Origin: a phage | Length of the DNA stretch: 64,000 nucleotides | Assembly: GCA_024875585.1 (NCBI GenBank) | Contig: GCA_024875585.1_4107.1 | Strand: one strand, 5' to 3' | Shown: piece after piece, positions 1 to 64,000 of the stretch | Position numbering within the stretch: the stretch's first letter is position 1 | Layout of the letters: each line of letters begins with the position of its first letter | Translations under genes and position numbers: made by a program | The notes under the pieces: generated by a model | The model's input: only the letters and a program-made list of their open reading frames with translations | Database searches by the model: none | What the model was told of the DNA's origin: nothing

Positions 1-26
1 AATTGAATCATATAATGTACAAGAAC

Positions 27-55
27 TTGATGTGAACAGTATTAAGTAGTATAAT
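27..55 (+). promoter_or_regulatory. sigma70-type promoter
   Basis: TTGATG(27-32)-17nt-TATAAT(50-55) upstream of 93..1334. Confidence 0.45.
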
Positions 56-92
56 AAATAATAATATATTATATGTTAAAGGAGGGCACACG

Positions 93-1334
93 ATGCCTAG
101 TGATTATAATAATGGTGATATGAAGCACAGAAATGGTGCAATTGTTCAACATTCAAAACGCAAGTCGGAGTACCGCCCTGCTGGAAACTATCATAGTGGT
201 AGAAAAATGAGTCGTAACCAAAGCACTGGTGCACAAGGTGTAGAAAATGCAAAGCCAGGTGAAGTAACAGATACTTCCAAAATGAATCAACATGAAAAAT
301 TAAAATACATGAATGCTTTGGGATTACTTAATGCTCATCAAAAAGAGCAACTAGCTGCAATGGATAAAGCACAAGAACGACCAGAAGCAGCAGAAGCCCC
401 CGCACAATCAAAAGCGACTAACCCTGTCAAAGAACTGTCTGATAAGTTAGGTAAGATCTTTGCAAATAAACCCCAACTTATTCAAGGTATTGTCAAAGAA
501 TTGCAATCTGTACCTAAAGAAGAATTAAAAGTCAAAGCACAAGCTGTTCTGGATGCAATGAAAGGAAACACCAGTACTGAACCAACCGAAGTATTCAGTA
601 CTATTATGCGTGCACTGGAAGGTAAACAACAAGGTGAAGAACGTGGTGATGAAGTAAGTCTTGAACGTGTTCTTAAAACATTTGATAGTATTGGGAAAGA
701 AGACCGTGTTAATGCACAACAGGTTAAAAATGTACTAGCAAAATTGGAAAACCGTCTAGAAGGTAAAGATGATAAGATTAAATTGGTATCCGATGCAGTT
801 GAAAATGCACTTAAATCTTATGTACAAGGTGAAAAGAGTCGTTTTGTAACTGCTATGGATGCTGCATTCAATACTATGAAAAAGTACGAAGCGGATCATG
901 GAGAGAAGGTAACACGAGATGGTTATTTGATGCGTGATGATGAAGAAGGTGCAGTGGAACAGAATGATGTTCATTCTGACGAAGATATTGATGACATGGA
1001 AGCAGAACTGTCACAGGACCGCCAAATGACTGAAAAATCTCACAATGAACTAAAGAAATTAATGCAGTGGGTTGCAGACGTAGGTGAAAAGGCGGGTGCT
1101 GACAAGAAGAGTATCAACCGAAACCTAAGTTGGATTAAAGATAAGGTTGGTAATAACGCTCGTAAACTACAAAAAGCATGGACTGATGTAGTGAATGGTG
1201 CAGTAGATATTGACGTTGAATCTGGTGAAGCATATGATTATGCATTGATTACACTTGATGATTCTTTTCGTGACTACGAAAAAGGAAACGTGACTCCTTG
1301 GGAAAAAGACATAATGAGCAAATACGGTAAATGA
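93..1334 (+). CDS. hypothetical protein (413 aa; basic N-terminus, K/E-rich helical body)
   Basis: long ORF; SD aaaggaggg just upstream of ATG; hairpin terminator follows. Confidence 0.85.
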   Translation: MPSDYNNGDMKHRNGAIVQHSKRKSEYRPAGNYHSGRKMSRNQSTGAQGVENAKPGEVTDTSKMNQHEKLKYMNALGLLNAHQKEQLAAMDKAQERPEAAEAPAQSKATNPVKELSDKLGKIFANKPQLIQGIVKELQSVPKEELKVKAQAVLDAMKGNTSTEPTEVFSTIMRALEGKQQGEERGDEVSLERVLKTFDSIGKEDRVNAQQVKNVLAKLENRLEGKDDKIKLVSDAVENALKSYVQGEKSRFVTAMDAAFNTMKKYEADHGEKVTRDGYLMRDDEEGAVEQNDVHSDEDIDDMEAELSQDRQMTEKSHNELKKLMQWVADVGEKAGADKKSINRNLSWIKDKVGNNARKLQKAWTDVVNGAVDIDVESGEAYDYALITLDDSFRDYEKGNVTPWEKDIMSKYGK

Positions 1335-1339
1335 TAACA

Positions 1340-1375
1340 AAAAGGTTGACTTCGGTCAGCCTTTTTTGTTATCAT
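1340..1375 (+). promoter_or_regulatory. bifunctional terminator hairpin / promoter (TTGACT across loop)
   Basis: aaaaggttgac-ttcg-gtcagcctttttt stem-loop with T-run; TTGACT(1346-1351)-18nt-TATCAT. Confidence 0.55.
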
Positions 1376-1400
1376 AGCTTTCCTAACTACAAAGGATGAC

Positions 1401-2045
1401 GTGATGACTAAGCAAGAAATATTCAAAACATTAATTGACATTTTACGTTCATCTAAAACTCGTTGTGCAATGGAGTTTGATATTCCTTACGCTGAACGAG
1501 TCATCTTTCCACAAGTAAAAGAGGCAGGGCTTACTTTACTTGGTATGGGGATGTACTCTGTAGTAGTTGAACATAAAAACTATCCAGGTCGTGCATTTAA
1601 AGTAACCACGTCACGATGGGATGGTTTTCGTGCTTATGCAAAGTACTGTATTGATAACACAGGAACTAAGTTTCTTCCTGTAATATACAGTGCAAATGAA
1701 CAAGGAAACTTTGGATGGTATGAAATGGATAAGTACTACCCTATCATTAAACAAAAAAATAATTATGATGACTTTGTTAGTACTAAAATTGGAGATTTGT
1801 ATTCGTATGCACATGCTGGTCAGCACGTAACTTCAGTGAATGAACTGCGTGGAAATTCAGAAGAGATTGCAATTGCAACTGTTGTAGCTAACATAATGAA
1901 AGAGTTTCATGGTCGTTTTGTACCAGACATTCATTCCAGTAATGTAATGATGGATAAAGATGGAAATTTATTCATCACTGACCCTATTTCGTGTGATGTA
2001 CGTCGAGAAATACCAATCACTGAAGAAGACCCAATTTTTTATTGA
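1401..2045 (+). CDS. atypical minimal protein-kinase-fold protein (RIO/Bud32/Kdo-kinase-like)
   Basis: G-loop-like LGMGMYSVV, AFKV lysine, catalytic-loop-like PDIHSSNVMM, LFITD in DFG position; ATG at 1404 after aaagga (GTG at 1401 also possible). Confidence 0.6.
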   Translation: MMTKQEIFKTLIDILRSSKTRCAMEFDIPYAERVIFPQVKEAGLTLLGMGMYSVVVEHKNYPGRAFKVTTSRWDGFRAYAKYCIDNTGTKFLPVIYSANEQGNFGWYEMDKYYPIIKQKNNYDDFVSTKIGDLYSYAHAGQHVTSVNELRGNSEEIAIATVVANIMKEFHGRFVPDIHSSNVMMDKDGNLFITDPISCDVRREIPITEEDPIFY

Positions 2046-2108
2046 CAGAACTTGTGTTCTGGTGTATATTAAGTGAATTATAAACAAATTGTGACACAGG
2101 ATTAAATC

Positions 2109-2390
2109 ATGCGTTCATTTGAAAACTTAATAGGTAAACTTCTTTTATCTGAAATTAGTGAAGACGTTAAGGAATTATGCAAATCAAAAAGTTACATTCA
2201 TTTGGATGAACTGTTTGTTAAGTACGGAGAGATTAGTTTTAAATCATTATTTGTTTTTACTATGAAAGTACATAGTTTAAAGTACTTCGATTTAAGTTAT
2301 AAAAATGGTCAACCAAATCTATATCATATGTATTATCTCAAGAATATAGAAGAAGCTCATATCTTATTTTCTGAATATCTGAAGGTATAA
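2109..2390 (+). CDS. hypothetical protein (93 aa)
   Basis: ORF in + strand gene train, abuts next gene. Confidence 0.6.
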   Translation: MRSFENLIGKLLLSEISEDVKELCKSKSYIHLDELFVKYGEISFKSLFVFTMKVHSLKYFDLSYKNGQPNLYHMYYLKNIEEAHILFSEYLKV

Positions 2391-2391
2391 A

Positions 2392-2730
2392 ATGGAACAA
2401 TATTTTGAATTAGTTAATAAAGTGTCATTCTATGTAGTGTCATTGGTTTGGGTTTATTTCATGTTTTGCTACATTATTGCATTCTTCCGATATACTACTT
2501 TATATGAACGTATCTATTATGATGCACCAATATCATTCTTGGTGTTCTGTGCATGTACCTGGGGAATATTAGAAGTACTGATATGTGGATATAGTACTGA
2601 TGAATTAAATCTGGTATCGGTATTGACTGGGTTATCACTTGGTGTTATGATATCTTTCTTTCCAGTATGGTTGTTCTTTGAACTGATCCATCGCATTGAT
2701 GTATGGCGTTCTAATATCCCTGAAAAATAA
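2392..2730 (+). CDS. family D small multi-pass membrane protein
   Basis: hydrophobic helices; basic tail ...WRSNIPEK; tandem with two paralogs. Confidence 0.75.
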   Translation: MEQYFELVNKVSFYVVSLVWVYFMFCYIIAFFRYTTLYERIYYDAPISFLVFCACTWGILEVLICGYSTDELNLVSVLTGLSLGVMISFFPVWLFFELIHRIDVWRSNIPEK

Positions 2731-2739
2731 GGATTGATA

Positions 2740-3081
2740 ATGATTTATTACACTAACGTGTTTGCCTATGCTGTTGCTTGCATTTACATTGTTTACTTCT
2801 TATTTGGTGGAGTGCTTTGCTTCTTTAAGTACAAAACACTGTTTAATAGGATGTATCCAAATCATCCTATTGTAGTTGTACTTTTGATTCTTTCTCTTTC
2901 CCAAATAATCGTTGAAACTACATTGGGTATCAGTAGTGTACATTATAGTTTTGGCACTATAGTAATTATTACTATGCTTATTGCATACATTTTAGTACTT
3001 GGATATGGTATATTTGGTAATGTTGGAATGAAAATGTATCATCGAATTAAAACCTTACGTGATAATCTACCGGAGCGTTAA
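2740..3081 (+). CDS. family D small multi-pass membrane protein
   Basis: ATG 2740 after aagga (track start 2734 is TTG); tail ...LRDNLPER. Confidence 0.75.
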   Translation: MIYYTNVFAYAVACIYIVYFLFGGVLCFFKYKTLFNRMYPNHPIVVVLLILSLSQIIVETTLGISSVHYSFGTIVIITMLIAYILVLGYGIFGNVGMKMYHRIKTLRDNLPER

Positions 3082-3082
3082 G

Positions 3083-3427
3083 ATGTATAATTTAAACCTA
3101 ATCTCATATATTATAACAACCCTGTTTACATTTTATGTCTATGTTGGTATAATCCTACTGTACTTTAAATTTTATAAAGTGTTTAACCGTTTCTATCCTT
3201 CAATGGAGAATGAGTTCTTCTTTGTGTTGTACGTCTGCTACACGCTAATGGCTACTTGTTTCACTGTAGTTGATGGTATCATTGGTATTAAAGCAGATGG
3301 ACCAAATGGTAGTACGCTGGTTGCATTTATTCTTACCGGATTCTTGGCAACTTATATTACCTTCATTTCAACATGGTCAGTGGTTGAATTTCTCTTACGA
3401 CTACGAAAGAATATGCCGAATCGATAG
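3083..3427 (+). CDS. family D small multi-pass membrane protein
   Basis: ATG 3083 after ggag; tail ...LRKNMPNR; track start 3059 overlaps previous gene. Confidence 0.75.
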   Translation: MYNLNLISYIITTLFTFYVYVGIILLYFKFYKVFNRFYPSMENEFFFVLYVCYTLMATCFTVVDGIIGIKADGPNGSTLVAFILTGFLATYITFISTWSVVEFLLRLRKNMPNR

Positions 3428-3436
3428 GAGACATAT

Positions 3437-3694
3437 ATGTTTGCATTGCGTAACAAAAACACTAAAGAATTATTATGTATTGATACAGTATGGGATTGTG
3501 CGGGTTCAACTACTGTTCTTGAAGAAGGTACTGGATATTGCGTGTTTGTTGTTCATGATAGGAATGAACTCGAATCATTGCTTGCTGAGTTTAATGCTGG
3601 TGGTAATCCTAACAGTACTAAATTCCCTGTGATTGTTAATCCAGCACCACCTGGTTCTTATGAAATTCTAACACTATGTGAGATGGATAAGTAA
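3437..3694 (+). CDS. hypothetical protein (85 aa), paralog of 5579..5848
   Basis: SD aggag; MFALRNKNTKE.. / ..VVHDRNELESLL resembles MYALYNKEKKQ.. / ..YVHDDVSVLQRLL. Confidence 0.7.
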   Translation: MFALRNKNTKELLCIDTVWDCAGSTTVLEEGTGYCVFVVHDRNELESLLAEFNAGGNPNSTKFPVIVNPAPPGSYEILTLCEMDK

Positions 3695-4074
3695 TGCGTC
3701 AAATGTACAAAGTGACCGAGCTAAACAAGCGTCTAGTTAAACAATCAATGTTCGAGGATAAAGAGTCTTATTATAACTTTAAACGTGCTGTAGAGGCTGC
3801 TATCCACATTCAGAAGCTTAAAGAACGTGGTTGTATTATTTTGGAAAATGGATCGGAAGTTGTATCGGATGACTTTAGTGTAGCGTTTGATGTTTCACCT
3901 GATGGGACGCTATCAATGCCCCGCTTAGGAACTGGAAACATGACTGTTTGGGTTGGCTTCACTATGGGTAATGTACCAGGCACAGTGTATGTAGATGATA
4001 TGGAGTTGAAAGAAAGCTTCAAAAACTTATCTTATCTTGAACCACAATACGCACATGAAATGAATTTATTTTGA
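3694..4074 (+). CDS. hypothetical protein (126 aa)
   Basis: TAATG overlap with upstream gene. Confidence 0.7.
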   Translation: MRQMYKVTELNKRLVKQSMFEDKESYYNFKRAVEAAIHIQKLKERGCIILENGSEVVSDDFSVAFDVSPDGTLSMPRLGTGNMTVWVGFTMGNVPGTVYVDDMELKESFKNLSYLEPQYAHEMNLF

Positions 4075-4075
4075 G

Positions 4076-4132
4076 TTGACAAACACATTCAGTACTGTAT
4101 AATGCTTATCAAGGGGATGAACTTCTCATCCC
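4076..4132 (+). promoter_or_regulatory. sigma70-type promoter + leader hairpin
   Basis: TTGACA(4076-81)-16nt-TATAAT(4098-4103) with cagtacTG; hairpin GGGGATGA-acttc-TCATCCC 4113-4132. Confidence 0.6.
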
Positions 4133-4150
4133 TACAATCGAGGAACGACC

Positions 4151-4705
4151 ATGATTACTTTTAAGAAAACTGCTAACCACATCCATGAAATCTACATTAA
4201 CGGTCACAAAGCTGGCCTTCTTCGTTTACTCAGCCATCATCCTGATGTTATTGTATCTGATAATGAACCCAAAGATTGGCGTGTCTTTTTCTTTGGGAAG
4301 TACAGTGATTTTCAAGTATCAAATCTGAAGAACATTCGTTCAGTATGCACGTTAACTGAAATTAAAGAAAAGTTAGTAAAAGCATTGAAAACTAATCCAG
4401 ATGCAGTTCTTCCACCAGATAACTTTGTAGAGAAAGGTTATGCCTTAGCTCATTTCAAAGATGGCACTATTCAATCTATCAGCACTGCATATGAATATCA
4501 ATGGACTGAGTACTTCACTTATGGCTCCCGTGAAACTTTGATGGCTTCACGTAGTGAATTGGAAGAAGTAATAACTATTATAAATGAACGTGAACGTCAT
4601 TTATATGATAAACCTGAAATGTGGAGTTCAAATTACATTGACCGTATTGACTATGTTATTATGACTCCAATCTTTGACACTGCTTACTATGATTCTTTGA
4701 AATAA
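4151..4705 (+). CDS. hypothetical protein (184 aa)
   Basis: SD gaggaa; clean ORF. Confidence 0.8.
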   Translation: MITFKKTANHIHEIYINGHKAGLLRLLSHHPDVIVSDNEPKDWRVFFFGKYSDFQVSNLKNIRSVCTLTEIKEKLVKALKTNPDAVLPPDNFVEKGYALAHFKDGTIQSISTAYEYQWTEYFTYGSRETLMASRSELEEVITIINERERHLYDKPEMWSSNYIDRIDYVIMTPIFDTAYYDSLK

Positions 4706-4716
4706 GGATAACTTAT

Positions 4717-4893
4717 ATGAAACTACGTACTCGTAATCGTTTGATGGATGCACTGTACCACGAACAATGTACAATGAATGATGTAAAGCGTCAGTTAATG
4801 TATACATATCAGTTACCAGCCCGTGCTGCGAAACAACGTTCCAAAGAATTACTGAAAGAAGCTATCGAGTACTGGGAATCTGATTCGTACTAA
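4717..4893 (+). CDS. hypothetical small protein (58 aa; below ORF-track cutoff)
   Basis: ATG 4717 after taaggat; MKLRTRNRLMDALYHEQ...EYWESDSY; fills an otherwise empty gap. Confidence 0.5.
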   Translation: MKLRTRNRLMDALYHEQCTMNDVKRQLMYTYQLPARAAKQRSKELLKEAIEYWESDSY

Positions 4894-4932
4894 TATTACG
4901 TGATATGTCACGTTAATTAAGTGAGACTATAA

Positions 4933-5193
4933 ATGAAAATTTTATTAGTTCTAATACTACTAATACTACTAATTGTTTTACCATTTACTTTAGTATCTCC
5001 TGAACTTGCATGGAATGTGTTTGTGTACTTAGTATGTACTATTGCGGTAAATGGTATCTTGTTCTTAGTTCTATTCATAAATGGAATAGGACACGGGGGT
5101 GGGTGGACCAGTACTGCTGATATTGTACATAAAACCACTATGTCTTTATTTGTAGTGTGGAATTTATTCTGGACTTGGTTTGTGTTCTTCTAA
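4933..5193 (+). CDS. small membrane protein (86 aa)
   Basis: very hydrophobic, 3 predicted TM runs; stop directly abuts next ATG. Confidence 0.65.
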   Translation: MKILLVLILLILLIVLPFTLVSPELAWNVFVYLVCTIAVNGILFLVLFINGIGHGGGWTSTADIVHKTTMSLFVVWNLFWTWFVFF

Positions 5194-5577
5194 ATGAAAA
5201 AAAATATGAATATAGATTTGAAAGGTGCAACCAGAACTGTTATCCTCATTGGTGAATACGCTATCAAGATTCCAACCTTCAAAAGCTGGAAGTTATTCTT
5301 AACGGGAATGATAGCTAACCTAAATGAACGTTCGTGGATGCAGTACTCCAATCGTAGTGACAGTAGTATCTGTCCTACGTTGTGGTCATCATGTACTGGA
5401 CTAATAACTGTACAGAAACGTTGTAAGCCAGTACAACATAGGGGTTTATTTTGGGTGGAGTTGTGTGCTTTAGCATTGAATTCTGAGTTAAGTATTGACT
5501 TCTTCTATTCAGATGCGAAGCCAGAAAACTTTGGGTATCTGGGTGGTAAGTTAGTTAAACTTGATTATGGAGATTAA
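5194..5577 (+). CDS. minimal kinase-fold protein ending right after the DFG-like motif
   Basis: GATRTVILIGEYAIKIP (G-loop + Lys), SDAKPENFGY (D-x-K-P-x-N catalytic loop), KLDYGD (DFG-like) then stop. Confidence 0.55.
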   Translation: MKKNMNIDLKGATRTVILIGEYAIKIPTFKSWKLFLTGMIANLNERSWMQYSNRSDSSICPTLWSSCTGLITVQKRCKPVQHRGLFWVELCALALNSELSIDFFYSDAKPENFGYLGGKLVKLDYGD

Positions 5578-5578
5578 T

Positions 5579-5848
5579 ATGTACGCATTGTATAATAAAG
5601 AAAAGAAACAATTTGCTAAGGTTGAAATTTCGATTGATACATTTGATATGTTGGAGTACTGTATTGTAACGGACCCATGTGCTAACTTGTATTACGTTCA
5701 TGATGACGTATCAGTACTGCAACGATTGCTTGAGAGTTCAAAAAGTCAATGTCAGGGAATCCATGATGGTTCATCCTATGAAACTCCTGAGTGTTCATAT
5801 GGCTGTCTGGATGGATATGAGATTGTTAAGTTAGGGATCGTTGAATAA
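5579..5848 (+). CDS. hypothetical protein (89 aa), paralog of 3437..3694
   Basis: ATG 5579 after ggag; track start 5561 overlaps upstream gene. Confidence 0.65.
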   Translation: MYALYNKEKKQFAKVEISIDTFDMLEYCIVTDPCANLYYVHDDVSVLQRLLESSKSQCQGIHDGSSYETPECSYGCLDGYEIVKLGIVE

Positions 5849-5850
5849 AG

Positions 5851-5887
5851 AAAAGGGTTGACTTTAGTCAGCCCTTTTTTCTATAAT
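5851..5887 (+). promoter_or_regulatory. bifunctional terminator hairpin / promoter
   Basis: aaaagggttgac-ttta-gtcagcccttttt; TTGACT(5858-63)-18nt-TATAAT(5882-87); near-identical copy at 10530. Confidence 0.6.
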
Positions 5888-5915
5888 CATTTCATCGGAA
5901 CGGAAGGATGTTGAA

Positions 5916-6398
5916 ATGAACTATTTAGATTTAATTAATACGTATGTCATCAGCCCATATCTTAACGATGAAAGTATCAAATGTGTAGTATCTGTTGATA
6001 ATCATCCAAATGGTGCATTAGAACTATTCGGTGCAGGACAGATTAACAATCGTTGTGGGTATACTTTTGAGTACTTACCAGAAAGAGATGTATTTGGTTG
6101 TTATGACCACAAAATCAAAAAAGGTGCTATATGGGGTAATCACAAAGATATTGCACAATCTTCACTTTTCGAAGATCATAATGGATATATGTGGCGTTCT
6201 CTTGGTGCAGTCCTACTTGATATCGCCCGTAGATATAAAAAGCGTATAACTCTTACTTATACACATACAGTTGAATATAAAAATGAAGTACAAGTAGAAG
6301 ATGAAGAATTTTTTAAAAGTATCCCGTACATTGAATTCAACTTCCAAAACGGGTATGCTATATATCCTGATGATTTTATTGGTGAAAAATATTTTTAA
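5916..6398 (+). CDS. hypothetical protein (160 aa)
   Basis: SD ggaagga; clean ORF. Confidence 0.8.
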   Translation: MNYLDLINTYVISPYLNDESIKCVVSVDNHPNGALELFGAGQINNRCGYTFEYLPERDVFGCYDHKIKKGAIWGNHKDIAQSSLFEDHNGYMWRSLGAVLLDIARRYKKRITLTYTHTVEYKNEVQVEDEEFFKSIPYIEFNFQNGYAIYPDDFIGEKYF

Positions 6399-6405
6399 AA
6401 AATAT

Positions 6406-6433
6406 TTGAAAAGAAAAGAATAAGTGCTATAAT
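6406..6433 (+). promoter_or_regulatory. sigma70-type promoter
   Basis: TTGAAA(6406-11)-16nt-TATAAT(6428-33), then ttacatcaagacaac leader as at other promoters. Confidence 0.5.
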
Positions 6434-6489
6434 TATTACATCAAGACAACAAACACTAACATGTAAACGCTACTAATTAGGAGACACAC

Positions 6490-6900
6490 ATGATTAACAA
6501 ACATTTCGCAGTTTCTAAAACAGTAACCATCGATAACGAATGGGAAATTACTATTCTTAATGATCCTGCTCGTGGGTTGCTTGCAGAGAATCTTGTACAG
6601 AAATACATCGACTGTAAGTCTGAATTGATTATTCACGACCGTACCAAATTTCTTCTCATCAATGGCAAGAAGTGTAAAGTATTAGTATTCACGGATAAAA
6701 TGAGCCGTGCAGACATTATCACCAAATTGGTAAGTTCTTCACGTCACCGCCCAGGAGTTAACAAATCTATCGAAGAAGTTAAAGATATGAAGCCTGGTGA
6801 TTTATTCATTATTGCGGGTTTTGATTCTAAAACAAGAGAAATGTACATTTCAGAAATGTACACTAATGCTGAAATGCGTAACAAATTCTTCTCTAACTAA
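6490..6900 (+). CDS. hypothetical protein (136 aa)
   Basis: SD taggag; clean ORF. Confidence 0.75.
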   Translation: MINKHFAVSKTVTIDNEWEITILNDPARGLLAENLVQKYIDCKSELIIHDRTKFLLINGKKCKVLVFTDKMSRADIITKLVSSSRHRPGVNKSIEEVKDMKPGDLFIIAGFDSKTREMYISEMYTNAEMRNKFFSN

Positions 6901-6931
6901 TCAACCTAATTATGTATTATACAAATCTATA

Positions 6932-8149
6932 ATGGATAAAAATATGATCTTCGAAACAGAAAAAACTTTACTTGAAACTTATACTTTAGAAAATCTTGTA
7001 CAACTTAATCTGGCCCGTCCTGATATTCAACGAAACTGGCAATGGAAAAGTAATAATCAAAATAATCTTATAATTTCTATTCTAAAGAATTCACCAATTG
7101 GACAATTTTTGGTATGGAATGAAACTTCTTCAAATACAATGTACATTACTGATGGACGCCATCGTTATACTGTAATTTCAAACTTCATTAATAATAAGTT
7201 CCCAGTAACAGTTAAAACCGAAAGTGGAACCAAAGATTATTATTATGGTTCTGACGATCCAATCGAAGAAGAAAACATTTCACTAAAACTTGGTGGTAAA
7301 AGTAAGACTTGGAATTTCTTATCAAAAGAAGAGCGTAATGCTTTTCGCAATAAAGAAGTATCAGTAACATTTGTTCATACAGATGATGCTGAGAAGATTT
7401 CTGAAATGTTTATGGCTATCAACACTGCTTCATCTAATTTGTGTAAAGTAGACTTGCTGGTATGCAAGCACCACAAAAATGCATACATGAAACGTATTGA
7501 TAAACTATTTTCAATTGAGATTGAAAAAGATGACCAAATGGCAGTTCTAGTTAGCGATTTCTATCGTGCAATCGGACACTGTAATGTCAACGGTAATTAC
7601 GAGAAACATTTAGCTAAACTTAAAGCTAACCCAAAAGTTCAGAAGCGTGAATTTTTTGAGATGTATTTTATGGTACGAGCCTTCACCAAATTGTGTCGTG
7701 ATGCTTTAAACGATACATTGAATTCATATCGTATGCCTAAGATGAATAAACAAATTGAAGATGCTATTATTAGTACTGAATCACTGAGTGAACAGCAAGC
7801 TAACGCCGATTTTGTTCAGTTCGTGAATGCAGTTCGTGAGATGAACCTTGTATCTCCAATAAAAGATTTACAAAAGTTTCAATTCATCCACGAAGATATG
7901 AAGAATACCTTTAACAAGCGTCTTTTTTGTATCTTAATGGGATTATATTATGCTTACGGTACACGTTTACCATTGCATTTTCGTGATGTTTGGTGTGCCA
8001 TTTATAATGAAATGTCAGAAAAAAGTACTGAACTACCAACAAACGGGACTGATAGTTCTTCTGCTATTGTAGCTGGTATCCAATTGATTGAACCGTACTT
8101 TAGTTCAGCCTTTAATAATATTTCATTGAGTGCTCGCGTGGGAAAGTGA
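6932..8149 (+). CDS. DUF262 (ParB/Srx-fold, GmrSD N-terminal-like) domain protein
   Basis: PDIQRNWQW, LIISILKNSPIGQFLVW, ITDGRHRYTVISNFI match the DUF262 FQR..W / PIG / DGQQR pattern; start at first ATG after stop of 6490..6900. Confidence 0.7.
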   Translation: MDKNMIFETEKTLLETYTLENLVQLNLARPDIQRNWQWKSNNQNNLIISILKNSPIGQFLVWNETSSNTMYITDGRHRYTVISNFINNKFPVTVKTESGTKDYYYGSDDPIEEENISLKLGGKSKTWNFLSKEERNAFRNKEVSVTFVHTDDAEKISEMFMAINTASSNLCKVDLLVCKHHKNAYMKRIDKLFSIEIEKDDQMAVLVSDFYRAIGHCNVNGNYEKHLAKLKANPKVQKREFFEMYFMVRAFTKLCRDALNDTLNSYRMPKMNKQIEDAIISTESLSEQQANADFVQFVNAVREMNLVSPIKDLQKFQFIHEDMKNTFNKRLFCILMGLYYAYGTRLPLHFRDVWCAIYNEMSEKSTELPTNGTDSSSAIVAGIQLIEPYFSSAFNNISLSARVGK

Positions 8150-8358
8150 AAAATCGTGGAATACTAAATATTTCACAAAAACAATATATTTTGAAAAAAT
8201 ATCCCGTTTGTTATCTTTGTAAACAATTTATATTAGATACAGATAAACCACACTTTGATCATGTACAGTCATTGAAAAATGGTGGTAGTAATGACCTAGA
8301 AAATATTAGACCAACGCACCCCATTTGTAATTTACGCAAAGGTGCTAAAAGTATGTAG
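8146..8358 (+). CDS. HNH endonuclease (70 aa)
   Basis: CYLCKQ...HFDHVQSLKNGGSNDLENIRPTHPICNLRKG; GTGA start/stop overlap with DUF262 gene. Confidence 0.75.
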   Translation: MKNRGILNISQKQYILKKYPVCYLCKQFILDTDKPHFDHVQSLKNGGSNDLENIRPTHPICNLRKGAKSM

Positions 8359-8407
8359 AATAAAGACTCCCATTGACTGGGAGTCTTGTTATATTAAAAG
8401 GATTTAT

Positions 8408-9244
8408 ATGAGTATTAAAAATAAATTAGATCAGTATTATACAAAACCAGAGTATGCTGTAGATTGTTATACTAAATCATTAGAATTAATTTCTGAACGT
8501 ATGGATATTAGTTCATCGTATTTTATGGAACCATGTGTCGGTACTGGTTCATTTTATCTACAATTTCCTGAAGAACGTCGTTTTGGTTGTGATATCGAAC
8601 CAGTACATCTTGATGAAAATGTTATACATTCTGATTTTTTGCTTGAGTTCGGGATTAATGCAAGAAGTAAAGGTGAGCCAATAATTGTTATAAGTAATCC
8701 ACCATTTGGTAAGATTTCTTCTTTGGCTATCAAATTCTTTAATAAATGTGCATCTATGCCTGAAGTGAAATATATTTGTTTTATTGTACCTAAGACATTC
8801 CGTAAAGTTGCAACACAGAATAAACTAAACGAGATGTTCCATCTTGTTCTTGATGAAGATTCACCACATGATGCTTTTATTCTGCATGGCGAACCGCATC
8901 ATGTACCATGTGTATTTCAGATATGGGAGCGTAGAGATGAAGTTCGTGAACAACACGAAATTAAAAATAAATCAAACTACTTCCAGTTTTGTACTAAGGA
9001 TGAAGCGGATATTTACATTAAGCGTGTAGGAACTAAAGCTGGTGAGTATGCTGCACCTGGTAAAGAACACAAAGATGCAAGTATGTACTACATTAAAACT
9101 GATTATGTTGATGAAATTATTAGAATTTTGCAAAGTGAAGACTACATTGACGAGATTAAACGTATACGCAAAACCACCGCTGGTGTATTCTGTGTATCTA
9201 AATCTGAACTTGTACTGAACATTGAAAAACGTTTGAATTTTTAA
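8408..9244 (+). CDS. N6-adenine DNA methyltransferase (gamma-type motif order)
   Basis: YYTKPE (motif X-like), EPCVGTGSF (motif I), VISNPPFG (motif IV NPPF); ATG 8408 after aaagga. Confidence 0.75.
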   Translation: MSIKNKLDQYYTKPEYAVDCYTKSLELISERMDISSSYFMEPCVGTGSFYLQFPEERRFGCDIEPVHLDENVIHSDFLLEFGINARSKGEPIIVISNPPFGKISSLAIKFFNKCASMPEVKYICFIVPKTFRKVATQNKLNEMFHLVLDEDSPHDAFILHGEPHHVPCVFQIWERRDEVREQHEIKNKSNYFQFCTKDEADIYIKRVGTKAGEYAAPGKEHKDASMYYIKTDYVDEIIRILQSEDYIDEIKRIRKTTAGVFCVSKSELVLNIEKRLNF

Positions 9245-9250
9245 AATACA

Positions 9251-9283
9251 GGGTTGACTTAGGTCAGCCCTTTTTGCTAAAAT
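9251..9283 (+). promoter_or_regulatory. bifunctional terminator hairpin / promoter
   Basis: gggttgac-ttag-gtcagccc+ttttt; TTGACT(9254-59)-18nt-TAAAAT. Confidence 0.55.
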
Positions 9284-9311
9284 TCTTTCATCGAAACGTG
9301 AGGATGAATAC

Positions 9312-9827
9312 ATGACACGCATTAACTTAGTACACGTTAAAGAACTTGCAGACCAACATCTGATGGCTGAATATCGTGAACTACCACGTGTATTTGGTGC
9401 TGTACAAAAACACGTTCAAGCATGTAAGCGTGTACGTGATTTCAAAATTAACAGTACTTATCTGTTAGGTTCAGGTCATGTGACATTCTTTTACGACAAG
9501 TTGCTGTACTTACAGAAGCGTCATATCGATATTGTCAACGAATGTTTGCGTCGTGGTATGAAGATTCAAAATACTGAAGTAAACGACATTAGCAGCTTCC
9601 CTGCTGAGTTTTGTAATGACTATGTACCATCGGAGTCAGAGATTGAAATGTCTCGTAAGCGTTTGATTGAGAAGCTTCAGATGAAGCCTACGTGGTATAA
9701 GTTTACTGATGTTGAATGTCCACAGTACGTTACAGATATGCTGAACGTAAGTAGTAAGTTCGAATATAGTACGGCTATGTTAGACGAAATTGAAGAACAA
9801 ATCAAAGATGAAATGAATAATTATTAA
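9312..9827 (+). CDS. denV: endonuclease V, pyrimidine-dimer DNA glycosylase/AP lyase
   Basis: [50 protein letters not shown] is near-colinear with T4 DenV as I recall it; about 35 extra acidic C-terminal residues. Confidence 0.92.
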
Positions 9828-9865
9828 AGGAAAGGATTGACTTCGGTCACATAAAGGAACATAAC

Positions 9866-10060
9866 ATGTTATTAGTATATTCAAAGCGTTTCTGGATTTC
9901 TTTTATTGTACTATCGCTAATCGGCTTCGGTGTGAGTATACTCTTTTCGTGGGATGAATTGGGCACATGGTATTATGAAGTCCCGTGGTACATGAAGATA
10001 GCTCCTTGTTACGCGGCATTGTTCGTATCATTCCTTATTGTTGTCTTCAGCGAGGATTAG
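9866..10060 (+). CDS. small membrane protein (64 aa)
   Basis: two hydrophobic runs; SD aaagga. Confidence 0.6.
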   Translation: MLLVYSKRFWISFIVLSLIGFGVSILFSWDELGTWYYEVPWYMKIAPCYAALFVSFLIVVFSED

Positions 10061-10112
10061 TTGATGTAGTATGTTCTACATCAAAAGTATTTGGATATTT
10101 GAGATATAAACA

Positions 10113-10141
10113 TTGACACATGTTCTATCTTTCTGTATTAT
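10113..10141 (+). promoter_or_regulatory. sigma70-type promoter
   Basis: TTGACA(10113-18)-17nt-TATTAT(10136-41) with upstream TG. Confidence 0.6.
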
Positions 10142-10167
10142 GTACATCACCAAATGAGGAATACAAC

Positions 10168-10527
10168 ATGGCATCTTTAAGTGAAATCGCGGAATACAAT
10201 CCACTAACAATCTCAACAATTCAACGTACAAAAACTTTTTATTTCCGTCCTGTTGATGGATGGAAACGTGGAATGAATAGTGACTATCGAGTACTGGAAG
10301 ATTCACTCATCGAGCGTATCAACTCTGAACTACAGAAGTATGAAGGTGTTAAAGTTGTACGTTCAACTTCTCGTTATTTTGAGTACTATATTGAGTCTTT
10401 AACAGTAAATGAAAACTCATCATCATCTGTGGATAACACTGATATTCTTCGTAATGCAGTTGGTCTGTTATGCAACATTGCAGAAGAAATGGGATTAACT
10501 ATCACAACAATGAGTGAAATAGAATAA
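10168..10527 (+). CDS. hypothetical protein (119 aa)
   Basis: ATG 10168 after tgaggaa; the track start 10120 lies inside the promoter. Confidence 0.75.
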   Translation: MASLSEIAEYNPLTISTIQRTKTFYFRPVDGWKRGMNSDYRVLEDSLIERINSELQKYEGVKVVRSTSRYFEYYIESLTVNENSSSSVDNTDILRNAVGLLCNIAEEMGLTITTMSEIE

Positions 10528-10529
10528 CA

Positions 10530-10567
10530 AAAAAGGGTTGACTTTAGTCAGCCCTTTTTGCTATAAT
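10530..10567 (+). promoter_or_regulatory. bifunctional terminator hairpin / promoter
   Basis: aaaagggttgac-ttta-gtcagccctttt; TTGACT(10538-43)-18nt-TATAAT(10562-67). Confidence 0.6.
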
Positions 10568-10595
10568 CATTTCATCAACTGATGAGGATAACGAA

Positions 10596-11369
10596 ATGAA
10601 CCGTACAGAGAAAGCACTCCAAATTGAAAAGAACTTCAACTCCATGATGGCAGCACTGGAATGTCTTCTTGATACACAAACTAACTCGATCAACTCGCTG
10701 ATCGTTTCTGGTAAAGGTGGTGTTGGTAAAACTTACAATGTTGACCAACGGTTACAGAAAGCTGATGACAACTTTGAAATCGACTACAAGAAAATCAGTG
10801 GTAAAGTAACTACTGTAGGTCTGTACGAAGCACTGTATCGTTCACGTCATGCTGCTTCAGTACTGTTACTTGACGACGTTGATATCTTCTCTGATGAAAC
10901 GAATATTGATTTGCTTAAAGCTGTATTGGATACTTCTGAGAAGCGTGTAGTGTCTTATGCTACATCTGCGAAGTACCTGGAACAGCAGGGTATCCCTAAA
11001 CAGTTTGAATTCCGTGGTAAAGTAATCTTTCTGACTAACAAAAATCTGTCACAGATTGCTAAAGGTAAAAGCAGTTTAGCACCACACATTGATGCACTGA
11101 TTACTCGTAGTATCTTTGTTGACCTGCAACTGTTCACCAACGAAGAAGTTATGATTCACATTGAGAATATCATGAACAAAACTAACATCCTTGAGAACAA
11201 TGGTGTTAACAAAAATGGTTGTAAAGCAATTTTGAACTGGATGTTGAGTAATGAAGATCGTCTGCGTTCACCTTCACTGCGTATGCCAGTACTGATCGCT
11301 GGACTGTATAATAAATTCCCATATGATTGGGAGTCAATGGCAGAGAATATGTTCCTTGAGAAAAATTGA
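10596..11369 (+). CDS. AAA+ family P-loop ATPase
   Basis: Walker A SGKGGVGKT, Walker B VLLLDDVD, sensor-1-like VIFLTN. Confidence 0.7.
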   Translation: MNRTEKALQIEKNFNSMMAALECLLDTQTNSINSLIVSGKGGVGKTYNVDQRLQKADDNFEIDYKKISGKVTTVGLYEALYRSRHAASVLLLDDVDIFSDETNIDLLKAVLDTSEKRVVSYATSAKYLEQQGIPKQFEFRGKVIFLTNKNLSQIAKGKSSLAPHIDALITRSIFVDLQLFTNEEVMIHIENIMNKTNILENNGVNKNGCKAILNWMLSNEDRLRSPSLRMPVLIAGLYNKFPYDWESMAENMFLEKN

Positions 11370-11425
11370 TCACGAGCATTAACCGAACTAACAATGTGTA
11401 GTATTTAATTTACTGGAGACACCCA

Positions 11426-11767
11426 ATGTGTGAGTTTTTTGAATCTAATATAATGCTTGGTATTACATTGATATACATGTATGTATTCTTGTTTTATCAT
11501 TCAATTGTAATTAGTCTTTGGTATTTTAAAAGGAAAATGGTTTTTAAATTATATTCATATGATAATGTATTCTTAGTTATATATAGTATCATACAAGGTG
11601 GGTTTGTTCTATTTGGTATTATGACGTATGTGATTTATAGATTACAAATTGATAACACACCATACATTACACAATATGTTGTGTTTTCAGGACTAATCGT
11701 ATGGTTATTGGTGTGTATAATTTATTTTATAATTAAAGCTCGTGATAAAATTAAAGGGGATTTCTAA
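11426..11767 (+). CDS. family D small multi-pass membrane protein
   Basis: MCEFFESNIMLGITLIYM..; tail ARDKIKGDF; first of 8 tandem paralogs. Confidence 0.8.
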   Translation: MCEFFESNIMLGITLIYMYVFLFYHSIVISLWYFKRKMVFKLYSYDNVFLVIYSIIQGGFVLFGIMTYVIYRLQIDNTPYITQYVVFSGLIVWLLVCIIYFIIKARDKIKGDF

Positions 11768-12105
11768 TGTTAGAATTTTTTAAATCAGATGTGATGCTTA
11801 GTATTACATTGATTTATATGTTTGGTTTTTTATTTTATCATCTACTAGTTGTAGTTCTATGGTATTTTAAAAAGAAAATAGTTTTCAAACTGTATCCACC
11901 TAGTAACATTTTATTGTTTCTTTACACACTTATTCAAGGTATGTTTGTTATTATTGGTGTTATCACACACTTAATCTATTGTTATAATCCACATTTAAAA
12001 TCAATAACACAATATATTGTTTTCTTTGGGTTGTTCATTTGGTTAATTATATACTTAATTGAACTCATTATTCATAGTAGAGAAAAAATTCGTGGAGACT
12101 TCTAA
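11767..12105 (+). CDS. family D small multi-pass membrane protein
   Basis: MLEFFKSDVMLSITLIYM..; tail SREKIRGDF; TAATG junction. Confidence 0.8.
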   Translation: MLEFFKSDVMLSITLIYMFGFLFYHLLVVVLWYFKKKIVFKLYPPSNILLFLYTLIQGMFVIIGVITHLIYCYNPHLKSITQYIVFFGLFIWLIIYLIELIIHSREKIRGDF

Positions 12106-12452
12106 TGTTTGAAGCTTATCTTGATTTTTTAAGAAATAGTCCAGTTGCACATTCACTTGCAGGAATTATACTAACAACTTATATCACATTTTGGGGAGTT
12201 ATGTTTCTAGGATGGTATTTTAAACGACAATTCTATAAACGTAATGGCGAACATTTTATGAATTCTGTCATTAATCAATCGTTGTTTGCATCAACATTTA
12301 TAGCATCTATTTTAGCCATACTCACAGGAAAGGTTCTGCCAGCGTATTCAGTAACTTACGGAACACTTTGGATGATATGTTTAACTTTTATATTGACCAT
12401 TAAAATTTGTTGTGTTATGATTGAACTTCGAAATAAGATACCGGAGGAATGA
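12105..12452 (+). CDS. family D small multi-pass membrane protein
   Basis: tail LRNKIPEE; TAATG junction. Confidence 0.8.
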   Translation: MFEAYLDFLRNSPVAHSLAGIILTTYITFWGVMFLGWYFKRQFYKRNGEHFMNSVINQSLFASTFIASILAILTGKVLPAYSVTYGTLWMICLTFILTIKICCVMIELRNKIPEE

Positions 12453-12787
12453 TGGAGTATTTTATTGATTTACTGCCGTGGTATATGAAAGTGAGTATTT
12501 TATACTATATTATTAGTACTGGATTCTACTTCCTGATGTGGTTTTTTAAACGACCAATTTCAGTGTACATTGCTAATAACATGCTGCAATTAAAATTACA
12601 CGCATGGTTTTTTATGGCGATGTTTATGCCTATTATTCACTACTCAATGATTAGTATAGGTTTACGTTCTAATGGTGAACCAATTGTATTAGTATTCTAT
12701 TGGGGTTCAACTATAGTATATTTCGGTTTGCTATTGTTCCCCATCATTCATAAATTACGTGCTAAAGTTCCTGATGCGAGGTATTAA
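12449..12787 (+). CDS. family D small multi-pass membrane protein
   Basis: tail LRAKVPDARY; ATGA overlap. Confidence 0.8.
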   Translation: MMEYFIDLLPWYMKVSILYYIISTGFYFLMWFFKRPISVYIANNMLQLKLHAWFFMAMFMPIIHYSMISIGLRSNGEPIVLVFYWGSTIVYFGLLLFPIIHKLRAKVPDARY

Positions 12788-13101
12788 TGGATATCGTAAC
12801 ATTGATCTACACGTTGTATTCATTCTATTTCATTATGTGTTGGGTTGGATTTTTATTTGTACTCAAGATGTTTGATTATGTTGAAAAACAGATAAAAGAT
12901 TTTTGTATTCCTTTTATCGGTTCAACCATTATTAGTGTTTCTTGTGTTTATTTTTTAGTGTTTGATCCACCAGATAACACTGCGATGATTGACTTCATGT
13001 TACTACCAACCACTGTAATTTTTTTATGTAGTCTGATGCCACCTATTAGTCGTGGATTAACTGAATTTAGACGCAAACAAAAGCGTAAAAGAGGGATGTA
13101 A
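12787..13101 (+). CDS. family D small multi-pass membrane protein
   Basis: tail EFRRKQKRKRGM; TAATG junction. Confidence 0.75.
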   Translation: MDIVTLIYTLYSFYFIMCWVGFLFVLKMFDYVEKQIKDFCIPFIGSTIISVSCVYFLVFDPPDNTAMIDFMLLPTTVIFLCSLMPPISRGLTEFRRKQKRKRGM

Positions 13102-13469
13102 TGGAAATTGCTCTTATTATCTTAACTGCTATGCTGTTTATTAGTACATTGGTTATAATTGGCAAATTCTTTTGTGTATCATTTTTAGAAACGGTATACG
13201 ATGAAATTGCTGATGATTATGAATTACACGCCGGATTTTTCATTACGTATTGGCTTAGTTTATTTTGTCTAGTCATTGTTTGGATTTTACATATCTTTAA
13301 ATGGGGTATGGTGGACGGTGATCCTATCATGGCAATTATTGTTCTAGTGTTTGGTATCCTAGGTGGTGCAGTACATAATATGATGGTTATTTGGCAAACT
13401 GTTCAATGTGTATTGGTTCCTTATTTCGAAAAAATGCACAGTACAATTAAAAAACGTAAACGAGGTTAG
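13101..13469 (+). CDS. family D small multi-pass membrane protein
   Basis: tail HSTIKKRKRG; TAATG junction. Confidence 0.75.
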   Translation: MEIALIILTAMLFISTLVIIGKFFCVSFLETVYDEIADDYELHAGFFITYWLSLFCLVIVWILHIFKWGMVDGDPIMAIIVLVFGILGGAVHNMMVIWQTVQCVLVPYFEKMHSTIKKRKRG

Positions 13470-13470
13470 T

Positions 13471-13833
13471 ATGAACGGGATTGAATTATCTTTCATTGGT
13501 CAAATACTAGTAATGGTGAATACTTTCTTTTTCTCACTTATTGCATTAATGTGCATTGGAAAGTATTTTCATAAACAACCATTCTCAAATTTATATGATG
13601 TAATAAAAAAGAAATATAGTCCTGCACATAGTGTACTTATTTGCAGTTTCAATTTTGGTTTTGTTGTATTAATAATTGGATTGTTAACATCAACGTCAAA
13701 TGTAATGATCTTCGGTCTTATGATCTGTTCATTGGTATTAGCAGTAATTGTATGTTGTTTAGTACTGCACCTTGTAGTACTATTATATATAAAGCTCGTT
13801 GAAATCCATCAACGTTTAGGTATGAGGAAATAA
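13471..13833 (+). CDS. family D small multi-pass membrane protein
   Basis: ATG 13471 right after previous stop (track start 13408 overlaps); tail HQRLGMRK. Confidence 0.75.
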   Translation: MNGIELSFIGQILVMVNTFFFSLIALMCIGKYFHKQPFSNLYDVIKKKYSPAHSVLICSFNFGFVVLIIGLLTSTSNVMIFGLMICSLVLAVIVCCLVLHLVVLLYIKLVEIHQRLGMRK

Positions 13834-13834
13834 T

Positions 13835-14206
13835 ATGAGTTACCGTGAGATATTTTCCATTATTTCAATTATTATGTTCAGTGCTGGGACATTGGTGTGG
13901 GTATTATATTTTTTCTGTGTATCACCAGTGTATAATATGTTATGTAATATTAAATCAAGTTCTGGATATATGACTTTTATGATCTTTATGGGATATTATT
14001 GTCTAAGCATTTTAGGTGTTGTTTTGGTTGTTATATTTGATGTAGGGCCAAATAAGGATGGTCTGAAAATGTATGAGTTAATAACTATGTTTGGGTGTAT
14101 GATACCAACTGCACTAATGTTTGTAGCTATTGGTGCTGGATGTATAAAGTTATACAATTATTTAAAATCCATTCATCATTCCATTCATAATAAACGTATG
14201 TCATAA
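13835..14206 (+). CDS. family D small multi-pass membrane protein
   Basis: tail HHSIHNKRMS; last of the array; hairpin ccagtact-gaat-agtactgg follows (14214-14233). Confidence 0.75.
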   Translation: MSYREIFSIISIIMFSAGTLVWVLYFFCVSPVYNMLCNIKSSSGYMTFMIFMGYYCLSILGVVLVVIFDVGPNKDGLKMYELITMFGCMIPTALMFVAIGAGCIKLYNYLKSIHHSIHNKRMS

Positions 14207-14247
14207 TAAAAATCCAGTACTGAATAGTACTGGACTAATAAGGAGTT

Positions 14248-14898
14248 ATGATGAAATCAAAATTAGGTTTGTTTTATGGAAACTACTTCATTAAACAGCG
14301 TAAATTCATAAAAAAATACTTCTCCACAGAGAAATCTAGTCCTATAATTTTTAAAAGACCAAAATATAATTTTTACTTAGCAGGTGCTAAACAGTCTAAG
14401 AAATTCATTACATTTTTAAATAAAAACAAAATTAAAGCTTCTTATGTTGAAACTAGAAAGAACTCATCGATAATTCCTGGTGATTTCATTGAATACGGAT
14501 GTTTCAATATTAAGTACAATGATAGCACATACTGTATGGATATTGATTGCAATACATCAAATCTTTTTAACATTGTAATAAATCCATCGAAACAATATAA
14601 TGTTTATGGTGATTCAATTATCAAATTAATAAAAAACAAAGATTGGTTTGATTTTGAAATAAATGTTTTAGATGAAAATTATGATGAAGTTCCAGTTAAC
14701 CCTGAAATATGTGATATATTAAACAGTTTAAAAGGTAGTAGCTACAATATACCATCTGATTTAATGTTTCAGTACTCTTTAATACATAAAGATATTGAAC
14801 ATTATATTGTGTGTGCTAAAATCTTGAATTATCTGTATGATGAATTTAAAATGAGTTCTAAAATAACAGCATATACTCTTTATAATATTTCTATATAA
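14248..14898 (+). CDS. hypothetical protein (216 aa), distant family B member
   Basis: SD aaggag; C-terminal SDLMFQYSLIHKD matches the family B xxxFQxSL(I/V)xxD core. Confidence 0.75.
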   Translation: MMKSKLGLFYGNYFIKQRKFIKKYFSTEKSSPIIFKRPKYNFYLAGAKQSKKFITFLNKNKIKASYVETRKNSSIIPGDFIEYGCFNIKYNDSTYCMDIDCNTSNLFNIVINPSKQYNVYGDSIIKLIKNKDWFDFEINVLDENYDEVPVNPEICDILNSLKGSSYNIPSDLMFQYSLIHKDIEHYIVCAKILNYLYDEFKMSSKITAYTLYNISI

Positions 14899-14908
14899 TT
14901 TAAAATAT

Positions 14909-14936
14909 TAAAGCCAGTACGAGAGCACTGGCTTTA
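14909..14936. terminator. bidirectional terminator between convergent genes
   Basis: taaagccagt-acgagagc-actggcttta, A/T runs on both sides. Confidence 0.6.
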
Positions 14937-14939
14937 ATA

Positions 14940-16085
14940 TTATTTTTTCCAAGGAAGTAACGAAGTTGGAATCTTGATAGGTATATTTGATGCAACAACA
15001 TCAGGAAAATTTGCATCTCCACAAACATACAAATTATCGATTTCGTCTATCAATAATGTATAGTTGTAACTTCTACAAAAACCACTTAAGACTCTTCCCT
15101 CTAATGCAGATAAATTCATTTCAGTGAATTGAGTGATATATGTTTCATTTGAACCAACACCACATTGACCATTAGCATTTATACCACAAGTAAGCAATTT
15201 ATTATTGTTTTGAATTACACATGATGGTCCAGCAAGGTTCGTACCTAGTTCACCTACAACATTAACTTCACCTTTTAATGATAAATTTGGGATCACTGTA
15301 CTCATTGGGACTCGAGATGTATTTCCGACACCTGCTTGCCCTGAGCCATTAGTGGATGCTACTTTAACAGTACCGTCATTAAGAAAAATATAAGATGTTT
15401 CGATTGTATTAACTGCTTGAGTAGCTGATGTTATTGACGTATCCTGTTTGAATTTAAGTACATTTGTCGTTGTTGAACCAGAGATAAATGTAGCACCTGC
15501 GTACCAATATGTTCCATCCTGGAGTACTAAACCAGTACTTCTAATTGAACACCCAGCACTTCGAACATTTTCTATATGACTATATGTAAAGGTTGATACG
15601 ATTGAAGATTCACCATTACCGAACACCCCACCAGTACCTGCACCACAGAAAAACCATTTACCGTTTTTCAAAAATACACGCATACAAGCAGAAATAACCA
15701 CACTATCAATATCACTTGCAGTTACACCAAAATCGGTAAAGAAATGAGTTATATCAATCCAATTACCACCAGTATTTGATGGGAGATGTGGAATTACAAC
15801 TCTAGTCCCTGTGTACCAGATTGTATCATCATCTTTAATAACAAGCGTACCTTGAACACCACCCCAATACCTGGTTACATTAGTATTAACAAGTGTCCAC
15901 TCATTAGATGATTCCGTTGAGCCATTACCACCTTGACCATATGATGATGAACCGCACCAGTATAAATTGCCATTTTTATTTAAATAAAATTTTGCATCAG
16001 CCGAACATTGTAATCTGTATTTGAATACAGTTTTTGGTGCTGGTGCAATATTTGCATACTTAATCATTCTTCCAAAAGGTAACAT
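14940..16085 (-). CDS. RCC1-like repeat (beta-propeller) protein, paralog 1
   Basis: N-terminus MLPFGRMIKYAN; repeats LYWCGSSSYGQGGNGS, WFFCGAGTGGVFGNGES, LLTCGINANGQCGVGSNE. Confidence 0.75.
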   Translation of the reverse strand: MLPFGRMIKYANIAPAPKTVFKYRLQCSADAKFYLNKNGNLYWCGSSSYGQGGNGSTESSNEWTLVNTNVTRYWGGVQGTLVIKDDDTIWYTGTRVVIPHLPSNTGGNWIDITHFFTDFGVTASDIDSVVISACMRVFLKNGKWFFCGAGTGGVFGNGESSIVSTFTYSHIENVRSAGCSIRSTGLVLQDGTYWYAGATFISGSTTTNVLKFKQDTSITSATQAVNTIETSYIFLNDGTVKVASTNGSGQAGVGNTSRVPMSTVIPNLSLKGEVNVVGELGTNLAGPSCVIQNNNKLLTCGINANGQCGVGSNETYITQFTEMNLSALEGRVLSGFCRSYNYTLLIDEIDNLYVCGDANFPDVVASNIPIKIPTSLLPWKK

Positions 16086-16151
16086 ATTTTCCTCCTTTAT
16101 TCATTATACTGTATTTAACCCAATTAAGAAAAGCCAGTATCAAGTACTGGT
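16086..16151 (-). promoter_or_regulatory. conserved upstream cassette (SD + TATAAT) plus terminator hairpin of the gene above
   Basis: minus-strand reading: ccagtacttgatactgg hairpin, ...cagTATAATgaataaaggaggaaaatATG; -10 at 16103-16108. Confidence 0.5.
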
Positions 16152-16157
16152 ATTTTA

Positions 16158-17507
16158 TTATTGTAATGGAATTTCAGTGAGTGTTTTATATGTACTTCCG
16201 TTATACACCCCTCTCCAATATACTTTACCATCAGTACTAACCACTAATAATCCATATGTTGTAAACCCAAGAGTACCACCAACATACATAGCATCTTTGA
16301 TTCTAATACCAATGTCTTCATATGTAAATGACGCGACTGCACCCGCTTGCCATGACGGACTAGCGTAGTAATCACTATAAACACCATGTGCTTTATATAT
16401 TGATGTTGTTCCTGGTTCAAAAATTACAGTTCCACAGTAGTTCATTCGTATTTTAGTACTGGATGAAGTTGGTACATTTATACCCACGTCATCTTTTATC
16501 CCTGTGGTTAGAACGTTAAAACCCCCCGCCACACGGTTGACATCATTCTCACCGATTGAATACATACCAACGTTGTAGCCCATATAATACACACTAGAAC
16601 TTCCATTCCAGAAAGAAAAACCACCACCATTACCACAGCGATATAGTTGTGAATTTGAGCAGTACATCATACCTTCGTTTGTTGCATCAAATTCATCTGC
16701 TGTTCCGATCACAGCCACTGTAGTCCATGTTTTAATCACTTGGTTTGCACTAGCGGGTTTTTGAATACCATATCGTATATTATATCCTTTACCGACTATT
16801 GTACCATCTTCTAATTTGGCATAAAGTACAGGTCTATTACCAACAAAATACATATTATTGTGTGACATGTCTATTGTACGTCTTAATGAAACTACTTTTT
16901 TTGTCAATTGATTATCTTTAGTAAAAGACGTAAAGTAGTAATCCGATGTTGAATTGTTTATTAAACCTTGTATTGACAACCCCATATACCAGATTTCTCC
17001 CTTACTATTCAAAGATGCCAAAATACAACTATATTTTGAAGTGTATGTTGGGTTTACTGAAGTTGCTGGTCCTTTGTCATATCCACCACAGAATACCATC
17101 TCCACAACTTCACCTACGTTAGCAAAATAAGAAGATACATTGATAAAACCATTTGTTATAAAAGGTGCTGTATTTATACTTGAATGTGTGAATATCCCAT
17201 TTGCATATACACCACAAAAATGATATGAACCATCATTATCTTGGACTATTATTCCATTTGATAGTAACCAAAAATTGTTTACATTTTTTCTTACTAATTC
17301 GATTCCTGCCCCATTAGTTGGCGTTATACCAAAAGAAACATATTTTGTTTGACCAATTCCATATAAATTTCCATTTGATGCTAATATTGCACCAAACCAA
17401 TTACCACCACCATTCTTGTTATGACCCATACCTATAGAATCAAATTTCTTAACAGTAGGAGCTTGTACTTTGTTCCCATAATTCACCATTCTTCCAAAAG
17501 GTAACAT
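16158..17507 (-). CDS. RCC1-like repeat protein, paralog 2 (most diverged)
   Basis: N-terminus MLPFGRMVNYGN; LYGIGQTKYVSFG, LYRCGNGGGFSFWNGSS. Confidence 0.65.
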   Translation of the reverse strand: MLPFGRMVNYGNKVQAPTVKKFDSIGMGHNKNGGGNWFGAILASNGNLYGIGQTKYVSFGITPTNGAGIELVRKNVNNFWLLSNGIIVQDNDGSYHFCGVYANGIFTHSSINTAPFITNGFINVSSYFANVGEVVEMVFCGGYDKGPATSVNPTYTSKYSCILASLNSKGEIWYMGLSIQGLINNSTSDYYFTSFTKDNQLTKKVVSLRRTIDMSHNNMYFVGNRPVLYAKLEDGTIVGKGYNIRYGIQKPASANQVIKTWTTVAVIGTADEFDATNEGMMYCSNSQLYRCGNGGGFSFWNGSSSVYYMGYNVGMYSIGENDVNRVAGGFNVLTTGIKDDVGINVPTSSSTKIRMNYCGTVIFEPGTTSIYKAHGVYSDYYASPSWQAGAVASFTYEDIGIRIKDAMYVGGTLGFTTYGLLVVSTDGKVYWRGVYNGSTYKTLTEIPLQ

Positions 17508-17573
17508 ATTTCCCTCCTTTATTCATTATACTATATTTAATACTAAAAGAAAAAGCCAGTATCAAGTACTGGC
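17508..17573 (-). promoter_or_regulatory. conserved upstream cassette + terminator hairpin
   Basis: ...aaatatagTATAATgaataaaggagggaaatATG (minus); hairpin gccagtatcaagtactggc 17555-17573. Confidence 0.5.
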
Positions 17574-17579
17574 ATTATG

Positions 17580-18689
17580 TCATTTTGGTAAATTAATTTT
17601 AGTAAAGACTGCAACATCCTCGATTGCACCAGGAATTGCGTAATACGATCCAGTACTATATACATCTCCGTCTTTGGTTAATATTGATGTTAAACCATCA
17701 CTAAAAAGAACATCCCTAATCTCACTAACTTCAACGGGTAATTGTAAATTAGTAGCACTATATATTGCACCAGTTTGAGAATTGTTTAATCCCAAACCAC
17801 GGTTCGCCCCAACACCCTTCTGATATGTACTAGTAATTACCATTTGTGTAGCAGTATTTAAGGCAGGTGAATTCGTCATAAACAACGGTGAACTATTAGG
17901 CAAAGTACTTGCAGGAACTGCACGAAATGTAGTTGTATCTGAACTAAGAAAGTTTGGCGTTTGACCACATACGAAATATGATGTACCATTATAGTAATTA
18001 AATGCATTACCACCAATGACTGCATCGATTACACCAGAGCTACGTAATCCCCACGTGTTAATTTGTGTTCGGTTCCCCGTGCCATGCTGACCCCTGTCAT
18101 TCCACCCAGAACTATATAACTTATTATCTAATGTAATATACATACTGTCATTTGCATTCGTCATTACTTTACGCACATTAGTAGCACATTGAGTTAATGT
18201 GTAAATTGATGATGAACCAATACCTAAAGCACCACGATATCCATTAGCTCCTGCACCATAGAGTACTGAACTAGTGCTAAGTACAAATATTAAACCATAC
18301 GAACATACAATATTAGCAATTTCACTCACTGGTATAGCACTGGTAAACCAATTAGTTCTTTCAACTAATACTGTGCTGTAAGAAGTAGTTGTAGACGATG
18401 TGAACCAATATGTTTCCCCTGATGTCCATATAGTATTATCATTTTTAATAATAACAAGTGCACGATCACCTACGAAAAAATTAGAAACATCTGCACTTAC
18501 TAATATCCATGAAGATACCGTGTTTTTATTACCATTTCCAGATTCACCACCTTGATTTCTACCTATGTAATATAAATCATGTGAATCAGTTAATAAGAAT
18601 TGACCCTGTGTAGATGCACCAACTTTAATTATATTTTTAGGACCAGGTACAATATTCCCATAATCAAACATTCTTACAAAAGGTAACAT
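17580..18689 (-). CDS. RCC1-like repeat protein, paralog 3
   Basis: start at MLPFVRMFDYGN (18689) as in paralogs; LYYIGRNQGGESGNGNK, LYGAGANGYRGALGIGSS, LYSSGWNDRGQHGTGNRT. Confidence 0.75.
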   Translation of the reverse strand: MLPFVRMFDYGNIVPGPKNIIKVGASTQGQFLLTDSHDLYYIGRNQGGESGNGNKNTVSSWILVSADVSNFFVGDRALVIIKNDNTIWTSGETYWFTSSTTTSYSTVLVERTNWFTSAIPVSEIANIVCSYGLIFVLSTSSVLYGAGANGYRGALGIGSSSIYTLTQCATNVRKVMTNANDSMYITLDNKLYSSGWNDRGQHGTGNRTQINTWGLRSSGVIDAVIGGNAFNYYNGTSYFVCGQTPNFLSSDTTTFRAVPASTLPNSSPLFMTNSPALNTATQMVITSTYQKGVGANRGLGLNNSQTGAIYSATNLQLPVEVSEIRDVLFSDGLTSILTKDGDVYSTGSYYAIPGAIEDVAVFTKINLPK

Positions 18690-18760
18690 AACTAAAATCT
18701 CCATATAATAATTATAATGTATTTACAAAAAAATACCAGTACGTATTTCAGTACTGGTAT
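18690..18760 (-). promoter_or_regulatory. upstream cassette + terminator hairpin
   Basis: minus reading gtaaatacatTATAATtattatatggagattttagttATG; hairpin ataccagtac-gtatttca-gtactggtat 18734-18760. Confidence 0.45.
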
Positions 18761-18763
18761 CAT

Positions 18764-19945
18764 TTATGGTAAAATGATAGATTGTAACGAACTCATACCC
18801 AATGCTGGAACACTAGCCTGTGGTGCTGGAGAATTCAATTTTGGTGATGAAACCGCATATGACATTCCTGAACCCAAATCTGGATCAAAAACTACAGCAC
18901 AATAATTCCCACTATATATAAGTCCATTCTTGTATCCTTGTGCACTTTGAATGCATTTCGTGAACGTACCAATATCTGTCGTGGCATTTATTAAGTTCCT
19001 CCCACGATAACCGCAGGTGTATATGAAATTATCATCGCCTATGTACATACTAGAATCCCCAGAAGAACTACATAGATACGACATATAAGCACGCATGTTT
19101 TTAGGAGCAACTGACAATGTACCTGCATAGAATTTATTATTCGAACCCGTAATATCACCATCACCCAATGCACCAAAACTTCCCCAGCCAGTACCGTAAT
19201 ATCTCTTATCACTCAAAAATATAATACAGTTGTTATTACACATCTTGATTTGATATATCAATGAAGGATCAACCCCAGGGAATGATTCAGTGAATGTTAG
19301 AACAGCCGGATCAGTACTAGCATTACATTGATGATATGTATTAGTACCAGCGGACAAGATTGTTCCATTAGCTAACAGAATTCTCGCAGTACCAGTACCA
19401 GCAGTACAAGCAACTGCACTTCCTGCACTTCCGGTGTATATTTGTCTGAAAGTAAAGAAACCAACAGTTTTACTTCCCTGCCCACTCCAACCAGTATTAT
19501 CAACTCCACACGCCCATACTGAACCATCTTGCATGATCATCATTACACCAAAGCGTTCTATTGAAATATAAACAATCTTCGTTGTATCAACTGCACTAAA
19601 TCTAGAAGTTATATCAGTCCATACCTTAACACTTACCGCCGTCGCACTGGAAGTAGGATCTTCACCAGCTATCATTATCCTCCCATTGTTAGTAAGATAC
19701 ATTGTCTGACTATAACCAGTACTACAAAACTTAACACTATCAGTCTCTGGAACTTTTAACCACTCGTTGTAACGTGTTACGTTAGTGTTATTACCTAACT
19801 GATAATAGTTATTCATCCCAGATACATATAACACACCATCCTTTATTAAACTATAAGTCGCACTATAGTCACTACAGGTATAACGTGTACCCACAGGTCG
19901 CTCAACGACGTTCCCGTACTTAACCATTCTCCCAAAAGGTAACAT
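18764..19945 (-). CDS. RCC1-like repeat protein, paralog 4
   Basis: MLPFGRMVKYGN; LYVSGMNNYYQLGNNTN, VWACGVDNTGWSGQGSK, YYGTGWGSFGALGDGD. Confidence 0.75.
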   Translation of the reverse strand: MLPFGRMVKYGNVVERPVGTRYTCSDYSATYSLIKDGVLYVSGMNNYYQLGNNTNVTRYNEWLKVPETDSVKFCSTGYSQTMYLTNNGRIMIAGEDPTSSATAVSVKVWTDITSRFSAVDTTKIVYISIERFGVMMIMQDGSVWACGVDNTGWSGQGSKTVGFFTFRQIYTGSAGSAVACTAGTGTARILLANGTILSAGTNTYHQCNASTDPAVLTFTESFPGVDPSLIYQIKMCNNNCIIFLSDKRYYGTGWGSFGALGDGDITGSNNKFYAGTLSVAPKNMRAYMSYLCSSSGDSSMYIGDDNFIYTCGYRGRNLINATTDIGTFTKCIQSAQGYKNGLIYSGNYCAVVFDPDLGSGMSYAVSSPKLNSPAPQASVPALGMSSLQSIILP

Positions 19946-20011
19946 ATTTTCCTCCTTTATTCATTATACTATATTTAATACAAAAAGAAATGCCAGTATC
20001 AAGTACTGGCA
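19946..20011 (-). promoter_or_regulatory. conserved upstream cassette + terminator hairpin
   Basis: ...aaatatagTATAATgaataaaggaggaaaatATG (minus); hairpin tgccagtatcaagtactggca 19991-20011. Confidence 0.5.
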
Positions 20012-20018
20012 TATTAAT

Positions 20019-21167
20019 TCATTGTATAAATGACATATCTACTTCTGTATAATTAAGAACGTTCTGTCCAGAAATACCACCCATTACTACTATTGCAAGG
20101 CCACAATAATATAATTTTCCAGTATCCGTAAGTATAAGTGATCCAGATGGACTGCGTACCAAATCACACGAACTATTAAAAGAAGTATAAGAAGGAGTAT
20201 AGGAGTACTGATTATTATTATTACCAACACCTAATTGCCCAAACCCATTCGATCCAGAAGCATATAGAACTTCATCTGCTTTGACAATATGTGATGCCAT
20301 GTTACCAACACAAGTATATAGAGTATAAACTCCTGAACTCAATAATGTCGGAGTTTTATATTGTATATCTGTAGATGTAGAAGTACCACCTGTACCAAAT
20401 TCGTTCCCATATTGTGCACCGAACTGTTTACCACAAGCGTACAAATTATTATCCGATTTGATAAAAAATGTACTCTGATAACTTACATTAAAATCTATAA
20501 CATCCGAAGAAATCATCGTCACCCCAGTAATAGAAGTTTGATTACCCGTGCCCAACTGGTAGTAATAGTTAAAACCACAACCCCATAAAGTATTATCTTC
20601 TCGCAAATAAATGTTACCAACTGCCTTTTTAACCGAAGTTATAGTATCTACTCTTTTGAATGTGTTAAAAGAATTAATGTTTGTACCATCACCAAATGAT
20701 GATATGTTCGATATATTGTTAACTCCACAACAATACAATGTACCATCTTTTGTTATCAAATTCACCTTCATATCATAAAAACTACTCATGTATTTTATAT
20801 CAGAAACATTAACACCACTTGATGTTATCCACGTAGTACAGTCCGTCCACAAAGTTTTTCTATCAGTTACACCAGTGAATGCCTTCGTGTTACCAGTGAT
20901 AAAAACTTTTCCAGTACCTTTCTCTTCATACAATTGACAATCACTACTGTTATCTTCCAATAGAACTCGTTTAACATTCTCCGCACAAAGAATAAATTTA
21001 CTCGATGCTACACCTGTACCAGTACCCCAATTCGTCGCAGAAGATGCATACAACTTATCAGTATAAGTATCATGAAGATACATAGAATCACTGGAATATA
21101 TTTTAAAACGCCCTTCTTTCTCAGGTATAATATTCCCGTACTTAACCATTCTCCCAAAAGGTAACAT
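20019..21167 (-). CDS. RCC1-like repeat protein, paralog 5
   Basis: MLPFGRMVKYGN; LWGCGFNYYYQLGTGNQT, LYACGKQFGAQYGNEFGTG, LYASGSNGFGQLGVGNNN. Confidence 0.8.
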   Translation of the reverse strand: MLPFGRMVKYGNIIPEKEGRFKIYSSDSMYLHDTYTDKLYASSATNWGTGTGVASSKFILCAENVKRVLLEDNSSDCQLYEEKGTGKVFITGNTKAFTGVTDRKTLWTDCTTWITSSGVNVSDIKYMSSFYDMKVNLITKDGTLYCCGVNNISNISSFGDGTNINSFNTFKRVDTITSVKKAVGNIYLREDNTLWGCGFNYYYQLGTGNQTSITGVTMISSDVIDFNVSYQSTFFIKSDNNLYACGKQFGAQYGNEFGTGGTSTSTDIQYKTPTLLSSGVYTLYTCVGNMASHIVKADEVLYASGSNGFGQLGVGNNNNQYSYTPSYTSFNSSCDLVRSPSGSLILTDTGKLYYCGLAIVVMGGISGQNVLNYTEVDMSFIQ

Positions 21168-21200
21168 ATCCCCTCCTTATTCATTATATCATATTTACCC
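21168..21200 (-). promoter_or_regulatory. conserved upstream cassette
   Basis: minus reading gggtaaatatgaTATAATgaataaggaggggatATG. Confidence 0.45.
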
Positions 21201-21209
21201 AAAAAACAC

Positions 21210-21238
21210 TTGACACCCTTTCAGTACTGTTGTACGAT
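21210..21238 (+). promoter_or_regulatory. sigma70-type promoter of the family C array (divergent from RCC1 island)
   Basis: TTGACA(21210-15)-17nt-TACGAT(21233-38); spacer contains cagtactg. Confidence 0.55.
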
Positions 21239-21263
21239 AGAAGGAATATTAGGAGAACTACAC

Positions 21264-21491
21264 ATGACAAATACCCTTAAGTACTACCTCAATACTCTGC
21301 CCGACCTAGAGTACGGGAAGTTTCTCGCAGATAGTTCGTGGCTGATTGAGCTAAAAACACATAACAGCCCTGGATGCACCCTTATGATGAACAATGCAAT
21401 TGATACCCTTATAGTGAGTATTTTACATAGCAATATCTACGAGGATAACAATAAACAATTAACAAAAATCTTAGTACTGCTATCTCTATGA
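21264..21491 (+). CDS. family C small protein (diverged member)
   Basis: ATG 21264 after aggag; LKYYLNTL.., MNNAIDTLI.., tail ILVLLSL. Confidence 0.65.
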   Translation: MTNTLKYYLNTLPDLEYGKFLADSSWLIELKTHNSPGCTLMMNNAIDTLIVSILHSNIYEDNNKQLTKILVLLSL

Positions 21492-21700
21492 ACACTATGA
21501 GCACTGAACAGTTCTACATCAATGCACTACCAACTAAAAGTCTTCAAGAAAGCTTACTGTATACACAAAAGAATTTTAAAAACTTCAAACGTTGCCCTAA
21601 ACTACTGAACTCGTACAGGAATAATATTATAAGAAATGTTTTACAAGGAGAAGAAAGTATGCAATACTATCACATCCTTATCCTTATATTGGAGTACTAA
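21488..21700 (+). CDS. family C small protein
   Basis: ATGA overlap; EQFYINAL.., tail ILILILEY. Confidence 0.65.
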   Translation: MNTMSTEQFYINALPTKSLQESLLYTQKNFKNFKRCPKLLNSYRNNIIRNVLQGEESMQYYHILILILEY

Positions 21701-21701
21701 T

Positions 21702-21911
21702 ATGAATACTGAACATAAAGAATTCTACACCAAATACCTCAGTAACGAAGAACAATTGTTTCTAAGAAGTGTATCACCTGTAAGTACCAATACTCAATTC
21801 GGTAGAGATTGCTTTAATAATTGTATACGTAGTACCCTAGAAGCTATCGAATACAATAACAAAAATATTATGTACTCAGGTTTAATAGGACTAATATTCT
21901 TCTATGAATAA
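21702..21911 (+). CDS. family C small protein
   Basis: MNTEHKEFYTKYL.., FNNCIRSTLEAI, tail LIGLIFFYE. Confidence 0.7.
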   Translation: MNTEHKEFYTKYLSNEEQLFLRSVSPVSTNTQFGRDCFNNCIRSTLEAIEYNNKNIMYSGLIGLIFFYE

Positions 21912-22098
21912 TCATAAAGATTTCTATGGTAGTAAACTACACAAACATGAACAGCTATCATTCTCTTTAGCACCACCTATGAGAAAGGATAATCTATATT
22001 ATAATTACGATTTCAGGATGGCGACACGTTATGCAATAGAACATCAGTTCCCTGAAACTAAGTACCGCTCTATCCTGAACCTCATCTTTAAGTTCTAA
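21904..22098 (+). CDS. family C small protein
   Basis: MNNHKDFYGSKL.., tail ILNLIFKF. Confidence 0.7.
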   Translation: MNNHKDFYGSKLHKHEQLSFSLAPPMRKDNLYYNYDFRMATRYAIEHQFPETKYRSILNLIFKF

Positions 22099-22145
22099 AA
22101 ACCGCACCAGGGTCCGAGTACTTTAACATAGTAAGGCTAATTACA

Positions 22146-22331
22146 ATGAATCACATAAGCTACTACTACCAACAACTATCCGACAGAGACAAGTACAGCC
22201 ACAATTCCCATGTATGGTACTACAAACGCGGCAGTATAAGAGACAAACAACATTACTTCTGTATTTCTATTAAAGAAGCACTAACAACTAAGTACACGTA
22301 CAGAGCAGTACTTAAACTAATCTCTATCTAA
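22146..22331 (+). CDS. family C small protein
   Basis: MNHISYYYQQL.., tail VLKLISI. Confidence 0.6.
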   Translation: MNHISYYYQQLSDRDKYSHNSHVWYYKRGSIRDKQHYFCISIKEALTTKYTYRAVLKLISI

Positions 22332-22339
22332 GGAATACT

Positions 22340-22519
22340 ATGCAAGAATTCTATATAGAACATATAACCATAAAAGACCGTTTCATGTACGACACCTTCG
22401 TGAAATACTACAAACTGGGAACAAAAAGTACTAAAAATATAAATCTCAATAGCTGCATTCATTCTGCACTAACAAAAGAAAATCCCTTCAGGGAAATCCT
22501 TGCACTTGCATCTGTATAA
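22340..22519 (+). CDS. family C small protein (59 aa; below ORF-track cutoff)
   Basis: MQEFYIEHI...NSCIHSALTKEN...ILALASV; SD aagga. Confidence 0.6.
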   Translation: MQEFYIEHITIKDRFMYDTFVKYYKLGTKSTKNINLNSCIHSALTKENPFREILALASV

Positions 22520-22529
22520 AGGAATTCAA

Positions 22530-23189
22530 ATGAAACTTAATCCACACAGTAAACAATACCTTAAGCACTTTAAATACCTCAACAGTATTCAAGCAGAATC
22601 AGTTACATCATCTTATACGTATCACCCGAATATACTAAAGAAACGAAATAAAAAGAAAAAATCCAGACCTGTTCTCGTATCTAAGAACCTCAAATCGTAC
22701 TTGAAGAAAAATAATATAGCTCTTGCTTTTATTAGTATCTATAATACTGATTTAAAAGTATTGAGTACTAATACCAGCACAAAAGCACTAAAGAATGCAT
22801 CTATCTATATACACATGGATAATATCCCGTGCACTATAATTCTATCTTTCGGGAATGTATACTTCTTCGGGAATTGTAATAGCACCCATGATATCAGTAC
22901 TGCACAATTCCAAATCGGAGATATGTACTGCATGGGTTCAGAAAAAATACACGATAACATGCACTTCTTCCAAAAGCAACGTACTAACGAAACTGATACA
23001 GTACTGCAATTCCTCAAAGAATTACAAAACAAAGAATTATCCGAGGAAGAAGAATTCATGTACAGTACTGTAATCGATAATCCAGGACTCTATAAAAACG
23101 CGTACAAACTAACAAAACATGTACAGGAACTTATCAGTACTGATAAGAAATTCCATCACCTCATTACGTATATTTCAAACTATGTATAA
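22530..23189 (+). CDS. hypothetical protein (219 aa) embedded in family C array; family B-like core
   Basis: ATG 22530 after aaagga; LSEEEEFMYSTVIDN resembles family B LSDESLFQYSTMYDN (Q replaced by M). Confidence 0.7.
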   Translation: MKLNPHSKQYLKHFKYLNSIQAESVTSSYTYHPNILKKRNKKKKSRPVLVSKNLKSYLKKNNIALAFISIYNTDLKVLSTNTSTKALKNASIYIHMDNIPCTIILSFGNVYFFGNCNSTHDISTAQFQIGDMYCMGSEKIHDNMHFFQKQRTNETDTVLQFLKELQNKELSEEEEFMYSTVIDNPGLYKNAYKLTKHVQELISTDKKFHHLITYISNYV

Positions 23190-23364
23190 AGAATTCTACA
23201 AAGATAAAATCCCAATGCATCTACAACACCATATACCAAACGTTGCATTGGGCATAAAAGATCACGCAAAGATAATGTTCCAACAATGTACTAAGTACAC
23301 GCTCATATACGATGATAATCCATATATGCTGTACTACGTAGTAATGCTAACATTCAGGTACTAA
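23182..23364 (+). CDS. family C small protein
   Basis: MYKEFYKDKI.., tail VVMLTFRY. Confidence 0.7.
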   Translation: MYKEFYKDKIPMHLQHHIPNVALGIKDHAKIMFQQCTKYTLIYDDNPYMLYYVVMLTFRY

Positions 23365-23365
23365 T

Positions 23366-23545
23366 ATGCACAAATATAAAGAATTCTACCTCTCGTACCT
23401 TAATTCCGATATAGTAACATCCAATACCTTCAGTACTAAAATTATCTATAATGAAGTAATGAAAGAATGTATTAAAGGTGCTATTAACCCTAAAGATACG
23501 TATGACTTGTACTATGCAGTACTAACCCTTGTTTTCACGAAATAA
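23366..23545 (+). CDS. family C small protein (59 aa; below ORF-track cutoff)
   Basis: MHKYKEFYLSYL...MKECIKGAINPK...VLTLVFTK; ggtactaatATG junction. Confidence 0.6.
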   Translation: MHKYKEFYLSYLNSDIVTSNTFSTKIIYNEVMKECIKGAINPKDTYDLYYAVLTLVFTK

Positions 23546-23553
23546 CACATAAT

Positions 23554-23742
23554 ATGAATAACCACAAAGAATACTACATACAATTTCTCCCCAGTATTTT
23601 TGAACACTACGCCAGATATAAAGTCCCCCTGGATAACGATTTGGCAGTACTGGGATTCAATCACTGCATAGAACGAAGTATAGAAAATAGTAATAGCTAT
23701 GAACAATTATATAACACTATCCTACTTATATTCAGGTACTAA
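23554..23742 (+). CDS. family C small protein
   Basis: MNNHKEYYIQFL.., FNHCIERSIENS, tail ILLIFRY. Confidence 0.75.
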   Translation: MNNHKEYYIQFLPSIFEHYARYKVPLDNDLAVLGFNHCIERSIENSNSYEQLYNTILLIFRY

Positions 23743-23743
23743 T

Positions 23744-23932
23744 ATGCACAAAGAATACTACGCAAAATATTTCCCAATGTATCTCAGAACTAATCTATTA
23801 GATAAACCTCGCGATATCAATGCACAAAACGATAAAGTGTACTTTATTATGTGCACTAAAGCATGTATACTAGATCATGACAGCTACCATCGAGTACTGT
23901 ATCATACACTGTACCTAGCTTTCGTATTCTAA
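23744..23932 (+). CDS. family C small protein
   Basis: MHKEYYAKYF.., tail LYLAFVF; ggtactaatATG junction. Confidence 0.75.
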   Translation: MHKEYYAKYFPMYLRTNLLDKPRDINAQNDKVYFIMCTKACILDHDSYHRVLYHTLYLAFVF

Positions 23933-23941
23933 GAGAACAAT

Positions 23942-24127
23942 ATGCATAAAGAATTCTACTTAAGCCATCTGGATCTAAACTCCCAAATGCTTATACCACT
24001 AATCCCAATAGATATCAAGGATAAGAAAAATACCGAACAATTCATTTACCATACACAGTGTGCGATCACCCCAAATTACATTCCATATGAATTGTACTAC
24101 ATTCTCGCCCTAATATATAGGTACTAA
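23942..24127 (+). CDS. family C small protein
   Basis: MHKEFYLSHL.., tail LALIYRY. Confidence 0.75.
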   Translation: MHKEFYLSHLDLNSQMLIPLIPIDIKDKKNTEQFIYHTQCAITPNYIPYELYYILALIYRY

Positions 24128-24128
24128 T

Positions 24129-24314
24129 ATGCATAGAGAATACTACACACAATTTGTTAAAGGGAACTACAAACATGCCGTACCCAGAACCCCTTTAAAT
24201 TCTCATGACCCAAGTACTATATTCCTGTTTAATGACGCAATACGTACAGTACTCAATACTAAAGATGAACAAGTGCAGTACGTATTCTTACTTTTACTTA
24301 TATACAGACACTAA
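24129..24314 (+). CDS. family C small protein
   Basis: MHREYYTQFV.., FNDAIRTVLNTK, tail LLLIYRH; 18-bp tandem duplication (atacagacactaactaat x2, 24302-24337) at its 3' junction. Confidence 0.75.
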   Translation: MHREYYTQFVKGNYKHAVPRTPLNSHDPSTIFLFNDAIRTVLNTKDEQVQYVFLLLLIYRH

Positions 24315-24337
24315 CTAATATACAGACACTAACTAAT

Positions 24338-24520
24338 ATGAATAAAGAACATAAAGACTTCTACATAAGAAAACTAACATTCGTCCCCGTAAGAATATAC
24401 AAAGAATGCGACCCAAGATTATACCTATGGCACTTCAATGAGTGCATAAAAGATTCTATATACCCTAAGAACTATAAAGAACAATTGTGCTCAGTACTAA
24501 CACTAGTACTATCATATTAA
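24338..24520 (+). CDS. family C small protein
   Basis: MNKEHKDFYIRKL.., FNECIKDSIYPK, tail LTLVLSY. Confidence 0.75.
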   Translation: MNKEHKDFYIRKLTFVPVRIYKECDPRLYLWHFNECIKDSIYPKNYKEQLCSVLTLVLSY

Positions 24521-24533
24521 TAGAGATAATACT

Positions 24534-24725
24534 ATGTATAAAGAGTACTATATAAGTAAACTCAAAGAGAATGAACAAGCATGGATTAAATCTATAATAG
24601 CACTTGCATTTAATAGATATGCATTTAACAGATGCACAGAGATTGCTATAGAACCTTGTCCTATTAAAGAGAAGGCACAGTACAATCAGTACTACTATAT
24701 GTTAATGCTTATATATAGAAAGTAA
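24534..24725 (+). CDS. family C small protein
   Basis: MYKEYYISKL.., FNRCTEIAIEPC, tail LMLIYRK. Confidence 0.75.
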   Translation: MYKEYYISKLKENEQAWIKSIIALAFNRYAFNRCTEIAIEPCPIKEKAQYNQYYYMLMLIYRK

Positions 24726-25381
24726 TTCAACATAGAGACAGGGGAAGCTCCGCAGGGTAAGCATTGGACAGGCTTTAACATATGTTATATATGTTAAAAT
24801 TCAGCCTGGACAAATGCGATCACTAGGATTCTCCCCAGGCTAAACCCCGTAATCATATATAAACATTTAAGTAATCATTTATAATCATTGTGGTGATCAG
24901 TAGTGATTAGTATTGAGTACTAGAGTGTAATAGAGTACAGGAATGTGCACGTTTAATCAAGAACGTAGCAGTACTGATATGCCACTAAGTAGGCAGAGGA
25001 AGTCTGCCGTACTTTGTAGTTTCCAAGCTCCTTTTCCATTTTGCAAATTACATCAAATGTAATCAAAAGTAATCACGTAATGATTAGTACTGAAATATTA
25101 GTTTCATCTTTTTTCAAATACCTTTTTACCCTTCGGGATAAATGTATTTTTATCCATTTACCTTTGGGGTAAAATCCCATTACCCCTTGAGGCTCCAGCA
25201 AAAAGTTGGAAAGTACTCCATCGTAAATATGGATCGTAAAAATTTTGGAGTACCTATGAAATAAAAGTTGGATCTTCGAAAGTTGAAATTTACGTTGGGA
25301 CATTGATGTTTTTTGGGATATAATGAGTTTTGTAGTGATGAAGTTTGTACGATTACAGTACTGAATAATGAAAGAAAGCTA

Positions 25382-25409
25382 TTGACATTATGATTCAGTA
25401 CTGTATAAT
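25382..25409 (+). promoter_or_regulatory. orphan sigma70-type promoter (no ORF downstream)
   Basis: TTGACA(25382-87)-16nt-TATAAT(25404-09) with cagtacTG extended -10. Confidence 0.55.
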
Positions 25410-25811
25410 GTTCTACATAGAGAGATGAGTTGCCGCAAACAATTCATTCACTCTACCTCCTGTCGTGAGACAGTACAGAAAAGATAGTTCCTCCTATGCG
25501 TGGTACATCTTTTTATAACCTCTTTTTTAGTAATATAAACAGTACTGGTATTAACAGAATGGTATCAGTACTGACTTTAATCTAATACATTATACCACCA
25601 GCACAAGCTGGTGGATTCCCTCTAACAGTATTCAGTACTACATGATAGTCTTCATCCTCCTAGGGTAACATAGTGAGGGCTATTGTGGGAGTACTGAATA
25701 CTCCTTTCAAAAGATAGAATAATGGTATAGTACCGACGGATTTTGGGCGTAGTTACCCTGGGTGGATTTTGGACGTAGATATGTCTAGCCCTCCAGAAGT
25801 CTGGAAGTAAA

Positions 25812-25923
25812 GATGGCTATCCATCTAGACGGCTAAACGGATAGATTTCTAGATGGCTGTATGGCTAGACGTTTGGATGGCTAAACGGCTAGATGGTTAC
25901 ACGTCTGGAAGTATAGACGGCTA
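25812..25923. repeat. 8-bp-periodic iteron-like array (about 14 units, consensus GAYGGCTA)
   Basis: gatggcta tccatcta gacggcta aacggata gatttcta gatggctg tatggcta gacgtttg gatggcta aacggcta gatggtta cacgtctg gaagtata gacggcta; flanked by gtctggaagta at 25797 and 25901. Confidence 0.7.
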
Positions 25924-26084
25924 AATCAAAATTTTTATTTTGTTTTTCCAATAGTTCCCCTACCGCGTGAGGATATTTTTCCCCGCAGTATCTGGAGTTA
26001 GATTTTTCTGAATCTGGAATCATTATCTAATAAACTGGGGGCAATGTCAACCGCCTGGATGAATATTTTTAAAAATAATCTAGT

Positions 26085-26174
26085 ACTGAATTTTGGGCGT
26101 AACTATGCACCCGGTGGGCTTGAGTCTTTCTCGACTTGATGAAACTATTATACAGTACTAGAAAAATAAAGCAA
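26085..26174 (-). ncRNA. candidate small-RNA unit (own promoter + CCCAC-core transcript)
   Basis: minus reading TTGCTT(26174-69)-16nt-TATAAT(26152-47), then agtttcatcaagtcgagaaagactcaagCCCACCGGGTGCatagttacgcccaaaattc; no ORF. Confidence 0.35.
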
Positions 26175-26261
26175 TACCCTAAACGCAAAAAAATTTAATT
26201 AATTTGCTTGCTATCCTGGGCCGTAATATGGTACTATTAGTTCAGTACTGAGAAAGTGCTT

Positions 26262-26290
26262 TAACCTGCTAGGGTGCGGGAGTGTATCCT
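26262..26290 (+). repeat. partial plus-orientation copy of the CCCAC-N-GGGTGCGGGAGTGTATC element
   Basis: ctgctAGGGTGCGGGAGTGTATCc; faces the reverse copy at 26313-26324. Confidence 0.5.
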
Positions 26291-26294
26291 TTTT

Positions 26295-26391
26295 AAATTA
26301 TATGAATTTTGGGCGGATCTCGGCACCCTGTGGGTCAGTGCCTTGTGTCCGGCTTATGTAGTAATTATACGCTTTTTCAGTACTGAGTCAA
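26295..26391 (-). ncRNA. candidate small-RNA unit (own promoter + CCCAC-core transcript)
   Basis: minus reading TTGACT(26391-86)-16nt-TATAAT(26369-64), then tactacataagccggacacaaggcactgaCCCACAGGGTGCcgagatccgcccaaaattc; GGCAC/GUGCC can close an 11-nt loop. Confidence 0.35.
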
Positions 26392-26628
26392 TAGCTAAAA
26401 ACAAAAATAATTGAAAATAATTTAACGCGTTTAAACGGCCCGTAAAGCCCTGGAGTGATTGGAATGGTACAAATGTATAGCTTAGGTGTATTAATGCGTT
26501 AGAATGCGATTGAGGCCGTTTTATGGGGTGTAGTGGTGATTTGATTGATTCAGTACTGAATAATAGTACTGAAAGATAGTTCCCCTATATAGAAAGAAAA
26601 CTATTTTAAAAGTACATGTAGAAAGTAC

Positions 26629-26687
26629 TTGCAAACTATCTCAATTGGCGTATAATGTTTTACATCGAGAGCGGGAACACTTCCCGC
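26629..26687 (+). promoter_or_regulatory. early-type promoter + GGGAA/TTCCC leader hairpin
   Basis: aaAGTACTTGCAA-16nt-TATAAT(26651-56); hairpin gcgggaa-cac-ttcccgc 26671-87. Confidence 0.65.
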
Positions 26688-26711
26688 TGCACATAAAGAG
26701 AGATTAAAACG

Positions 26712-27074
26712 ATGGCTACTCAAATCAATAAAATTATTGCTAACCTGGTTAACTTCCGCGACGAGATGAAAGGTCTTCCGGCTGAAACGGTAAAAATTCA
26801 CATTTCAGCTTATCGGGAACTTATTGCAATGTTACCGCTTAAGCGTGAACAATACGCCGCTACCGTGATGCTTGATGCGATGATCCATAAGATGATCGCC
26901 AGTGATTTAACGATGGTTTATCAGTACATGGGCGAAAATTTCGCGGTGTCTGGTAAGCCAGTACCAGGGATGGCAACTACTGAGGAATTGCACGGTTTAA
27001 ATTTAAAACAAGATGCATGGGATAATATGCCTCGTTTCCTGGTATGGGCTGACAGTGGCAAAATTTACAAATAA
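26712..27074 (+). CDS. hypothetical protein (120 aa)
   Basis: clean ORF after promoter/hairpin; purine-rich SD agagag. Confidence 0.8.
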   Translation: MATQINKIIANLVNFRDEMKGLPAETVKIHISAYRELIAMLPLKREQYAATVMLDAMIHKMIASDLTMVYQYMGENFAVSGKPVPGMATTEELHGLNLKQDAWDNMPRFLVWADSGKIYK

Positions 27075-27088
27075 GTTTAATAAAGTAC

Positions 27089-27174
27089 TTGCATACTAAG
27101 TTAAAACAAGTATAATACTTTCTATCAGGTGCAACGGGAAGTTTTTAAACTTCCCTATAGGGGAATAGTTCCCC
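27089..27174 (+). promoter_or_regulatory. early-type promoter + tandem leader hairpins
   Basis: TTGCAT-16nt-TATAAT(27111-16); hairpin A gggaagtttttaaacttccc 27136-55; hairpin B ggggaa-tag-ttcccc 27160-74. Confidence 0.65.
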
Positions 27175-27195
27175 ACTATATAAGAGGATTAAAAA

Positions 27196-27435
27196 ATGGC
27201 TAAATCAAAAATGTTCTTAGGTCACAAAAACAAAACTCATTGGAATGTAAGCCTTTGGATTAATAACGATGAGTCATTGTACCGGTTGGCCCAGGACTTT
27301 ATTGCCGCCAACACTAATCGCAATGATGCGGCCCGTCATATGATGTTATTTTTAGAACAGACTGGACAAGATAAAACACCGGACGGATTCAAATATAGCA
27401 CTACTGCGATCCGTGCGGCGATGGTTGGAATGTAA
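27196..27435 (+). CDS. hypothetical small protein, paralog of 29228..29467
   Basis: GHKNKTHWNVSLWINNDESLYR...TPDGFKYSTTAIRAAMVGM shared with paralog. Confidence 0.85.
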   Translation: MAKSKMFLGHKNKTHWNVSLWINNDESLYRLAQDFIAANTNRNDAARHMMLFLEQTGQDKTPDGFKYSTTAIRAAMVGM

Positions 27436-27447
27436 TAGAATTTATTT

Positions 27448-27483
27448 AAAGTACTATCGCAAAAAATGATAGTACTTTATAAT
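27448..27483 (+). promoter_or_regulatory. promoter embedded in 11-bp inverted repeat
   Basis: AAAGTACTATC(27448-58)...GATAGTACTTT(27468-78) overlapping TATAAT(27478-83); weak -35 ATCGCA. Confidence 0.5.
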
Positions 27484-27520
27484 AGTGTTTTATTCATACA
27501 CCAACGATAAGGGCAACAGC

Positions 27521-27787
27521 ATGAATATTAAGTATTTTGCGACGCGTGAACAAGCTCGGAAGGCGGCGAAAGTGGAAGGTGCAACGTTTAAAGATATGGG
27601 CATACAATCGGAACGTGGTAAACGTTGGGCCATTGTAAAGCGTAGTACAGCCAGATCATTACAGTACTGGCTATCAGCTTTAAAAAGTCCTGATAGTGTA
27701 TCGCGTCGAGTGGTAGAAATAAAGCTCGACCGTAAGGGGAATCGTGTTACCGTGTACCGTACTAAAAAGATTGCAGTGCTTGAATAA
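27521..27787 (+). CDS. hypothetical small protein, paralog of 39641..40036
   Basis: MNIKYFATREQARKAAKVEGATFKDMG...DRKGNRVTVYRTKK shared pattern; ATG 27521. Confidence 0.8.
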   Translation: MNIKYFATREQARKAAKVEGATFKDMGIQSERGKRWAIVKRSTARSLQYWLSALKSPDSVSRRVVEIKLDRKGNRVTVYRTKKIAVLE

Positions 27788-27794
27788 AAAGTAC

Positions 27795-27853
27795 TTGCAA
27801 ACTATGTTTAATGGCGTATAATGTTTTACATCGAGAGCGGGAACACTTCCCGC
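27795..27853 (+). promoter_or_regulatory. early-type promoter + leader hairpin
   Basis: TTGCAA(27795-800)-16nt-TATAAT(27817-22); gcgggaa-cac-ttcccgc 27837-53. Confidence 0.65.
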
Positions 27854-27873
27854 CTATAACCTGGAGTAATAAA

Positions 27874-28104
27874 ATGACTAATATGTATATGACTGAAGTT
27901 AAAACCGTAAAAGATACTACCACTAATAAAACTACTTACTTACAGCGGATCTGTGGTGTATGGCAACGTATCAGCAAATCAAAGTACTTTAAATTAACAT
28001 CATATGCCAATCGTTCGGATTCATTCAGTACTGAAATAAAAGGTAATAAAGTACACCAATACGGCACTTATTATTATTATAGCCTGGCCGCGATTGCAGT
28101 ATAA
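27874..28104 (+). CDS. hypothetical small protein (76 aa)
   Basis: ATG 27874 after ctggag; the track start 27811 lies in the promoter. Confidence 0.7.
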   Translation: MTNMYMTEVKTVKDTTTNKTTYLQRICGVWQRISKSKYFKLTSYANRSDSFSTEIKGNKVHQYGTYYYYSLAAIAV

Positions 28105-28134
28105 GTAGTTTACAAATCTTTACAATTGCCGGTA

Positions 28135-28225
28135 TTGACTTAAAATGTCAGTACTGGCATAATGTATCTATTGAAACGAACAATTTGGCCCACGGGGTGC
28201 GGGAGTGTATCTATAGAAAAAGTAG
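28135..28225 (+). ncRNA. candidate small-RNA unit, rightward member of a convergent pair
   Basis: TTGACT(28135-40)-17nt-CATAAT(28158-63), then gtatctattgaaacgaacaatttggCCCACGGGGTGCGGGAGTGTATCtatag; no ORF. Confidence 0.35.
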
Positions 28226-28308
28226 TTTAGTACAGTTACAATTGTGCACCCGGTGGGTTAGCTGTTGTCATGGGATATATTATACCAGTACTGGATAGTG
28301 CTGTCAAT
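28226..28308 (-). ncRNA. candidate small-RNA unit, leftward member of a convergent pair
   Basis: minus reading TTGACA(28308-03)-18nt-TATAAT(28284-79), then atatcccatgacaacagctaaCCCACCGGGTGCacaattg. Confidence 0.35.
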
Positions 28309-28352
28309 ACCTTTTTACTATTCAGTACTGAAAACTATTTGATAAAAAGTAC

Positions 28353-28380
28353 TTGCAAACTATGTTTAAAGGCGTATAAT
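28353..28380 (+). promoter_or_regulatory. early-type promoter driving structured leader
   Basis: TTGCAA(28353-58)-16nt-TATAAT(28375-80); upstream ttcagtactgaa palindrome. Confidence 0.6.
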
Positions 28381-28386
28381 GTTTTA

Positions 28387-28466
28387 CATCAGGACGGGGA
28401 ATGAAATAAGTAACTTCCCGTTAAGTAGCCCAGGAGTAAGGCATACGAAAAACTCCCCTGATAAAA
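28387..28466 (+). ncRNA. structured leader / candidate RNA motif (three-way junction), copy 1
   Basis: P1 atcagg/cctgat, P2 acgggga/ttcccgt, P3 ggagt/actcc, helices abutting; near-identical copy at 38447. Confidence 0.45.
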
Positions 28467-28470
28467 TAGT

Positions 28471-28498
28471 TTGACAATTGTTTTTAAAAGCGTATAAT
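28471..28498 (+). promoter_or_regulatory. second sigma70-type promoter after the structured leader
   Basis: TTGACA(28471-76)-16nt-TATAAT(28493-98). Confidence 0.55.
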
Positions 28499-28530
28499 AC
28501 TTACATCAACTACTGAATGAGGGTTACAAA

Positions 28531-29142
28531 ATGAAAACTATCACTACTACTACTTATGTTATGGATTTTTCTGAATTGAACGCAGAACAAAAAACGTCAG
28601 CTATCGAACTGGTTCGGGAACGTGAAAAAAACTTAAACGACGATTATTTTTCTGAAAGTGAAATTGAATACTATAAAGAAACAGTATTGCCGGAATATGG
28701 CATTAATGAAGCTGAAATACAATTCAGTGGTTTTTGGTCGCAGGGTGACGGTGCATCAATTAGTACTGACCACGTTGACGCAGTGAAGTTTTTACGTAAG
28801 GTAAGAGCATTAACTAAGTATCGCTCAATCCGTCACCTGCTGAATGAAGATGATTTGGCGATGAGTGTAAAGCGTTCTCACTCCCGCTACTCACATGAGA
28901 ACACTGTAAGCGGGTACATTGAATCGGCTTACACTGATTTAACCGCAAAACAAGAAACGTTAGTTAATGAGCTTGAGGAACTACTCACTGATACTATTCG
29001 TGAATTATCCCGCAAGTTGTACCGTGATTTAGAAAATGCATATGAGGATCAATTCACTACTGAAAACATCGTATCACTGATTGAGGGTAACGAATATCAA
29101 TTCAATGTTATTGATGGCGTAGTAGAATCAATTGCATATTAA
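28531..29142 (+). CDS. hypothetical acidic protein (203 aa)
   Basis: SD tgaggg; contains FSGFWSQGDGASISTD motif that I cannot place in a family. Confidence 0.85.
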   Translation: MKTITTTTYVMDFSELNAEQKTSAIELVREREKNLNDDYFSESEIEYYKETVLPEYGINEAEIQFSGFWSQGDGASISTDHVDAVKFLRKVRALTKYRSIRHLLNEDDLAMSVKRSHSRYSHENTVSGYIESAYTDLTAKQETLVNELEELLTDTIRELSRKLYRDLENAYEDQFTTENIVSLIEGNEYQFNVIDGVVESIAY

Positions 29143-29149
29143 AAAGTAC

Positions 29150-29209
29150 TTGCAAACTAAGTTTAAAAGCGTATAATACTTTATATCGAGGCGGGGAATG
29201 GTTCCCCGC
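29150..29209 (+). promoter_or_regulatory. early-type promoter + leader hairpin
   Basis: TTGCAA(29150-55)-16nt-TATAAT(29172-77); gcggggaa-tgg-ttccccgc 29191-209. Confidence 0.65.
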
Positions 29210-29227
29210 TCAAACGAGGATTTAAAA

Positions 29228-29467
29228 ATGGCTAGTACTAAAACTTACAACGGACACAAAAACAAAACTCATTGGAATGTAAGCCTTTGGATCAATAACG
29301 ATGAATCATTGTACCGGATTGCTCAAAATTGCATCGCTCAAAGTAAAACGAAAGATATTGCAGCGGAATTTATGTACCGCAGATTAAAAGCCAACGGTAT
29401 TACTACAACGCCGGACGGATTCAAGTATAGCACTACGGCGATCCGTGCTGCAATGGTTGGAATGTAA
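29228..29467 (+). CDS. hypothetical small protein, paralog of 27196..27435
   Basis: ATG 29228 after cgagga; NGHKNKTHWNVSLWINNDESLYR...AIRAAMVGM. Confidence 0.85.
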   Translation: MASTKTYNGHKNKTHWNVSLWINNDESLYRIAQNCIAQSKTKDIAAEFMYRRLKANGITTTPDGFKYSTTAIRAAMVGM

Positions 29468-29486
29468 TATTCAGTACTATAACAAT

Positions 29487-29506
29487 GGCGGGGAATAGTT
29501 CCCGCC
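29487..29506 (+). promoter_or_regulatory. GGGAA/TTCCC hairpin between genes
   Basis: ggcggggaa-tag-ttcccgcc followed by ttta. Confidence 0.45.
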
Positions 29507-29524
29507 TTTACTAAGGGTTATCTA

Positions 29525-29806
29525 ATGAGTAAAGTAATAAAGTACAATGTGTTAAGCAAATCATTGTCTATCAGTGAATGCACCGATGGTTTTTGGCTGT
29601 ACGATGAAACGCGTGGCATGAATTTAGCTATGCAGGAGAAAACTGCTGATGCGGCATATCTTAAAGCACTGGAATACTACCAGAAGCGTTTAACGGAAGT
29701 AGAAAACGATTATAATAACCTTAAAGCGAAAGTGGATAATTTCGTTGGTCAATTCGTTGACGATGACGAGGGGCACTACTGCGACCGTTGTGGATCTTAC
29801 AGTTAA
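29525..29806 (+). CDS. hypothetical protein (93 aa)
   Basis: SD taaggg; C-terminal HYCDRCGSYS. Confidence 0.75.
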   Translation: MSKVIKYNVLSKSLSISECTDGFWLYDETRGMNLAMQEKTADAAYLKALEYYQKRLTEVENDYNNLKAKVDNFVGQFVDDDEGHYCDRCGSYS

Positions 29807-29823
29807 GTACTAAGGATTATATA

Positions 29824-30027
29824 ATGAGTGATTTAATTGAACGTATCAAAGAGCTTGAAGAAAAAGAATTGCAGTTGATCGGTTTACAGAATAAAATCTA
29901 TCATGATTTGGGGAGTTTTATCAATGCGTGGGATAATGGCGATCCTGATGCGTTACCTGCTAACCGCCAGGCAATGATCAATGATGTGCGTGGTGTCTTT
30001 GAGTATGTTTTAAAGCAATTAAATTAA
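29824..30027 (+). CDS. hypothetical small protein (67 aa, coiled-coil-like)
   Basis: ATG 29824 after taagga. Confidence 0.7.
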   Translation: MSDLIERIKELEEKELQLIGLQNKIYHDLGSFINAWDNGDPDALPANRQAMINDVRGVFEYVLKQLN

Positions 30028-30036
30028 AAAAAGTAC

Positions 30037-30096
30037 TTGCAATTAGTTTTTAGTACTGTATAATGTTTTACATAGAGGGGAGAAATGGTTCTCCCT
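30037..30096 (+). promoter_or_regulatory. early-type promoter + leader hairpin
   Basis: AGTACTTGCAA-16nt-tAGTACTGTATAAT(30059-64); aggggagaa-atgg-ttctccct 30076-96. Confidence 0.65.
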
Positions 30097-30114
30097 GGTA
30101 ATGAGGAAAATACA

Positions 30115-30336
30115 ATGGCTAATATCACTACTCTTTCTCAACTGGAAGCACTGGTTAAATCTATGCGGGAACATGCCGACAAAATCGGCGTAAAAGATCC
30201 AGCCGTTTGCTTCTGCGACGAAATGAATGATGATACATTGGTAATAGCAGAAGTTCAGGACGTTTCTAACTATTCATCGCGTTACACTGGCGGCGTAGCA
30301 AATAAAGGTGACTTCTGTTTATACCTTACAAAATAA
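30115..30336 (+). CDS. hypothetical small protein (73 aa)
   Basis: ATG 30115 after tgaggaa. Confidence 0.75.
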   Translation: MANITTLSQLEALVKSMREHADKIGVKDPAVCFCDEMNDDTLVIAEVQDVSNYSSRYTGGVANKGDFCLYLTK

Positions 30337-30341
30337 CAACG

Positions 30342-30368
30342 AGGGGATCAATTGATCCCCTTTCTTTT
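30342..30368 (+). terminator. intrinsic terminator
   Basis: aggggatca-at-tgatcccct + tttcttttt. Confidence 0.7.
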
Positions 30369-30371
30369 TCA

Positions 30372-30469
30372 GTACTGAATAATTTAATAGACGGATCTAT
30401 GCACCCGGTGGGTTAGTGACTGTTTCGTCTTTATGTAGTAATTATGCCAGTACTGGATGCACTTGTCAA
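30372..30469 (-). ncRNA. candidate small-RNA unit (own leftward promoter + CCCAC-core transcript)
   Basis: minus reading TTGACA(30469-64)-17nt-CATAAT(30446-41), then tactacataaagacgaaacagtcactaaCCCACCGGGTGCatagatccgtcta...; runs into the palindromic terminator at 30342. Confidence 0.35.
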
Positions 30470-30502
30470 CAACTATTTTTCAAATACTTTTTATTAAAAT
30501 AC

Positions 30503-30556
30503 TTGCAATTAGTTTTTAAACGCGTATAATGTTTTGCATAGGGGGAGCGGTTCCCC
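30503..30556 (+). promoter_or_regulatory. early-type promoter + leader hairpin
   Basis: TTGCAA(30503-08)-16nt-TATAAT(30525-30); gggga-gcggt-tcccc 30541-56. Confidence 0.6.
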
Positions 30557-30577
30557 TGGTAACTAAGGAATAAGAAA

Positions 30578-30814
30578 ATGGTCGAACAAATCAAATCAAC
30601 GTCTTCGAATGTAACGGGAACGGTAGCACACTTTACTTGTGATGAATCGCGGGGCGTTCCCTATTGTGCTGTACATGTAAACACTGAGGGTAACTACTGG
30701 TTTACGGTTTACGGATCATATTCATTTGGACGGCCAGGGCATCAAAAAATTCTGGATAAAGTACAACCAACGGGTAAAAATATCACTGCCGAAATGTTTT
30801 ATAAAAACAAATAA
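30578..30814 (+). CDS. hypothetical small protein (78 aa)
   Basis: SD taagga. Confidence 0.8.
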   Translation: MVEQIKSTSSNVTGTVAHFTCDESRGVPYCAVHVNTEGNYWFTVYGSYSFGRPGHQKILDKVQPTGKNITAEMFYKNK

Positions 30815-30831
30815 AAGTACTTGATAATAGT

Positions 30832-30888
30832 TTGACTATGTATTACAGTACTGTATAATAGATACATAAGGGGCGAATAGTTTGCCCC
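30832..30888 (+). promoter_or_regulatory. sigma70-type promoter + leader hairpin
   Basis: TTGACT(30832-37)-16nt-TATAAT(30854-59); ggggcgaa-tag-tttgcccc 30870-88. Confidence 0.6.
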
Positions 30889-30908
30889 TAGTACAAAGGG
30901 GAAACATT

Positions 30909-31139
30909 ATGCCAGGCCGAATAGTTTTACTTAACGCTGGAAGTACTACACAACTCCTTAACGCCGTGTATTATGATATTGAAACGAGCGTCAATCTTAT
31001 CAGTACTGTAGTATTGTTGGACACTGGAAAGGTCGCAAATGATAAAGCGATTGCAGGTATACTAACGGATCTTAAACCAGGTTGCAGTACTCCAATAACT
31101 TTAAATGATAAAGTGTTTAATATTTTACTAACTGATTAA
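30909..31139 (+). CDS. hypothetical small protein (76 aa)
   Basis: ATG 30909 after aaagggga. Confidence 0.7.
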   Translation: MPGRIVLLNAGSTTQLLNAVYYDIETSVNLISTVVLLDTGKVANDKAIAGILTDLKPGCSTPITLNDKVFNILLTD

Positions 31140-31145
31140 GTACAT

Positions 31146-31168
31146 AGCCCACCTGGTGGGCTTTTTTG
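31146..31168 (+). terminator. intrinsic terminator
   Basis: agcccac-ctg-gtgggct + tttttt. Confidence 0.75.
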
Positions 31169-31211
31169 TTTTTGTAGTACTGCATACTTTGAAAATAGTT
31201 TTAAAAAAGTA

Positions 31212-31239
31212 GTTGACATTACCGCAAAAAGGCGTAGAA
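31212..31239 (+). promoter_or_regulatory. sigma70-type promoter
   Basis: TTGACA(31212-17)-16nt-TAGAAT(31234-39). Confidence 0.55.
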
Positions 31240-31245
31240 TGTATT

Positions 31246-31330
31246 ACATCAAGACGGGGAGCACTAAGTAGACCGCCAGTAAGTCGAACGAAAAACTGGA
31301 CACGTCGAGAAAACTTTGATACACTAACTA
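31246..31330 (+). ncRNA. structured leader, diverged third copy of the 28387/38447 motif
   Basis: keeps ctaagtagacc and acgaaaaa; P3 is ccagt/actgg instead of ggagt/actcc; P1 atcaag/ctttgat. Confidence 0.35.
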
Positions 31331-31363
31331 ACATAAACTAAACTTTAATTGAGGATTTATAAA

Positions 31364-31846
31364 ATGGCTAATGTAAAATCATTTCTGAAAGCACTGATTT
31401 CTAACGATACTGCTATTGCTGCTGAATTGCTGGCGGATCTGGATAGCGATACCATGAAAGCGGTACGCAACAATTTTAACATTGCGTACAGTGAAGCTAA
31501 AGAACTGCAAGCCAAAAAGATAGCAGAACTGGAAGAACAGAAAAAAGCCCGTGAAGAAGAATTACAAGCAACTATTGAAAGTATTCAGGCGGCGGTTGCA
31601 GGGTTGGATCTGGATGTAGTTGTAGAAATGGCACATAAAGCCCTGGCAGTTAAGTACGGTGAAGATAAGCCAGTATCTAAACCTAAAAAATGGATTCAGG
31701 AACGCGTAACGGTTGTTCTTGATAATGGCGAGGAACATTTAATTCCCGTGCGTGGTAACTGCATTGCGGTAGTTCTGGATGCTATCAAAGAAAGCGGATT
31801 GACTCGCGAGGAATGGATCGAAGCTCACCGCAAGATTGAAGCATAA
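31364..31846 (+). CDS. hypothetical protein (160 aa, helical/coiled-coil middle)
   Basis: ATG 31364 after tgagga. Confidence 0.8.
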   Translation: MANVKSFLKALISNDTAIAAELLADLDSDTMKAVRNNFNIAYSEAKELQAKKIAELEEQKKAREEELQATIESIQAAVAGLDLDVVVEMAHKALAVKYGEDKPVSKPKKWIQERVTVVLDNGEEHLIPVRGNCIAVVLDAIKESGLTREEWIEAHRKIEA

Positions 31847-31867
31847 CAATTAAAGTACTGAATCAAT

Positions 31868-31895
31868 AGCCCACTTTTTATAGTGGGCTTTTTTG
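31868..31895 (+). terminator. intrinsic terminator
   Basis: agcccact-ttttat-agtgggct + tttttt. Confidence 0.75.
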
Positions 31896-32049
31896 TGCTT
31901 ATCGTTTACCATGCCACCAGCACCGCCTAGAATCGATTCTAACGCATTAAACTGATTATCTGATGAATCGCCCTAGCTGGTGGCGTTAATGCCGTTAGAA
32001 CGCGATTGAGGATGTTTAAAGTATTTTTGCAAAAAGTAATAAAAAGTAC

Positions 32050-32077
32050 TTGCACGATTAAGAGATTAGAGTATAAT
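32050..32077 (+). promoter_or_regulatory. early-type promoter
   Basis: AGTACTTGCAC-16nt-TATAAT(32072-77). Confidence 0.6.
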
Positions 32078-32122
32078 TAATTACATCAAGACAAGACACC
32101 TTAACTAACTGAGGATATAAAG

Positions 32123-32275
32123 ATGAATACTTATGAACTGGATTGTTTTACTTTACAAGTAATGTCAGTATGCAGTAAAAAAGATTGGTCATCAAAGGAA
32201 TTTAAAGCAGTTATTGCGTGTGCAAAACACGGCAAGACTATCAATGAAACGGCATCAATCATTGATAAACTTTAA
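32123..32275 (+). CDS. hypothetical small protein (50 aa; below cutoff), paralog of 36122..36265
   Basis: ATG 32123 after tgagga; ...HGKTINETASIIDKL resembles ...DGKSVKDTVKIIRKM. Confidence 0.55.
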   Translation: MNTYELDCFTLQVMSVCSKKDWSSKEFKAVIACAKHGKTINETASIIDKL

Positions 32276-32283
32276 AAAATAGT

Positions 32284-32312
32284 TTGACAATAGTTTTAAG
32301 TACTGCGATAAT
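32284..32312 (+). promoter_or_regulatory. sigma70-type promoter
   Basis: TTGACA(32284-89)-17nt-GATAAT(32307-12). Confidence 0.55.
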
Positions 32313-32345
32313 ACATACATCAACTACTGAATAGGAATAAAAACA

Positions 32346-32573
32346 ATGGCTATCGTAATCACTCGCGTAACTGGTACTACTGGCACTGCTTCAACTGTTG
32401 CTGTAATTACTAATAAGAAAGGTGCAGAATTACATTTTGCAATGGATAAATGGGCCGTTAATGAGTTTGGTCAGTGGGCAAGTGTAGAATACATTGAAAC
32501 CTATCAAGTGCCATCGATTAGCTTAACTGATTTAGGTGTAGAACGTATCCTTTGTCTGGATGAATTAAATTAA
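32346..32573 (+). CDS. hypothetical small protein (75 aa)
   Basis: SD tagga; MAIVITR.. N-terminus like 32886 and 35841. Confidence 0.75.
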   Translation: MAIVITRVTGTTGTASTVAVITNKKGAELHFAMDKWAVNEFGQWASVEYIETYQVPSISLTDLGVERILCLDELN

Positions 32574-32581
32574 AAAAGTAC

Positions 32582-32642
32582 TTGCAAAGTAAATCGAATA
32601 AAGTATAATACATTACATCAAGGGGAGAAAATGGTTCTCCCC
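32582..32642 (+). promoter_or_regulatory. early-type promoter + leader hairpin
   Basis: TTGCAA(32582-87)-16nt-TATAAT(32604-09); ggggagaa-aatgg-ttctcccc 32622-42. Confidence 0.65.
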
Positions 32643-32660
32643 ACTAAGAGGAAACTAAAA

Positions 32661-32804
32661 ATGAAAACTTGTCAATGTGGTAAAAAATCTATTACTGGTT
32701 TGAAACGGGGCGTTTCACTTTGCCAGTACCATTATAATTTACAAGTATGGGGTAAAGAATGGGCCGACCAGGTTGAAGCATCAAAGAAAGCAAAAAGTAA
32801 GTAA
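32661..32804 (+). CDS. hypothetical Cys-rich small protein (47 aa; below cutoff)
   Basis: ATG 32661 after aagagga; MKTCQCGKK...SLCQYHYN. Confidence 0.55.
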   Translation: MKTCQCGKKSITGLKRGVSLCQYHYNLQVWGKEWADQVEASKKAKSK

Positions 32805-32805
32805 A

Positions 32806-32885
32806 ATTATTATCACAGTACTATTGACATAGATTGATAGTACTGGCATAATAGATTTTATCAAGACAACTAAGAGGAAATTAAA
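32806..32885 (+). repeat. about 80-bp promoter cassette, copy 1 of 4
   Basis: tatcaCAGTACTATTGACAtagattgATAGTACTGgCATAATagattttatcaagacaactaagaggaaattaaa; TTGACA 32824-29, CATAAT 32847-52; 9-bp inverted arms 32816-24 / 32837-45. Confidence 0.7.
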
Positions 32886-33098
32886 ATGGCTATCATTATT
32901 AAAAACAAAGTTAATAAGACTATCGTTAAACTGGCAGAAGTGAAAGAAGGTTATAAAGTATCTTGGGAGGGTTTTTATCGGACGTTTACTGATATTGACG
33001 ATGCAATCAATTACTACACTGATACGGTTAAAAACTTTGTTCGTGCTGATGTGGTTATGGCAGTGGCAACATATAAAGCATCAAAAGAAAGTAAGTAA
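32886..33098 (+). CDS. hypothetical small protein (70 aa), paralog of 35841..36020
   Basis: MAIIIKNK...FYRTFTDIDDAINYYTDTVKNF vs MAIIAKTE...YVREYETVDEAFESYIRQVNKA. Confidence 0.8.
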   Translation: MAIIIKNKVNKTIVKLAEVKEGYKVSWEGFYRTFTDIDDAINYYTDTVKNFVRADVVMAVATYKASKESK

Positions 33099-33100
33099 AA

Positions 33101-33180
33101 AATATTATCACAGTACTATTGACATAGATTGATAGTACTGGCATAATAGATTTTATCAAGACAACTAAGAGGAAATTAAA
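33101..33180 (+). repeat. promoter cassette, copy 2 of 4
   Basis: near-identical to 32806-32885; TTGACA 33119-24, CATAAT 33142-47. Confidence 0.7.
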
Positions 33181-33525
33181 ATGGCTAACATCAATACTAT
33201 AGCAGCACAAAATATCAACCTGTCTTCTGTTGAAGTTGTACACATTGCCGCCCGGCGTTGGTTCCAGGCGTCTTATGGTAATACGTATTTCTCTTTAACG
33301 GTAGATGTTGAAATCAATGGCGAATTTATTGAAGTAGTAAACGTGCCGTTCCAATATGGCTACGGGGATCATTTTGACACTGTAGCAATGGAAGAATTAA
33401 GCAAGGTTATTAATATGGAAGGTAAAGAGTTTTTACGCGGTTCTTATCTTTCCCGTTTTTGCCGTGATAATAATATTACTGTTTATAGTTCTGTTAGTGA
33501 TGTTAAACGCAAAAAAGATCTTTAA
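33181..33525 (+). CDS. hypothetical protein (114 aa), paralog of 39222..39545
   Basis: YGNTYFSL..V..FQYGYGDHF...DVKRKKDL vs NGNTYHSC..FTYGYGTQG...DVKRKKDM. Confidence 0.85.
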   Translation: MANINTIAAQNINLSSVEVVHIAARRWFQASYGNTYFSLTVDVEINGEFIEVVNVPFQYGYGDHFDTVAMEELSKVINMEGKEFLRGSYLSRFCRDNNITVYSSVSDVKRKKDL

Positions 33526-33605
33526 TTAGCTTTACTTTATGCAGATACTTTGATACAGTGTCTGCATAGGGGAAAGAAATTAAATCAACTTAAGAGGATA
33601 GTAAA

Positions 33606-33875
33606 ATGAAAAATATCAGTACTTTAATCGATGCAGGTACACATGTTCGTCGGTCTATGGTTGCAACCAGTTCTACAAAACAAGTAGCGAGCGGTTATCT
33701 TGTATTTGTGCACGATGGTAAACTCCTGGAACGTTCAATCAATTTTGATGTTAAAAACAATTGCCGTTTTATTATCTTTAAGCGTGAGCAATATAAAATT
33801 GATTTACCAGCGAAGCCCATTAGTGGGGCGTACAACGTTCAATCATTGTTTGAGCGTCAACCATACACCTATTAA
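33606..33875 (+). CDS. hypothetical protein (89 aa)
   Basis: SD taagagga. Confidence 0.75.
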   Translation: MKNISTLIDAGTHVRRSMVATSSTKQVASGYLVFVHDGKLLERSINFDVKNNCRFIIFKREQYKIDLPAKPISGAYNVQSLFERQPYTY

Positions 33876-33926
33876 TCAAAACAACGTTAGCGGTCGATTT
33901 AGGCCGCTTATACTGGGGATTATATA

Positions 33927-34199
33927 ATGAATACTAATCAAGTACTGAATGAGATTGAAAGCATCATTAAACCGATGAAGCGTACTGATGCTATGTTAAC
34001 ACCGGAAGAATGCCGCCTTTATGAGCGTTACAGCGTCGAACAAGTCCAGGCAATGGCTATGGCTACCCCAGCCGTTAAACAGCCTGAGAACGCGTTACAG
34101 GACGTTACAGGGGATTATATCATCAATCCAGTACTAGGGAAGATGGAAGCAATCACCGAAGAACAAAAAGACTACTTAAGCCAGTACTTAAAAGGTTAA
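33927..34199 (+). CDS. hypothetical protein (90 aa)
   Basis: SD tgggga. Confidence 0.7.
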   Translation: MNTNQVLNEIESIIKPMKRTDAMLTPEECRLYERYSVEQVQAMAMATPAVKQPENALQDVTGDYIINPVLGKMEAITEEQKDYLSQYLKG

Positions 34200-34204
34200 T
34201 TAAT

Positions 34205-34414
34205 ATGCTTACTGTACAGGATAAGATCGACATCTTAAAGGTTAATATGTATGTGATTGATGCAGATCCTGAAAAAGTATTTGCATACGATGATTCTAAT
34301 CGTAGTCCTTTTTATTGTAGTCATGTAGTTGGATATGTGCCGTTATCGTATGTTATCGAAAGAGTGGTTGATTCAGCATACAAACATTTTTTAGAAAATA
34401 GTACTTGCAATTAG
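34205..34414 (+). CDS. hypothetical protein (69 aa)
   Basis: in-train ORF; its 3' end overlaps the next promoter. Confidence 0.65.
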   Translation: MLTVQDKIDILKVNMYVIDADPEKVFAYDDSNRSPFYCSHVVGYVPLSYVIERVVDSAYKHFLENSTCN

Positions 34415-34464
34415 TTTTTAGTACTGTATAATGTTTTACATGAAGGGGGGAAATGATTCTCCCC
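34405..34464 (+). promoter_or_regulatory. early-type promoter + leader hairpin
   Basis: TTGCAA(34405-10)-16nt-TATAAT(34427-32); gggggaaa-tga-ttctcccc 34445-64. Confidence 0.6.
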
Positions 34465-34482
34465 AATAACAGGAGAAACAAA

Positions 34483-34635
34483 ATGAAACAATACAACGCT
34501 CGGTTTGATGTTACTATCGGCAACGGCAAAGGTCAATTCTCTTTCAGTACTCGTAAGAGTTATACAGAAAACTTCTTGCGTAATTGTGCACTGACCGCCG
34601 CACAAATTAAACATTATTTTCAGGCTAAAAAATGA
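34483..34635 (+). CDS. hypothetical small protein (50 aa)
   Basis: ATG 34483 after caggag. Confidence 0.6.
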   Translation: MKQYNARFDVTIGNGKGQFSFSTRKSYTENFLRNCALTAAQIKHYFQAKK

Positions 34636-34721
34636 AATCATTAGCTTATTATAGCTCGGCCCTGGTCGGTGCATTGATCGCGGCATTGTTAGTAGCTTAT
34701 CTATTCTTTATGGTGATTTAA
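34632..34721 (+). CDS. 29-aa hydrophobic single-TM peptide (below cutoff)
   Basis: ATGA overlap; MKSLAYYSSALVGALIAALLVAYLFFMVI. Confidence 0.45.
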   Translation: MKSLAYYSSALVGALIAALLVAYLFFMVI

Positions 34722-34859
34722 ATGAATCCTAACGGTATAATTTACAGTACTCCTAAAACGAAAGCAGATAAAGCGGAAGCACGTAAAGCGAAAGTAAAGG
34801 AGTACATCAAGCAAGGTATGACACGAAAGGCGGCGATTCTAAAAGCTAAAAATAAATGA
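34722..34859 (+). CDS. 45-aa basic peptide (below cutoff)
   Basis: ATG directly abuts previous stop; MNPNGIIYSTPKTKADKAEARKAKVKEYIKQGMTRKAAILKAKNK. Confidence 0.45.
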   Translation: MNPNGIIYSTPKTKADKAEARKAKVKEYIKQGMTRKAAILKAKNK

Positions 34860-34866
34860 AAAAAAG

Positions 34867-34898
34867 TGGTTGACTTCGGTCAGCCATTTTGCTATTAT
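34867..34898 (+). promoter_or_regulatory. bifunctional terminator hairpin / promoter
   Basis: tggttgac-ttcg-gtcagcca+tttt; TTGACT(34870-75)-17nt-TATTAT(34893-98). Confidence 0.6.
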
Positions 34899-34904
34899 AT
34901 ATTC

Positions 34905-34960
34905 ATTGAGAGATAGCTCACTAGCCCACAGGGTGCGGGAGTGTATCTATTATATAAGTA
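34905..34960 (+). ncRNA. candidate short transcript with CCCAC-N-GGGTGCGGGAGTGTATC core
   Basis: attcattgagagatagctcactagCCCACAGGGTGCGGGAGTGTATCtattatataag; core 34925-36; no ORF. Confidence 0.35.
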
Positions 34961-35002
34961 TTGAGTACTGAAAACTATTTTAAAAGTACATGTAGAAAGT
35001 AC

Positions 35003-35061
35003 TTGTAAACTATGTTTAAAGGCGTATAATGTTTTACATCGAGAGCGGGAAACGGTTTCCC
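35003..35061 (+). promoter_or_regulatory. early-type promoter + leader hairpin
   Basis: TTGTAA(35003-08)-16nt-TATAAT(35025-30); gggaaa-cgg-tttccc 35047-61. Confidence 0.6.
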
Positions 35062-35082
35062 CTAGTAATAAGGAATAAAATC

Positions 35083-35424
35083 ATGACTATTGCAATTGTA
35101 CAATCTAACTTTGAAAACGAAATCATCGCCCAAGCACTGCGTTTAAATGATGGTCGGGCCGAAATTAATTACGGTTTCAATTCAGGCGGTTGTGAAAAAT
35201 ATCAGTACTTTATAACTGCTGATGGCGGTGTCCTGGGTATTAATACAGTTATTGTAAACATTCAGAAAATTAATTTCAATGATCCAGACGATAGCCAGTT
35301 TTACATTGTAGGCGTAGACGTGAACTATGAGGATGACTCACTAACTGATGATTACACTGGCGAGAAGTTAGAAAGTGCATACGGTGAAGATGATTATCAG
35401 TCAGTACCGGAAGATTTTGAATAA
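35083..35424 (+). CDS. hypothetical acidic protein (113 aa)
   Basis: ATG 35083 after taagga. Confidence 0.8.
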   Translation: MTIAIVQSNFENEIIAQALRLNDGRAEINYGFNSGGCEKYQYFITADGGVLGINTVIVNIQKINFNDPDDSQFYIVGVDVNYEDDSLTDDYTGEKLESAYGEDDYQSVPEDFE

Positions 35425-35438
35425 TATTAAAAAATAGT

Positions 35439-35528
35439 TTGACAATAGATTATAGTACTGTATAATAGTTTACATCAAGGGCGACGGGAAGTTTTAAAAA
35501 CTTCCCTATAGGGAGAATAGTTCTCCCC
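35439..35528 (+). promoter_or_regulatory. sigma70-type promoter + tandem leader hairpins
   Basis: TTGACA(35439-44)-16nt-TATAAT(35461-66); hairpin A 35486-506, hairpin B gggagaa-tag-ttctcccc 35511-28. Confidence 0.65.
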
Positions 35529-35548
35529 ACTAACAGAGAGAAAACAAA

Positions 35549-35761
35549 ATGGCTAATATCTGCACTGTACTGAAAAATGCAAAACAAGTTTTATTTTCTG
35601 ATCACGATCATTTAAACAAGGATATTACTGGCGTTCGGAATATCAAAGATGTAAAACGTGTTATGGGTATCTATTGCAATATGAAACGTGTCGGCACGTT
35701 CGGTAATAAATTTCTATACCAGGCGGGGGATTACAATTTTACACTGACTATCATTAACTAA
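35549..35761 (+). CDS. hypothetical small protein (70 aa)
   Basis: SD agagag. Confidence 0.75.
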   Translation: MANICTVLKNAKQVLFSDHDHLNKDITGVRNIKDVKRVMGIYCNMKRVGTFGNKFLYQAGDYNFTLTIIN

Positions 35762-35840
35762 AAATATTATCACAGTACTATTGACATAGATTGATAGTAC
35801 TGGCATAATAGATTTTATTAAAACAACTGAGGAAATTAAA
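35762..35840 (+). repeat. promoter cassette, copy 3 of 4
   Basis: TTGACA 35781-86, CATAAT 35804-09; near-identical to 32806-32885. Confidence 0.7.
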
Positions 35841-36020
35841 ATGGCTATCATCGCAAAAACTGAAATCATCGGCCTGGATTCTATCATCATGACGTTTGAA
35901 GATCAAAAAGGTATGTATGTAGTTTCCTATGGTGATTATGTTCGGGAGTATGAAACGGTAGACGAAGCCTTTGAAAGTTACATTCGCCAGGTGAATAAAG
36001 CATACGACGATTACCGCTAA
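35841..36020 (+). CDS. hypothetical small protein (59 aa; below cutoff), paralog of 32886..33098
   Basis: MAIIAKTEIIGLDSII... Confidence 0.65.
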   Translation: MAIIAKTEIIGLDSIIMTFEDQKGMYVVSYGDYVREYETVDEAFESYIRQVNKAYDDYR

Positions 36021-36030
36021 AATATATTAC

Positions 36031-36075
36031 CAGTACTATCAAAGCTATTGACAACGTTTGATAGTACTGTATAAT
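36031..36075 (+). promoter_or_regulatory. promoter enclosed by 13-bp inverted repeat
   Basis: CAGTACTATCAAA(36031-43)...TTTGATAGTACTG(36057-69); TTGACA 36048-53, TATAAT 36070-75. Confidence 0.6.
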
Positions 36076-36121
36076 AAGTTTTATCAACTGTAGTTAACTT
36101 AACAAAAGAGAGAGAAACAAA

Positions 36122-36265
36122 ATGATCGCACTGGATTCATTCATCGATGCAGTTCTGGCAAAAACTGGCGAGGATCTGACCGCAGAACAATACGCAATGA
36201 TCGAGCAATGCCAGCAAGACGGTAAATCGGTGAAAGATACTGTTAAGATTATCCGCAAGATGTAA
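36122..36265 (+). CDS. hypothetical small protein (47 aa; below cutoff)
   Basis: SD agagagag; MIALDSFIDAVLAKTGEDL... Confidence 0.55.
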   Translation: MIALDSFIDAVLAKTGEDLTAEQYAMIEQCQQDGKSVKDTVKIIRKM

Positions 36266-36272
36266 GATTATA

Positions 36273-36300
36273 AGCCCATTAGTTAACGCTGGTGGGCTTT
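36273..36300 (+). terminator. terminator-like hairpin
   Basis: agcccat-tagttaacgctg-gtgggct + tt. Confidence 0.5.
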
Positions 36301-36371
36301 AATCATTTACCCTATACAATGCCAGTACTAAACCGTTTATCTCGTTAGAATGCATTACAGGACGTTTGACA

Positions 36372-36569
36372 ATGATTAGCATGAAATCAGTACAAAAACA
36401 AATAGAAACATTATCAAAAATTAAACGTAAACAGTACTCATTAGAATATAATATCAATGGTAACTATCATCTAATGAAAGAGAATAATTTTATCGTCATT
36501 GATGAATCATTGCAAATTATTAGTATAGTACTGAAAGCATTAATTAATGATAGAAAAAGGTTAAAATAA
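36372..36569 (+). CDS. hypothetical small protein (about 65 aa)
   Basis: first ATG of the ORF (track start 36366 is TTG); weak SD. Confidence 0.5.
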   Translation: MISMKSVQKQIETLSKIKRKQYSLEYNINGNYHLMKENNFIVIDESLQIISIVLKALINDRKRLK

Positions 36570-36826
36570 TGGCAGTAGGATTCGCGAAAGATGGAGCCGA
36601 GCAAGATGAGATTAACGCAGTTATTCAAGCCGCCGTTAACCACGCTAGAAAGCAAATTAACGCACAAATAGAATCACTGATACATTGCCTCGACTGCGGC
36701 GATAAAATCCCTGAGAATCGCCGACAGGCTGTTAAGGGATGTAAGTACTGCATAACCTGCCAGGAAGATCATGATAGTACTTTTAAAAGAGATCCGCGTA
36801 ATTGTTGGCATAGATCTATGAGATAA
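36569..36826 (+). CDS. TraR/DksA-family C4 zinc-finger protein
   Basis: CLDCGDKIPENRRQAVKGCKYCITCQ matches C-x2-C-G-x2-IP-x2-RR...C-x2-C. Confidence 0.75.
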   Translation: MAVGFAKDGAEQDEINAVIQAAVNHARKQINAQIESLIHCLDCGDKIPENRRQAVKGCKYCITCQEDHDSTFKRDPRNCWHRSMR

Positions 36827-36833
36827 AAAGTAA

Positions 36834-36861
36834 TTGACAGTACTGAAAGATAGTGTATAAT
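36834..36861 (+). promoter_or_regulatory. sigma70-type promoter
   Basis: TTGACA(36834-39)-16nt-TATAAT(36856-61). Confidence 0.6.
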
Positions 36862-36890
36862 GTTTTATATCTTAACTGAGGATAGAAATC

Positions 36891-37247
36891 ATGGGAATAC
36901 AACATATCACGCGGACCACTGACAATGGCGAGATCACTGGTTATCAAGTACAGGGCAAAGTAGCACAATTGCAGTACTGGTTTGTTAAACGTGGAATCAT
37001 TGCACCGGATCTTGATTATGACCGTGTAGCGTTTATTGATTCTCTTTATGTTGATCCTGATAGTCGGGGCAATGGTGAAGGTAACGAATTAATGAATGCC
37101 TTTATTGATGCTGCCGATGATTCAGATTGTATCATTTTAGAATGCGATACGGGAGAAGATAACGCCTTCAATCTTAAAGAATGGTACGAAGGTTTCGGAT
37201 TCGAAGTACTGATCGATAGTGAATATCCTATCATGATTTTATCATAG
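36891..37247 (+). CDS. GNAT-family N-acetyltransferase
   Basis: LYVDPDSRGNGEGNELMNAF (R-G-x-G-x-G motif A) and WYEGFGFE. Confidence 0.6.
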   Translation: MGIQHITRTTDNGEITGYQVQGKVAQLQYWFVKRGIIAPDLDYDRVAFIDSLYVDPDSRGNGEGNELMNAFIDAADDSDCIILECDTGEDNAFNLKEWYEGFGFEVLIDSEYPIMILS

Positions 37248-37261
37248 TACTAAAAAAGTAA

Positions 37262-37318
37262 TTGACAGTACTATCAGATAGTGTATAATGTTTTACATAG
37301 AGGGGAAACATCTTCCCC
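37262..37318 (+). promoter_or_regulatory. sigma70-type promoter + leader hairpin
   Basis: TTGACA(37262-67)-16nt-TATAAT(37284-89); ggggaa-acatc-ttcccc 37302-18. Confidence 0.65.
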
Positions 37319-37336
37319 TACTAAGAGGAAATGAAA

Positions 37337-37525
37337 ATGGAAAAATTATCAAGTATTTTAGTACAAGATGATTTTGGTAATCCTGGAAGTGCTATCATTG
37401 TTCGGGGTAATAAAGCAACGTTTGTTATTGCTGGTGGACCTGTACAGCGTAGCATTAAAAACAATGCTGTTACTATTAATAATGTACGCTATCGCTTAGA
37501 TAAAGAATTGATTCATAAACTTTAA
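37337..37525 (+). CDS. hypothetical small protein (62 aa)
   Basis: ATG 37337 has better SD spacing (aagagga) than 37331. Confidence 0.7.
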   Translation: MEKLSSILVQDDFGNPGSAIIVRGNKATFVIAGGPVQRSIKNNAVTINNVRYRLDKELIHKL

Positions 37526-37532
37526 AAAGTAC

Positions 37533-37622
37533 TTGCAATTAGTTTTTAGTACTGTATAATAGTTTACATGAAAGGCAACGGGAAGTTTAAAAACTTCCCT
37601 AAAGGGGGAAATGATTCTCCCC
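37533..37622 (+). promoter_or_regulatory. early-type promoter + tandem leader hairpins
   Basis: TTGCAA(37533-38)-16nt-TATAAT(37555-60); hairpin A 37580-99; hairpin B 37604-22. Confidence 0.65.
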
Positions 37623-37640
37623 ACTAAGAGGAAAGAAAAA

Positions 37641-37853
37641 ATGCAAGGTCAACTAATCGTTCGTAAATGGTCTGATACTAATGAAAAACCGTGGGATGTA
37701 CAATACATCGGACCGGATGGGGTATCACGTTATCAGCCAGGCGTAACGCATAGTACTGAGCAATATGCCGCCGCTCATCGTGAACGCCTGTTAGAATCTA
37801 TGCAACAGGGTTTAGGTGAAAAATTCATTCAAGATCATTGGCTGAAAGATTAA
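37641..37853 (+). CDS. hypothetical small protein (70 aa)
   Basis: ATG 37641 after aagagga. Confidence 0.75.
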   Translation: MQGQLIVRKWSDTNEKPWDVQYIGPDGVSRYQPGVTHSTEQYAAAHRERLLESMQQGLGEKFIQDHWLKD

Positions 37854-37860
37854 AAAGTAC

Positions 37861-37920
37861 TTGTGTAGTATAGAAAATAAAGTATAATGTTTAATACAGG
37901 AAGGGGAATAGTTCCCCTCC
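37861..37920 (+). promoter_or_regulatory. early-type promoter + leader hairpin
   Basis: TTGTGT(37861-66)-16nt-TATAAT(37883-88); ggaaggggaa-tag-ttcccctcc 37899-920. Confidence 0.6.
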
Positions 37921-37939
37921 TAACAAAAAGGAAAGTAAC

Positions 37940-38113
37940 ATGATTCATGTAGAATTGTCAGTACTGAGAGATTTGTTTTATCGGATGGGTACTACTGGCG
38001 AATATCCGAAGGGTGATACTGCAAAACTTTTTGTATCTCTCGACTTATGGCAACGCGAACAATTAGTAATGTCGTGGCGTAAAGGTAAAGCAGATCGCGA
38101 GGTGAAAGCATGA
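37940..38113 (+). CDS. hypothetical small protein (57 aa; below cutoff)
   Basis: ATG 37940 after aaagga; MIHVELSVLRDLFYRMG... Confidence 0.55.
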   Translation: MIHVELSVLRDLFYRMGTTGEYPKGDTAKLFVSLDLWQREQLVMSWRKGKADREVKA

Positions 38114-38259
38114 AAGAATTTTTATTCGAAGTAGTTTTTATTGGTGTAAGTAGTCACCAATTGATTCGCTCAAGTGGTTATAATGTTTGCCAGGCATGGA
38201 ATAACATTAAACAAATGTACCCGAACGCTATCACATATCGCAACCCAAAACAAGTTTAA
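38110..38259 (+). CDS. hypothetical small protein (49 aa; below cutoff)
   Basis: ATGA overlap with 37940..38113; MKEFLFEVVFIGVSSHQ... Confidence 0.5.
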   Translation: MKEFLFEVVFIGVSSHQLIRSSGYNVCQAWNNIKQMYPNAITYRNPKQV

Positions 38260-38270
38260 AAATAATTAAA

Positions 38271-38307
38271 AAAAGGATTGACTTCGGTCAGTCCTTTTTG
38301 CTATTAT
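38271..38307 (+). promoter_or_regulatory. bifunctional terminator hairpin / promoter
   Basis: aaaaggattgac-ttcg-gtcagtcctttt; TTGACT(38278-83)-18nt-TATTAT(38302-07). Confidence 0.6.
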
Positions 38308-38313
38308 ATATTC

Positions 38314-38370
38314 ATTGAGAGATAGCTCACTGACCCATAGGGTGCGGAAGTGTATCTATTATATGCTGGT
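38314..38370 (+). ncRNA. candidate short transcript with CCCAC-type core
   Basis: attcattgagagatagctcactgaCCCATAGGGTGCGGAAGTGTATCtattatatgc; core 38334-45. Confidence 0.35.
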
Positions 38371-38412
38371 GGGTGTATTATCTAGTACTGAAAACTATTT
38401 GATAAAAAGTAC

Positions 38413-38440
38413 TTGCATTGTACTTAGAATCAAGTATAAT
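38413..38440 (+). promoter_or_regulatory. early-type promoter driving structured leader
   Basis: TTGCAT(38413-18)-16nt-TATAAT(38435-40). Confidence 0.6.
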
Positions 38441-38446
38441 GTTTTA

Positions 38447-38526
38447 CATCAGGACGGGGAACGAAATAAGTAAATCCCTGTTAAGTAGCCCAGGAGTAAG
38501 GCATACGAAAAACTCCCCTGATAAAA
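38447..38526 (+). ncRNA. structured leader / candidate RNA motif (three-way junction), copy 2
   Basis: same P1/P3 as copy 1; P2 acgggga/tccctgt re-pairs with a shifted G-U. Confidence 0.45.
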
Positions 38527-38530
38527 TAGT

Positions 38531-38559
38531 TTGACAATAATTTTAAGTACTGATAAAAT
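38531..38559 (+). promoter_or_regulatory. second promoter after structured leader
   Basis: TTGACA(38531-36)-17nt-TAAAAT(38554-59). Confidence 0.45.
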
Positions 38560-38591
38560 AATCACATCAACTACTGATAAGGAAACATAAA

Positions 38592-38867
38592 ATGCGGGTT
38601 CTTCTGACAGCTAACGAAATCGAGCAAGTACTTACTACTAACCTGGAACAATGGAAACGTGAAGCAGATATCCAGGCGGTTCAATTGTTAAATGAGAAGT
38701 TAACGCCGGATGATTTAAGTAAGATTGTAGATCCTCAATTCTACGAAGATATTCACGACACCGCGTTAAGCGTCGAGGATGTACTAGATAAGCACTACAT
38801 TGATACTAATTTACAGGGTTACGGTCGTAAAAATTTTATTACTATTCACGACATTTACAATAATTAA
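38592..38867 (+). CDS. hypothetical protein (91 aa)
   Basis: SD taagga. Confidence 0.8.
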   Translation: MRVLLTANEIEQVLTTNLEQWKREADIQAVQLLNEKLTPDDLSKIVDPQFYEDIHDTALSVEDVLDKHYIDTNLQGYGRKNFITIHDIYNN

Positions 38868-38870
38868 GTA

Positions 38871-38931
38871 TTGACAAAGTATCTTAGTACTGTATAATAG
38901 TTTACATCAAGTGAGGGGAATGGTTCCCCTC
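38871..38931 (+). promoter_or_regulatory. sigma70-type promoter + leader hairpin (cassette copy 1 of 3)
   Basis: TTGACA(38871-76)-16nt-TATAAT(38893-98); gaggggaa-tgg-ttcccctc 38913-31. Confidence 0.65.
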
Positions 38932-38952
38932 CTAACAAAGAGAGAAATAAAA

Positions 38953-39135
38953 ATGGCTAAGTGCACTATCTGTAAGAAAGAAATCGTATTAGTTCCAAGT
39001 GCCCGTGAGCGTGCCGCTCGGTTCGGTGGCAAAGCGTCAGACTATACAAAAATGTTTACTACTCATGCAAATTGCCAGGTAGCAAAACGTTCACAAGAAA
39101 GCGTAGAATTAATGCGTAAACTTTCCAAAAAATAA
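38953..39135 (+). CDS. hypothetical basic Cys-containing small protein (60 aa)
   Basis: ATG 38953 after agagag; MAKCTICKKEIVL...HANCQVAKR. Confidence 0.7.
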   Translation: MAKCTICKKEIVLVPSARERAARFGGKASDYTKMFTTHANCQVAKRSQESVELMRKLSKK

Positions 39136-39138
39136 GTA

Positions 39139-39200
39139 TTGACAAAGTATCTTAGTACTGTATAATAGTTTACATCAAGTGAGGGGAAACGGTTCCCCTC
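39139..39200 (+). promoter_or_regulatory. sigma70-type promoter + leader hairpin (cassette copy 2 of 3)
   Basis: TTGACA(39139-44)-16nt-TATAAT(39161-66); gaggggaa-acgg-ttcccctc 39181-200. Confidence 0.65.
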
Positions 39201-39221
39201 CTAACAAAGAGAGAAATAAAA

Positions 39222-39545
39222 ATGACTATGATCCTTGCCCAGAAAGTAGAACTGAAAATTGTAACTTCCTTTGACATTAAAGTTAATCGCTGGACTGATC
39301 GGAACGGTAATACTTACCACTCTTGCTACGTGTCTGCATTGATTGGTGATCGTTGGGAAGACTTGGGACACGAAACCTTTACATACGGTTATGGTACGCA
39401 AGGCGAATACACTGGTTTGGAGATCATTAAAGAAACCGTTATAGGTTTCAACCCGAAAGAAAAAGTTATTCACCGCATCGAAAAAGAGATTAACAAAGAA
39501 ATAACAGTTCGCTACTACGATGTAAAACGTAAGAAAGACATGTAA
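39222..39545 (+). CDS. hypothetical protein (107 aa), paralog of 33181..33525
   Basis: see 33181; shared tail DVKRKKD(L/M). Confidence 0.85.
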   Translation: MTMILAQKVELKIVTSFDIKVNRWTDRNGNTYHSCYVSALIGDRWEDLGHETFTYGYGTQGEYTGLEIIKETVIGFNPKEKVIHRIEKEINKEITVRYYDVKRKKDM

Positions 39546-39557
39546 TAGAATCCATTT

Positions 39558-39596
39558 AAAGTACTATTTGACATTACACAGATAGTACTTTATAAT
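39558..39596 (+). promoter_or_regulatory. promoter embedded in 10-bp inverted repeat
   Basis: AAAGTACTAT(39558-67)...ATAGTACTTT(39582-91); TTGACA 39568-73 -17nt- TATAAT 39591-96. Confidence 0.6.
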
Positions 39597-39640
39597 AGAC
39601 TCTAACTTGTAGTACTAACTTAACTAATAGGATGTATACC

Positions 39641-40036
39641 ATGATTACTAAATTCTACGCTACCCGTGAAGCTGCCCGTATTGTTGCACGCGAGGAAGGA
39701 GCGGCATTTAAAGACATGGGCAAAGATGCACCGAAAGGCCAACGCTGGAGCGTACAGTTCAAAGAAATCTCTGATATTGTGAATTCACCTGAACCAGTAC
39801 TGACAGCAGCAGAACAGAAGAAAGCTGATGAACTGGCGGCAATTCTTAACGCTCAAGATGAATTCGTCGAGGGTGCTGATATCCAGGTTGTAGTAAATTC
39901 GAATGCATGGACTCACGCGGATCATCTGGCTAACCTGAAGCGTCCAAGCGTACTGATTCGCAACCAGAAAGAGATCCGTCATGACCGTAAGGGTAATCGT
40001 GTAACAGTATACAGTAAACGCCGCCAGGTTATCTAA
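39641..40036 (+). CDS. hypothetical protein (131 aa), paralog of 27521..27787
   Basis: MITKFYATREAARIVAREEGAAFKDMG...HDRKGNRVTVYSKRR. Confidence 0.8.
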   Translation: MITKFYATREAARIVAREEGAAFKDMGKDAPKGQRWSVQFKEISDIVNSPEPVLTAAEQKKADELAAILNAQDEFVEGADIQVVVNSNAWTHADHLANLKRPSVLIRNQKEIRHDRKGNRVTVYSKRRQVI

Positions 40037-40058
40037 TAACTTGCAGTTCTAACAACAC

Positions 40059-40083
40059 GGCGGGATCTGTTCCCGCCTTTTTT
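40059..40083 (+). terminator. intrinsic terminator
   Basis: ggcggga-tctgt-tcccgcc + tttttt. Confidence 0.7.
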
Positions 40084-40098
40084 ACAGGATAAACTAAA

Positions 40099-40353
40099 AT
40101 GATTAAGGTAAAACTATCTAAAGATAATATCTTGCGGGTACACTATAAAGCCCCTCAGAGAATCATCACAAAGGCCGTACAGCTTGCGAATGAGTTTATT
40201 AATGGTAATCTATTACCTAGGAAGTTAAGCAACGGAAAACTGCGTGTAATCGATGTAGACACTAACAACAGAATAGTAATAGAGAATACCGGAAAGATAA
40301 ACCTATATGAACACCAACAATATAATAAGAAAATAAAACTAATTAGTCGTTGA
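40099..40353 (+). CDS. hypothetical protein (84 aa)
   Basis: SD cagga. Confidence 0.7.
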   Translation: MIKVKLSKDNILRVHYKAPQRIITKAVQLANEFINGNLLPRKLSNGKLRVIDVDTNNRIVIENTGKINLYEHQQYNKKIKLISR

Positions 40354-40378
40354 CAGTACTCAAATGTTTTAGTACTAT
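40350..40378 (+). promoter_or_regulatory. sigma70-type promoter
   Basis: TTGACAGTACTcaaatgttttAGTACTAT; -10 TACTAT 40373-78; duplicated at 40627. Confidence 0.5.
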
Positions 40379-40407
40379 ATATCTATACCAACACGGAGAG
40401 AAACAAA

Positions 40408-40626
40408 ATGAAATTATCTAAAATCGAAAAGAAAACTATTGACGTAGCTATCCAACATGGTTACACATTTCGTAATGATTTACATTTTACCAATTTTCAA
40501 CAAGGGTATCGTACTATTAAAAAACTAATTGACAAAGGTTTATTAGTTAAAGTAGACAACGGCAACGGCGTTGAATATCAACCAACACAGGACGCATTTA
40601 ATTTTAAGAAATATAATATTATCTAA
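40408..40626 (+). CDS. possible winged-helix DNA-binding protein (72 aa)
   Basis: ...YRTIKKLIDKGLLVKVDNGNG... resembles a wHTH recognition helix plus wing; weak. Confidence 0.7.
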   Translation: MKLSKIEKKTIDVAIQHGYTFRNDLHFTNFQQGYRTIKKLIDKGLLVKVDNGNGVEYQPTQDAFNFKKYNII

Positions 40627-40655
40627 TTGACAGTACTCAAATATTTTAGTACTAT
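40627..40655 (+). promoter_or_regulatory. sigma70-type promoter (duplicate of 40350)
   Basis: TTGACA(40627-32)-17nt-TACTAT(40650-55). Confidence 0.5.
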
Positions 40656-40682
40656 ATCTATACCAACACAGGAAAAAACAAA

Positions 40683-41267
40683 ATGCGTAATTATACTAAA
40701 TTCATCCGTACACTGTCAGAAATGGAAACCAACAAAGAGATCTTGACAGCTTGTCGGTTAGCTGGTCTGGAGATCATCGGTGCGGGGTCTTCCCGTATTG
40801 TATTCGCTTTAAATGATCGGTTAGTGATTAAGGTCGCGAATTGTGATGCAGGTGTAGAACAAAATGAAACAGAATGTAAAGTATGGAATTTTTTAGATTA
40901 TGACCGCCCTCAGTTGAAACAGTTCTTTGCTAAAGTACATATGCATTTAAGCGATCCTGATAATATGTTTATTGTTATGGATCGGTTGAGTACTGCAAGT
41001 AAAGGCAGTGTAAAGCACGTTAATGCGTGCAACGAATTAAAGTACAATATTAAACGTAATGCCATTGAACGCCAACACCGCTTTGCTGATGCACTACAAC
41101 ACGTAGATGATACATTATCAACACTAACGATTAGAGATATCAGAAAACAGAATATCGGCCAGGATCGAAATGGACTGATTAAAGTACTTGATTATGGTTT
41201 AACCCGCAATATCTGGAATCAGTACTATAAAAAGCGTGATGTAGCAGCAAGTAAGGTAACACGATAA
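40683..41267 (+). CDS. atypical minimal protein-kinase-fold protein
   Basis: GAGSSRIVFALNDRLVIKVAN (G-loop + VIK Lys), IRDIRKQNIG (D-x-x-x-x-N), KVLDYGL (DFG-like). Confidence 0.65.
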   Translation: MRNYTKFIRTLSEMETNKEILTACRLAGLEIIGAGSSRIVFALNDRLVIKVANCDAGVEQNETECKVWNFLDYDRPQLKQFFAKVHMHLSDPDNMFIVMDRLSTASKGSVKHVNACNELKYNIKRNAIERQHRFADALQHVDDTLSTLTIRDIRKQNIGQDRNGLIKVLDYGLTRNIWNQYYKKRDVAASKVTR

Positions 41268-41280
41268 AAAAGATTAAAAA

Positions 41281-41314
41281 AGGGATTGACTCCGGTCAGT
41301 CCCTTTGCTATTAT
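41281..41314 (+). promoter_or_regulatory. bifunctional terminator hairpin / promoter
   Basis: agggattgac-tccg-gtcagtccct; TTGACT(41286-91)-17nt-TATTAT(41309-14). Confidence 0.6.
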
Positions 41315-41320
41315 ATATTC

Positions 41321-41375
41321 ATTGAGAGATAACTCACTGACCCATAGGGTGCGGGAGTGTATCTATTATATAAGT
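41321..41375 (+). ncRNA. candidate short transcript with CCCAC-type core
   Basis: attcattgagagataactcactgaCCCATAGGGTGCGGGAGTGTATCtattatataag; core 41341-52. Confidence 0.35.
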
Positions 41376-41407
41376 ATTGAGTACTGAAAACTATTTTTAA
41401 AAAGTAC

Positions 41408-41468
41408 TTGCAATGTACTTAGAATCAAGTATAATGTTTTATATCGAGAGGGGGAAATGGTTCTCCCC
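41408..41468 (+). promoter_or_regulatory. early-type promoter + leader hairpin
   Basis: TTGCAA(41408-13)-16nt-TATAAT(41430-35); gggggaaa-tgg-ttctcccc 41450-68. Confidence 0.6.
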
Positions 41469-41489
41469 AATACAATAAGGAATAAAATC

Positions 41490-41711
41490 ATGACTACAAT
41501 GACTTGCATTTACGCTTCCAATCTTCTGAATGATGCGGCCTTTAATGTTGATTCAGAATATCAATGTTATCGGGATGAAAATAAAAAAGTTTTTGTAGTT
41601 GATAATAATGGTTTCCATATTGAATTGCAATCCGGCTTCACTGGCGTTGATGGTAAATCAGTATGGGGCGTACAGGATGATAAAGGTACATATCATTTTA
41701 AACGTAATTAA
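41490..41711 (+). CDS. hypothetical small protein (73 aa)
   Basis: ATG 41490 after taagga. Confidence 0.75.
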   Translation: MTTMTCIYASNLLNDAAFNVDSEYQCYRDENKKVFVVDNNGFHIELQSGFTGVDGKSVWGVQDDKGTYHFKRN

Positions 41712-41714
41712 GTA

Positions 41715-41804
41715 TTGACAAAGTATCTTAGTACTGTATAATAGTTTACATCAAGGGCAACGGGAAGTTTTTAAAACTTCCCTATAGGGAGAATAGATCT
41801 CCCC
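41715..41804 (+). promoter_or_regulatory. sigma70-type promoter + tandem leader hairpins (cassette copy 3 of 3)
   Basis: TTGACA(41715-20)-16nt-TATAAT(41737-42); hairpin A 41762-82; hairpin B 41787-804. Confidence 0.65.
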
Positions 41805-41826
41805 GATACTAAAAGGAAACAAAAAT

Positions 41827-42099
41827 ATGTCTAGCTACTCCGCTACTATGATCATTAAAGATATGAACGGTAATCCTACTGCTGCTGGTGGATCATTTGG
41901 AAACATTAACTTAGATGGTCGGTTAACCATGCAATCAGCCATCAATGCAGCGAAAGAAGTTTTTAAGAATGAATGCACTGTAAGTAAGCTGGATTATATG
42001 GGATTCGCTATCGAGAAAACTAATCGTTTTGTGAACTACAAAAATCCACTGATGATTGATACCAACCTGAAAGCTAACGAAGTGGAATACTTATTATGA
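41827..42099 (+). CDS. hypothetical protein (90 aa)
   Basis: SD aaagga. Confidence 0.8.
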   Translation: MSSYSATMIIKDMNGNPTAAGGSFGNINLDGRLTMQSAINAAKEVFKNECTVSKLDYMGFAIEKTNRFVNYKNPLMIDTNLKANEVEYLL

Positions 42100-42287
42100 C
42101 AGTTGAAGAAGTTAAAAAAGTACTGGCAGTTCTACGCTATCATAATCATTGCAAGGTGAAGAATGATCCTGATTATCTTGATTCATCCCTTGAGGAAGAC
42201 ACATTAAACGCAATAAGCTATATGCAAACATTATTAAAACGTATGACCGAAAAGAATAGACCGGACTATATCGGAAATAAAATTTAA
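42096..42287 (+). CDS. hypothetical small protein (63 aa)
   Basis: ATGA overlap with upstream gene. Confidence 0.7.
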   Translation: MTVEEVKKVLAVLRYHNHCKVKNDPDYLDSSLEEDTLNAISYMQTLLKRMTEKNRPDYIGNKI

Positions 42288-42294
42288 AAAGTAC

Positions 42295-42355
42295 TTGCAT
42301 TGTAGTTAGATTAACGTATAATGTTTTATATCGAGAGGGGAAATGGTTTCCCCTC
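42295..42355 (+). promoter_or_regulatory. early-type promoter + leader hairpin
   Basis: TTGCAT(42295-300)-16nt-TATAAT(42317-22); gaggggaaa-tgg-tttcccctc 42335-55. Confidence 0.65.
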
Positions 42356-42373
42356 AAGTCCAGGAGATACACA

Positions 42374-42637
42374 ATGAACACTATCGAAATCACTATCAAT
42401 GCTCACGTATACGACAACGTAGTACTGCAAACTACTATGACCGCTAATGATACCAGAACTTTGCGGAATACTGTTATAAGTGCCGTATGTGCTGCAATTG
42501 GTGATGTATCCCTGGAAAATGCAGAACATATCAACAACGGTTTCACTATGTGCAAACGTGATAACGCAAAACATATCATCGTAGAAGGTTACGGCGGTGT
42601 AGAATATAATCTTTATATGAAAAAAGTACTTGCATAG
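42374..42637 (+). CDS. hypothetical protein (87 aa)
   Basis: SD caggag; 3' end overlaps next promoter. Confidence 0.8.
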   Translation: MNTIEITINAHVYDNVVLQTTMTANDTRTLRNTVISAVCAAIGDVSLENAEHINNGFTMCKRDNAKHIIVEGYGGVEYNLYMKKVLA

Positions 42638-42686
42638 TAACTAAAACAAAGTATAATGTTTTGCATAGGGGGAGATATCCTCCCCC
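42629..42686 (+). promoter_or_regulatory. early-type promoter + leader hairpin
   Basis: TTGCAT(42629-34)-17nt-TATAAT(42652-57); gggggag-atatc-ctccccc 42668-86. Confidence 0.6.
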
Positions 42687-42704
42687 ACTAAAAGGAGTAC
42701 TAAA

Positions 42705-42929
42705 ATGGCTAACTTTGATGAACTGATGCGGGAAGTAGCTACCCTGGCAGAAGAGAAGAAATCATTTGATTCTATCTATAACACCTCTTACCGTGATTCA
42801 GTACTGGCATGTAACCAGGATCAAAAAGATGAACTAATCGCCACCTATCATGAAGCGTGGAAGTATTACCGCCAATGGGAGAAAGAAGAAAGTGAGTCTA
42901 CCATTGACGGCCTCAATAATCTAATCTAA
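42705..42929 (+). CDS. hypothetical acidic small protein (74 aa)
   Basis: SD aaaggag. Confidence 0.8.
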   Translation: MANFDELMREVATLAEEKKSFDSIYNTSYRDSVLACNQDQKDELIATYHEAWKYYRQWEKEESESTIDGLNNLI

Positions 42930-42934
42930 AGTTT

Positions 42935-42976
42935 TATTTCAGTACTATTGACATAGATTGATAGTACTGATATGAT
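42935..42976 (+). repeat. promoter cassette, partial copy 4 of 4
   Basis: tttCAGTACTATTGACAtagattgATAGTACTGatatgat; TTGACA 42948-53 -17nt- TATGAT 42971-76. Confidence 0.55.
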
Positions 42977-43004
42977 AACTTTACTAACTACAAGGGGAAA
43001 CATC

Positions 43005-43262
43005 ATGGAACAATTCACACAATATCGGGTAAATCCTCAAGCTATGGCATACGTAGAAGACCATAAAACGTTACCAGTACAAACACCAATTAAAGGCCAT
43101 ATCTATCGTGCAATGTCATGGAATCCGGCCCAGGATGGCTATAAAACCGTAGCCGTGGGTATGTACTGCGGTAATGGTGAATGGTTTGATCCTAACAATC
43201 CGATTGCACTTGATAGTACTGAAAAAATGAAATGGGCCGACTACATCGAAGATATTTCATAA
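43005..43262 (+). CDS. hypothetical protein (85 aa)
   Basis: ATG 43005 after aagggga. Confidence 0.75.
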   Translation: MEQFTQYRVNPQAMAYVEDHKTLPVQTPIKGHIYRAMSWNPAQDGYKTVAVGMYCGNGEWFDPNNPIALDSTEKMKWADYIEDIS

Positions 43263-43269
43263 AAATTAT

Positions 43270-43330
43270 TTGACAGTACTAACCAGTAATGTATAATGTT
43301 TTACATAGAGCGGGGGAATAGTTCTCCCGC
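43270..43330 (+). promoter_or_regulatory. sigma70-type promoter + leader hairpin
   Basis: TTGACA(43270-75)-16nt-TATAAT(43292-97); gcgggggaa-tag-ttctcccgc 43310-30. Confidence 0.65.
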
Positions 43331-43352
43331 CAATAGTTTGGAGTAAAACATT

Positions 43353-43553
43353 ATGTCTATCGCTATCGCCCTGGTCGAAGTACTGAAAGAAGCTAAAGCC
43401 AACCTTATCGATGTACAGATTAAGGAATTGCAAAATGGCTTAATCGGCTGTACTTGTACCGCTGGTGGCCCGTCAGACTATCGGGAATTCGAATCACTTG
43501 AATCGATGGTCCGTTATCTTACAATCATCGTAGAAGATTGGAGAATCATCTAA
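43353..43553 (+). CDS. hypothetical small protein (66 aa)
   Basis: SD tggag. Confidence 0.75.
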   Translation: MSIAIALVEVLKEAKANLIDVQIKELQNGLIGCTCTAGGPSDYREFESLESMVRYLTIIVEDWRII

Positions 43554-43571
43554 CAAAAAAAAAGAATAAAA

Positions 43572-43605
43572 AGGGATTGACTCCGGTCAGTCCCTTTGCT
43601 ATTAT
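43572..43605 (+). promoter_or_regulatory. bifunctional terminator hairpin / promoter
   Basis: agggattgac-tccg-gtcagtccct; TTGACT(43577-82)-17nt-TATTAT(43600-05). Confidence 0.6.
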
Positions 43606-43611
43606 ATACGC

Positions 43612-43670
43612 ATAGACAAAAACTAGCCCACAGGGTGCATAGGTGTATCTAAAATATATAGTTAATAACG
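43612..43670 (+). ncRNA. candidate short transcript with CCCAC-type core (diverged 3' half)
   Basis: cgcatagacaaaaactagCCCACAGGGTGCATAGGTGTATCtaaaatat; core 43627-38. Confidence 0.3.
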
Positions 43671-43716
43671 GTGAGTAACCATCTGCTGGTGGAGTGAAAA
43701 CTATTAATAAAAAGTA

Positions 43717-43745
43717 TTGACAAAGTATATCAGTACTGCAATAAT
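43717..43745 (+). promoter_or_regulatory. sigma70-type promoter
   Basis: TTGACA(43717-22)-17nt-AATAAT(43740-45), cagtactg in spacer. Confidence 0.5.
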
Positions 43746-43799
43746 GTATCTCGTAGGGCGGCAATGGTGCGACGGCCCACAAAGTTAGGAGATACACAA

Positions 43800-44132
43800 A
43801 TGAGTACTTCAATCGCTATCGTTAAAGCTTTCATCCGTACCAACGTTTCATCTGTATTCATTGACGGATTGGATCGGGAAGTAGAATACTCAATCATTAT
43901 CGCACAAACGGCAAACGGTGCTCGGTACATCCTTAATGATAGTGAAGCAAATCACTACTACTTCACTAAAGCCACTGGCTTTAAACGCATCGATGCTGAT
44001 GTAGTATACGCTAAGATGAATAAGCTGGTAGATAAGATTAACACTAAAGGTACTATCGATTTACAGTACTGGACCGAAACCGATCCAGAATATGGATCTC
44101 ACCGCTACCTGAATCCAGGTATTAAAATGTAA
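43800..44132 (+). CDS. hypothetical protein (110 aa)
   Basis: ATG 43800 after taggag. Confidence 0.8.
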   Translation: MSTSIAIVKAFIRTNVSSVFIDGLDREVEYSIIIAQTANGARYILNDSEANHYYFTKATGFKRIDADVVYAKMNKLVDKINTKGTIDLQYWTETDPEYGSHRYLNPGIKM

Positions 44133-44139
44133 AAAGTAC

Positions 44140-44201
44140 TTGTGTAGCACTTAGATTTAAGTATAATGTTTTTCATAGAGAGGGGGAAATGGTTCTCCCT
44201 C
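44140..44201 (+). promoter_or_regulatory. early-type promoter + leader hairpin
   Basis: TTGTGT(44140-45)-16nt-TATAAT(44162-67); gagggggaaa-tgg-ttctccctc 44180-201. Confidence 0.6.
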
Positions 44202-44221
44202 ATAAATTAAGGAGTTTTATC

Positions 44222-44623
44222 ATGACCTTCTCAATCACTTCCTTCGCTGACGTTTTAGTACTGGCTCGGACTTTTGGCAAAGCTGGCCTTGAGCACGCTG
44301 TAAGTAATGGTTATATGCACCCGGAATATTGCCGCATTATCGGTAGCTGCAAACGTTGGGCCGTGTCCCGTAATATTGAGATTGAAAACTTCAATGATGG
44401 TAACAACGAATATACAGTTGATGCAGTATTCGAATCCGTTGATCTCGGCGGTATCTATAACACTAACCTGAATGATGTGCGTATCGTTCGCACGGGGTTC
44501 GGTGCTTATGATGTATCTATCCGTGAAGCGATGGACAAGGGATACATTAGCAAGGATCAGTTAGCTTACATTATGCAGCAGACTAAAGAGCGTAATGAAG
44601 CACGCACTATCTTAGGTCTGTAA
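44222..44623 (+). CDS. hypothetical protein (133 aa)
   Basis: ATG 44222 after aaggag. Confidence 0.85.
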   Translation: MTFSITSFADVLVLARTFGKAGLEHAVSNGYMHPEYCRIIGSCKRWAVSRNIEIENFNDGNNEYTVDAVFESVDLGGIYNTNLNDVRIVRTGFGAYDVSIREAMDKGYISKDQLAYIMQQTKERNEARTILGL

Positions 44624-44647
44624 GCATTACACATCACTAAACATCAT

Positions 44648-44667
44648 AGGCCGCTCTCTAGCGGCCT
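44648..44667 (+). terminator. GC-rich hairpin (terminator-like, no clear T-run)
   Basis: aggccgct-ctct-agcggcct. Confidence 0.4.
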
Positions 44668-44691
44668 TAACTATATCAGGAGTACATACAC

Positions 44692-44901
44692 ATGATCTAT
44701 ACAGTATACAGCGTTCTAGGCACTATTGCAGGTGTACACGATAACGTCGATGATACTATGAGTACAGTACTGCAACAGGTTCCACTAAAGCCTAAGACAG
44801 TTAAGAAGATGACCGCACGACTAACCAGGGCGACGGCTGGCGTGGAAGTATGGCAGGACTACGGGGATACACAGGTAATCGTAAGCGTAACGAGGGATTA
44901 A
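44692..44901 (+). CDS. hypothetical small protein (69 aa)
   Basis: SD caggag. Confidence 0.75.
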   Translation: MIYTVYSVLGTIAGVHDNVDDTMSTVLQQVPLKPKTVKKMTARLTRATAGVEVWQDYGDTQVIVSVTRD

Positions 44902-44926
44902 TACGTAAAATGATTTAGTACTGATT

Positions 44927-45010
44927 CAGAAAAAAGTCAAGGCGTTTTTAAAATTATGCGTTAAAAAAATGCATAGGTAATCCCTTGACTTTTTTGAAAT
45001 AAAAGGGATT
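44927..45010 (+). promoter_or_regulatory. overlapping alternative hairpins at the module boundary
   Basis: aaaaaagtcaagg(44930-42)/ccttgactttttt(44983-95) versus aatccctt(44979-86)/aagggatt(45003-10); the two share 44983-86. Confidence 0.35.
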
Positions 45011-45150
45011 GGACTATGGCAAAATGCGTAGGGGGGCTAAAGTGCGGGTAACTTAGCGGCTTCGATAAAGGGGTATTACGAATAAAATGTTATTGACTTT
45101 TTATATAAATCGTATAAAATATGATTGATAATAATTTTAAGGGAGTCCCT

Positions 45151-45348
45151 GTGCGTATTTTAACTCAAGCAGAACACCACGAAAGACTTATCAATAACAT
45201 GGCTATGATAATGTATAAGTCCCATGACCGTGGTATTGCCTATAAGCGTGAATTAGTACTGGAACTATTCATTGGAACTAACTTTCAGGAAAGGTATGTC
45301 AACGATTGGATTTGGTATTTAATTGAAGATATAACGAGTAAACTATGA
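45151..45348 (+). CDS. family A small protein (LGTNYQE-motif paralog) A1
   Basis: GTG 45151 after aagggag gives family-like N-terminus VRILTQAEHHERL; IGTNFQERYV...ITSKL. Confidence 0.7.
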   Translation: MRILTQAEHHERLINNMAMIMYKSHDRGIAYKRELVLELFIGTNFQERYVNDWIWYLIEDITSKL

Positions 45349-45539
45349 TCATTTTAAATAAAGAAGAATATCAAGAACTGTTACGTAAAAACTTTGTAAA
45401 GATTTATAATACAGACACACACGTAGAACGAATGGAGTTATACCTTTTGATTACATTGGGAACTAACTATCAGGAAAGATGGGTGATTCAATATATGGAT
45501 ACATTGAAAAATAAAATATTGTCCACGAGGAAACAATGA
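45345..45539 (+). CDS. family A small protein A2
   Basis: ATGA overlap; MIILNKEEYQELL; LGTNYQERWV. Confidence 0.85.
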   Translation: MIILNKEEYQELLRKNFVKIYNTDTHVERMELYLLITLGTNYQERWVIQYMDTLKNKILSTRKQ

Positions 45540-45745
45540 AAACTATAACACGAACCCAATCATACGGACTTATCTTGAAATACATGGACTTAATGGTGGA
45601 TATCAGCAAAGACCTGCCTAAAACTGCAATTGAAGTTGCAAGAGCAGAGATCCGCATGTTGGCTGTACTGAACACAAACCATCAGGAAGAGTATGTTGAC
45701 GATTGGATTCGATTTTTAATAGAAGATATTAAGAGTAAACTATGA
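45536..45745 (+). CDS. family A small protein A3
   Basis: ATGA overlap; LNTNHQEEYV...IKSKL. Confidence 0.85.
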   Translation: MKTITRTQSYGLILKYMDLMVDISKDLPKTAIEVARAEIRMLAVLNTNHQEEYVDDWIRFLIEDIKSKL

Positions 45746-45954
45746 TTATATTAACACCTGAAGAATATAAGAAACGTTTTAATTCTGTCCAGACTGAAAT
45801 ATTACTTATATACCTTTCAAATGCAGATCTTAACTTATCAAGGGTAATGGAGAAGGATTTACTTATGGGTGCATTTTTGGATACAGACTTTCAGGAGTAT
45901 TATGTAGGGGAATACTTTATTGCACTTCAGAACCACATTAAGAGTAAACTATGA
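45742..45954 (+). CDS. family A small protein A4
   Basis: ATGA overlap; MIILTPEEYKKRF; LDTDFQEYYV. Confidence 0.85.
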   Translation: MIILTPEEYKKRFNSVQTEILLIYLSNADLNLSRVMEKDLLMGAFLDTDFQEYYVGEYFIALQNHIKSKL

Positions 45955-46166
45955 TTATTCTAGAAAAATCATATCAATATACTGAACGCATCGCTGCCAG
46001 ACAACTTGAAATCCTCATAATATACGAAGAGACTTCTGATTTAAACTTAGCCGAGGTATTGGAAAATGAAATACTTTTGGGTGCATTCTTGGGAACAGAC
46101 TATCAGGAGTATTATGAGGAAAAGTATTTGTCATCTCTTGAGAAATACGTCAGGAGCAAACTATGA
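45951..46166 (+). CDS. family A small protein A5
   Basis: ATGA overlap; LGTDYQEYYE. Confidence 0.85.
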   Translation: MIILEKSYQYTERIAARQLEILIIYEETSDLNLAEVLENEILLGAFLGTDYQEYYEEKYLSSLEKYVRSKL

Positions 46167-46390
46167 AACATTTAAGTAATATAGAGAAGAATAAAATTAT
46201 CATTGCTGTAATAAACAAATATTTTACACTTCCACAAAAAGAATGTTTATCTATAAGGGAACACAGGATAAACACCACCGAGATTCGCATGTTGGCTGTA
46301 CTGGGGACTAACTTCCAAGAAGGCTATGTTCATGAGCACATCGTTGCACTCACTAATTACATAATGGACAAATGTAATGAACATCATTAA
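46163..46390 (+). CDS. family A small protein A6
   Basis: ATGA overlap; LGTNFQEGYVHEHIVALTNYIMDKC. Confidence 0.85.
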   Translation: MKHLSNIEKNKIIIAVINKYFTLPQKECLSIREHRINTTEIRMLAVLGTNFQEGYVHEHIVALTNYIMDKCNEHH

Positions 46391-46601
46391 TAACTTTGAA
46401 TACGAGGCCCGTGCTAAGAGTGCCAGAAAAAAAGAGAACACCATTTACTTCACTATGATGTACTTACAATGGACTGAAATTGAAGAAAAGGTTGCTGAAG
46501 TATGGATGTTGGAATTCATGGGGACGCAGTATCAGAATAGGTTTGCGGGTGAGTATATCAATGTTCTTATGAAACAAATAGAAAGGAAGGAAAAGAACTA
46601 A
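46377..46601 (+). CDS. family A small protein A7
   Basis: MGTQYQNRFA. Confidence 0.8.
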   Translation: MNIINNFEYEARAKSARKKENTIYFTMMYLQWTEIEEKVAEVWMLEFMGTQYQNRFAGEYINVLMKQIERKEKN

Positions 46602-46690
46602 TGGAGGGATGCTGTACTTTATTGGAACTTTTATATATTCATGAACACATAGTTGCCCTCACAAATCTAATAAAGGATAAATGTAAATGA
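46601..46690 (+). pseudogene. truncated family A remnant (C-terminal half only, 29 codons)
   Basis: MEGCCTLLELLYIHEHIVALTNLIKDKCK aligns with the 3' half of A6 (..VHEHIVALTNYIMDKC); GTNxQE region degraded. Confidence 0.55.
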
Positions 46691-46944
46691 AACACTTGAC
46701 TGATGATGAACATGAAACTATAATTCGTAAACTAACCCCCATCACAAGGATAGTCTACGGTGATCCCAGCCTCACATGGAACCAAATGCGAGCTAAAGTT
46801 AATGAGCTATGGTTGCTGTACTTTATGGGGACTCAATATCAAGATAAGTTTTGCACAGAATATATCGAACAATTAACGAATGTTATACAGGATAAACTAA
46901 ATGAACGAATTGTGGAAAAATATGAAAACTTTATCAAGCATTGA
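46687..46944 (+). CDS. family A small protein A8 (3'-extended)
   Basis: MGTQYQDKFC; usual ..aaactATGA junction reads aaactaaATGA here, so the ORF runs 18 extra codons. Confidence 0.8.
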   Translation: MKHLTDDEHETIIRKLTPITRIVYGDPSLTWNQMRAKVNELWLLYFMGTQYQDKFCTEYIEQLTNVIQDKLNERIVEKYENFIKH

Positions 46945-47173
46945 GTATCAGACTGCCCTCTTCTCTCTTCTAAACACCCTCCGCACGAACAATAAACTTT
47001 ATAATTCCCGTGAAGCTGATATTGTCAACGCTGATGTATATCTTAATAAATTTATAGGGACTAACTATCAAGAACTGTTTGTTTTACGATATATCTCTGC
47101 ACTAAGAAACGAAATATCAGATAAAACCCGCCAAGCCAGAAGAGAATGGAAGAGACAATGCAACAAAGACTAA
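46901..47173 (+). CDS. family A small protein A9
   Basis: IGTNYQELFV; start at junction ATG 46901 or at 46922 (MKTLSSIEY, more family-like). Confidence 0.75.
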   Translation: MNELWKNMKTLSSIEYQTALFSLLNTLRTNNKLYNSREADIVNADVYLNKFIGTNYQELFVLRYISALRNEISDKTRQARREWKRQCNKD

Positions 47174-47409
47174 ATCACAAAATGTATTGTAAACTATTAC
47201 AGAATCTAGGACAAAAACACTATGATACAGTATCTGAAATATTACCCTATGATATCATGCGTTTAATTCATAGTGAGGCAGAGATGCTTGTACTGATGAC
47301 CGGTACTGATAAAACAGCAATCACCAGATCGATAGAGCAATATATTGATGCACACTGTCAATGTATTAGAACTGAGATATGGAGGCGAGTAAATGAAAGT
47401 ACTGAATGA
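47146..47409 (+). CDS. family A small protein A10 (diverged)
   Basis: MTGTDKTAITRSIEQYI in the motif position. Confidence 0.65.
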   Translation: MEETMQQRLNHKMYCKLLQNLGQKHYDTVSEILPYDIMRLIHSEAEMLVLMTGTDKTAITRSIEQYIDAHCQCIRTEIWRRVNESTE

Positions 47410-47608
47410 GTATCAGTATCATTGGAGGTTACAAACTATAAGAGGGAAAGTTGTTAGTATTTCTTTAGATAAGTCTATTGCACAAGAGGACAAATGTGTT
47501 ATAATAGCTGAAATGAAGTTGGGTGTATTTGTAGGAACAAACTATCAAAACATCTACACTGACGTATTATTAAGTGCCTTACGCAACAAGGTGTTATCCA
47601 GAGAATGA
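47393..47608 (+). CDS. family A small protein A11
   Basis: VGTNYQNIYT. Confidence 0.85.
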   Translation: MKVLNEYQYHWRLQTIRGKVVSISLDKSIAQEDKCVIIAEMKLGVFVGTNYQNIYTDVLLSALRNKVLSRE

Positions 47609-47823
47609 GAAAATTAATAGGTTACGAATATGTTAAGCTTCTGAAAACCTGTAGTATTAGCAGGGTAAAGATTCAATCTGATAAGAGTATTCCTGTTGAA
47701 CTAAAGTACGCAATGATGGCTGAACTTTATGTAGGTGCACTATTGGGGACAAACTATCAACAAATGTATGTAGACCTATGGGTTGACGCACTACTGAAAG
47801 AGGTCCAAAGTAAATGCAAATGA
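47605..47823 (+). CDS. family A small protein A12
   Basis: ATGA overlap; LGTNYQQMYV. Confidence 0.85.
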   Translation: MRKLIGYEYVKLLKTCSISRVKIQSDKSIPVELKYAMMAELYVGALLGTNYQQMYVDLWVDALLKEVQSKCK

Positions 47824-48035
47824 TTCATTTATCTTACTATGAATATCAAAAACGTTTAAATGCATCAAGGGATATAAGGATTAAAATCTACAATAACAAA
47901 AGATTGAAATCTGAAGCCAAAAAAATCAAAATGATAGAAGCTGAATTATGCAACTTCCTTGGGACGAACTATCAGGATGATAAGGTAACAAACTATCTTA
48001 GAGAACTAATGATTAGTATCAAGAGTAAATGTTAG
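47814..48035 (+). CDS. family A small protein A13
   Basis: LGTNYQDDKV. Confidence 0.85.
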   Translation: MQMIHLSYYEYQKRLNASRDIRIKIYNNKRLKSEAKKIKMIEAELCNFLGTNYQDDKVTNYLRELMISIKSKC

Positions 48036-48045
48036 GCAGATGTAC

Positions 48046-48297
48046 ATGAAAATGATTAAATTATCTCAAGCAAAATATAAAGAACGCCTGGTGAAAATTG
48101 CACCTAGACTTAATGAAATCCATCACGGAGAAGTCATTAAACACGGAAATAAGATGATTATGAAACTTGAGTTAAAGGTGGGTGCATTCATAGGAACAAA
48201 CTATCAGGAGTATTATGTAGATGAATACATAATCGCACTTAAGAGATACATTGGAAGAAAACTATATCTACAAACTAAAGAATTGTATTGCAAATAA
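48046..48297 (+). CDS. family A small protein A14
   Basis: IGTNYQEYYV; three candidate ATGs (48040/48046/48052). Confidence 0.8.
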   Translation: MKMIKLSQAKYKERLVKIAPRLNEIHHGEVIKHGNKMIMKLELKVGAFIGTNYQEYYVDEYIIALKRYIGRKLYLQTKELYCK

Positions 48298-48314
48298 ATG
48301 CAAGGATAATGAAT

Positions 48315-48578
48315 ATGAAAATGATCAATTTAAGTAAAGATGAATATACCGAGCGTATGACAAAAATTACGCACAAACGTAATACAATCTATCACAACCC
48401 AGAAATTCAACACAGTAAGAAAATGATTATGATGCGTGAGTTAAAGATGGGTGTATTCTTAGGAACAAACTATCAAGATACAGAAGTAAATCGCTTAATC
48501 GCGGAGTTACTACTGGAAATCAGAGGTAAGCTGTACTTTCATCAAATGACCCAACCACTGAGGTGTACTAAGAAATGA
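48315..48578 (+). CDS. family A small protein A15
   Basis: LGTNYQDTEV; ATG 48315 has best spacing to aagga. Confidence 0.8.
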   Translation: MKMINLSKDEYTERMTKITHKRNTIYHNPEIQHSKKMIMMRELKMGVFLGTNYQDTEVNRLIAELLLEIRGKLYFHQMTQPLRCTKK

Positions 48579-48790
48579 TCAACATCACATTGCAAGAAAG
48601 ATTCATCCGAATCAACTATGCAATTACCAAATTAGATGCTACTATAGGATTCCAAAGTCTACCGTTCCAAACAAGAATGATATTAGAGTGCGAAGCTAAA
48701 TTGGGTGTACTGTTAGGAACGCAACACCAACAACGATATGTGGAAATCTGGATTGATCTTTTAACCCAAAATGTACATGAGAAAATGTAA
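48575..48790 (+). CDS. family A small protein A16
   Basis: ATGA overlap; LGTQHQQRYV. Confidence 0.85.
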   Translation: MINITLQERFIRINYAITKLDATIGFQSLPFQTRMILECEAKLGVLLGTQHQQRYVEIWIDLLTQNVHEKM

Positions 48791-49027
48791 ATGAAAAATG
48801 AAATGATATACTTAACGAATGAAGAGTTTCAAGAGAAGATGTTAAAAATCTATGATAATACTCTTGAGTACGTTCCAAATCAATCAATATATGAAGTGTC
48901 TGCGAATGTATTATTTCAGAAGCTACCATACGTTCTTGGAACGGATAAACAAGAATTTATGGTCAAAAATATGATTGAACATCTTATGATGAGTATTAAG
49001 GAAAAAGTGAATGCAAAAGAAAAATGA
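48791..49027 (+). CDS. family A small protein A17
   Basis: MKNEMIYLTNEEF; LGTDKQEFMV. Confidence 0.8.
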   Translation: MKNEMIYLTNEEFQEKMLKIYDNTLEYVPNQSIYEVSANVLFQKLPYVLGTDKQEFMVKNMIEHLMMSIKEKVNAKEK

Positions 49028-49274
49028 AATGATATACTTAACACCTGCTGAGTTAACAGAAAGACTAGTTAAATCCAGAAGATATACAAATCAACTTCCT
49101 CACAACCCAAATCAAACCCCAGCGGAAAGGAGTGCAGAAGTTTTATTCCAATCACTACCATACCTTCTTGGAACTAATAGACAAGAGTATCATATCGAAC
49201 GTATAATTAAATATCTTAAAATTACTATTAAGGAAAAAGTAAATGCTCAAGAATTTAAAAATCCTAACAGTTAA
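49011..49274 (+). CDS. family A small protein A18
   Basis: MQKKNEMIYLTPAEL; LGTNRQEYHI. Confidence 0.8.
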   Translation: MQKKNEMIYLTPAELTERLVKSRRYTNQLPHNPNQTPAERSAEVLFQSLPYLLGTNRQEYHIERIIKYLKITIKEKVNAQEFKNPNS

Positions 49275-49485
49275 TGAATATCATAAGATTGTAATGAAAA
49301 CTAATAGTGCAATTTCTAAAAAATCAAACCCAAAGTACATACTGGAACACACATTTGAAGAACGTCAATTAGCTTTAGTTGAAGCAAAACTTCTTGCACT
49401 ATTAGGAACAAACTATCAGGAAGAATACATCAGAAAACTAATATACCTTTTAACTAAACACATCAGGAAAAGAAAAAAAGCATGA
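49243..49485 (+). CDS. family A small protein A19
   Basis: LGTNYQEEYI. Confidence 0.85.
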   Translation: MLKNLKILTVNEYHKIVMKTNSAISKKSNPKYILEHTFEERQLALVEAKLLALLGTNYQEEYIRKLIYLLTKHIRKRKKA

Positions 49486-49712
49486 AGCACTTGACAGATG
49501 ATGAACATGGGCTTATAGTAATGGATGTAATCAACATCGAATACAAAAAGTTGATACGCTATCGTTGTTATGAAGATAAGCAACTAGTTCTAGCAGAACA
49601 GAAGTTGTTTCGACTCTTAAACACAAACTTCCAAGCACAATACGAAGAATCGTATATGTACCTTTTGGCGAGGAAAGCAAAAAGAGATTATGAAAATTTT
49701 AAGCAAAGGTGA
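49482..49712 (+). CDS. family A small protein A20
   Basis: ATGA overlap; LNTNFQAQYE. Confidence 0.8.
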   Translation: MKHLTDDEHGLIVMDVINIEYKKLIRYRCYEDKQLVLAEQKLFRLLNTNFQAQYEESYMYLLARKAKRDYENFKQR

Positions 49713-49911
49713 TTCAGTAATATTACTTATAGAGAGTTCAAATAAATTCTTAAACATAACACTGTCTGATATAGATGAAGATGATAAAGAAGTACTGAGA
49801 GCAGATTTAAGAGTACTGTTACATCTCGGAACAAACCTACAAGAAGAATATGTAGAGTACTACATTGATGAACTTAAAGAATCAGTACTGAGAAGATGCA
49901 AATGCGAATGA
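49690..49911 (+). CDS. family A small protein A21
   Basis: LGTNLQEEYV. Confidence 0.85.
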   Translation: MKILSKGDSVILLIESSNKFLNITLSDIDEDDKEVLRADLRVLLHLGTNLQEEYVEYYIDELKESVLRRCKCE

Positions 49912-50123
49912 TTACCGACGAAGAATACCTAACAATTATAAATGGATTGTTTTTGAAGTTGTTTGTTATTAACACATCAGATATACCAGATATGGATAAA
50001 ATTATTAAGAGAAATGAAATCTATGTTCTAGCTACCCTGGGAACTAACTATCAAGAATGCAATATTAATGATTATATTAATACACTTAAAGGAGCGATTG
50101 AACTAAAATGCCAAAACCACTAG
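49896..50123 (+). CDS. family A small protein A22
   Basis: LGTNYQECNI. Confidence 0.85.
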   Translation: MQMRMITDEEYLTIINGLFLKLFVINTSDIPDMDKIIKRNEIYVLATLGTNYQECNINDYINTLKGAIELKCQNH

Positions 50124-50323
50124 GAACAGCAGAATACATTGAACTCATGGGATTACACTTCTCATCCTTTCAGAAACTTATGCGAGAATCAAAGAATGAT
50201 TTAGAATATACCATCAGAGGTTCAGATTTAAGAATGCTTCTCACCCTAGACACAGATTCCCAAGAGAGATTTGTCAATGAGCATATTAGAGCACTTTTAA
50301 TGGAAATTAAAAGTAAACTATGA
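50108..50323 (+). CDS. family A small protein A23
   Basis: LDTDSQERFV...IKSKL. Confidence 0.8.
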   Translation: MPKPLGTAEYIELMGLHFSSFQKLMRESKNDLEYTIRGSDLRMLLTLDTDSQERFVNEHIRALLMEIKSKL

Positions 50324-50535
50324 AGGTAATATCAAACCAAGAGTACTTGGCACTATTCAGGAAGAATAATCACAAATATATGGCACTTGATTCAAGAACT
50401 GATATAGGGGAACTTGAAAAAAATCTTTTGCGTTCAGAGATGATAGTACTGACACTCTTAGGAACACAACATCAAGAGAGAACTGTTGATTCATATATTG
50501 AGATTCTTAAGAAGCTTATACAGGAAAAACTATGA
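50320..50535 (+). CDS. family A small protein A24
   Basis: ATGA overlap; LGTQHQERTV. Confidence 0.85.
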   Translation: MKVISNQEYLALFRKNNHKYMALDSRTDIGELEKNLLRSEMIVLTLLGTQHQERTVDSYIEILKKLIQEKL

Positions 50536-50762
50536 GAATCATAACACAAACAGACATATTTAAGTTAGCAAGGGAACATACATCTGAAATTGATGCTATA
50601 GTATCAAAAAGTTACAATGACCCTTATACACAAGATGTGCACTACAATGAATTATGGGTGTATATACTTTTAGGTACAAATTATCAAGAGCAAGCAGTAC
50701 AGAAGTATTTGGCAGCTTTAAGTACTGCTACTGCTAATAGTATAGGTATTAAAAAATGCTAG
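50532..50762 (+). CDS. family A small protein A25
   Basis: ATGA overlap; LGTNYQEQAV. Confidence 0.85.
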   Translation: MRIITQTDIFKLAREHTSEIDAIVSKSYNDPYTQDVHYNELWVYILLGTNYQEQAVQKYLAALSTATANSIGIKKC

Positions 50763-50992
50763 TACTGACAGAACTAGAAATGTATCATAGATTTAATAAG
50801 TACTATCATTTACTTAAGCCTATACAGAGGATTAAATGTCCATTTGAAGAGAAACAGGTATTAATTTATGAGCATAAGTTATTTGTATCATTAGGTACGA
50901 ATGAACAAGAGTATTATTTGAAGTTGTACTTAATTACTTTAATTGAATTGATTAATCACAAAACACAGAAAGCTAAGAAATCTAAAAAATGA
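50756..50992 (+). CDS. family A small protein A26
   Basis: LGTNEQEYYL. Confidence 0.8.
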   Translation: MLVLTELEMYHRFNKYYHLLKPIQRIKCPFEEKQVLIYEHKLFVSLGTNEQEYYLKLYLITLIELINHKTQKAKKSKK

Positions 50993-51327
50993 AAACTAAT
51001 ATTCAACTCAAGGTATACATATCTTATGAATCTATATACATCAAATGCAGTCTATGTAAAGATGTAATGGATTATAAAGGTAAGCCATTCACAATTACTT
51101 ACAGTCTAACAGGAGGCTTTTATATATCTTTTGTTGATTACGAAAATAAAATATACAAGCACATTGATATTAAAGATTTAAGTACCTTGTCAGATGAGGA
51201 ATACTTTCAAGAATCATTAGTATGGGATTTAGAGTTTCCTATGACATTAGTACACAAAATGATAGTACTAATGAAAGAAACTAAACCTGAGCCGAGTGGT
51301 TATGAAGAATTCATTATTGAGTATTAA
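50989..51327 (+). CDS. family B protein B1 (short form, core domain only)
   Basis: ATGA overlap; LSDEEYFQESLVWDLEF. Confidence 0.8.
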   Translation: MKTNIQLKVYISYESIYIKCSLCKDVMDYKGKPFTITYSLTGGFYISFVDYENKIYKHIDIKDLSTLSDEEYFQESLVWDLEFPMTLVHKMIVLMKETKPEPSGYEEFIIEY

Positions 51328-51339
51328 GAGTACTGATAT

Positions 51340-51555
51340 ATGAAAAGATTATCATACAAAGATTACAGTAAACTTATCAGTACTTTACAACCAGAAATTA
51401 GAAGAATTAATTATCTTCCTATACCCAACGAAGAACGTGTAGTACTGAAAAATGAGTTAATATTAAAACGCACAGTAGGTACTAACTATCAAGATAATAG
51501 TGTTTGCGATTTAATTAGAGGGTTAATGATCACAATAAAGGCCAAGTGCTATTGA
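51340..51555 (+). CDS. family A small protein A27
   Basis: VGTNYQDNSV. Confidence 0.85.
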   Translation: MKRLSYKDYSKLISTLQPEIRRINYLPIPNEERVVLKNELILKRTVGTNYQDNSVCDLIRGLMITIKAKCY

Positions 51556-51561
51556 CAGTAC

Positions 51562-51591
51562 TTGACGGAGCTTTTCATTACTGATATAGTA
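51562..51591 (+). promoter_or_regulatory. possible sigma70-type promoter
   Basis: TTGACG(51562-67)-18nt-TATAGT(51586-91). Confidence 0.4.
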
Positions 51592-51619
51592 CACTAACGT
51601 TAATCATAGGGTAGAAATT

Positions 51620-51865
51620 ATGTTAAAATTTTTAAATTTCCTTATCGTCTTGTGTATTGTTCTTGGGATTGCACCGTTTGTACTGGTGTATATGGATTCA
51701 GATGAAATGCAAAAGATGAATTGCACAAAGACGGGACAGAGTAGAGAAGAGACGATTCTTATGCCTGTTACTGTTATTGTTAATAATATGCCCATTACAA
51801 ACATGGTCCCTACCCTAACGACAACGTACCAGTACTCTTGTACAGACGGGGAGAGGTGGAGATGA
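51620..51865 (+). CDS. small membrane/secreted protein (81 aa)
   Basis: N-terminal hydrophobic MLKFLNFLIVLCIVLGIAPFVLV. Confidence 0.65.
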   Translation: MLKFLNFLIVLCIVLGIAPFVLVYMDSDEMQKMNCTKTGQSREETILMPVTVIVNNMPITNMVPTLTTTYQYSCTDGERWR

Positions 51866-52182
51866 AATTTAATATAGCAAAAACATCGAATGTATGTATA
51901 TTTGGTTATGCAGAAGAGTTAGGTGATATTGACATTCTTTTGTACAAAAAGGATGGTGTTATGCATTTCAAGTACCAGGATGAAGAGGCAGACAATTATC
52001 TTTTGCCTAATTTAGTACAAATGCAGGAAGAGGAATTATTCCAGTACAGCTTAGTATATGACATTGATATTTGCACGATGCCAGTACTAATTAATATTCA
52101 AAAAGTGATGCTCGATGTGTTTGATAGGCTAATACAAGGCACACAAGGAAGAACCATATATGTCAATGTACAAGACAATTAA
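51862..52182 (+). CDS. family B protein B2 (short form)
   Basis: ATG 51862 after ggtggag; MQEEELFQYSLVYDIDI. Confidence 0.8.
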   Translation: MKFNIAKTSNVCIFGYAEELGDIDILLYKKDGVMHFKYQDEEADNYLLPNLVQMQEEELFQYSLVYDIDICTMPVLINIQKVMLDVFDRLIQGTQGRTIYVNVQDN

Positions 52183-52375
52183 TCAAGAATGGAAGAATCA
52201 AAAGTACAGAGAATTCAATAGGAATTTTACAAAAGACGAATTGAATATAAAAACAACAGAATTTGATATGTTTATTTTTCTCGGAACACGTTCTCAGGAG
52301 CAATTTGTTCATTATTATATAAATTCGTTGCGAGCGGAGATAGTATGCAAAACAAAGGGTATTATAAAAAGGTAA
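52160..52375 (+). CDS. family A small protein A28 (diverged)
   Basis: LGTRSQEQFVHYYINSL. Confidence 0.75.
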   Translation: MSMYKTINQEWKNQKYREFNRNFTKDELNIKTTEFDMFIFLGTRSQEQFVHYYINSLRAEIVCKTKGIIKR

Positions 52376-52611
52376 ACCAACATTTGTACGCTACAAAGTA
52401 CAGGGATTTTTGTTTAAAGGGTGGTGATGAAGATTTTTCTTTGCGATTATCAGAATTTAATCTGTTATTTTATCTTGGTACATCGGAACAAGAAGAAATG
52501 GCACAGAAATTTCTCAATCACCTTGTACAAAAAATTAATATGCAAATTTTGATGCTTAAGTTACAGGATGAGATAAATGAATATGAACCCAACAATAGTA
52601 CAGGATCTTAA
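52345..52611 (+). CDS. family A small protein A29 (diverged)
   Basis: LGTSEQEEMAQKFLNHL. Confidence 0.75.
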   Translation: MQNKGYYKKVNQHLYATKYRDFCLKGGDEDFSLRLSEFNLLFYLGTSEQEEMAQKFLNHLVQKINMQILMLKLQDEINEYEPNNSTGS

Positions 52612-52972
52612 ACAAGTAATATTCCTTTTGAATACAAGAAGTGAATTGTATACAGAGTTTAAAGAGATTAATGCATTTTATCAGAATTTTGTAATTCAAG
52701 AGTTCAGTGATTTAATTACAGATGCATTATTTGAATTATCGGAAAAATACAAAGGAACAGAGTTCAGTGTTAAAAATGTATTACGTTCTTTATCAACGCG
52801 TATAATAAAATTAGATCATTTCAAATTTGAAAATAAAGATTTATTCAGTCACAATCCAAGTACAGCTTTATATTTTATTCCTGATTCAGACAAAAATCAT
52901 CCTATTCATTACGGATGGATTTTGTCGTACATAGTACAAGGAAAGGAGTATCCTATTAAATGGAACGATTAG
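52577..52972 (+). CDS. hypothetical protein (131 aa)
   Basis: SD cagga; in-train ORF. Confidence 0.7.
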   Translation: MNMNPTIVQDLKQVIFLLNTRSELYTEFKEINAFYQNFVIQEFSDLITDALFELSEKYKGTEFSVKNVLRSLSTRIIKLDHFKFENKDLFSHNPSTALYFIPDSDKNHPIHYGWILSYIVQGKEYPIKWND

Positions 52973-53121
52973 GGCGATTAGATTATTACACAATTAATAC
53001 AAATTATTTGTTGCGTAATATAAAATCCGATTACAAAATATGGATAAAGAACAGAGATAGCATGTGTTATGAATTTTATTTAGATTATGCTATCAAACGA
53101 TTTTTAAGAGAAGAACATTAG
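52960..53121 (+). CDS. hypothetical small protein (53 aa; below cutoff)
   Basis: MERLGRLDYYTINTNYLLRN...; bridges the gap between neighbours with short overlaps. Confidence 0.45.
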   Translation: MERLGRLDYYTINTNYLLRNIKSDYKIWIKNRDSMCYEFYLDYAIKRFLREEH

Positions 53122-53324
53122 TGCAAAATAGTAATACGATAACATTAAATGCATTACAGGATTCATTATTAGATAGTATTAAGATGTATTACAATATACA
53201 TTTGAGGGGTGGCATTGATGATTATAATTATTATTTGAGTTTAATTGTAATTGAGCACCTTTCAGTACAGGACAGGATTTTACATCCTACAAATCCTAGG
53301 TATCCATCGATAGGTAAATTATGA
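53121..53324 (+). CDS. hypothetical small protein (67 aa)
   Basis: GTG start overlapping the previous stop (taGTG). Confidence 0.55.
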   Translation: MQNSNTITLNALQDSLLDSIKMYYNIHLRGGIDDYNYYLSLIVIEHLSVQDRILHPTNPRYPSIGKL

Positions 53325-53878
53325 ATGAGATAGAGTTATTAGCACACAAGATAAGTACAATAATGCTTATCCTCAATAACAACCATCCTATATCGCAGAT
53401 AGATGGAATCCTGAGTCAGAGGACAGGTGGTAGTTTATATTTGTCCCTAAACGCAAATATCGCAAGGAAATACATTGACATTGGTGATGTTGATGCTGAA
53501 ATCGAATGTGATACAACTGGAATTGTTGATGTAGGTGCATTAATCAGTTCAAATCCTGTATCAGTATCCCCGTTGACCAAAGGTGTTAGTACAGGATTCG
53601 AAGGATATTTGTGGTATAATGCTAATGATAATTATTTTATATATCAGCATTCTAATACAAATTATGATGAAGATAAATTTGAGTTCATTGACCCTTATGA
53701 TGAAGCTGGAGTATTTCAACAATCATTAATCACAAAACCACATCAAATGATGTATCTAATGTTATTCAGTACAATGAATTTGAATCCATTAATTAATGGT
53801 TTAAAGTTTTATATTCAATTGAATTTGGTTCATGTAGTTTATGATTTATTAATGCAAGGATATAGTTATGAAGTATAA
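53321..53878 (+). CDS. family B protein B3
   Basis: ATGA overlap; YDEAGVFQQSLITKP. Confidence 0.8.
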   Translation: MNEIELLAHKISTIMLILNNNHPISQIDGILSQRTGGSLYLSLNANIARKYIDIGDVDAEIECDTTGIVDVGALISSNPVSVSPLTKGVSTGFEGYLWYNANDNYFIYQHSNTNYDEDKFEFIDPYDEAGVFQQSLITKPHQMMYLMLFSTMNLNPLINGLKFYIQLNLVHVVYDLLMQGYSYEV

Positions 53879-54170
53879 AATGATGTATACTCCAGATATG
53901 ATTTATGTTGAATTAGAAGACGATGACGACGGCTGGAATTTGATTTATTCAATTAGTTCAGGTTGGTACATGGCACATTTAAATGATAACAAAGTTACAG
54001 ATTATTTTGTAGATTTCAACACCTTATCCGATGAAGAATTGTTTCAACAACAATTAGTGATTGATACAGGTGGTTATGATGTGTTATTATTAAAAAAGAT
54101 ACAGAAAGCTGTTATTGATTTTAAGCCCAATATGTTGCAAAGGAAATATTATGACATCGAAGTACAATAA
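53868..54170 (+). CDS. family B protein B4 (short form)
   Basis: SD caagga; LSDEELFQQQLVIDTG. Confidence 0.8.
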   Translation: MKYKMMYTPDMIYVELEDDDDGWNLIYSISSGWYMAHLNDNKVTDYFVDFNTLSDEELFQQQLVIDTGGYDVLLLKKIQKAVIDFKPNMLQRKYYDIEVQ

Positions 54171-54504
54171 TGTATTTGATATTAAGAAATTAAAAGAATG
54201 GGTTTATAGTATTGAAATTGAAGCAATTCCTTATCATAGATACAAACAATATGATTTATGTAATATAGATATTCGTGAGTTGTACGCATATTATCAGAGT
54301 GCATTAGAGATGCATAAGATATTTTTGAGTTCAAATTACATGACACGTTGTAATGATGCTTTTAAAGAATTTAATAATTATAATTTAGTACAAAAATATG
54401 TCGTATCAAAGTACATGTACAATCAAGGAATTAAAGGTTGTATTGAATTCAATTCGGTCTTTGCTTTAGTTGAGATAATTTTATGCAGTACATGTCTGAT
54501 TTAG
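54151..54504 (+). CDS. hypothetical protein (117 aa)
   Basis: ATG 54151 after aaagga. Confidence 0.7.
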   Translation: MTSKYNNVFDIKKLKEWVYSIEIEAIPYHRYKQYDLCNIDIRELYAYYQSALEMHKIFLSSNYMTRCNDAFKEFNNYNLVQKYVVSKYMYNQGIKGCIEFNSVFALVEIILCSTCLI

Positions 54505-54980
54505 AGTTTAGTTTAGATGCTGCTTTTAAATTTGTACACAAGATAGAAACAATATATCGTACATTATGTGCAATACGATTAGTAACATCTGAACTTGATG
54601 TTGGTAAAAGGTATCAGGTATGGAATAACACATTTCTAGACAAAGAGCGTTGTTCAACTGGGTTTAATATTTTATCATTTAATCCAAGTAATTGTTACCC
54701 AGAGAAGCATGAGCGTTATCCGAATGATGACATGTGGTTTGAGTACAAAGAAGATGGTGATATGTCGTTCATTGAAGTTCCTGATGATTTTAATGCACAA
54801 GATTTAACAGAAGAATGGTGGTTCCAGCAGAATTTAGTCCACGATGATATTGATTTATTTTTTTATGTAGTATTTAAAATGCTTTATCACAACAAGATAG
54901 TACAAGATAGTGTATTTTTTTCATGTCTATATATTGATGATTTGTACAATGAAATTCAAATCAACATGCCTGTATCGTAA
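54483..54980 (+). CDS. family B protein B5
   Basis: LTEEWWFQQNLVHDDID. Confidence 0.8.
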   Translation: MQYMSDLEFSLDAAFKFVHKIETIYRTLCAIRLVTSELDVGKRYQVWNNTFLDKERCSTGFNILSFNPSNCYPEKHERYPNDDMWFEYKEDGDMSFIEVPDDFNAQDLTEEWWFQQNLVHDDIDLFFYVVFKMLYHNKIVQDSVFFSCLYIDDLYNEIQINMPVS

Positions 54981-55005
54981 GATATGGGCTTTTTTTGTTT
55001 TGGTA

Positions 55006-55034
55006 TTGACATAGAAGTACAAAACTGTTATCAT
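55006..55034 (+). promoter_or_regulatory. sigma70-type promoter
   Basis: TTGACA(55006-11)-17nt-TATCAT(55029-34); preceded by a T-run. Confidence 0.5.
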
Positions 55035-55060
55035 GGGTAATCATTTTAAAGGAGGAATTT

Positions 55061-55594
55061 ATGGCGAGTTTTATGGTTCCAAGTACATACGAAGATGCAT
55101 CAAGTGCAGTGCATAAGGTTCATCATATTTTTAATTTAATTATTAATGCATCAAAAAATAAAATGTATGCACCTCTAGTGAAATTTAATAAAAATGAGGA
55201 AATTTTTGTTAGTACAGAACAAACGATTTTTCCATATTTCAATAAAGATAGATTATGGTTCATGCATTCAGTTGCATTACAAAGATATAATATAACAAGA
55301 TCCAACGAAAATCATAATCCAGGATATTTGCATATATCGTTATACCATCCCGATATTGGAGAGGATGTATATTTTCAGTACAGCACAGTACACTGCCATG
55401 AAGATATCTTTGCTGCTATGCTTATTGCTAAACTGAACACCGTTGATTTGGAGTACCACAAATACAATAATAAATCATTTAAGATCATAATCCCTGCATT
55501 CATAGCTCTTTATGATTATGTGGTGCATAACAAAAAAGATGATACATATGCTTTCAATGAAGAGTATTTGGATTTTTTTAAGGAGAACATATGA
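55061..55594 (+). CDS. family B protein B6
   Basis: SD aaaggagg; GEDVYFQYSTVHCHED. Confidence 0.85.
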   Translation: MASFMVPSTYEDASSAVHKVHHIFNLIINASKNKMYAPLVKFNKNEEIFVSTEQTIFPYFNKDRLWFMHSVALQRYNITRSNENHNPGYLHISLYHPDIGEDVYFQYSTVHCHEDIFAAMLIAKLNTVDLEYHKYNNKSFKIIIPAFIALYDYVVHNKKDDTYAFNEEYLDFFKENI

Positions 55595-56136
55595 GCAGTA
55601 CAACAGTACAGAAAGCAATGACATTCAATGAAATTGGTGCATTTAAAGATAAGATTATTGATAGTATTGAATATTTGATTTGTTGTAACATCAATAAGAT
55701 AGATGTATATAACAAGGTAAATGGTTCATATCACACAATGTACATGACAAACAACAATGGAACTATTCCATTTATTTCGGATAGTACAATATGGTACGCA
55801 TGTGATACAACAAAATACACAGCAGGTTCGTATGTGTTAGGGACACATAAGGAATTAATTATTCCTGAGCATTGTATACAAGAAGAAGAATATTTTCAAA
55901 TGCAGTTAGTACACGCACCATTAGAGATGGTTGCTTTATATATGATACCTTATATCTCTAAATGTGTTCATGAGAATAAAGCTCCATGGAATCATGAATT
56001 TGGTTCGTTGAAGTTATTGTATAATGTTTTAGCACAATATTATGATTACAGACACGAGGGTACAATCAGCGATGTATGGGATTTTGAATCACTAAGGGTG
56101 AAAACATACACAGGTGAATTATATGTCCAGAATTAA
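55591..56136 (+). CDS. family B protein B7
   Basis: ATGA overlap; IQEEEYFQMQLVHAP. Confidence 0.85.
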   Translation: MSSTTVQKAMTFNEIGAFKDKIIDSIEYLICCNINKIDVYNKVNGSYHTMYMTNNNGTIPFISDSTIWYACDTTKYTAGSYVLGTHKELIIPEHCIQEEEYFQMQLVHAPLEMVALYMIPYISKCVHENKAPWNHEFGSLKLLYNVLAQYYDYRHEGTISDVWDFESLRVKTYTGELYVQN

Positions 56137-56737
56137 AATGTGTGATTTGATGCAGTACAGTAAAATTGCAATTCCAGTACTTAATAAAGTTCTTGATGCA
56201 TTCATTGCAAAATACCCTGAGAATTCAGAATTACGTATTCCGTTTCGTGTACCAGACATAGATGATACATTCTATGTAAATGTCAGTACACGTGGTATTA
56301 CATTGCAGCAGAAATACAGGGATACAGAATACTATGGAATAAAGTTGGATTCGGGGCAGGGTTCTAAATCATCCTATGATTTTTTTGTTCCTAATAATAT
56401 AGAGTCATGGGAAACAAACATTTCAAAGAAAGATGAAAATGATGTTCCTATTAGTGGTGAATTAAGCAATAAAGTTTTTTATTATTACGAAACTGATAAA
56501 TTCCCTGAAGAGTTATATTACAATTCAGAAATGAGTGAAGATGTAGATGCATTCATGTTTCAATTATCTTTAGTACAGGATATAATTAATGTTCAAGAGT
56601 TAAGAGCAGAAATCAATTTAGCTAAAGAGTTGTCGGACATGTTGCCACCGTTTAGTATGATTTTTTGTGAAGGAGGTTATTTTACAAAAGAAGTGTTTGA
56701 ACATTTCGTAGATGTTGTAAAAGGGTTGGATATATAG
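56123..56737 (+). CDS. family B protein B8
   Basis: ATG 56123 after aggtg; DVDAFMFQLSLVQDI. Confidence 0.8.
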   Translation: MSRIKMCDLMQYSKIAIPVLNKVLDAFIAKYPENSELRIPFRVPDIDDTFYVNVSTRGITLQQKYRDTEYYGIKLDSGQGSKSSYDFFVPNNIESWETNISKKDENDVPISGELSNKVFYYYETDKFPEELYYNSEMSEDVDAFMFQLSLVQDIINVQELRAEINLAKELSDMLPPFSMIFCEGGYFTKEVFEHFVDVVKGLDI

Positions 56738-56738
56738 T

Positions 56739-56969
56739 ATGCTTACTGATGATATTAAACAAAAATACCGTAAGTTTGATTGGTTCACCGACAGTTTCCA
56801 GCTTGAATTACTGTATTTGAATATAAGTGAGACATTATGTGCAGAAACACAAGATGAATTTGATGACAGAGTTCTTAACATAGTAATGCTTTCTTGCTTT
56901 AAACACTTTGGTTATTTTTCGAACAGGATTAAGGTACAAAATGCATCAACACAAGCATCATTCATATGA
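56739..56969 (+). CDS. hypothetical small protein (76 aa)
   Basis: in-train ORF. Confidence 0.6.
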   Translation: MLTDDIKQKYRKFDWFTDSFQLELLYLNISETLCAETQDEFDDRVLNIVMLSCFKHFGYFSNRIKVQNASTQASFI

Positions 56970-57456
56970 TTTTGCAATTAACATTATGAAGTTCATTCGA
57001 GCGTTGGAGGATGGGAAGCTTAGTCATAAGTACAGGAAAGAGGGTAACAATTGGTTCAGAAATGATTCCGAGTTCAGGAGTCATAACATCGTGTATAGCA
57101 ATCAGTACAGTGCTAATTACCTACAAGATGTAGTGATGTGTTTTGAATATGTATTGCAGTTCAGGGGTACAATCCAGAATGAATTAATGGATCACATGTA
57201 CATCCGATACCTTCCAATGCATAAAGATGAAAATGCATTATTAGGTTCAATATACCAACGAGTAAGGGAAATTGAGTGCAGGGATATATTAGATACAGAA
57301 GAATCGTATTTCCAGCAATCTCTTATTACTGCACCTGATTCATTACAGGCACATAATTTGTTTAATACATTACGTCAGAACATCAGTACAGACATATTTT
57401 TGTCATTATTGGATTATGATACATTTGTCAAAGATTTAGAGGAAATAGGTTTATGA
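56941..57456 (+). CDS. family B protein B9
   Basis: ATG 56941 after aagg; DTEESYFQQSLITAP. Confidence 0.8.
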   Translation: MHQHKHHSYDFAINIMKFIRALEDGKLSHKYRKEGNNWFRNDSEFRSHNIVYSNQYSANYLQDVVMCFEYVLQFRGTIQNELMDHMYIRYLPMHKDENALLGSIYQRVREIECRDILDTEESYFQQSLITAPDSLQAHNLFNTLRQNISTDIFLSLLDYDTFVKDLEEIGL

Positions 57457-57809
57457 GTATATTTTCGGTTTATATAGTAAACGTCCACAACGATGGTAGT
57501 TTAATTGAATTTGATCTAGTTGATAACGATGATAATGCATATGGTATTAAAGTGCAGGGAGATGAAGTGCAGTTCACTACAAGAACAAATTTTGAAAATC
57601 CAGTCCAAGTTCCTAATTTCATAGAAGATGAAGCTGCACGATTCCAATACGAAACGATATACGAGAATGTACATATGCATACTGTTATGCAACAAAGTTT
57701 AGTTCAATTAGTTCCTTTGTTTAAACAAAATATATATGTACATGAATTGTCGATTAATGACGTTCGCAGTTCCGTTTTGTTCGGTTCCAGGGATACCGAT
57801 GATATGTAA
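57453..57809 (+). CDS. family B protein B10 (short form)
   Basis: ATGA overlap; EDEAARFQYETIYEN. Confidence 0.75.
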   Translation: MSIFSVYIVNVHNDGSLIEFDLVDNDDNAYGIKVQGDEVQFTTRTNFENPVQVPNFIEDEAARFQYETIYENVHMHTVMQQSLVQLVPLFKQNIYVHELSINDVRSSVLFGSRDTDDM

Positions 57810-57818
57810 GGAAGTGTT

Positions 57819-58367
57819 ATGAGTTTATTAGATACATTAGAAAAAGACCGAAGTGCAATTAAACGATTAAAAAAGCAAATTCAAAAGATTGTATACAACG
57901 TTGATAAGTTTGAGGTTCCTGGGAGAGTAGGTGATATTTCCCATACTGAGATCAAATCCCTTAAGTCAGATTTGTTGGTTAAAAATAAAAATGAGTTGAT
58001 TTTAGTTTTGAGTTCAGATATGATGGGGGTAAGATATGGTTTTAATTCAGTATCAGTGCATCCTAAGAGTGAAGGGATATATCTATCACAGGGTTTCAAT
58101 AGCAACGAGCAGAAGTGTTTTTACGATGCTGTACATGAACCTTTGAAGTTTACGAGAAGTGAAGCTCAAGCGTTATTAGAGCTATCAGACGAGAGTTTGT
58201 TTCAGTACAGTACAATGTACGACAATGACAAGCTTCGTTGTATGTACGCAGTGAAGCATTATGCACATGAGTTCTCTGGATTTGAATACCTTTTAGTTAG
58301 AACCAATACAATGTATCTTGATATGTTAGAAGAATACATCGATAAAGTTGTTAATGAGTATCACTAA
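57819..58367 (+). CDS. family B protein B11
   Basis: SD aagga; LSDESLFQYSTMYDND. Confidence 0.85.
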   Translation: MSLLDTLEKDRSAIKRLKKQIQKIVYNVDKFEVPGRVGDISHTEIKSLKSDLLVKNKNELILVLSSDMMGVRYGFNSVSVHPKSEGIYLSQGFNSNEQKCFYDAVHEPLKFTRSEAQALLELSDESLFQYSTMYDNDKLRCMYAVKHYAHEFSGFEYLLVRTNTMYLDMLEEYIDKVVNEYH

Positions 58368-58528
58368 TGAAAGAGTTATTTGAAGATCAGTTCAATACCT
58401 ATGTGGATAATATTCTTTATTCCAATCGTGCCAGTCAACGAGGAAATCGTGCTTACAATATTGATTACCTATTAGTGGTACTGAGTTCACAGTACACACA
58501 CGCTGTACAGAGGATGTATTATGAATAG
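58367..58528 (+). CDS. hypothetical small protein (53 aa; below cutoff)
   Basis: TAATG junction; MKELFEDQFNTYVDNILYSN... Confidence 0.45.
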   Translation: MKELFEDQFNTYVDNILYSNRASQRGNRAYNIDYLLVVLSSQYTHAVQRMYYE

Positions 58529-58724
58529 TTATCACGATATTGCAAAGGAGAAGTTGGAGTGTAGTTTAGATTACGGTTTAAATAATTTTCTTACATGCAC
58601 AATGTACAGGGATGAAGATTATGAACAATCCGTAATTTCGTTGCATAGATATTTCGAAATAATTTACGCAAGATATCTTAGAAGGTTAAACGGGATAGGG
58701 GATTGGAATTATGATTACGTTTGA
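58521..58724 (+). CDS. hypothetical small protein (67 aa)
   Basis: SD gagga. Confidence 0.6.
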   Translation: MNSYHDIAKEKLECSLDYGLNNFLTCTMYRDEDYEQSVISLHRYFEIIYARYLRRLNGIGDWNYDYV

Positions 58725-58965
58725 AGAACCAGAAACAATGAGTCCATATACGATGAAAGGTTTTGAATTCATGATGGATTCGATTTTGAAGAATTCGTGT
58801 TTAGTACACAATCCTGGATGTGCTACAGTGAGGGAATATCAGGACAATGCATTGCATCGTGTAATGAATATGTACAGGAATACGAGCCGTAAGCTTTGTG
58901 CGATTAAAAGGATTAAAGAAATCAAGGCTTCTAAGATGAATAAAATCAATCCGTGTGATTTTTGA
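58711..58965 (+). CDS. hypothetical small protein (84 aa)
   Basis: in-train ORF. Confidence 0.6.
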   Translation: MITFEEPETMSPYTMKGFEFMMDSILKNSCLVHNPGCATVREYQDNALHRVMNMYRNTSRKLCAIKRIKEIKASKMNKINPCDF

Positions 58966-59001
58966 AATCTTCGTATTCATATATCATAAGGTTTAATAAA
59001 A

Positions 59002-59730
59002 ATGAAATATAAAGAATTTTGTATAAAAACATGGATGTACACTGGTGAATTGCTTACGTGCTGTAATTTGTACAAGCGTGATGTAAACTTCACAAAGGAC
59101 AAAGTTATCAAGTATGAAAATTCTCAATTTTATTTGATGGATTTTAGTACTGGGTTTCATGGTAAATCAACCGAGATGCTGGATTATACATTAATGGATG
59201 AGGCGGCACTATTTCAAGAATCATTAGTATTTGATAAGAAGTACATCTGTACATTAGAAGAGATGATTGAAATTCAGAATAAAATTAAATGTGTTCACAG
59301 GGAATGTATTGATAAATGGTGTAAAACGGGTGAAACTGATTTTAGTAATCATTTTAATCTAGGAGAAAGAGTGATGGAATTTGATTTTTTAATATCAGTG
59401 CATACATTCAAGAATACACATCAGTACTTTTGTAATTTAAACAAAGGTGATTTAATGCACAGTGCGAATGAGTATATTCATTTTATGGATGGTAAATTCA
59501 CATTCATTGATTACAGTTCATTACAATATCCACATCAAGATATGCCGGACTATACAATAATGAATGAGGCTGAACTATTTCAAGCTTCATTAGTATTTGA
59601 CAAGAAGTACATCTGTACATTTGAAGAAGTAATTACTATACAAAATGAAATGAAGGAGTATGCATCTTTGAATAAACCCAATGAAGGTATTAATCAAGAA
59701 TACAAATTCAATATAGAGATTCCAAAATGA
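59002..59730 (+). CDS. family B protein B12 (two fused core domains)
   Basis: MDEAALFQESLVFDKKYICTLEEM and MNEAELFQASLVFDKKYICTFEEV in one ORF; second unit begins near MEFDF (about 59375). Confidence 0.85.
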   Translation: MKYKEFCIKTWMYTGELLTCCNLYKRDVNFTKDKVIKYENSQFYLMDFSTGFHGKSTEMLDYTLMDEAALFQESLVFDKKYICTLEEMIEIQNKIKCVHRECIDKWCKTGETDFSNHFNLGERVMEFDFLISVHTFKNTHQYFCNLNKGDLMHSANEYIHFMDGKFTFIDYSSLQYPHQDMPDYTIMNEAELFQASLVFDKKYICTFEEVITIQNEMKEYASLNKPNEGINQEYKFNIEIPK

Positions 59731-60086
59731 CATATGATTACTCTATGTACTATTATAAGTTACCTAAAGGATGGGACTTGTGCTGTAATCTTATTAAGGG
59801 AGACTCGGAACATGAGTTGAATTTATATATGCACTACAAAGATTCTTGTTTTAAATTTATTCATGTATCACATGATGACTATGACTATGAATCTGAGAGT
59901 CTTATAGATTATACAGTACTGGACGATGGCGAACTATTTCAGGAAGCATTAGTGTTTGATAAGAATAAGTACTCCTGTACATTTGAAGAAATGGTTTCTT
60001 TGCAAACTGAAATGAAGAGATTTGAAAAAGAAAACGTATTTAATCCATCCCCATCAAGAACGAATAATTATTATTTCAATATATGA
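59727..60086 (+). CDS. family B protein B13 (short form)
   Basis: ATGA overlap; LDDGELFQEALVFDKNKYSCTFEEM. Confidence 0.85.
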   Translation: MTYDYSMYYYKLPKGWDLCCNLIKGDSEHELNLYMHYKDSCFKFIHVSHDDYDYESESLIDYTVLDDGELFQEALVFDKNKYSCTFEEMVSLQTEMKRFEKENVFNPSPSRTNNYYFNI

Positions 60087-60095
60087 GATTATAAA

Positions 60096-60578
60096 ATGAC
60101 ATTACAGAGTTCATTGGAAAAAGCAAAGAAGATCCATGAGTACATGAATATGGCAAAAGAAGGTTCAGTTTACGGTGTTTTCAAAGACACAAGTACTCAA
60201 TATTTTGTGCCGGATAACCTCCTTTATAATGACTACTCAGATACAGAAACGTGCGTACTGGATACCGACCCTAAAGATTATGAATGTTTCATTGATATGC
60301 ATTATGAGTACATGGTCTATATTAATGATGCAGATATTACCATCTACAGTACTGACTGCAATTCCGATGATATTATAATTCCTAGTGAAGTTCTGAATGG
60401 CCCGTGGGATAGTGAAGAGTATTACTTCCAACAAAGTACTGTATACAATGAAGAAGTACTTGATGTTATTATAATTATGTGGTACTTTAAAAATATTGGT
60501 TCTGATAACTTCTATTTCGATTACAGATACGTAAAGAAAGCTATAGATAACGATATTAATAAACCACACGGGGGTTGA
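60096..60578 (+). CDS. family B protein B14 (MSLQSALEKAKKIH subfamily)
   Basis: WDSEEYYFQQSTVYNEEVLDVIIIMWYFKN. Confidence 0.85.
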   Translation: MTLQSSLEKAKKIHEYMNMAKEGSVYGVFKDTSTQYFVPDNLLYNDYSDTETCVLDTDPKDYECFIDMHYEYMVYINDADITIYSTDCNSDDIIIPSEVLNGPWDSEEYYFQQSTVYNEEVLDVIIIMWYFKNIGSDNFYFDYRYVKKAIDNDINKPHGG

Positions 60579-60579
60579 A

Positions 60580-61050
60580 ATGAGTTTAGAAAGAGCATTA
60601 GAGATTGCGAAGTTAATTGATTTATGCAGCAAAGAAATTGTATCAAATTGTCTCAATGGATATCTATTCAAGGAAGGTAAATCATATTGTCGAATGAGAT
60701 ACGATGACAGTAGTGAGTATATTCACATGTATGAAGAAGACCTTGATGATTCCGAAATAACACTGAATGGGTGTGATGTTAATCTGGAAGATAATTACAT
60801 TTACTTCAGTCGTGGTGCTGATATTTTAATACAAGAAACATCAATTCAACATGTGAATCCAGATGTATATCTTCCATATTCAGTACTGGATAATGACTGG
60901 GGAAGTGAAGAGGTTTACTTTCAGCATAATACTATCTACGATGAAGATGTGCTTGACAAGCTTGTCATTCTGTGGTACTTTAAGAACACTGATACTCCCA
61001 ACTTCTATATGGATTTGGATCTACTACGAGTTATAAAAGAGGATATATGA
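60580..61050 (+). CDS. family B protein B15 (same subfamily)
   Basis: MSLERALEIAKLI; WGSEEVYFQHNTIYDEDVLD. Confidence 0.85.
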   Translation: MSLERALEIAKLIDLCSKEIVSNCLNGYLFKEGKSYCRMRYDDSSEYIHMYEEDLDDSEITLNGCDVNLEDNYIYFSRGADILIQETSIQHVNPDVYLPYSVLDNDWGSEEVYFQHNTIYDEDVLDKLVILWYFKNTDTPNFYMDLDLLRVIKEDI

Positions 61051-61490
61051 GTTTAGCAAGTGCACTTAAACTGGCACACAAAATACATCACTTCCACGAT
61101 AACATAAAAAGTGGGTTCTATGGTGATAAAGTAAGTGCATTGGGTAATGAGTATTATCTATCAGGTATAAAGACATACTCTGATGATATTTTACTTATGG
61201 GACATGATAAAGACAATACTATACAGTACTCTTCATGTAGTCAATATACTAGTTTTATGGTATATATTCCAGGTACTAAGATTACGTTTGACACATCAAA
61301 TTCACCTGTTGACTTCGGGGTACTTGATGGCCCGTGGGGTACTGAAGAGTATTACTTCCAACAGAGTCTTATTTTCAACCAAGAAATTCTTGATTCCTTG
61401 GTTGTTTTGTGGTACTTTAAGGAATTGAATTTTGAACCATTCTTTCTTGACTGGGGAGCATGTGAGTATTTAAGTACAGGGGATTTGTAA
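61047..61490 (+). CDS. family B protein B16 (same subfamily)
   Basis: ATGA overlap; MSLASALKLAHKIH; WGTEEYYFQQSLIFNQEILD. Confidence 0.85.
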   Translation: MSLASALKLAHKIHHFHDNIKSGFYGDKVSALGNEYYLSGIKTYSDDILLMGHDKDNTIQYSSCSQYTSFMVYIPGTKITFDTSNSPVDFGVLDGPWGTEEYYFQQSLIFNQEILDSLVVLWYFKELNFEPFFLDWGACEYLSTGDL

Positions 61491-61978
61491 TGTCGTTACA
61501 AAGTGCATTAAAAGAAGCAAAGAAAATCCATGAGTACATGATTATGGTACAAGAAGGTTCAGTCCCAGGTGTGTATAAAACATCTGATACTGAATTTTTT
61601 GTAAAAGACCGTGACGATTATGATGAGTCAGAGATATGTGCAGAAACGTTAGTACTGCACACTGATACTGGTGATAGTGATAACTGTGAATATCATATGT
61701 ACAATCAGTACATTAGTTATTGCCGTAATGAAGATATTACCATCTACAACACAGATATTGATGCTGATGACACTATCATTCCGTATTCAGTACTGGAAGG
61801 TCCGTGGGATAGTGAAGGGTATTACTTTCAGAATAGTACTATCTACAATGAAGAAGAACTGGATGTTATTGTGATTATGTGGTACTTTAAAAGTATTGAC
61901 TCCAGTAGTTTCTATTTTGATTATGAATATGTAGAGAATACAGTAGGAGAAGGTAATGTCATTACAAAGTGCTCTTGA
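61490..61978 (+). CDS. family B protein B17 (same subfamily)
   Basis: TAATG junction; MSLQSALKEAKKIH; WDSEGYYFQNSTIYNEEELD. Confidence 0.85.
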   Translation: MSLQSALKEAKKIHEYMIMVQEGSVPGVYKTSDTEFFVKDRDDYDESEICAETLVLHTDTGDSDNCEYHMYNQYISYCRNEDITIYNTDIDADDTIIPYSVLEGPWDSEGYYFQNSTIYNEEELDVIVIMWYFKSIDSSSFYFDYEYVENTVGEGNVITKCS

Positions 61979-62402
61979 AAAAGCAAAAGAAATACATGGA
62001 TACTTTGAAGATATAAAGGCAGGAAAGTTCAAAGAAGTATACAAAGCCGAGAACGGTAACTACTACAAAGATGAAATATATAATAATTCCGTTGGTGTAA
62101 GGGTTATTCTTGAGTTGAATTCCAATAGTCCTGTGTCGTTTTCTGAATACAATAGAGATGCAGAATTCATTAGTTATGTTGAAAATGGTAGCATTCGTTT
62201 TATTAATAGACAAAAACCATTAATTTTGAATTATGAAGTTCTGGATGGTCAGTGGGATAATGAAGAGTATTACTTCCAAAACAGTACTGTATACGACGAT
62301 GAAGTACTTGAAGCATTAGTTATTATGTGGTACTTCAAGAGTATTAACTGTCCTCGATTTTATTTGGATTTCGAAGAACTTGGTAAAGATCCAGAGGTAT
62401 AG
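61956..62402 (+). CDS. family B protein B18 (same subfamily)
   Basis: MSLQSALEKAKEIH; WDNEEYYFQNSTVYDDEVLE. Confidence 0.85.
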   Translation: MSLQSALEKAKEIHGYFEDIKAGKFKEVYKAENGNYYKDEIYNNSVGVRVILELNSNSPVSFSEYNRDAEFISYVENGSIRFINRQKPLILNYEVLDGQWDNEEYYFQNSTVYDDEVLEALVIMWYFKSINCPRFYLDFEELGKDPEV

Positions 62403-62403
62403 A

Positions 62404-62718
62404 ATGAAAAACTTATTCAGTGTTCAGTACGTTCCAGGTGAAATTAGTTTATTGTATCTCTTTGACCATGATAATTCATTATTACTAGTAGTAAAGAAAT
62501 GTCAAGCTAGTTCGTTTGTTGAATACATTCACGATAATGAATATATACCTGATTTTTTAGAGTGCGATTATTACGATGATCATGAATCATTTATTTTTCA
62601 GGAATCGCTAGTATGGGACAAATCGATTAACTTCTTTACGTTAATTGAATTACAAAAGCAAGTGAAGTATCATTGGGATTATTTAATTACACAGGATTAC
62701 ATTGAGATAGAAATATAA
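62404..62718 (+). CDS. family B protein B19 (short form)
   Basis: ATG 62404 after agagg; DDHESFIFQESLVWDKS. Confidence 0.8.
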   Translation: MKNLFSVQYVPGEISLLYLFDHDNSLLLVVKKCQASSFVEYIHDNEYIPDFLECDYYDDHESFIFQESLVWDKSINFFTLIELQKQVKYHWDYLITQDYIEIEI

Positions 62719-62960
62719 TGACTAAAAATGAATTTGATTCACTTTGTACTGTTTATAATTCATTAACAGAAATACCTAACTTTATTAGTTATATTTCAGC
62801 TTTAAATCACATTATGCATAGTTTTGAACAATCGTTTGAAGAGAAATATGCTGGAAGAAAAGTTCTATGTCATATGCCAATGTACTTAGGAGATGGTGAG
62901 CCTTACACTACAAGTACTACATGTGAAATAAAAAATATAATATATTATTGGGTACTATAG
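62718..62960 (+). CDS. hypothetical small protein (80 aa)
   Basis: TAATG junction. Confidence 0.6.
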   Translation: MTKNEFDSLCTVYNSLTEIPNFISYISALNHIMHSFEQSFEEKYAGRKVLCHMPMYLGDGEPYTTSTTCEIKNIIYYWVL

Positions 62961-63021
62961 AATTCACAGTATCCAATGGCGGTAGTTATATGTACTTTAG
63001 AGATGGAGTGGTTGAATTATT

Positions 63022-63471
63022 ATGAGTTACGAAAGTGCAATCAAGAAAGCAAATGATATTCTACGCGTCGTTCAATTCTTCAAAGAAAATCCTGAATACG
63101 TAGATGATAAAAACCAAGAGCACGATGAGAGATTGAGACGAAAAATTATCTCTTTATTTGACACTAATAAAGATAATTGGAGTCTAATTGAGTTAGCATA
63201 CGATTATATTTCATTGAACCGAAATGATGATGTAGTTAAGATAGAAAGGCATGAGTCAGAAGAATCTTTTAGAATTTCAGATATTTTATCCCTGAGTACT
63301 GAAGAAGGGTACTTCCAGGGTAGCACTCTTTATAATGAAGAAACACTTGACAATCTATGCACATTCAGTGTAATATATCAGAAATCTGTACTAGATATAT
63401 TTTATCTTGACACTGCTGAACTGCATACCCTAACCAATTTTGTTACTACCGAAGAGGCTACATTCGAGTGA
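63022..63471 (+). CDS. family B protein B20
   Basis: MSYESAIKKANDIL; LSTEEGYFQGSTLYNEETLD. Confidence 0.85.
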   Translation: MSYESAIKKANDILRVVQFFKENPEYVDDKNQEHDERLRRKIISLFDTNKDNWSLIELAYDYISLNRNDDVVKIERHESEESFRISDILSLSTEEGYFQGSTLYNEETLDNLCTFSVIYQKSVLDIFYLDTAELHTLTNFVTTEEATFE

Positions 63472-64000
63472 TGAAAGTTAACATTAATGACTTTGATGCA
63501 TTACAAGATTTATCAAAAAAGATTCGCACCATCGTACCAGTACTTAAAAAATGCAGTACTGGTTTAATCGATCCTAGTTCTGTTGTCAATGAGAAGTACA
63601 ATTTTCATCGTGTATTACAGGGGACAGGTGCATTTCAGAAGTGTGAGGTACGTGAGAAACATGTAATTGATACATCGTTGTTTTCTATTGGTGCACCTGT
63701 GTCAAACAATACTATTTTCCTGGATGCCGCTGGAAATATTCAACAATTAACATTTAAGAAAAGGAAAAAGAATAATAACATTGGTGTGTACGAGATGAAG
63801 TGGGGACAGCCAGAGTTGATGCGTGACATTCACATTCCTAAGTACAATTTCAATGCATTTGAAGAACAGTGTTTTCAACTTTCTTGTACTGACCCTGACT
63901 ATGCTATCATTCAATTCTATATGGAATTGCAGATTGCATTTAATAGTAATTTGTATATTAACTTATTGGCAATGAACATAGATGAAGTATTCAAAAACAT
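63471..64000 (+). CDS. family B protein B21 (3'-partial, runs off window)
   Basis: ATGA-type overlap with B20; open to the window end; AFEEQCFQLSCTDPDY. Confidence 0.7.
   Translation, partial: MKVNINDFDALQDLSKKIRTIVPVLKKCSTGLIDPSSVVNEKYNFHRVLQGTGAFQKCEVREKHVIDTSLFSIGAPVSNNTIFLDAAGNIQQLTFKKRKKNNNIGVYEMKWGQPELMRDIHIPKYNFNAFEEQCFQLSCTDPDYAIIQFYMELQIAFNSNLYINLLAMNIDEVFKN

What the first reader, a model, noticed from the sequence alone, without database searches (positions are those of the whole stretch)
24726..26711. 2-kb ORF-less hub with an 8-bp-periodic iteron-like array (candidate origin, pac site or protein-loading site)
This is the longest non-coding stretch in a genome that otherwise has almost no intergenic space.

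It contains:
- Fourteen consecutive 8-bp units, consensus GAYGGCTA (25812-25923). They are framed by a 25-nt direct repeat (agaagtctggaagtaaagatggcta / cacgtctggaagtatagacggcta) exactly 104 bp (13 x 8) apart. The array is rich in CTAG.
- A long imperfect hairpin at 24768-24815 (caggct..ttaacatat-gttat-atatgttaa..agcctg).
- Overlapping alternative hairpins at 25126-25195 (ggataaa/tttatcc; ggggtaa/ttacccc).
- A GC hairpin ccaccagc-acaa-gctggtgg (25596-25615).
- Several promoters with no ORF.
- Three CCCAC-core units.

The hub also marks the switch from the very AT-rich paralog arrays to the more GC-rich early block.

I found no tRNA-like T-arm.
Basis: partly seen in the sequence, partly recalled or inferred. 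Interest (0 to 1): 0.6.

Follow-up and report, generated by a model that had tools for sequence, protein, structure and literature searches.

The report
Phage genome end with MetJ-box array
This gene-free 2-kb stretch holds one physical end of a jumbo coliphage chromosome, and its 8-bp repeat array reads as 14 back-to-back binding sites for the host methionine repressor MetJ, a module also found near the DNA ends of T5-like and some T7-like phages.

Summary
Window 24726-26711 is the largest ORF-free stretch in the window. It carries 14 contiguous 8-bp units and the hairpins described.

The window comes from an Asteriusvirus jumbo coliphage. Four relatives' records start or end at exactly the base homologous to window 24988. 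So the hub spans the left boundary of a 20,066-bp direct terminal repeat (24988-45053).

Shifted by one base, the array (25811-25922) is 14 adjacent "metboxes". Every unit passes the published MetJ matrix, 98 bits in total, against 25-31 bits for real E. coli operators. Only 1 of 40,320 column permutations scores as well.

The same array type lies within 40-830 bp of known or presumed genome ends in other Rak2-like genera, in Vibrio, Aeromonas and Providencia T5-like phages, and in Ermolevavirus. T5 and Klebsiella phage Muenster carry Fur-box-like repeats in the same slot.

The "GC hairpin" is a back-to-back Chi pair, and 10 of the window's 11 Chi sites lie in the repeat.

My best reading is a genome-end control region that loads host MetJ. 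That would soak up the repressor and build a protein block near the end. This is inferred, not shown. An origin reading is unsupported. MetJ binding is directly testable by gel shift.

The parts
24726..24987 (.). Non-coding tail of the unique region, just outside the terminal repeat. It contains the long imperfect hairpin at 24768-24815.
   Evidence: No conserved ORF. The hairpin folds with z = -5.7. Conservation is much lower than inside the repeat. T5 Repeat Region 3 likewise overruns its repeat boundary, by 270 bp.
24982..24993 (+). Left boundary of the direct terminal repeat, which is a physical genome end: CCACTA|AGTAGG, cut between 24987 and 24988.
   Evidence: fEgEco12, vB_Ec-M-J and BF17 records begin, and the G17 record ends, at AGTAGGCAGAGGAAGTCTGCC, which is window 24988. 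The fEgEco12 ends were determined by PhageTerm and restriction digests.
24988..45053 (.). Direct terminal repeat, 20,066 bp. It is present once in this window, which is a collapsed or permuted assembly.
   Evidence: The left boundary is set. The right boundary is set by homology to fEgEco12 position 20,993 (...GGGTAACT|TAGCGG). Related phages have repeats of 20.0-21.5 kb.
24987..25014 (+). Hairpin or cruciform-capable inverted repeat that starts at the cut site (AAGTAGGCAGA-ggaag-TCTGCCGTACTT).
   Evidence: Folds at -8.0 kcal/mol, z = -4.4. Conservation is 0.91-0.99.
25382..25409 (+). Perfect consensus sigma-70 promoter (TTGACA-16-TATAAT), 394 bp from the genome end and pointing inward.
   Evidence: Scores 12/12. 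It is 98% conserved among relatives. Comparable TTGAC-type promoter-like sequences lie 270-330 bp from the ends of pEa_SNUABM_12, XbC2 and Muenster, by my reading of the sequence.
25595..25614 (.). Back-to-back Chi pair, CCACCAGC-acaa-GCTGGTGG. It lies 608 bp from the end.
   Evidence: Both are exact Chi octamers. The pair is conserved in G17, UE-S1, fEgEco12, vB_Ec-M-J and BF17. Hairpin z = -5.7.
25738..25781 (+). Two GGATTTTGGRCG boxes directly upstream of the array. Further copies lie at 26088-26099 and 26304-26315.
   Evidence: Repeat family D5/D8. All four TTTTGGRCG matches in the window fall inside the hub. One box precedes the array in GAP32 and pEa_SNUABM_12, and XaC1 keeps one.
25811..25922 (.). 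Array of 14 contiguous 8-bp units that read as tandem MetJ metboxes (AGATGGCT ATCCATCT AGACGGCT AAACGGAT ...). An extra box, AGAAGTCT, lies at 25795-25802.
   Evidence: All 14 units pass the published single-box threshold, 98.4 bits in total. The next best run in the window is 2 boxes at 10.8 bits.
25923..25967 (+). T-rich tract followed by the conserved box TTCCAATAGTTCCCCTACCGCG (25946-25967), which directly follows the array slot.
   Evidence: The same box follows the array in GAP32, pEa_SNUABM_12, XbC2 and fHe-Yen9-04. It follows the Fur-box-like repeats in Muenster.
26022..26050 (-). Promoter-like site (TTGACA-17-GATAAT) about 100 bp right of the array, reading leftward through the array toward the genome end.
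   Evidence: Scores 11/12. Conservation is 0.94. A leftward AAAGTACTTGCAT...TAATAT element sits in the equivalent place in XbC2, by my reading.
26629..26656 (+). Promoter-like site (TTGCAA-16-TATAAT) for the first repeat-region gene, 26712-27074.
31914..43692 (.). The other Chi sites of the terminal repeat. Plus strand: 31976, 36288, 37430, 38365, 41884, 43461, 43685. Minus strand: 31914.
   Evidence: One search found 9 plus-strand and 2 minus-strand Chi sites in the window, against 0.21 and 0.15 expected. Ten of the 11 lie inside 24988-45053. Six lie outside ORFs of at least 40 aa.
45049..45058 (-). Right boundary of the terminal repeat, ...TAACT|TAGCG. Read into the repeat on the minus strand it is CTA|AG, the same as the left boundary.
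   Evidence: The right boundary of Muenster, a different genus, also reads CTA|AG on the reverse complement.

Best explanation
**What it is**

The hub is the non-coding control region at one end of a jumbo phage chromosome. It spans the left boundary of the 20-kb direct terminal repeat, with the cut at 24987|24988 at the foot of a hairpin.

Reading inward from the end, the first 1.7 kb of the repeat carries:
- a consensus host-type promoter at +394 bp;
- an inverted Chi pair at +608 bp;
- 14 tandem 8-bp boxes at +823 bp that match the operator of the host methionine repressor MetJ;
- a conserved box and a leftward promoter-like site;
- then the first early gene.

**How I think it works**

When this DNA is in the cell, host MetJ dimers carrying S-adenosylmethionine bind side by side along the array. 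That is how MetJ behaves on its 2-5-box operators. The result would be a protein filament of about 110 bp near each copy of the repeat start.

Two consequences would follow:
1. The array acts as a sink. There are 28 boxes per genome, multiplied by replication, so MetJ is pulled off the host met/SAM genes and those genes are switched on.
2. A stable protein block sits about 0.8 kb inside the genome end.

The Chi sites deal with RecBCD entering at the DNA ends. They turn it from a nuclease into a recombinase, which favours repeat-to-repeat recombination.

**Shown versus inferred**
- Shown: the position of the end (by homology to mapped relatives), the statistical match to MetJ boxes, the cross-family distribution, and the Chi excess.
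- Inferred: MetJ binding, and both of its consequences.

**My estimates**
- The end is at 24988: 0.9.
- MetJ binds the array in vitro: 0.7.
- Sequestration is the main selected role: about 0.3.
- A T5-type stop or anchor is the main role: about 0.3.
For: **Identity and terminus**
- 45 Asteriusvirus-group records match the hub at 87-93% identity.
- The terminus is placed, with published support from PhageTerm and restriction digests.
- The repeat extent is 24988-45053.

**MetJ reading**
- With the published matrix and thresholds (PMC3228920), the array is 14 of 14 passing boxes at 98.4 bits. Nothing else in 64 kb exceeds 2 boxes.
- The same scan recovers the true E. coli metJ/metB operator (4 boxes, 31.2 bits) and the metF operator (4 boxes, 24.9 bits), and no other multi-box run in that locus.
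- Per-position base frequencies of 78 jumbo-phage units match the published half-site frequencies, except at position 6.
- Only one register scores, and only 1 of 40,320 column permutations reaches the observed score.
- Copy number changes by whole units: 12, 14 and 15 boxes in relatives.
- Units are heterogeneous, unlike the microsatellites found in IMG/VR.

**A host factor rather than a phage factor**
- The array type occurs in three unrelated phage groups.
- No phage among 50,697 records encodes a MetJ homolog.
- Pfam found no RHH, MetJ or Arc family domain in 48 repeat-region ORFs.
- Nearly all hosts belong to the five orders that have MetJ.
- XaC1, a more divergent Xanthomonas relative, lacks the array.

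**Slot logic**
- Muenster and T5 carry clusters of Fur-consensus matches at the same position: 7 against 0.22 expected, and 4 against 0.09 expected.
- In Muenster the cluster is followed by the same conserved box.
- T5-like phages also carry DnaA boxes next door.

**Chi**
- The excess is replicated in GAP32: 9 plus-strand sites against 0.22 expected.
- Precedent and the orientation rule come from PMC12315714.

**Sequestration.** Operator sites on multicopy DNA derepress a regulon. This is the basis of the Fur titration assay, and rests on my own knowledge.
Against: - No binding data exist. Everything about MetJ here is sequence inference.
- Position 6 of the boxes is G in about 47% of units, against about 10% in natural operators. 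The true binder could therefore be a different protein with a similar preference.
- The array does not overlap a promoter as natural MetJ operators do. The nearest promoter-like site is about 100 bp away.
- Xanthomonas phage XbC2 keeps a good array, although its only tested hosts belong to an order reported to lack MetJ.
- A pure sink model does not explain why the module sits within 40-830 bp of a genome end in three phage families.
- The benefit to the phage of switching on met/SAM genes is assumed.
- The terminus was mapped in relatives, not in this phage.
Confidence: 0.45

Rival explanations
1. T5-type injection-stop or anchor signal. The repeat end far from the hub (45053) enters first. 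DNA transfer pauses when the host-protein-coated array reaches the entry point, so only the 20-kb repeat with its small early genes is inside at first. The same complex near the other end caps it.
For: - The hub matches T5 Repeat Region 3 in position. That region is a 1.2-kb untranslated, repeat-rich stretch, mostly inside the repeat and overrunning the boundary by 270 bp. The hub overruns by 262 bp.
- T5-like phages of Vibrio, Aeromonas and Providencia carry the same array in that region.
- In T5 the slot holds Fur-like boxes at record 9574-9639. That brackets the estimated first-step shear point of about 9618.
- Eight of ten Chi sites in the repeat are oriented against RecBCD entering at the 45053 end. 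That fits this end being the exposed one.
Against: [quoted passage not shown]
- tblastn found no A1, A2 or dmp homolog in the window.
- No DnaA boxes lie in the hub.
- In Ermolevavirus PGT2 the array lies 38-109 bp from the start of the record, presumably the genome end, which is not a plausible pause point.
- All repeat-region genes here read away from the hub, unlike the divergent layout in T5.
Confidence: 0.25
2. Packaging and terminus architecture. The array, bound by MetJ or by the small terminase subunit, organises the concatemer junction so that the nuclease cuts at CTA|AG at both repeat boundaries and the repeat is duplicated. The host factor would play the part that IHF plays at lambda cosB.
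For: - The feature the three array-bearing phage groups appear to share is fixed, terminally redundant ends. This was documented here for the jumbo and T5-like phages and is presumed for Ermolevavirus.
- The array is always inside the repeat, 40-830 bp from the end.
- Both boundaries read CTA|AG into the repeat on opposite strands, in two genera. That has the right polarity for nick-and-displace duplication of the repeat.
- A hairpin sits at the cut.
Against: - Close relatives swap MetJ-type boxes for Fur-type boxes in the same slot. That is hard to reconcile with sequence-specific recognition by a terminase.
- The array is 823 bp from the cut.
- Copy number varies from 9 to 34 boxes.
Confidence: 0.15
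3. The array is bound by a phage-encoded protein, for example a ribbon-helix-helix protein. It would then be a centromere-like or regulatory array, and the MetJ resemblance would be coincidental or convergent.
For: - Ribbon-helix-helix proteins such as omega, ParG and ParR bind tandem short repeats (own knowledge).
- The G bias at position 6 departs from natural MetJ sites in all three phage groups.
- XbC2 keeps the array on a host reported to lack MetJ.
Against: - Pfam found no RHH, Arc or MetJ domain among the 48 repeat-region ORFs.
- No MetJ homolog occurs in any phage record.
- The plasmid collection holds no match to the array.
- Jumbo myoviruses, T5-like siphoviruses and T7-like podoviruses are unlikely to share one dedicated binder.
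- Seven of eight positions reproduce the MetJ frequency table, including its minor variants.
Confidence: 0.1
4. Replication origin with iteron-like repeats.
For: - A repeat array lies next to a 28-bp A+T-rich tract.
- A local minimum of cumulative GC skew lies at 24-26 kb.
- T5-like versions lie beside DnaA boxes.
Against: - The units are 8 bp and contiguous, not helically phased iterons of about 20 bp.
- No DnaA consensus box lies in the hub.
- No initiator-like gene was detected nearby.
- T5 origins were mapped near the genome centre.
- The skew change coincides with the repeat boundary and a change of gene family.
Confidence: 0.04

Closest known systems
E. coli MetJ operators (tandem metboxes, consensus AGACGTCT; metJ/metB, metF and others)
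   Same: The units are 8 bp, contiguous and dyad-symmetric. Single-box scores are 3-11 bits, as in natural boxes. Base frequencies are the same at 7 of 8 positions, and the T|A junction between boxes is kept.
   Different: There are 14 boxes here and 9-34 in other phages. The two E. coli operators scanned here had 4 boxes each, and 2-5 is usual by my own knowledge. The array is not at a met-regulon promoter. G is frequent at position 6. The array lies in a phage terminal repeat. Binding is untested.
[quoted passage not shown]
   Same: Both are large untranslated, repeat-rich regions lying mostly inside a long direct terminal repeat and overrunning its boundary by about 270 bp. Both hold clusters of host-regulator-like boxes. 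ATTTTGGG-type boxes are nearby in both. T5-like phages of Vibrio, Aeromonas and Providencia carry the very same 8-bp array there.
   Different: T5 itself has Fur-like and DnaA boxes rather than metboxes. No A1 or A2 homologs occur here. The gene layout in the repeat differs. Two-step entry is unknown for this phage group.
Terminally clustered, oriented Chi sites in phages P1 and LLS (PMC12315714)
   Same: The Chi octamers are exact, far above expectation, concentrated in or near terminal repeats, and biased in orientation toward one DNA end.
   Different: This is a virulent jumbo myovirus with a fixed 20-kb repeat. One site pair forms a palindrome 608 bp from the other end. RecBCD dependence is untested.
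Phage T7 left end (terminal repeat, short repeat arrays, strong host promoters A1-A3 ahead of the first gene)
   Same: A non-coding leader at the genome end holds a consensus host promoter a few hundred bp from the end and an array of short repeats (own knowledge of T7).
   Different: The repeat here is 20 kb, not 160 bp. The repeat units are different. The T7-like Ermolevavirus PGT2 does carry the metbox array, 38-109 bp from the start of its record.

Membership tests
MetJ operator (tandem metboxes) | Contiguous 8-bp units, at least two adjacent, each at or above a quarter of the consensus score, and a site total at or above the consensus score (criteria of PMC3228920). | tested here: met
   14 adjacent boxes, each at least 3.24 bits, 98.4 bits in total against a threshold of 12.58. 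Only one register scores.
MetJ operator (tandem metboxes) | Position-specific base preferences of the half-site (A, G, A, C/T and its mirror). | tested here: met
   78 jumbo-phage units and 60 T5-like units reproduce the published frequencies at 7 of 8 positions. Position 6 is G in 46-47% of units, against 10%.
MetJ operator (tandem metboxes) | Overlaps the promoter of a methionine or SAM regulon gene. | tested here: not met
   No met gene is nearby. The nearest promoter-like site is about 100 bp away.
MetJ operator (tandem metboxes) | Bound cooperatively by MetJ with S-adenosylmethionine. | not testable with these tools
   Needs a gel shift, footprint or ChIP.
MetJ operator (tandem metboxes) | The host encodes MetJ. 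| tested here: inconclusive
   E. coli has metJ. Hosts of array-bearing phages fall in MetJ-positive orders, except Xanthomonas phage XbC2. XaC1 lacks the array.
T5-type terminal untranslated region (Repeat Region 3 / injection stop signal) | Long direct terminal repeat with fixed ends. | tested here: met
   By homology to four records and published PhageTerm and restriction data. Not measured on this phage itself.
T5-type terminal untranslated region (Repeat Region 3 / injection stop signal) | A large, repeat-rich untranslated region spanning the repeat/unique boundary. | tested here: met
   The hub has 1,724 bp inside the repeat and 262 bp outside. T5 is described.
T5-type terminal untranslated region (Repeat Region 3 / injection stop signal) | Paired DnaA boxes. 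| tested here: not met
   No TTWTNCACA match, and none within one mismatch of TTATCCACA, in 24600-26800.
T5-type terminal untranslated region (Repeat Region 3 / injection stop signal) | A1 and A2 proteins, and two-step DNA transfer. | tested here: not met
   tblastn of T5 A1, A2 and dmp against the window gave nothing below E = 0.07. Only 64 kb was searched, and remote homology was not tested. Two-step transfer is not testable here.
Iteron-type replication origin | Repeats of about 17-22 bp in helical phase, an adjacent initiator gene, and DnaA boxes with an unwinding element. | tested here: not met
   The units are 8 bp and contiguous. No initiator domain was found. No DnaA box was found. An A+T tract and a local skew minimum are present but not diagnostic.
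pac/cos-type terminase recognition site | Coincides with, or directly adjoins, the cut that makes the virion DNA end. | tested here: inconclusive
   The cut is inside the hub at 24988. The array is 823 bp away. Terminase binding is not testable.
Terminal Chi cluster (P1 / LLS type) | Exact GCTGGTGG, over-represented, concentrated near DNA ends, with an orientation bias. | tested here: met
   11 sites against about 0.36 expected. Ten lie in the repeat, split 8:2 by strand. Replicated in GAP32. RecBCD dependence was not tested.
Plasmid-type centromere bound by a ribbon-helix-helix protein | A short-repeat array next to partition genes that encode the binder. | tested here: not met
   No RHH or Par domain was found. 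The only hit of that kind was a ParE-like toxin domain far from the hub. The array has no match in 72,556 plasmids.

The most novel reading that the evidence does not exclude
Arrays of host-regulator operators may be an unrecognised, interchangeable module of the terminal repeats of phages with fixed DNA ends. The operators are MetJ boxes here, Fur-like boxes in T5 and Klebsiella RaK2-like phages, and DnaA boxes in T5-like phages. The module is spread horizontally across Rak2-like jumbo phages, Demerecviridae and Ermolevavirus. Host proteins loaded on these arrays would be the physical basis of the long-unexplained T5 injection stop and/or of DNA-end protection. They would also rewire host methionine/SAM and iron regulons.
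Probability: 0.3. Interest if true: 0.85.

Novelty: new variant of a known kind. Interest (0 to 1): 0.72.

Why it matters
Three things follow if this reading holds.

- **A named, purchasable candidate protein.** A conserved but unexplained cis element at phage genome ends would gain a candidate binder, MetJ.
- **A molecular handle on an old question.** The 'injection stop signal' region of T5-like phages has been described as a maze of repeats since the 1980s. This reading offers host-regulator box arrays as its content.
- **A new route of host takeover.** A phage could reprogramme host methionine/SAM (and, in relatives, iron) regulation with bare DNA, before any phage gene is expressed.

It also places the physical ends and a Chi-rich terminal repeat in a phage group used for therapy work. 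That matters for genome annotation and engineering.

Tried and rejected
**RNA and coding checks**
- Rfam at gathering thresholds on the whole window, and at permissive E-values on the hub, gave nothing credible. The best hits were E = 2.8, far below gathering scores.
- ARAGORN found no tRNA or tmRNA.
- Small ORFs in the hub are inconsistent across relatives.
- I considered a CsrA-sponge RNA reading of the array and dropped it on reading the sequence. I count only 3 GGA motifs in its 112 nt, and the units show DNA-type dyad symmetry.

**Origin and binder checks**
- No DnaA boxes lie in the hub.
- The plasmid collection has no match to the array.
- No phage record encodes a MetJ homolog. The three hits were bacterial contigs or host fragments.
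- tblastn of T5 A1, A2, dmp and E. coli MetJ against the window gave nothing.
- Pfam on 48 concatenated repeat-region ORFs found only DksA/TraR zinc-finger, GNAT, ParE-like and DUF7249 domains.

**Wider scan.** An IMG/VR scan for five tandem degenerate boxes returned mostly perfect 8-bp microsatellites in giant-virus bins. These are uninformative. Heterogeneous metbox-type arrays came only from contigs the size of T5-like phages and from Ermolevavirus.

**Literature.** Searches linking MetJ or metboxes, or Fur boxes, to phage termini or the T5 stop signal found nothing. This covers only the held library.

**Not followed up.** A candidate small RNA at about 26206-26295, conserved with Klebsiella phages, was seen but not pursued.
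Full report
**1.

- Window 24726-26711 is the largest stretch without a credible gene. The greedy ORF map leaves only two short ORFs inside it, and the next gap is 426 bp. Those two ORFs, and others, are not conserved between relatives.
- Tandem Repeats Finder and the repeat finder see the periodic array at 25812-25924.
- The flanking 25-nt repeat (25795 and 25899, 104 bp apart) is part of the same 8-bp register.
- The hairpins fold better than shuffles. 24768-24815 has z = -5.7, 25595-25614 has z = -5.7 and 25126-25195 has z = -2.4. The last lies in an indel-variable patch.
- The number of sigma-70-like sites (7) is not above shuffles (7.9 +/- 3.4). One is a perfect TTGACA-16-TATAAT at 25382-25409, and two on the minus strand score 11/12.
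- There is no tRNA and no Rfam family.

**2. What genome this is, and where its ends are**

The hub matches 45 phage records at 87-93% identity, among them the Asteriusvirus jumbo coliphages PBECO4, 121Q and G17.

- For fEgEco12, 20,993-bp direct terminal repeats were found with PhageTerm and confirmed by restriction digests (PMC13070987). Sharanji has a 20,668-bp repeat. vB_Ec-M-J has 21,525 bp annotated.
- The fEgEco12 record starts with AGTAGGCAGAGGAAGTCTGCC. The same sequence starts its right repeat copy at 353,741. It is window 24988.
- The vB_Ec-M-J and BF17 records start at that same base, and the G17 record ends there on the reverse complement.
- The other repeat boundary (fEgEco12 20,993) maps to window 45053|45054.

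So the repeat is 24988-45053, 20,066 bp, present once in this window. The hub is 262 bp of unique DNA plus the first 1,724 bp of the repeat.

- Read into the repeat, both boundaries are CTA|AG, on opposite strands. The right boundary of Klebsiella phage Muenster, a different genus with unalignable sequence, reads the same way. That polarity is what a nick-and-displace duplication of the repeat requires. This step is inference.
- The left cut lies at the foot of a hairpin with z = -4.4.
- Sequence conservation jumps from about 0.4-0.55 outside the repeat to 0.9-1.0 inside it, although the DNA is non-coding.

**3. The array is a run of MetJ boxes**

Distant BLAST with the hub gave an unexpected result. 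The array part matched other Rak2-like genera (GAP32, Erwinia pEa_SNUABM_12, XbC2, Yersinia fHe-Yen9-04). It also matched T5-like phages of Vibrio and Aeromonas, mostly close to record starts.

Reading those loci showed the same 8-bp periodic array. Shifted by one base, the units read AGAYGKCT. That resembles the 8-bp 'metbox' AGACGTCT, which the E. coli methionine repressor binds as tandem copies (own knowledge).

I tested this with the published symmetrised matrix and thresholds of PMC3228920.

| Sequence scanned | Adjacent passing boxes | Total bits |
|---|---|---|
| Window array, 25811-25922 | 14 | 98.4 |
| Next best run anywhere in the window | 2 | 10.8 |
| E. coli metJ/metB operator (control) | 4 | 31.2 |
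| E. coli metF operator (control) | 4 | 24.9 |

- In the E. coli control locus no other run exceeded one box.
- Relatives carry 12, 14 or 15 boxes, so copy number changes by whole units.
- Other phages: Vibrio phage Pontus has 15 and Aeromonas phage AhSzq-1 has 28. Providencia phage PR1 has 9 near-consensus boxes.
- Base frequencies of 78 jumbo-phage units reproduce the published half-site table at seven of eight positions, including its minor alternatives. Position 6 is G in 47% of units, against 10%.
- Only one register scores. Of all 40,320 column permutations of the units, only the observed order reaches the observed score.

**4. Why a host factor, and the 'slot'**

- The array type occurs in 96 phage records of three unrelated groups:
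  - Rak2-like jumbo myoviruses (Asteriusvirus, Mimasvirus, Eneladusvirus);
  - Demerecviridae of Vibrio, Aeromonas and Providencia;
  - the T7-like Ermolevavirus PGT2 and phiKT, where it lies 38-109 bp from the PGT2 record start.
- It lies inside the repeat near the end: 823 bp here, about 650-680 bp in pEa_SNUABM_12, XbC2, CBB and Serratia BF, and about 770 bp before the repeat end in PR1.
- A 21-nt stretch is identical between PGT2 and GAP32. That suggests horizontal spread.
- No phage record encodes a MetJ homolog.
- Pfam found no ribbon-helix-helix domain among 48 repeat-region ORFs.
- No plasmid carries the array.
- MetJ exists only in Enterobacterales, Pasteurellales, Vibrionales, Aeromonadales and Alteromonadales. 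The hosts of array-bearing phages fit that list, with one exception: XbC2 was tested only on Xanthomonas.
- The more divergent Xanthomonas relative XaC1 lacks the array and has other palindromic repeats in the slot.
- Klebsiella phage Muenster and T5 itself have no metboxes. At the same position they carry clusters matching the Fur-box consensus at 14-16 of 19 positions: 7 hits against 0.22 expected, and 4 against 0.09.
- In Muenster that cluster is followed by the same conserved box that follows the array here.
- T5-like phages also have DnaA boxes next door.

So the slot holds interchangeable arrays of sites for host regulators that bind cooperatively.

**5. Relation to T5**

T5 Repeat Region 3 is a 1.2-kb untranslated maze of repeats. 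It lies mostly inside the left terminal repeat and overruns it by 270 bp. It is regarded as the seat of the injection stop signal (Davison preprint).

- The hub is its positional counterpart, and it shares an actual sequence module with non-coli T5-like phages.
- The T5 Fur-like boxes (record 9574-9639) bracket the estimated first-step shear point of about 9618.
- The resemblance has limits. No DnaA boxes lie here. tblastn found no A1 or A2 homolog. T5's repeat genes are divergent, whereas here nearly all ORFs called in the repeat read away from the hub.
- That preprint does not mention Fur or MetJ, and nothing in the held library links them to phage termini.

**6. Chi**

- The 'GC hairpin' is CCACCAGC-acaa-GCTGGTGG, two inverted Chi octamers 608 bp from the end. 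It is conserved in five relatives.
- The window has 9 plus-strand and 2 minus-strand Chi sites, against 0.21 and 0.15 expected. Ten of the 11 are in the repeat, and six are outside ORFs of at least 40 aa.
- GAP32 shows the same pattern: 9 plus-strand sites in its first 50 kb, seven of them between 9.8 and 23.3 kb.
- By the established orientation rule, the plus-strand sites act on RecBCD entering at the 45053 end. The two minus-strand sites act on entry at 24988.
- Terminal, oriented Chi clusters are already known for P1 and LLS. This is therefore a new member of a known kind.

**7. Mechanism**

Shown:
- the end position, by homology to mapped relatives;
- the MetJ-matrix match;
- the distribution across phage groups;
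- the slot swap;
- the Chi excess.

Inferred:
- Host MetJ with SAM coats the array.
- It is thereby titrated away from host operators. There are 28 boxes per genome before replication. By my own knowledge the whole host regulon has roughly 50 boxes, and multicopy operators derepress regulons, as in the Fur titration assay.
- A protein block forms about 0.8 kb from the end.

Three selected functions are possible: a regulator sink, a T5-like stop or anchor, or packaging architecture. The data do not separate them.

My estimates are:

| Claim | Probability |
|---|---|
| MetJ binds the array in vitro | 0.7 |
| Regulator sink is the main role | about 0.3 |
| Stop or anchor is the main role | about 0.25-0.3 |
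| Packaging architecture is the main role | about 0.15 |
| A phage-encoded binder, not MetJ | about 0.1 |
| Replication origin | below 0.05 |

**8. Verdict**

The region is a new variant of a known kind, the terminal untranslated region of long-repeat phages. Its specific content, a MetJ super-operator interchangeable with Fur boxes, appears not to have been described and is easy to test.

Noticed in passing
whole window (for example 25356, 25396, 25540, 25566, 26243, 26378, 26551): The palindrome AGTACT occurs 225 times in 64 kb, against about 20 expected from composition. Its commonest extended form is CAGTACTGA. 84 copies are intergenic, where only 16% of the DNA lies, but 141 are inside ORFs. 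It also abuts the -35 element in AAAGTACTTGCA-N16-TATAAT promoters. It is frequent in all the Rak2-like genome ends I read, and in Aeromonas phage AhSzq-1 (AGTACTWWTTCGA repeats). Its function is unknown.
   Followed up: partly
window 24988-45053 (Chi at 25595, 25607, 31914, 31976, 36288, 37430, 38365, 41884, 43461, 43685); L009+L026 (GAP32): The terminal repeat is strongly enriched in exact Chi octamers: 10 in 20 kb, against 1 in the other 44 kb. Eight are oriented against RecBCD entering at the 45053 end. The same pattern is seen in Cronobacter phage GAP32.
   Followed up: yes
L017 775-840 (T5 record 9574-9639); L015 787-905, 1073-1097, 1306-1324 (Klebsiella phage Muenster): Clusters of matches to the Fur-box consensus GATAATGATAATCATTATC (14-16 of 19 positions) occupy the slot where this phage has metboxes. 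In T5 they bracket the estimated first-step-transfer shear point.
   Followed up: partly
window 24982-24993 and 45049-45058; L024 (Muenster) 1026-1036: Both terminal-repeat boundaries read CTA|AG into the repeat, on opposite strands, in two genera. GAP32 has CCACTA| just before the homolog of the XbC2 record start. A GAAGTC/GACTTC motif lies 6-18 nt from each cut in Asteriusvirus.
   Followed up: partly
window 26206-26295; L015 1215-1300: A promoter-like element is followed by CAGTACTGAGAAAGTGCTTT...GCTAGGGTGCGGGAGTGTATCC and a short T-run. The stretch is conserved at about 70% with Klebsiella RaK2, K64-1 and Muenster, which are otherwise unalignable here. It may be a small RNA of about 50 nt.
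   Followed up: no
window 25738, 25764, 26088, 26304; L027 1140; L017 1225-1260; L013 2865-2890; L014 4300-4345: GRATTTTGGGYG boxes occur four times, only in the hub. Three are followed by CACCC-N2-GTGGG-like sequence. Similar ATTTTGGGG boxes lie between the slot and the repeat end in T5-like phages.
   Followed up: no
L001 4887-5991 (G17); L003 1689-2794 (fEgEco12), compared with window 26712: The first genes after the hub differ between relatives. G17 and fEgEco12 have three small genes (420, 240 and 267 bp). This window, UE-S1, vB_Ec-M-J and BF17 start with a 363-bp gene. This accounts for the matches of about 3.1 kb, against 2.0 kb.
   Followed up: partly
window 14940-21167 (minus strand); 21210-24725 and 45742-52375 (plus strand): Five large ORFs of similar size (374-449 aa) lie in a row on the minus strand. 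Long runs of 60-90-aa ORFs flank the terminal repeat on both sides. The 20-24 kb interval has negative GC skew (-0.22), although its genes from 21.2 kb onward are on the plus strand.
   Followed up: no
L094 4513-4784 (IMGVR_UViG_3300033696_000004, 119,931-bp contig): This is the longest heterogeneous metbox-type array seen: 34 contiguous boxes, 272 bits, on an uncultivated contig the size of a T5-like phage.
   Followed up: no
L027 780-880 (Xanthomonas phage XaC1): The slot holds different palindromic repeats (TAATCATTAGCATCCTAATCATT / GATAATTAGCATCCTAATGATCA) instead of metboxes. They may be sites for a Xanthomonas regulator.
   Followed up: no

What the first reader, a model, noticed from the sequence alone, without database searches (positions are those of the whole stretch)
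25741..30475. ORF-less mini transcription units sharing a CCCAC-N-GGGTGC core, on both strands (candidate small-RNA family)
A GC-rich core stands out from the AT-rich background between 25.7 and 30.5 kb.

Copies:
- Plus orientation, cccacNgggtgc(gggagtgtatc): 28189-28211, and a 5'-degenerate copy at 26271-26290.
- Reverse orientation, gcacccNgtggg: 26107-26119, 26313-26324, 28247-28258 and 30401-30412, plus a weak copy at 25754-25765.

Four reverse copies each lie 30-45 nt downstream of their own leftward sigma70-type promoter (read on the minus strand):
- TTGCTT-16-TATAAT, 26174-26147
- TTGACT-16-TATAAT, 26391-26364
- TTGACA-18-TATAAT, 28308-28279
- TTGACA-17-CATAAT, 30469-30441

These units would therefore be transcribed against the otherwise uniformly rightward gene flow. 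The plus copy at 28189 has a rightward promoter (TTGACT-17-CATAAT, 28135-28163).

None of the predicted 50-100 nt transcripts contains an SD-preceded ORF.

At 28135-28308 the two promoters converge about 100 bp apart, and the two cores are 11/12 complementary. The two RNAs would be mutually antisense, and each could form a long hairpin.

I do not recognise this element from any described RNA family.
Basis: partly seen in the sequence, partly recalled or inferred. Interest (0 to 1): 0.8.

Follow-up and report, generated by a model that had tools for sequence, protein, structure and literature searches.

The report
Multi-copy early small-RNA module, jumbo phage
The terminal repeat of this giant E. 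coli phage carries ten copies of a short, promoter-coupled, folded non-coding RNA module that is conserved in every related jumbo phage checked here, matches no described RNA family, and has no known function.

Summary
The window comes from an Asteriusvirus, a RaK2-like jumbo coliphage. CCCAYNGGGTGC occurs 9 times with at most one mismatch (0.09 expected). A tenth, variant copy brings the total to ten units, at 26.1-43.7 kb. All lie inside the ~20 kb direct terminal repeat.

Each core sits at a fixed distance from its own sigma70-type promoter, so the RNA would start at the A of "CAU". The module reads: 5' hairpin H1 (purine-rich loop), linker, CCC-AYN-GGGUGC, N6, YRYCY.

A covariance model finds 92 units in 11 sources. 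These are jumbo phages of Escherichia, Klebsiella, Salmonella, Cronobacter, Pectobacterium, Serratia and Yersinia, plus uncultivated viral contigs. None is confirmed in bacterial genomes. There is no Rfam match and no consistent ORF.

H1 shows abundant compensatory changes. The core can fold in two mutually exclusive ways, and sequence variation is compatible with both.

Minus-strand units stop quickly at a shared terminator or face a plus-strand unit. Plus-strand units read into the next gene.

Best reading: an immediate-early, multi-copy structured RNA acting through a conserved partner, which has not been identified. A cis-acting antitermination leader is the main rival. No transcription has been shown experimentally.

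The parts
26093..26174 (-). Unit 1: promoter TTGCTT-16-TATAAT (26174-26147). RNA module 26139-26093: H1 AGUC-GAGAAA-GACU, core 26118-26107, H2 3' strand CGCCC.
   Evidence: (44 bits, E = 1e-8)
26208..26290 (+). Unit 2, plus-strand partner of a convergent pair: promoter TTGCTA-18-TACTAT (26208-26237). H1 AGUAC-UGAGAAA-GUGCU (26244-26260). Variant core CCU-GCU-AGG-GUGC. GGGAGTGTATCC followed by T5 (terminator-like).
   Evidence: terminator-like 26271-26290; partial hit 26270-26289, E = 0.05; the rest is my reading of the sequence
26309..26391 (-). Unit 3, minus-strand partner of the pair: promoter TTGACT-16-TATAAT (26391-26364). H1 GCC-GGACACAA-GGC. Core 26334-26323. H2 3' strand CGCCC.
28135..28214 (+). 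Unit 4, plus-strand partner of the second convergent pair: promoter TTGACT-17-CATAAT (28135-28163). H1 AUUG-AAACGAA-CAAU. Core 28189-28200. GGGAGTGTATCTAT.
   Evidence: 34 bits
28232..28307 (-). Unit 5, minus-strand partner: promoter TTGACA-17-TATAAT (28307-28279). A-rich 5' segment without a clear H1. Core 28257-28246. The read-through RNA pairs core to anti-core (-27.4 kcal/mol, z = -4.4).
   Evidence: 26 bits
30342..30469 (-). Unit 6, lone minus-strand unit: promoter TTGACA-17-CATAAT (30469-30441). Module 30433-30387 (H1 GAC-GAAACA-GUC, core 30412-30401). It then runs into hairpin 30361-30342, the bidirectional terminator of the converging gene 30085-30336. Predicted RNA about 100 nt.
34866..34950 (+). 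Unit 7: terminator hairpin GUGGUUGAC-UUCG-GUCAGCCAU (34866-34887), whose 5' arm holds the -35 TTGACT (34870-34875). -10 TATTAT at 34893-34898. Module 34904-34950 (H1 UGAG-AGAUAG-CUCA, core 34925-34936). No terminator before the next gene, 35029-35424.
   Evidence: (57 bits, E = 9e-12)
38275..38359 (+). Unit 8: hairpin 38275-38294 containing the -35 (38278-38283). -10 at 38302-38307. Module 38313-38359 (core CCCAUAGGGUGC, 38334-38345).
   Evidence: (60 bits)
41282..41366 (+). Unit 9: hairpin 41282-41303 containing the -35 (41286-41291). -10 at 41309-41314. Module 41320-41366 (core 41341-41352).
   Evidence: (60 bits)
43573..43652 (+). Unit 10: hairpin 43573-43594 containing the -35 (43577-43582). 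-10 at 43600-43605. Module 43617-43652 with a degenerate H1 (core 43627-43638).
   Evidence: (36 bits)
25740..25775 (-). Promoter-less relic of the 3' half of a unit: CCACCCAGGGUAACUACGCCCAAAAU, flanked by a second ACGUCCAAAAU. Probably not functional.
   Evidence: not found by the model at E <= 1
24988..45050 (.). Approximate extent of the direct terminal repeat. It is mapped from fEgEco12, whose ends were confirmed by restriction digests (DTR 20,993 bp). All units lie inside it.

Best explanation
The units are genes for a family of short, structured, non-coding RNAs made by the host sigma70 RNA polymerase immediately after the terminal repeat enters the cell.

**Shown by sequence analysis.**
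- Each unit couples a strong promoter to an RNA that would begin at the A of 'CAU'.
- The RNA carries, in order:
  - a 5'-terminal hairpin H1 (3-5 bp, purine-rich 6-8 nt loop) in about two thirds of units;
  - a YUAR linker;
  - the invariant core CCC-AYN-GGGUGC;
  - a six-nucleotide stretch;
  - a YRYCY segment.
- The core can fold in two mutually exclusive ways, with similar free energies:
  - M', a mini-hairpin pairing R-CCC with GGG-U;
  - H2, a hairpin pairing GGGUG with YRYCY.
- There are ten units per repeat here, so about twenty per virion DNA.

**Inferred.**
- The ~50-nt module is itself the functional product.
- It acts by binding a partner conserved across Enterobacterales or across these phages. 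A protein is most likely, making the RNA an abundant decoy, sponge or cofactor during host take-over.
- H1 protects the 5' end and may add to recognition.
- Minus-strand units are kept short by a shared bidirectional terminator or by a head-on plus-strand unit.
- Plus-strand units release the same module at the 5' end of read-through transcripts.

The partner and the physiological effect are unknown.
For: **More than chance, and confined to one region.**
- 9 cores against 0.09 expected.
- Model hits in the window lie only at 26.1-43.7 kb, inside the terminal repeat.

**Fixed promoter coupling.** All 66 units have a promoter matching 8-12 of 12 consensus positions. The -10 ends 5-7 nt before the module in 63 of them, and 8-11 nt before it in three truncated window hits.

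**RNA structure.**
- H1: all four pairs show changes on both sides. 94-95% of cells are paired. 100-129 compensatory cells are seen, against 35-44 in shuffles (0 of 500 shuffles reach the observed value). Registers slid by 1-3 columns give 14-62% paired.
- Model-free test of H1: 42 of 62 units have a hairpin of at least 4 bp at the fixed position, against 7.5 +/- 2.4 in shuffles. About 22 distinct stems occur.
- H2: 97.6% paired. The 3' strand varies only Y<->Y and R<->R. G-U pairs fit only this strand.
- M': three independent CCU...AGG compensations, in CBB at 16111, in the window at 26265 and in Yersinia phage fHe-Yen9-04 at L015 4522. An R-U closing pair is also seen.

**Conservation.**
- 92 units in 11 sources.
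- Exact-pattern matches occur only in jumbo-phage contigs, within one ~20 kb stretch per genome.
- The two bacterial MAG matches are not confirmed by the model.
- No match in 5,426 E. coli genomes.

**Not coding**.

**Transcripts kept short.**
- Lone minus-strand units meet a terminator hairpin about 25 nt after the module in several genera.
- Convergent pairs with 45-46 nt between cores recur at matching positions in CBB, GAP32 and the window.

**Indirect precedent.** The distantly related jumbo phage PA5oct has two highly transcribed ORF-less RNAs in its terminal repeat (PMC7318152).
Against: - No transcript, 5' end or 3' end has been observed for any of these phages.
- Plus-strand units, about two thirds of the family, have no terminator. 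They sit 20-60 nt ahead of the next gene's promoter, which fits a cis-acting leader equally well.
- About a third of units lack a convincing H1.
- H2 has no change on both sides, and M' has only three, so neither fold of the core is proven.
- Single-sequence folds are no more stable than shuffles.
- No partner was found. The neighbouring genes are all of unknown function.
- PA5oct lacks the motif.
Confidence: 0.45

Rival explanations
1. Cis-acting leader that makes RNA polymerase resistant to termination, working like lambda nut/N or HK022 put. The nascent module (a boxB-like H1 plus the conserved core) stays with the elongating polymerase, alone or with a phage or host factor. This lets it read through the many terminators of the early region.
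For: - The module always lies at +1 to about +47 of a strong promoter.
- Two thirds of units point with the genes.
- Four window units start just after the upstream gene's terminator, and overlap it.
- They have no terminator of their own before the next gene.
- Many H1 loops begin with GNRA-type sequences (GAGA, GCGA) on a short stem. From my own knowledge, this resembles boxB.
- Units recur every 2-3 kb through a terminator-rich region.
Against: - One third of units point the other way and are followed within about 25 nt by a terminator or by a head-on unit. That placement makes little sense for an antitermination device.
- No boxA-like sequence lies near any unit.
- The model finds nothing in the HK022 immunity region searched, where I expected the put sites; they are not annotated in the record.
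- No arginine-rich N-like peptide was found among the repeat's ORFs.
- Every downstream gene has its own promoter.
Confidence: 0.2
2. Regulatory/recombination cassette of the PeSL type, as in T4-like phages. The repeated promoter-plus-stem-loop sequences serve mainly as portable promoter/terminator units and as homology patches for modular gene shuffling. The conserved core would be kept by gene conversion, and H1 would only stabilise the 5' end of the mRNA.
For: - The plus-strand units combine a terminator hairpin with an overlapping sigma70 promoter, which is how PeSLs are defined (PMC2839356, PMC4122927).
- The region holds small genes of unknown function, each with its own promoter.
- Homology with relatives breaks at promoter sequences, for example at 26622.
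Against: - PeSLs are followed directly by a Shine-Dalgarno sequence and a start codon. Here a ~47-nt non-coding module follows, and minus-strand units have no gene at all.
- Gene conversion cannot produce about 22 different compensated H1 stems next to an invariant core.
- Unit positions, including the convergent pairs, match between genera. This argues against recent mobility.
Confidence: 0.12
3. Transcription-primed replication origins or other DNA-level sites. The strong promoter would drive a G-cluster RNA (GGGUGCGGGAG) into an AT-rich stretch to form an R-loop primer, as at T4 oriF/oriG or ColE1. Alternatively, the convergent pairs would act as cruciform or collision sites near the repeat ends.
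For: - The units have strong promoters with no gene.
- A G-rich RNA segment is followed by AT-rich DNA.
- Units occur on both strands and only in the terminal repeat.
- Convergent pairs lie about 1 kb and about 3-4 kb from the left end in three genera. CBB and GAP32 have a further pair near the right boundary of the repeat.
Against: - H1 covariation, and G-U-compatible variation confined to one strand, point to a folded RNA rather than a hybrid or a duplex site.
- The G cluster after the core is not conserved; many units have AUAGAU or AUAAAU there.
- Ten origins in 18 kb would be unusual.
Confidence: 0.08

Closest known systems
PeSL cassettes (promoter-early stem-loops) of T4-type phages (Arbiol et al. 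2010, PMC2839356; Comeau et al. 2014, PMC4122927)
   Same: - Many repeated copies of a strong sigma70-type early promoter combined with a GC-rich stem-loop terminator.
- Found in a plastic region of small genes of unknown function.
- In the plus-strand units, the terminator stem even contains the -35.
   Different: - PeSLs lead straight into a ribosome-binding site and a gene. These units lead into a conserved, folded ~47-nt non-coding module.
- These units occur on both strands and as convergent pairs.
- Their RNA part shows covariation and a core conserved across genera.
Lambda nut sites (boxA + boxB with N) and HK022 put RNAs: promoter-proximal RNA elements for processive antitermination
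   Same: - Short structured RNA elements placed right after early promoters.
- Present for both transcription directions.
- H1 resembles a small hairpin with a GNRA-like purine loop.
   Different: - No boxA.
- No similarity in the HK022 immunity region searched, where I expected put.
- No N-like protein found.
- There are 8-13 copies rather than two.
- A third of the copies run directly into terminators or into each other.
Multi-copy bacterial and phage small RNAs with a shared constant part (for example Qrr1-5, CsrB/RsmZ-type protein sponges, and phage RNA anti-CRISPRs made of solitary repeat units)
   Same: - Several paralogous, separately promoted short RNAs share an invariant motif while other parts vary.
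- The likely logic is dosage or titration.
   Different: - No sequence or structural similarity to any Rfam family.
- GGA motifs are present in only some H2 loops.
- I see no resemblance to enterobacterial CRISPR repeats; this comparison is from memory and was not tested with a tool.
- Most copies lack their own terminator.
ncRNA001 and ncRNA002 of Pseudomonas jumbo phage PA5oct (PMC7318152)
   Same: ORF-less regions inside the long terminal repeat of a distantly related jumbo phage, highly transcribed by the host polymerase (1-5% of phage reads).
   Different: - They are 236 and 451 nt long.
- The model finds no trace of the module anywhere in the PA5oct repeat.

Membership tests
Any Rfam 15 family | Covariance-model score at or above the family's gathering threshold | tested here: not met
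   No hits in the whole window at gathering thresholds. In E-value mode on two unit regions, only chance-level hits far below threshold, mostly terminator-like.
tRNA / tmRNA | ARAGORN detection | tested here: not met
   0 genes in the window.
T4-type PeSL cassette | Strong sigma70-like early promoter with an AT-rich upstream region | tested here: met
   66 of 66 units have a promoter matching 8-12 of 12 consensus positions; most have A-runs upstream.
T4-type PeSL cassette | Stem-loop terminator overlapping or adjacent to the promoter | tested here: inconclusive
   Met for plus-strand units 7-10 and for many in other genera: a hairpin with a UNCG loop contains the -35. Not seen at the promoters of the minus-strand units.
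T4-type PeSL cassette | Shine-Dalgarno sequence and start codon of the downstream gene at the 3' end of the cassette | tested here: not met
   The promoter is followed by the non-coding module. Only 9 of 66 units have any ATG ORF through the core, in three frames. Minus-strand units have no downstream gene.
Lambda-type nut site | boxA (CGCUCUUUA-like) next to the hairpin | tested here: not met
   GCTCTTTA with up to 1 mismatch occurs at chance level (48 against 50 expected), and no match lies within a unit.
Lambda-type nut site | boxB: 5-bp stem with a GNRA-like pentaloop, bound by an arginine-rich N protein | tested here: inconclusive
   H1 is a 3-5 bp stem with a purine-rich loop of 6-8 nt, not 5. 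No N-like arginine-rich peptide was found among the repeat's ORFs. Binding cannot be tested here.
HK022 put RNA | Sequence and structure similar to putL/putR | tested here: not met
   The model's best hit in HK022 24000-31000 is 8.6 bits, E = 0.25. The put sites are not annotated in the record, so their presence in the searched region rests on my memory of the genome map.
HK022 put RNA | Factor-independent antitermination in cis | not testable with these tools
   Needs transcription assays.
Type I toxin-antitoxin (overlapping convergent RNAs) | A small toxic ORF on one of the two overlapping transcripts | tested here: not met
   No conserved ORF or reading frame. The 22-codon ATG ORF at 28162 starts inside the -10, upstream of the predicted start site.
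Classical Hfq-type small RNA gene | Own promoter plus a Rho-independent terminator with a U tail, giving a 50-250 nt RNA | tested here: inconclusive
   Met for lone minus-strand units: window 30387, RaK2 7709 and 14777, 7t3 8654 and 17222. Not met for plus-strand units. Hfq binding is untestable here.

The most novel reading that the evidence does not exclude
The module is an RNA decoy or cofactor made in about twenty gene copies from the first DNA to enter the cell. It captures a factor conserved across Enterobacterales, such as a defence sensor, a ribonuclease, an RNA chaperone or RNA polymerase itself. That would make it an RNA-based host take-over or anti-defence device, common to all RaK2-like jumbo phages and unrelated to any known RNA family.
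Probability: 0.25. Interest if true: 0.85.

Novelty: new variant of a known kind. Interest (0 to 1): 0.62.

Why it matters
RaK2-like jumbo phages (345-380 kb) are being isolated for therapy against E. coli, Klebsiella, Salmonella and plant pathogens. Most of their genes have no known function (83% of predicted products in phAPEC6, PMC7247149). Their ~20 kb terminal repeat is, by analogy with T5 and PA5oct, the first DNA expressed.

This work defines a conserved, folded RNA module there:
- 8-13 units found in each of the six repeats covered in full;
- each unit has its own near-consensus host promoter;
- the core is identical across phages of at least seven host genera.

That gives a concrete, testable entry point into the early programme of these phages. 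The module is a short RNA that can be synthesised, tagged, pulled down or expressed from a plasmid.

It also adds a well-supported candidate to the small set of phage-encoded structured RNAs. And it shows that promoter/terminator cassettes of the PeSL type can carry an RNA payload rather than only driving genes.

Tried and rejected
- **Known RNA families:** Rfam at gathering thresholds and in E-value mode; tRNA and tmRNA. Nothing found.
- **Protein coding or leaderless mini-ORFs:** a few units start with AUG at +1 and give similar peptides, but only 9 of 66 have an ATG ORF through the core, in three frames. Rejected.
- **Stable fold of single units:** z-scores of +1.1 to -1.9, not convincing. 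Only the comparative analysis was informative.
- **H2' (UGC pairing with GUA next to the mini-hairpin):** variants ACG and CCG break it. Rejected by reading alignment A1.
- **Parallel triple helix of CCCAC on GGGUG:** a one-nucleotide linker cannot span it. Rejected by geometry.
- **put or nut homology:**. Not met.
- **PA5oct ncRNAs as homologues:**. No.
- **Host homologue or mimic:** no match in E. coli genomes. The 2 hits in 185,579 bacterial and archaeal genomes were not confirmed by the model.
- **CsrA-type GGA loops and RegB-type GGAG sites in the H2 loop:** present in only part of the family. Not defining.
- **T7/T3-type promoter resemblance:** the Serratia variant CCCUAUAGGG resembles such promoters. 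From the papers read, these phages encode sigma factors; that they lack a single-subunit polymerase is my recollection, not something tested here. A promoter role would also not explain the H1 covariation. Rejected.
- **Functions of neighbouring genes:** Pfam found nothing; PHROGs gave 'unknown function' as the best match for all ten, plus one weak secondary 'DNA ligase' family hit on 35029-35424. Uninformative.
- **Literature:** seven searches and the CBB, phAPEC6, fEgEco12 and Sharanji papers. None describes the element.

Full report
**What the window is.**
The 5.2 kb around the finding is 87-95% identical to Asteriusvirus genomes: jumbo coliphages of the RaK2/121Q/PBECO4 group, 345-385 kb. 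Several records start about 485-510 bp upstream of window 25500. One of them, fEgEco12, has physical ends confirmed by restriction digests and a 20,993-bp direct terminal repeat (DTR) (PMC13070987). Its base 1 aligns with window 24988, and the repeat would end near 45.05 kb. vB_Ec-M-J annotates a 21.5 kb DTR from the same point. The finding therefore lies in the left part of the DTR. This is a region of small rightward genes of unknown function, each with its own promoter.

**Checking the observation.**
- CCCACNGGGTGC occurs 9 times with at most one mismatch, against 0.09 expected.
One of those was mis-located by 10 nt: the true position is 26323-26334.
- Four more plus-strand copies lie at 34925, 38334, 41341 and 43627, outside the reported range.
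- The 'degenerate' plus-strand copy at 26271-26290 is a nearly intact unit with a variant core.
- The weak copy at 25754 is a promoter-less relic.
- All named promoters exist.
- The window therefore holds ten units, all between 26.1 and 43.7 kb. A covariance model scored with filters off finds no other convincing copy in the 64 kb; the next hit has E = 0.4.

**Anatomy.**
I extracted every copy in its own orientation. I then did the same in six other phages:
- Pectobacterium CBB;
- Cronobacter GAP32;
- Klebsiella RaK2;
- Serratia BF;
- Salmonella 7t3;
- Escherichia EJP2.

These gave 62 units with one plan.

*Promoter.*
- Each unit has a sigma70-type promoter matching 8-12 of 12 consensus positions; 51 of 66 match at least 10.
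- The -10 ends 5-7 nt before a 'CAU/CAA/UAA' in 63 of 66 units. It ends 8-11 nt before it in three window hits whose 5' part is truncated.
- This places the start on the A.

*RNA module, 5' to 3'.*
- H1: a 3-5 bp hairpin with a purine-rich loop of 6-8 nt (GAGAAA, GCGAAA, AGAACAA, AGAUAA).
- A YUAR linker.
- The core CCC-AYN-GGGUGC.
- Six nucleotides of the form NNARNU.
- A segment of the form (R)YRYCY: GUAUCU, CCGUCU, CCGCCC or ACGCCC.
- AU.

*Plus-strand units at 34.9-43.6 kb.* The -35 TTGACT lies inside the 5' arm of a GC-rich hairpin with a UUCG or UCCG loop. An A-run precedes the hairpin and a T-run follows it, running into the -10. This is a terminator for the upstream gene fused to the unit's promoter. 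The outer stem of the hairpin covaries between copies.

**Is it an RNA structure?**
Folds of single units are no better than shuffles, so the evidence is comparative. A covariance model built from 20 units finds 66 units in seven sources. It finds 92 in eleven once Yersinia fHe-Yen9-04 and three uncultivated viral contigs are added.

*H1.*
- All four pairs show changes on both sides, and 94-95% of cells are paired.
- 100-129 compensatory cells are observed, against 35-44 in column shuffles (0 of 500 reach the observed value).
- Slid registers give 14-62% paired.
- That alignment is fitted to the model, so I repeated the test without it. 42 of 62 units have a hairpin of at least 4 bp ending 2-6 nt before the core, against 7.5 +/- 2.4 after shuffling (maximum 16 in 1000 shuffles). 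About 22 different stem sequences occur.
- U-G pairs occur in H1 and fit only the promoter-sense strand.
- About a third of units have only a 3-bp stem or an A-rich stretch instead.

*The core: two exclusive folds.*
- **H2** pairs GGGUG with YRYCY. It is 97.6% paired. All variation on its 3' strand is Y<->Y or R<->R, so the pairs stay G-C/G-U and U-A/U-G. There is no change on both sides, because the 5' strand is invariant.
- **M'** pairs R-CCC with GGG-U around a 3-4 nt loop. It is RNAalifold's own choice. Three independent CCU...AGG double changes support it: CBB 16111, window 26265 and fHe-Yen9-04 L015 4522. So does A/G opposite U.
- The two folds are close in energy: M' about -4 kcal/mol, extended H2 about -5 to -8.
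- I cannot decide between them. A switch, or selection of one fold by a bound factor, are both possible.

*Coding.* Only 9 of 66 units have an ATG ORF through the core, in all three frames. Coding is excluded.

**Distribution.**
- An exact-pattern scan of IMG/VR returns 13 loci. All are on contigs of 345-378 kb, apart from one 109-kb fragment. Within each genome the matches fall in one ~20 kb stretch; in CBB they fall in both copies of the repeat.
- A scan of one genome for each of 185,579 bacterial and archaeal species gives two MAG matches, which the model does not confirm.
- 5,426 complete E. coli genomes have no match.
- The Pseudomonas jumbo phage PA5oct is a distant relative with a 39-kb repeat and two highly transcribed ORF-less RNAs in it (PMC7318152). 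It lacks the module.
- Rfam 15 has no match.
- The papers on CBB, phAPEC6, fEgEco12 and Sharanji do not mention the element.

**Context and what it implies.**
- About two thirds of units point with the genes. These have no terminator, and the next gene's own promoter (AAAGTACTTGCAA-16-TATAAT) follows 20-60 nt later.
- Lone minus-strand units are followed, about 25 nt after the module, by the hairpin terminator of the converging upstream gene. This holds in the window (30361-30342), RaK2 and 7t3; CBB and BF have an AGTACT-flanked hairpin at the same spacing. The predicted RNA is about 100 nt.
- The remaining minus-strand units face a plus-strand unit, with 45-46 nt between cores.
  - Such pairs lie about 1 kb and about 3-4 kb from the left end in CBB, GAP32 and the window (26208-26391 and 28135-28307).
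  - CBB and GAP32 have a further pair near the right boundary of the repeat.
  - Read-through of a pair gives a long core/anti-core hairpin (-27.4 kcal/mol, z = -4.4), and the two RNAs are complementary.
- Every minus-strand unit is thus stopped quickly. I take this as a sign that the short module is the product, not a long antisense or read-through RNA.
- Unit promoters have near-perfect -35 boxes. Gene promoters have a weak -35 (TTGCAA) embedded in a conserved AAAGTACTTGCAA box and a perfect -10. This suggests two regulatory classes, with the units in the immediate-early class. This is inference only.

**Mechanism.**
*Shown:* a conserved, promoter-coupled module with a covarying 5' hairpin and an invariant core whose variation is compatible with pairing. 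It is present in ten copies per repeat and is specific to RaK2-like jumbo phages.

*Inferred (confidence 0.45):* the module is an abundant immediate-early non-coding RNA that works by binding a conserved partner.
- The core is identical across phages of Escherichia, Klebsiella, Salmonella, Cronobacter, Pectobacterium, Serratia and Yersinia. The partner should therefore be conserved among these hosts or among the phages.
- H1 would protect the 5' end.
- The many copies would provide dosage.

*Rivals.*
- **Nut/put-like cis antitermination leader (0.2).** This fits the plus-strand units. The terminated minus-strand units argue against it, as do the absence of boxA and of an N-like protein, and the lack of any hit in the HK022 immunity region I searched for put.
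- **PeSL-type promoter/terminator and recombination cassette (0.12).** The promoter-terminator fusion is shared with PeSLs (PMC2839356, PMC4122927). PeSLs, however, lead into a ribosome-binding site, and gene conversion cannot explain the compensated stems.
- **Transcription-primed origin or other DNA-level role (0.08).**

**Novelty and verdict.**
The element belongs to no described family. In kind it combines a PeSL-like early promoter/terminator cassette with a small structured RNA payload, so I rate it a new variant of a known kind. It is a solid, well-delimited candidate RNA family whose function is open.

Interest is 0.62. The structural and phylogenetic support is strong and experiments are straightforward. 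But nothing yet shows that the RNA accumulates or what it does.

Noticed in passing
window 25595-43692 (11 sites; one more at 3596): Chi sites (GCTGGTGG) are strongly over-represented: 11 against 0.49 expected. Ten lie inside the terminal repeat, eight of them on the plus strand, and an inverted pair sits at 25595/25607, about 600 bp from the left physical end. Several lie next to units (38365, 43685). This suggests protection of the linear ends from RecBCD.
   Followed up: partly
window, 46 sites, e.g. 28149, 28286, 30448, 26243, 26378: The palindrome CAGTACTG occurs 46 times against 0.75 expected. It often sits in the promoter spacer just before the -10 (CCAGTACTGG[C/T]ATAAT) of unit promoters, and upstream of gene promoters. 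It may be an operator for a phage or host regulator.
   Followed up: no
window 26624-42635 (16 sites within one mismatch of AGTACTTGCAA): Gene promoters of a second class: AAAGTACTTGCAA-16-TATAAT, followed by a GC-rich 5'-UTR hairpin (GGGGAAnnnUUCCCC type) and a ribosome-binding site. Apart from one one-mismatch site at 17904, they occur only inside the repeat. Homology with several relatives breaks at one of them (26622), as expected for PeSL-like modular shuffling.
   Followed up: partly
window 34866-34887, 38275-38294, 41282-41303, 43573-43594: Intrinsic-terminator hairpins with UUCG or UCCG loops. The 5' arm contains the -35 hexamer of the next promoter, and the T-run merges into its -10. 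These are compact terminator-promoter fusions. The same design, with a different outer stem, appears in CBB, GAP32, RaK2, BF and 7t3.
   Followed up: partly
window 25824-25909: Tandem 16/24-nt repeats (GGCTAGATGG / GGCTAAACGG, about 3 copies, 72% matches), roughly 0.85 kb from the left physical end. They look iteron-like and could be a packaging, end-recognition or replication signal.
   Followed up: no
window 28384-28466 and 38446-38528: A second repeated ORF-less leader of about 83 nt, lying between a gene-type promoter and a further promoter (TTGACA-16-TATAAT at 28471-28498). Both copies fold into the same closed two-hairpin shape (-18.7 and -20.1 kcal/mol, z about -2.1 and -2.25). It also recurs in fEgEco12. 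Possibly another structured RNA.
   Followed up: partly
window 24988: The left physical genome end of fEgEco12 (confirmed by restriction digests) maps here. The window therefore spans the junction between the unique right-hand part of the genome and the terminal repeat. The repeat would end near 45.05 kb.
   Followed up: yes
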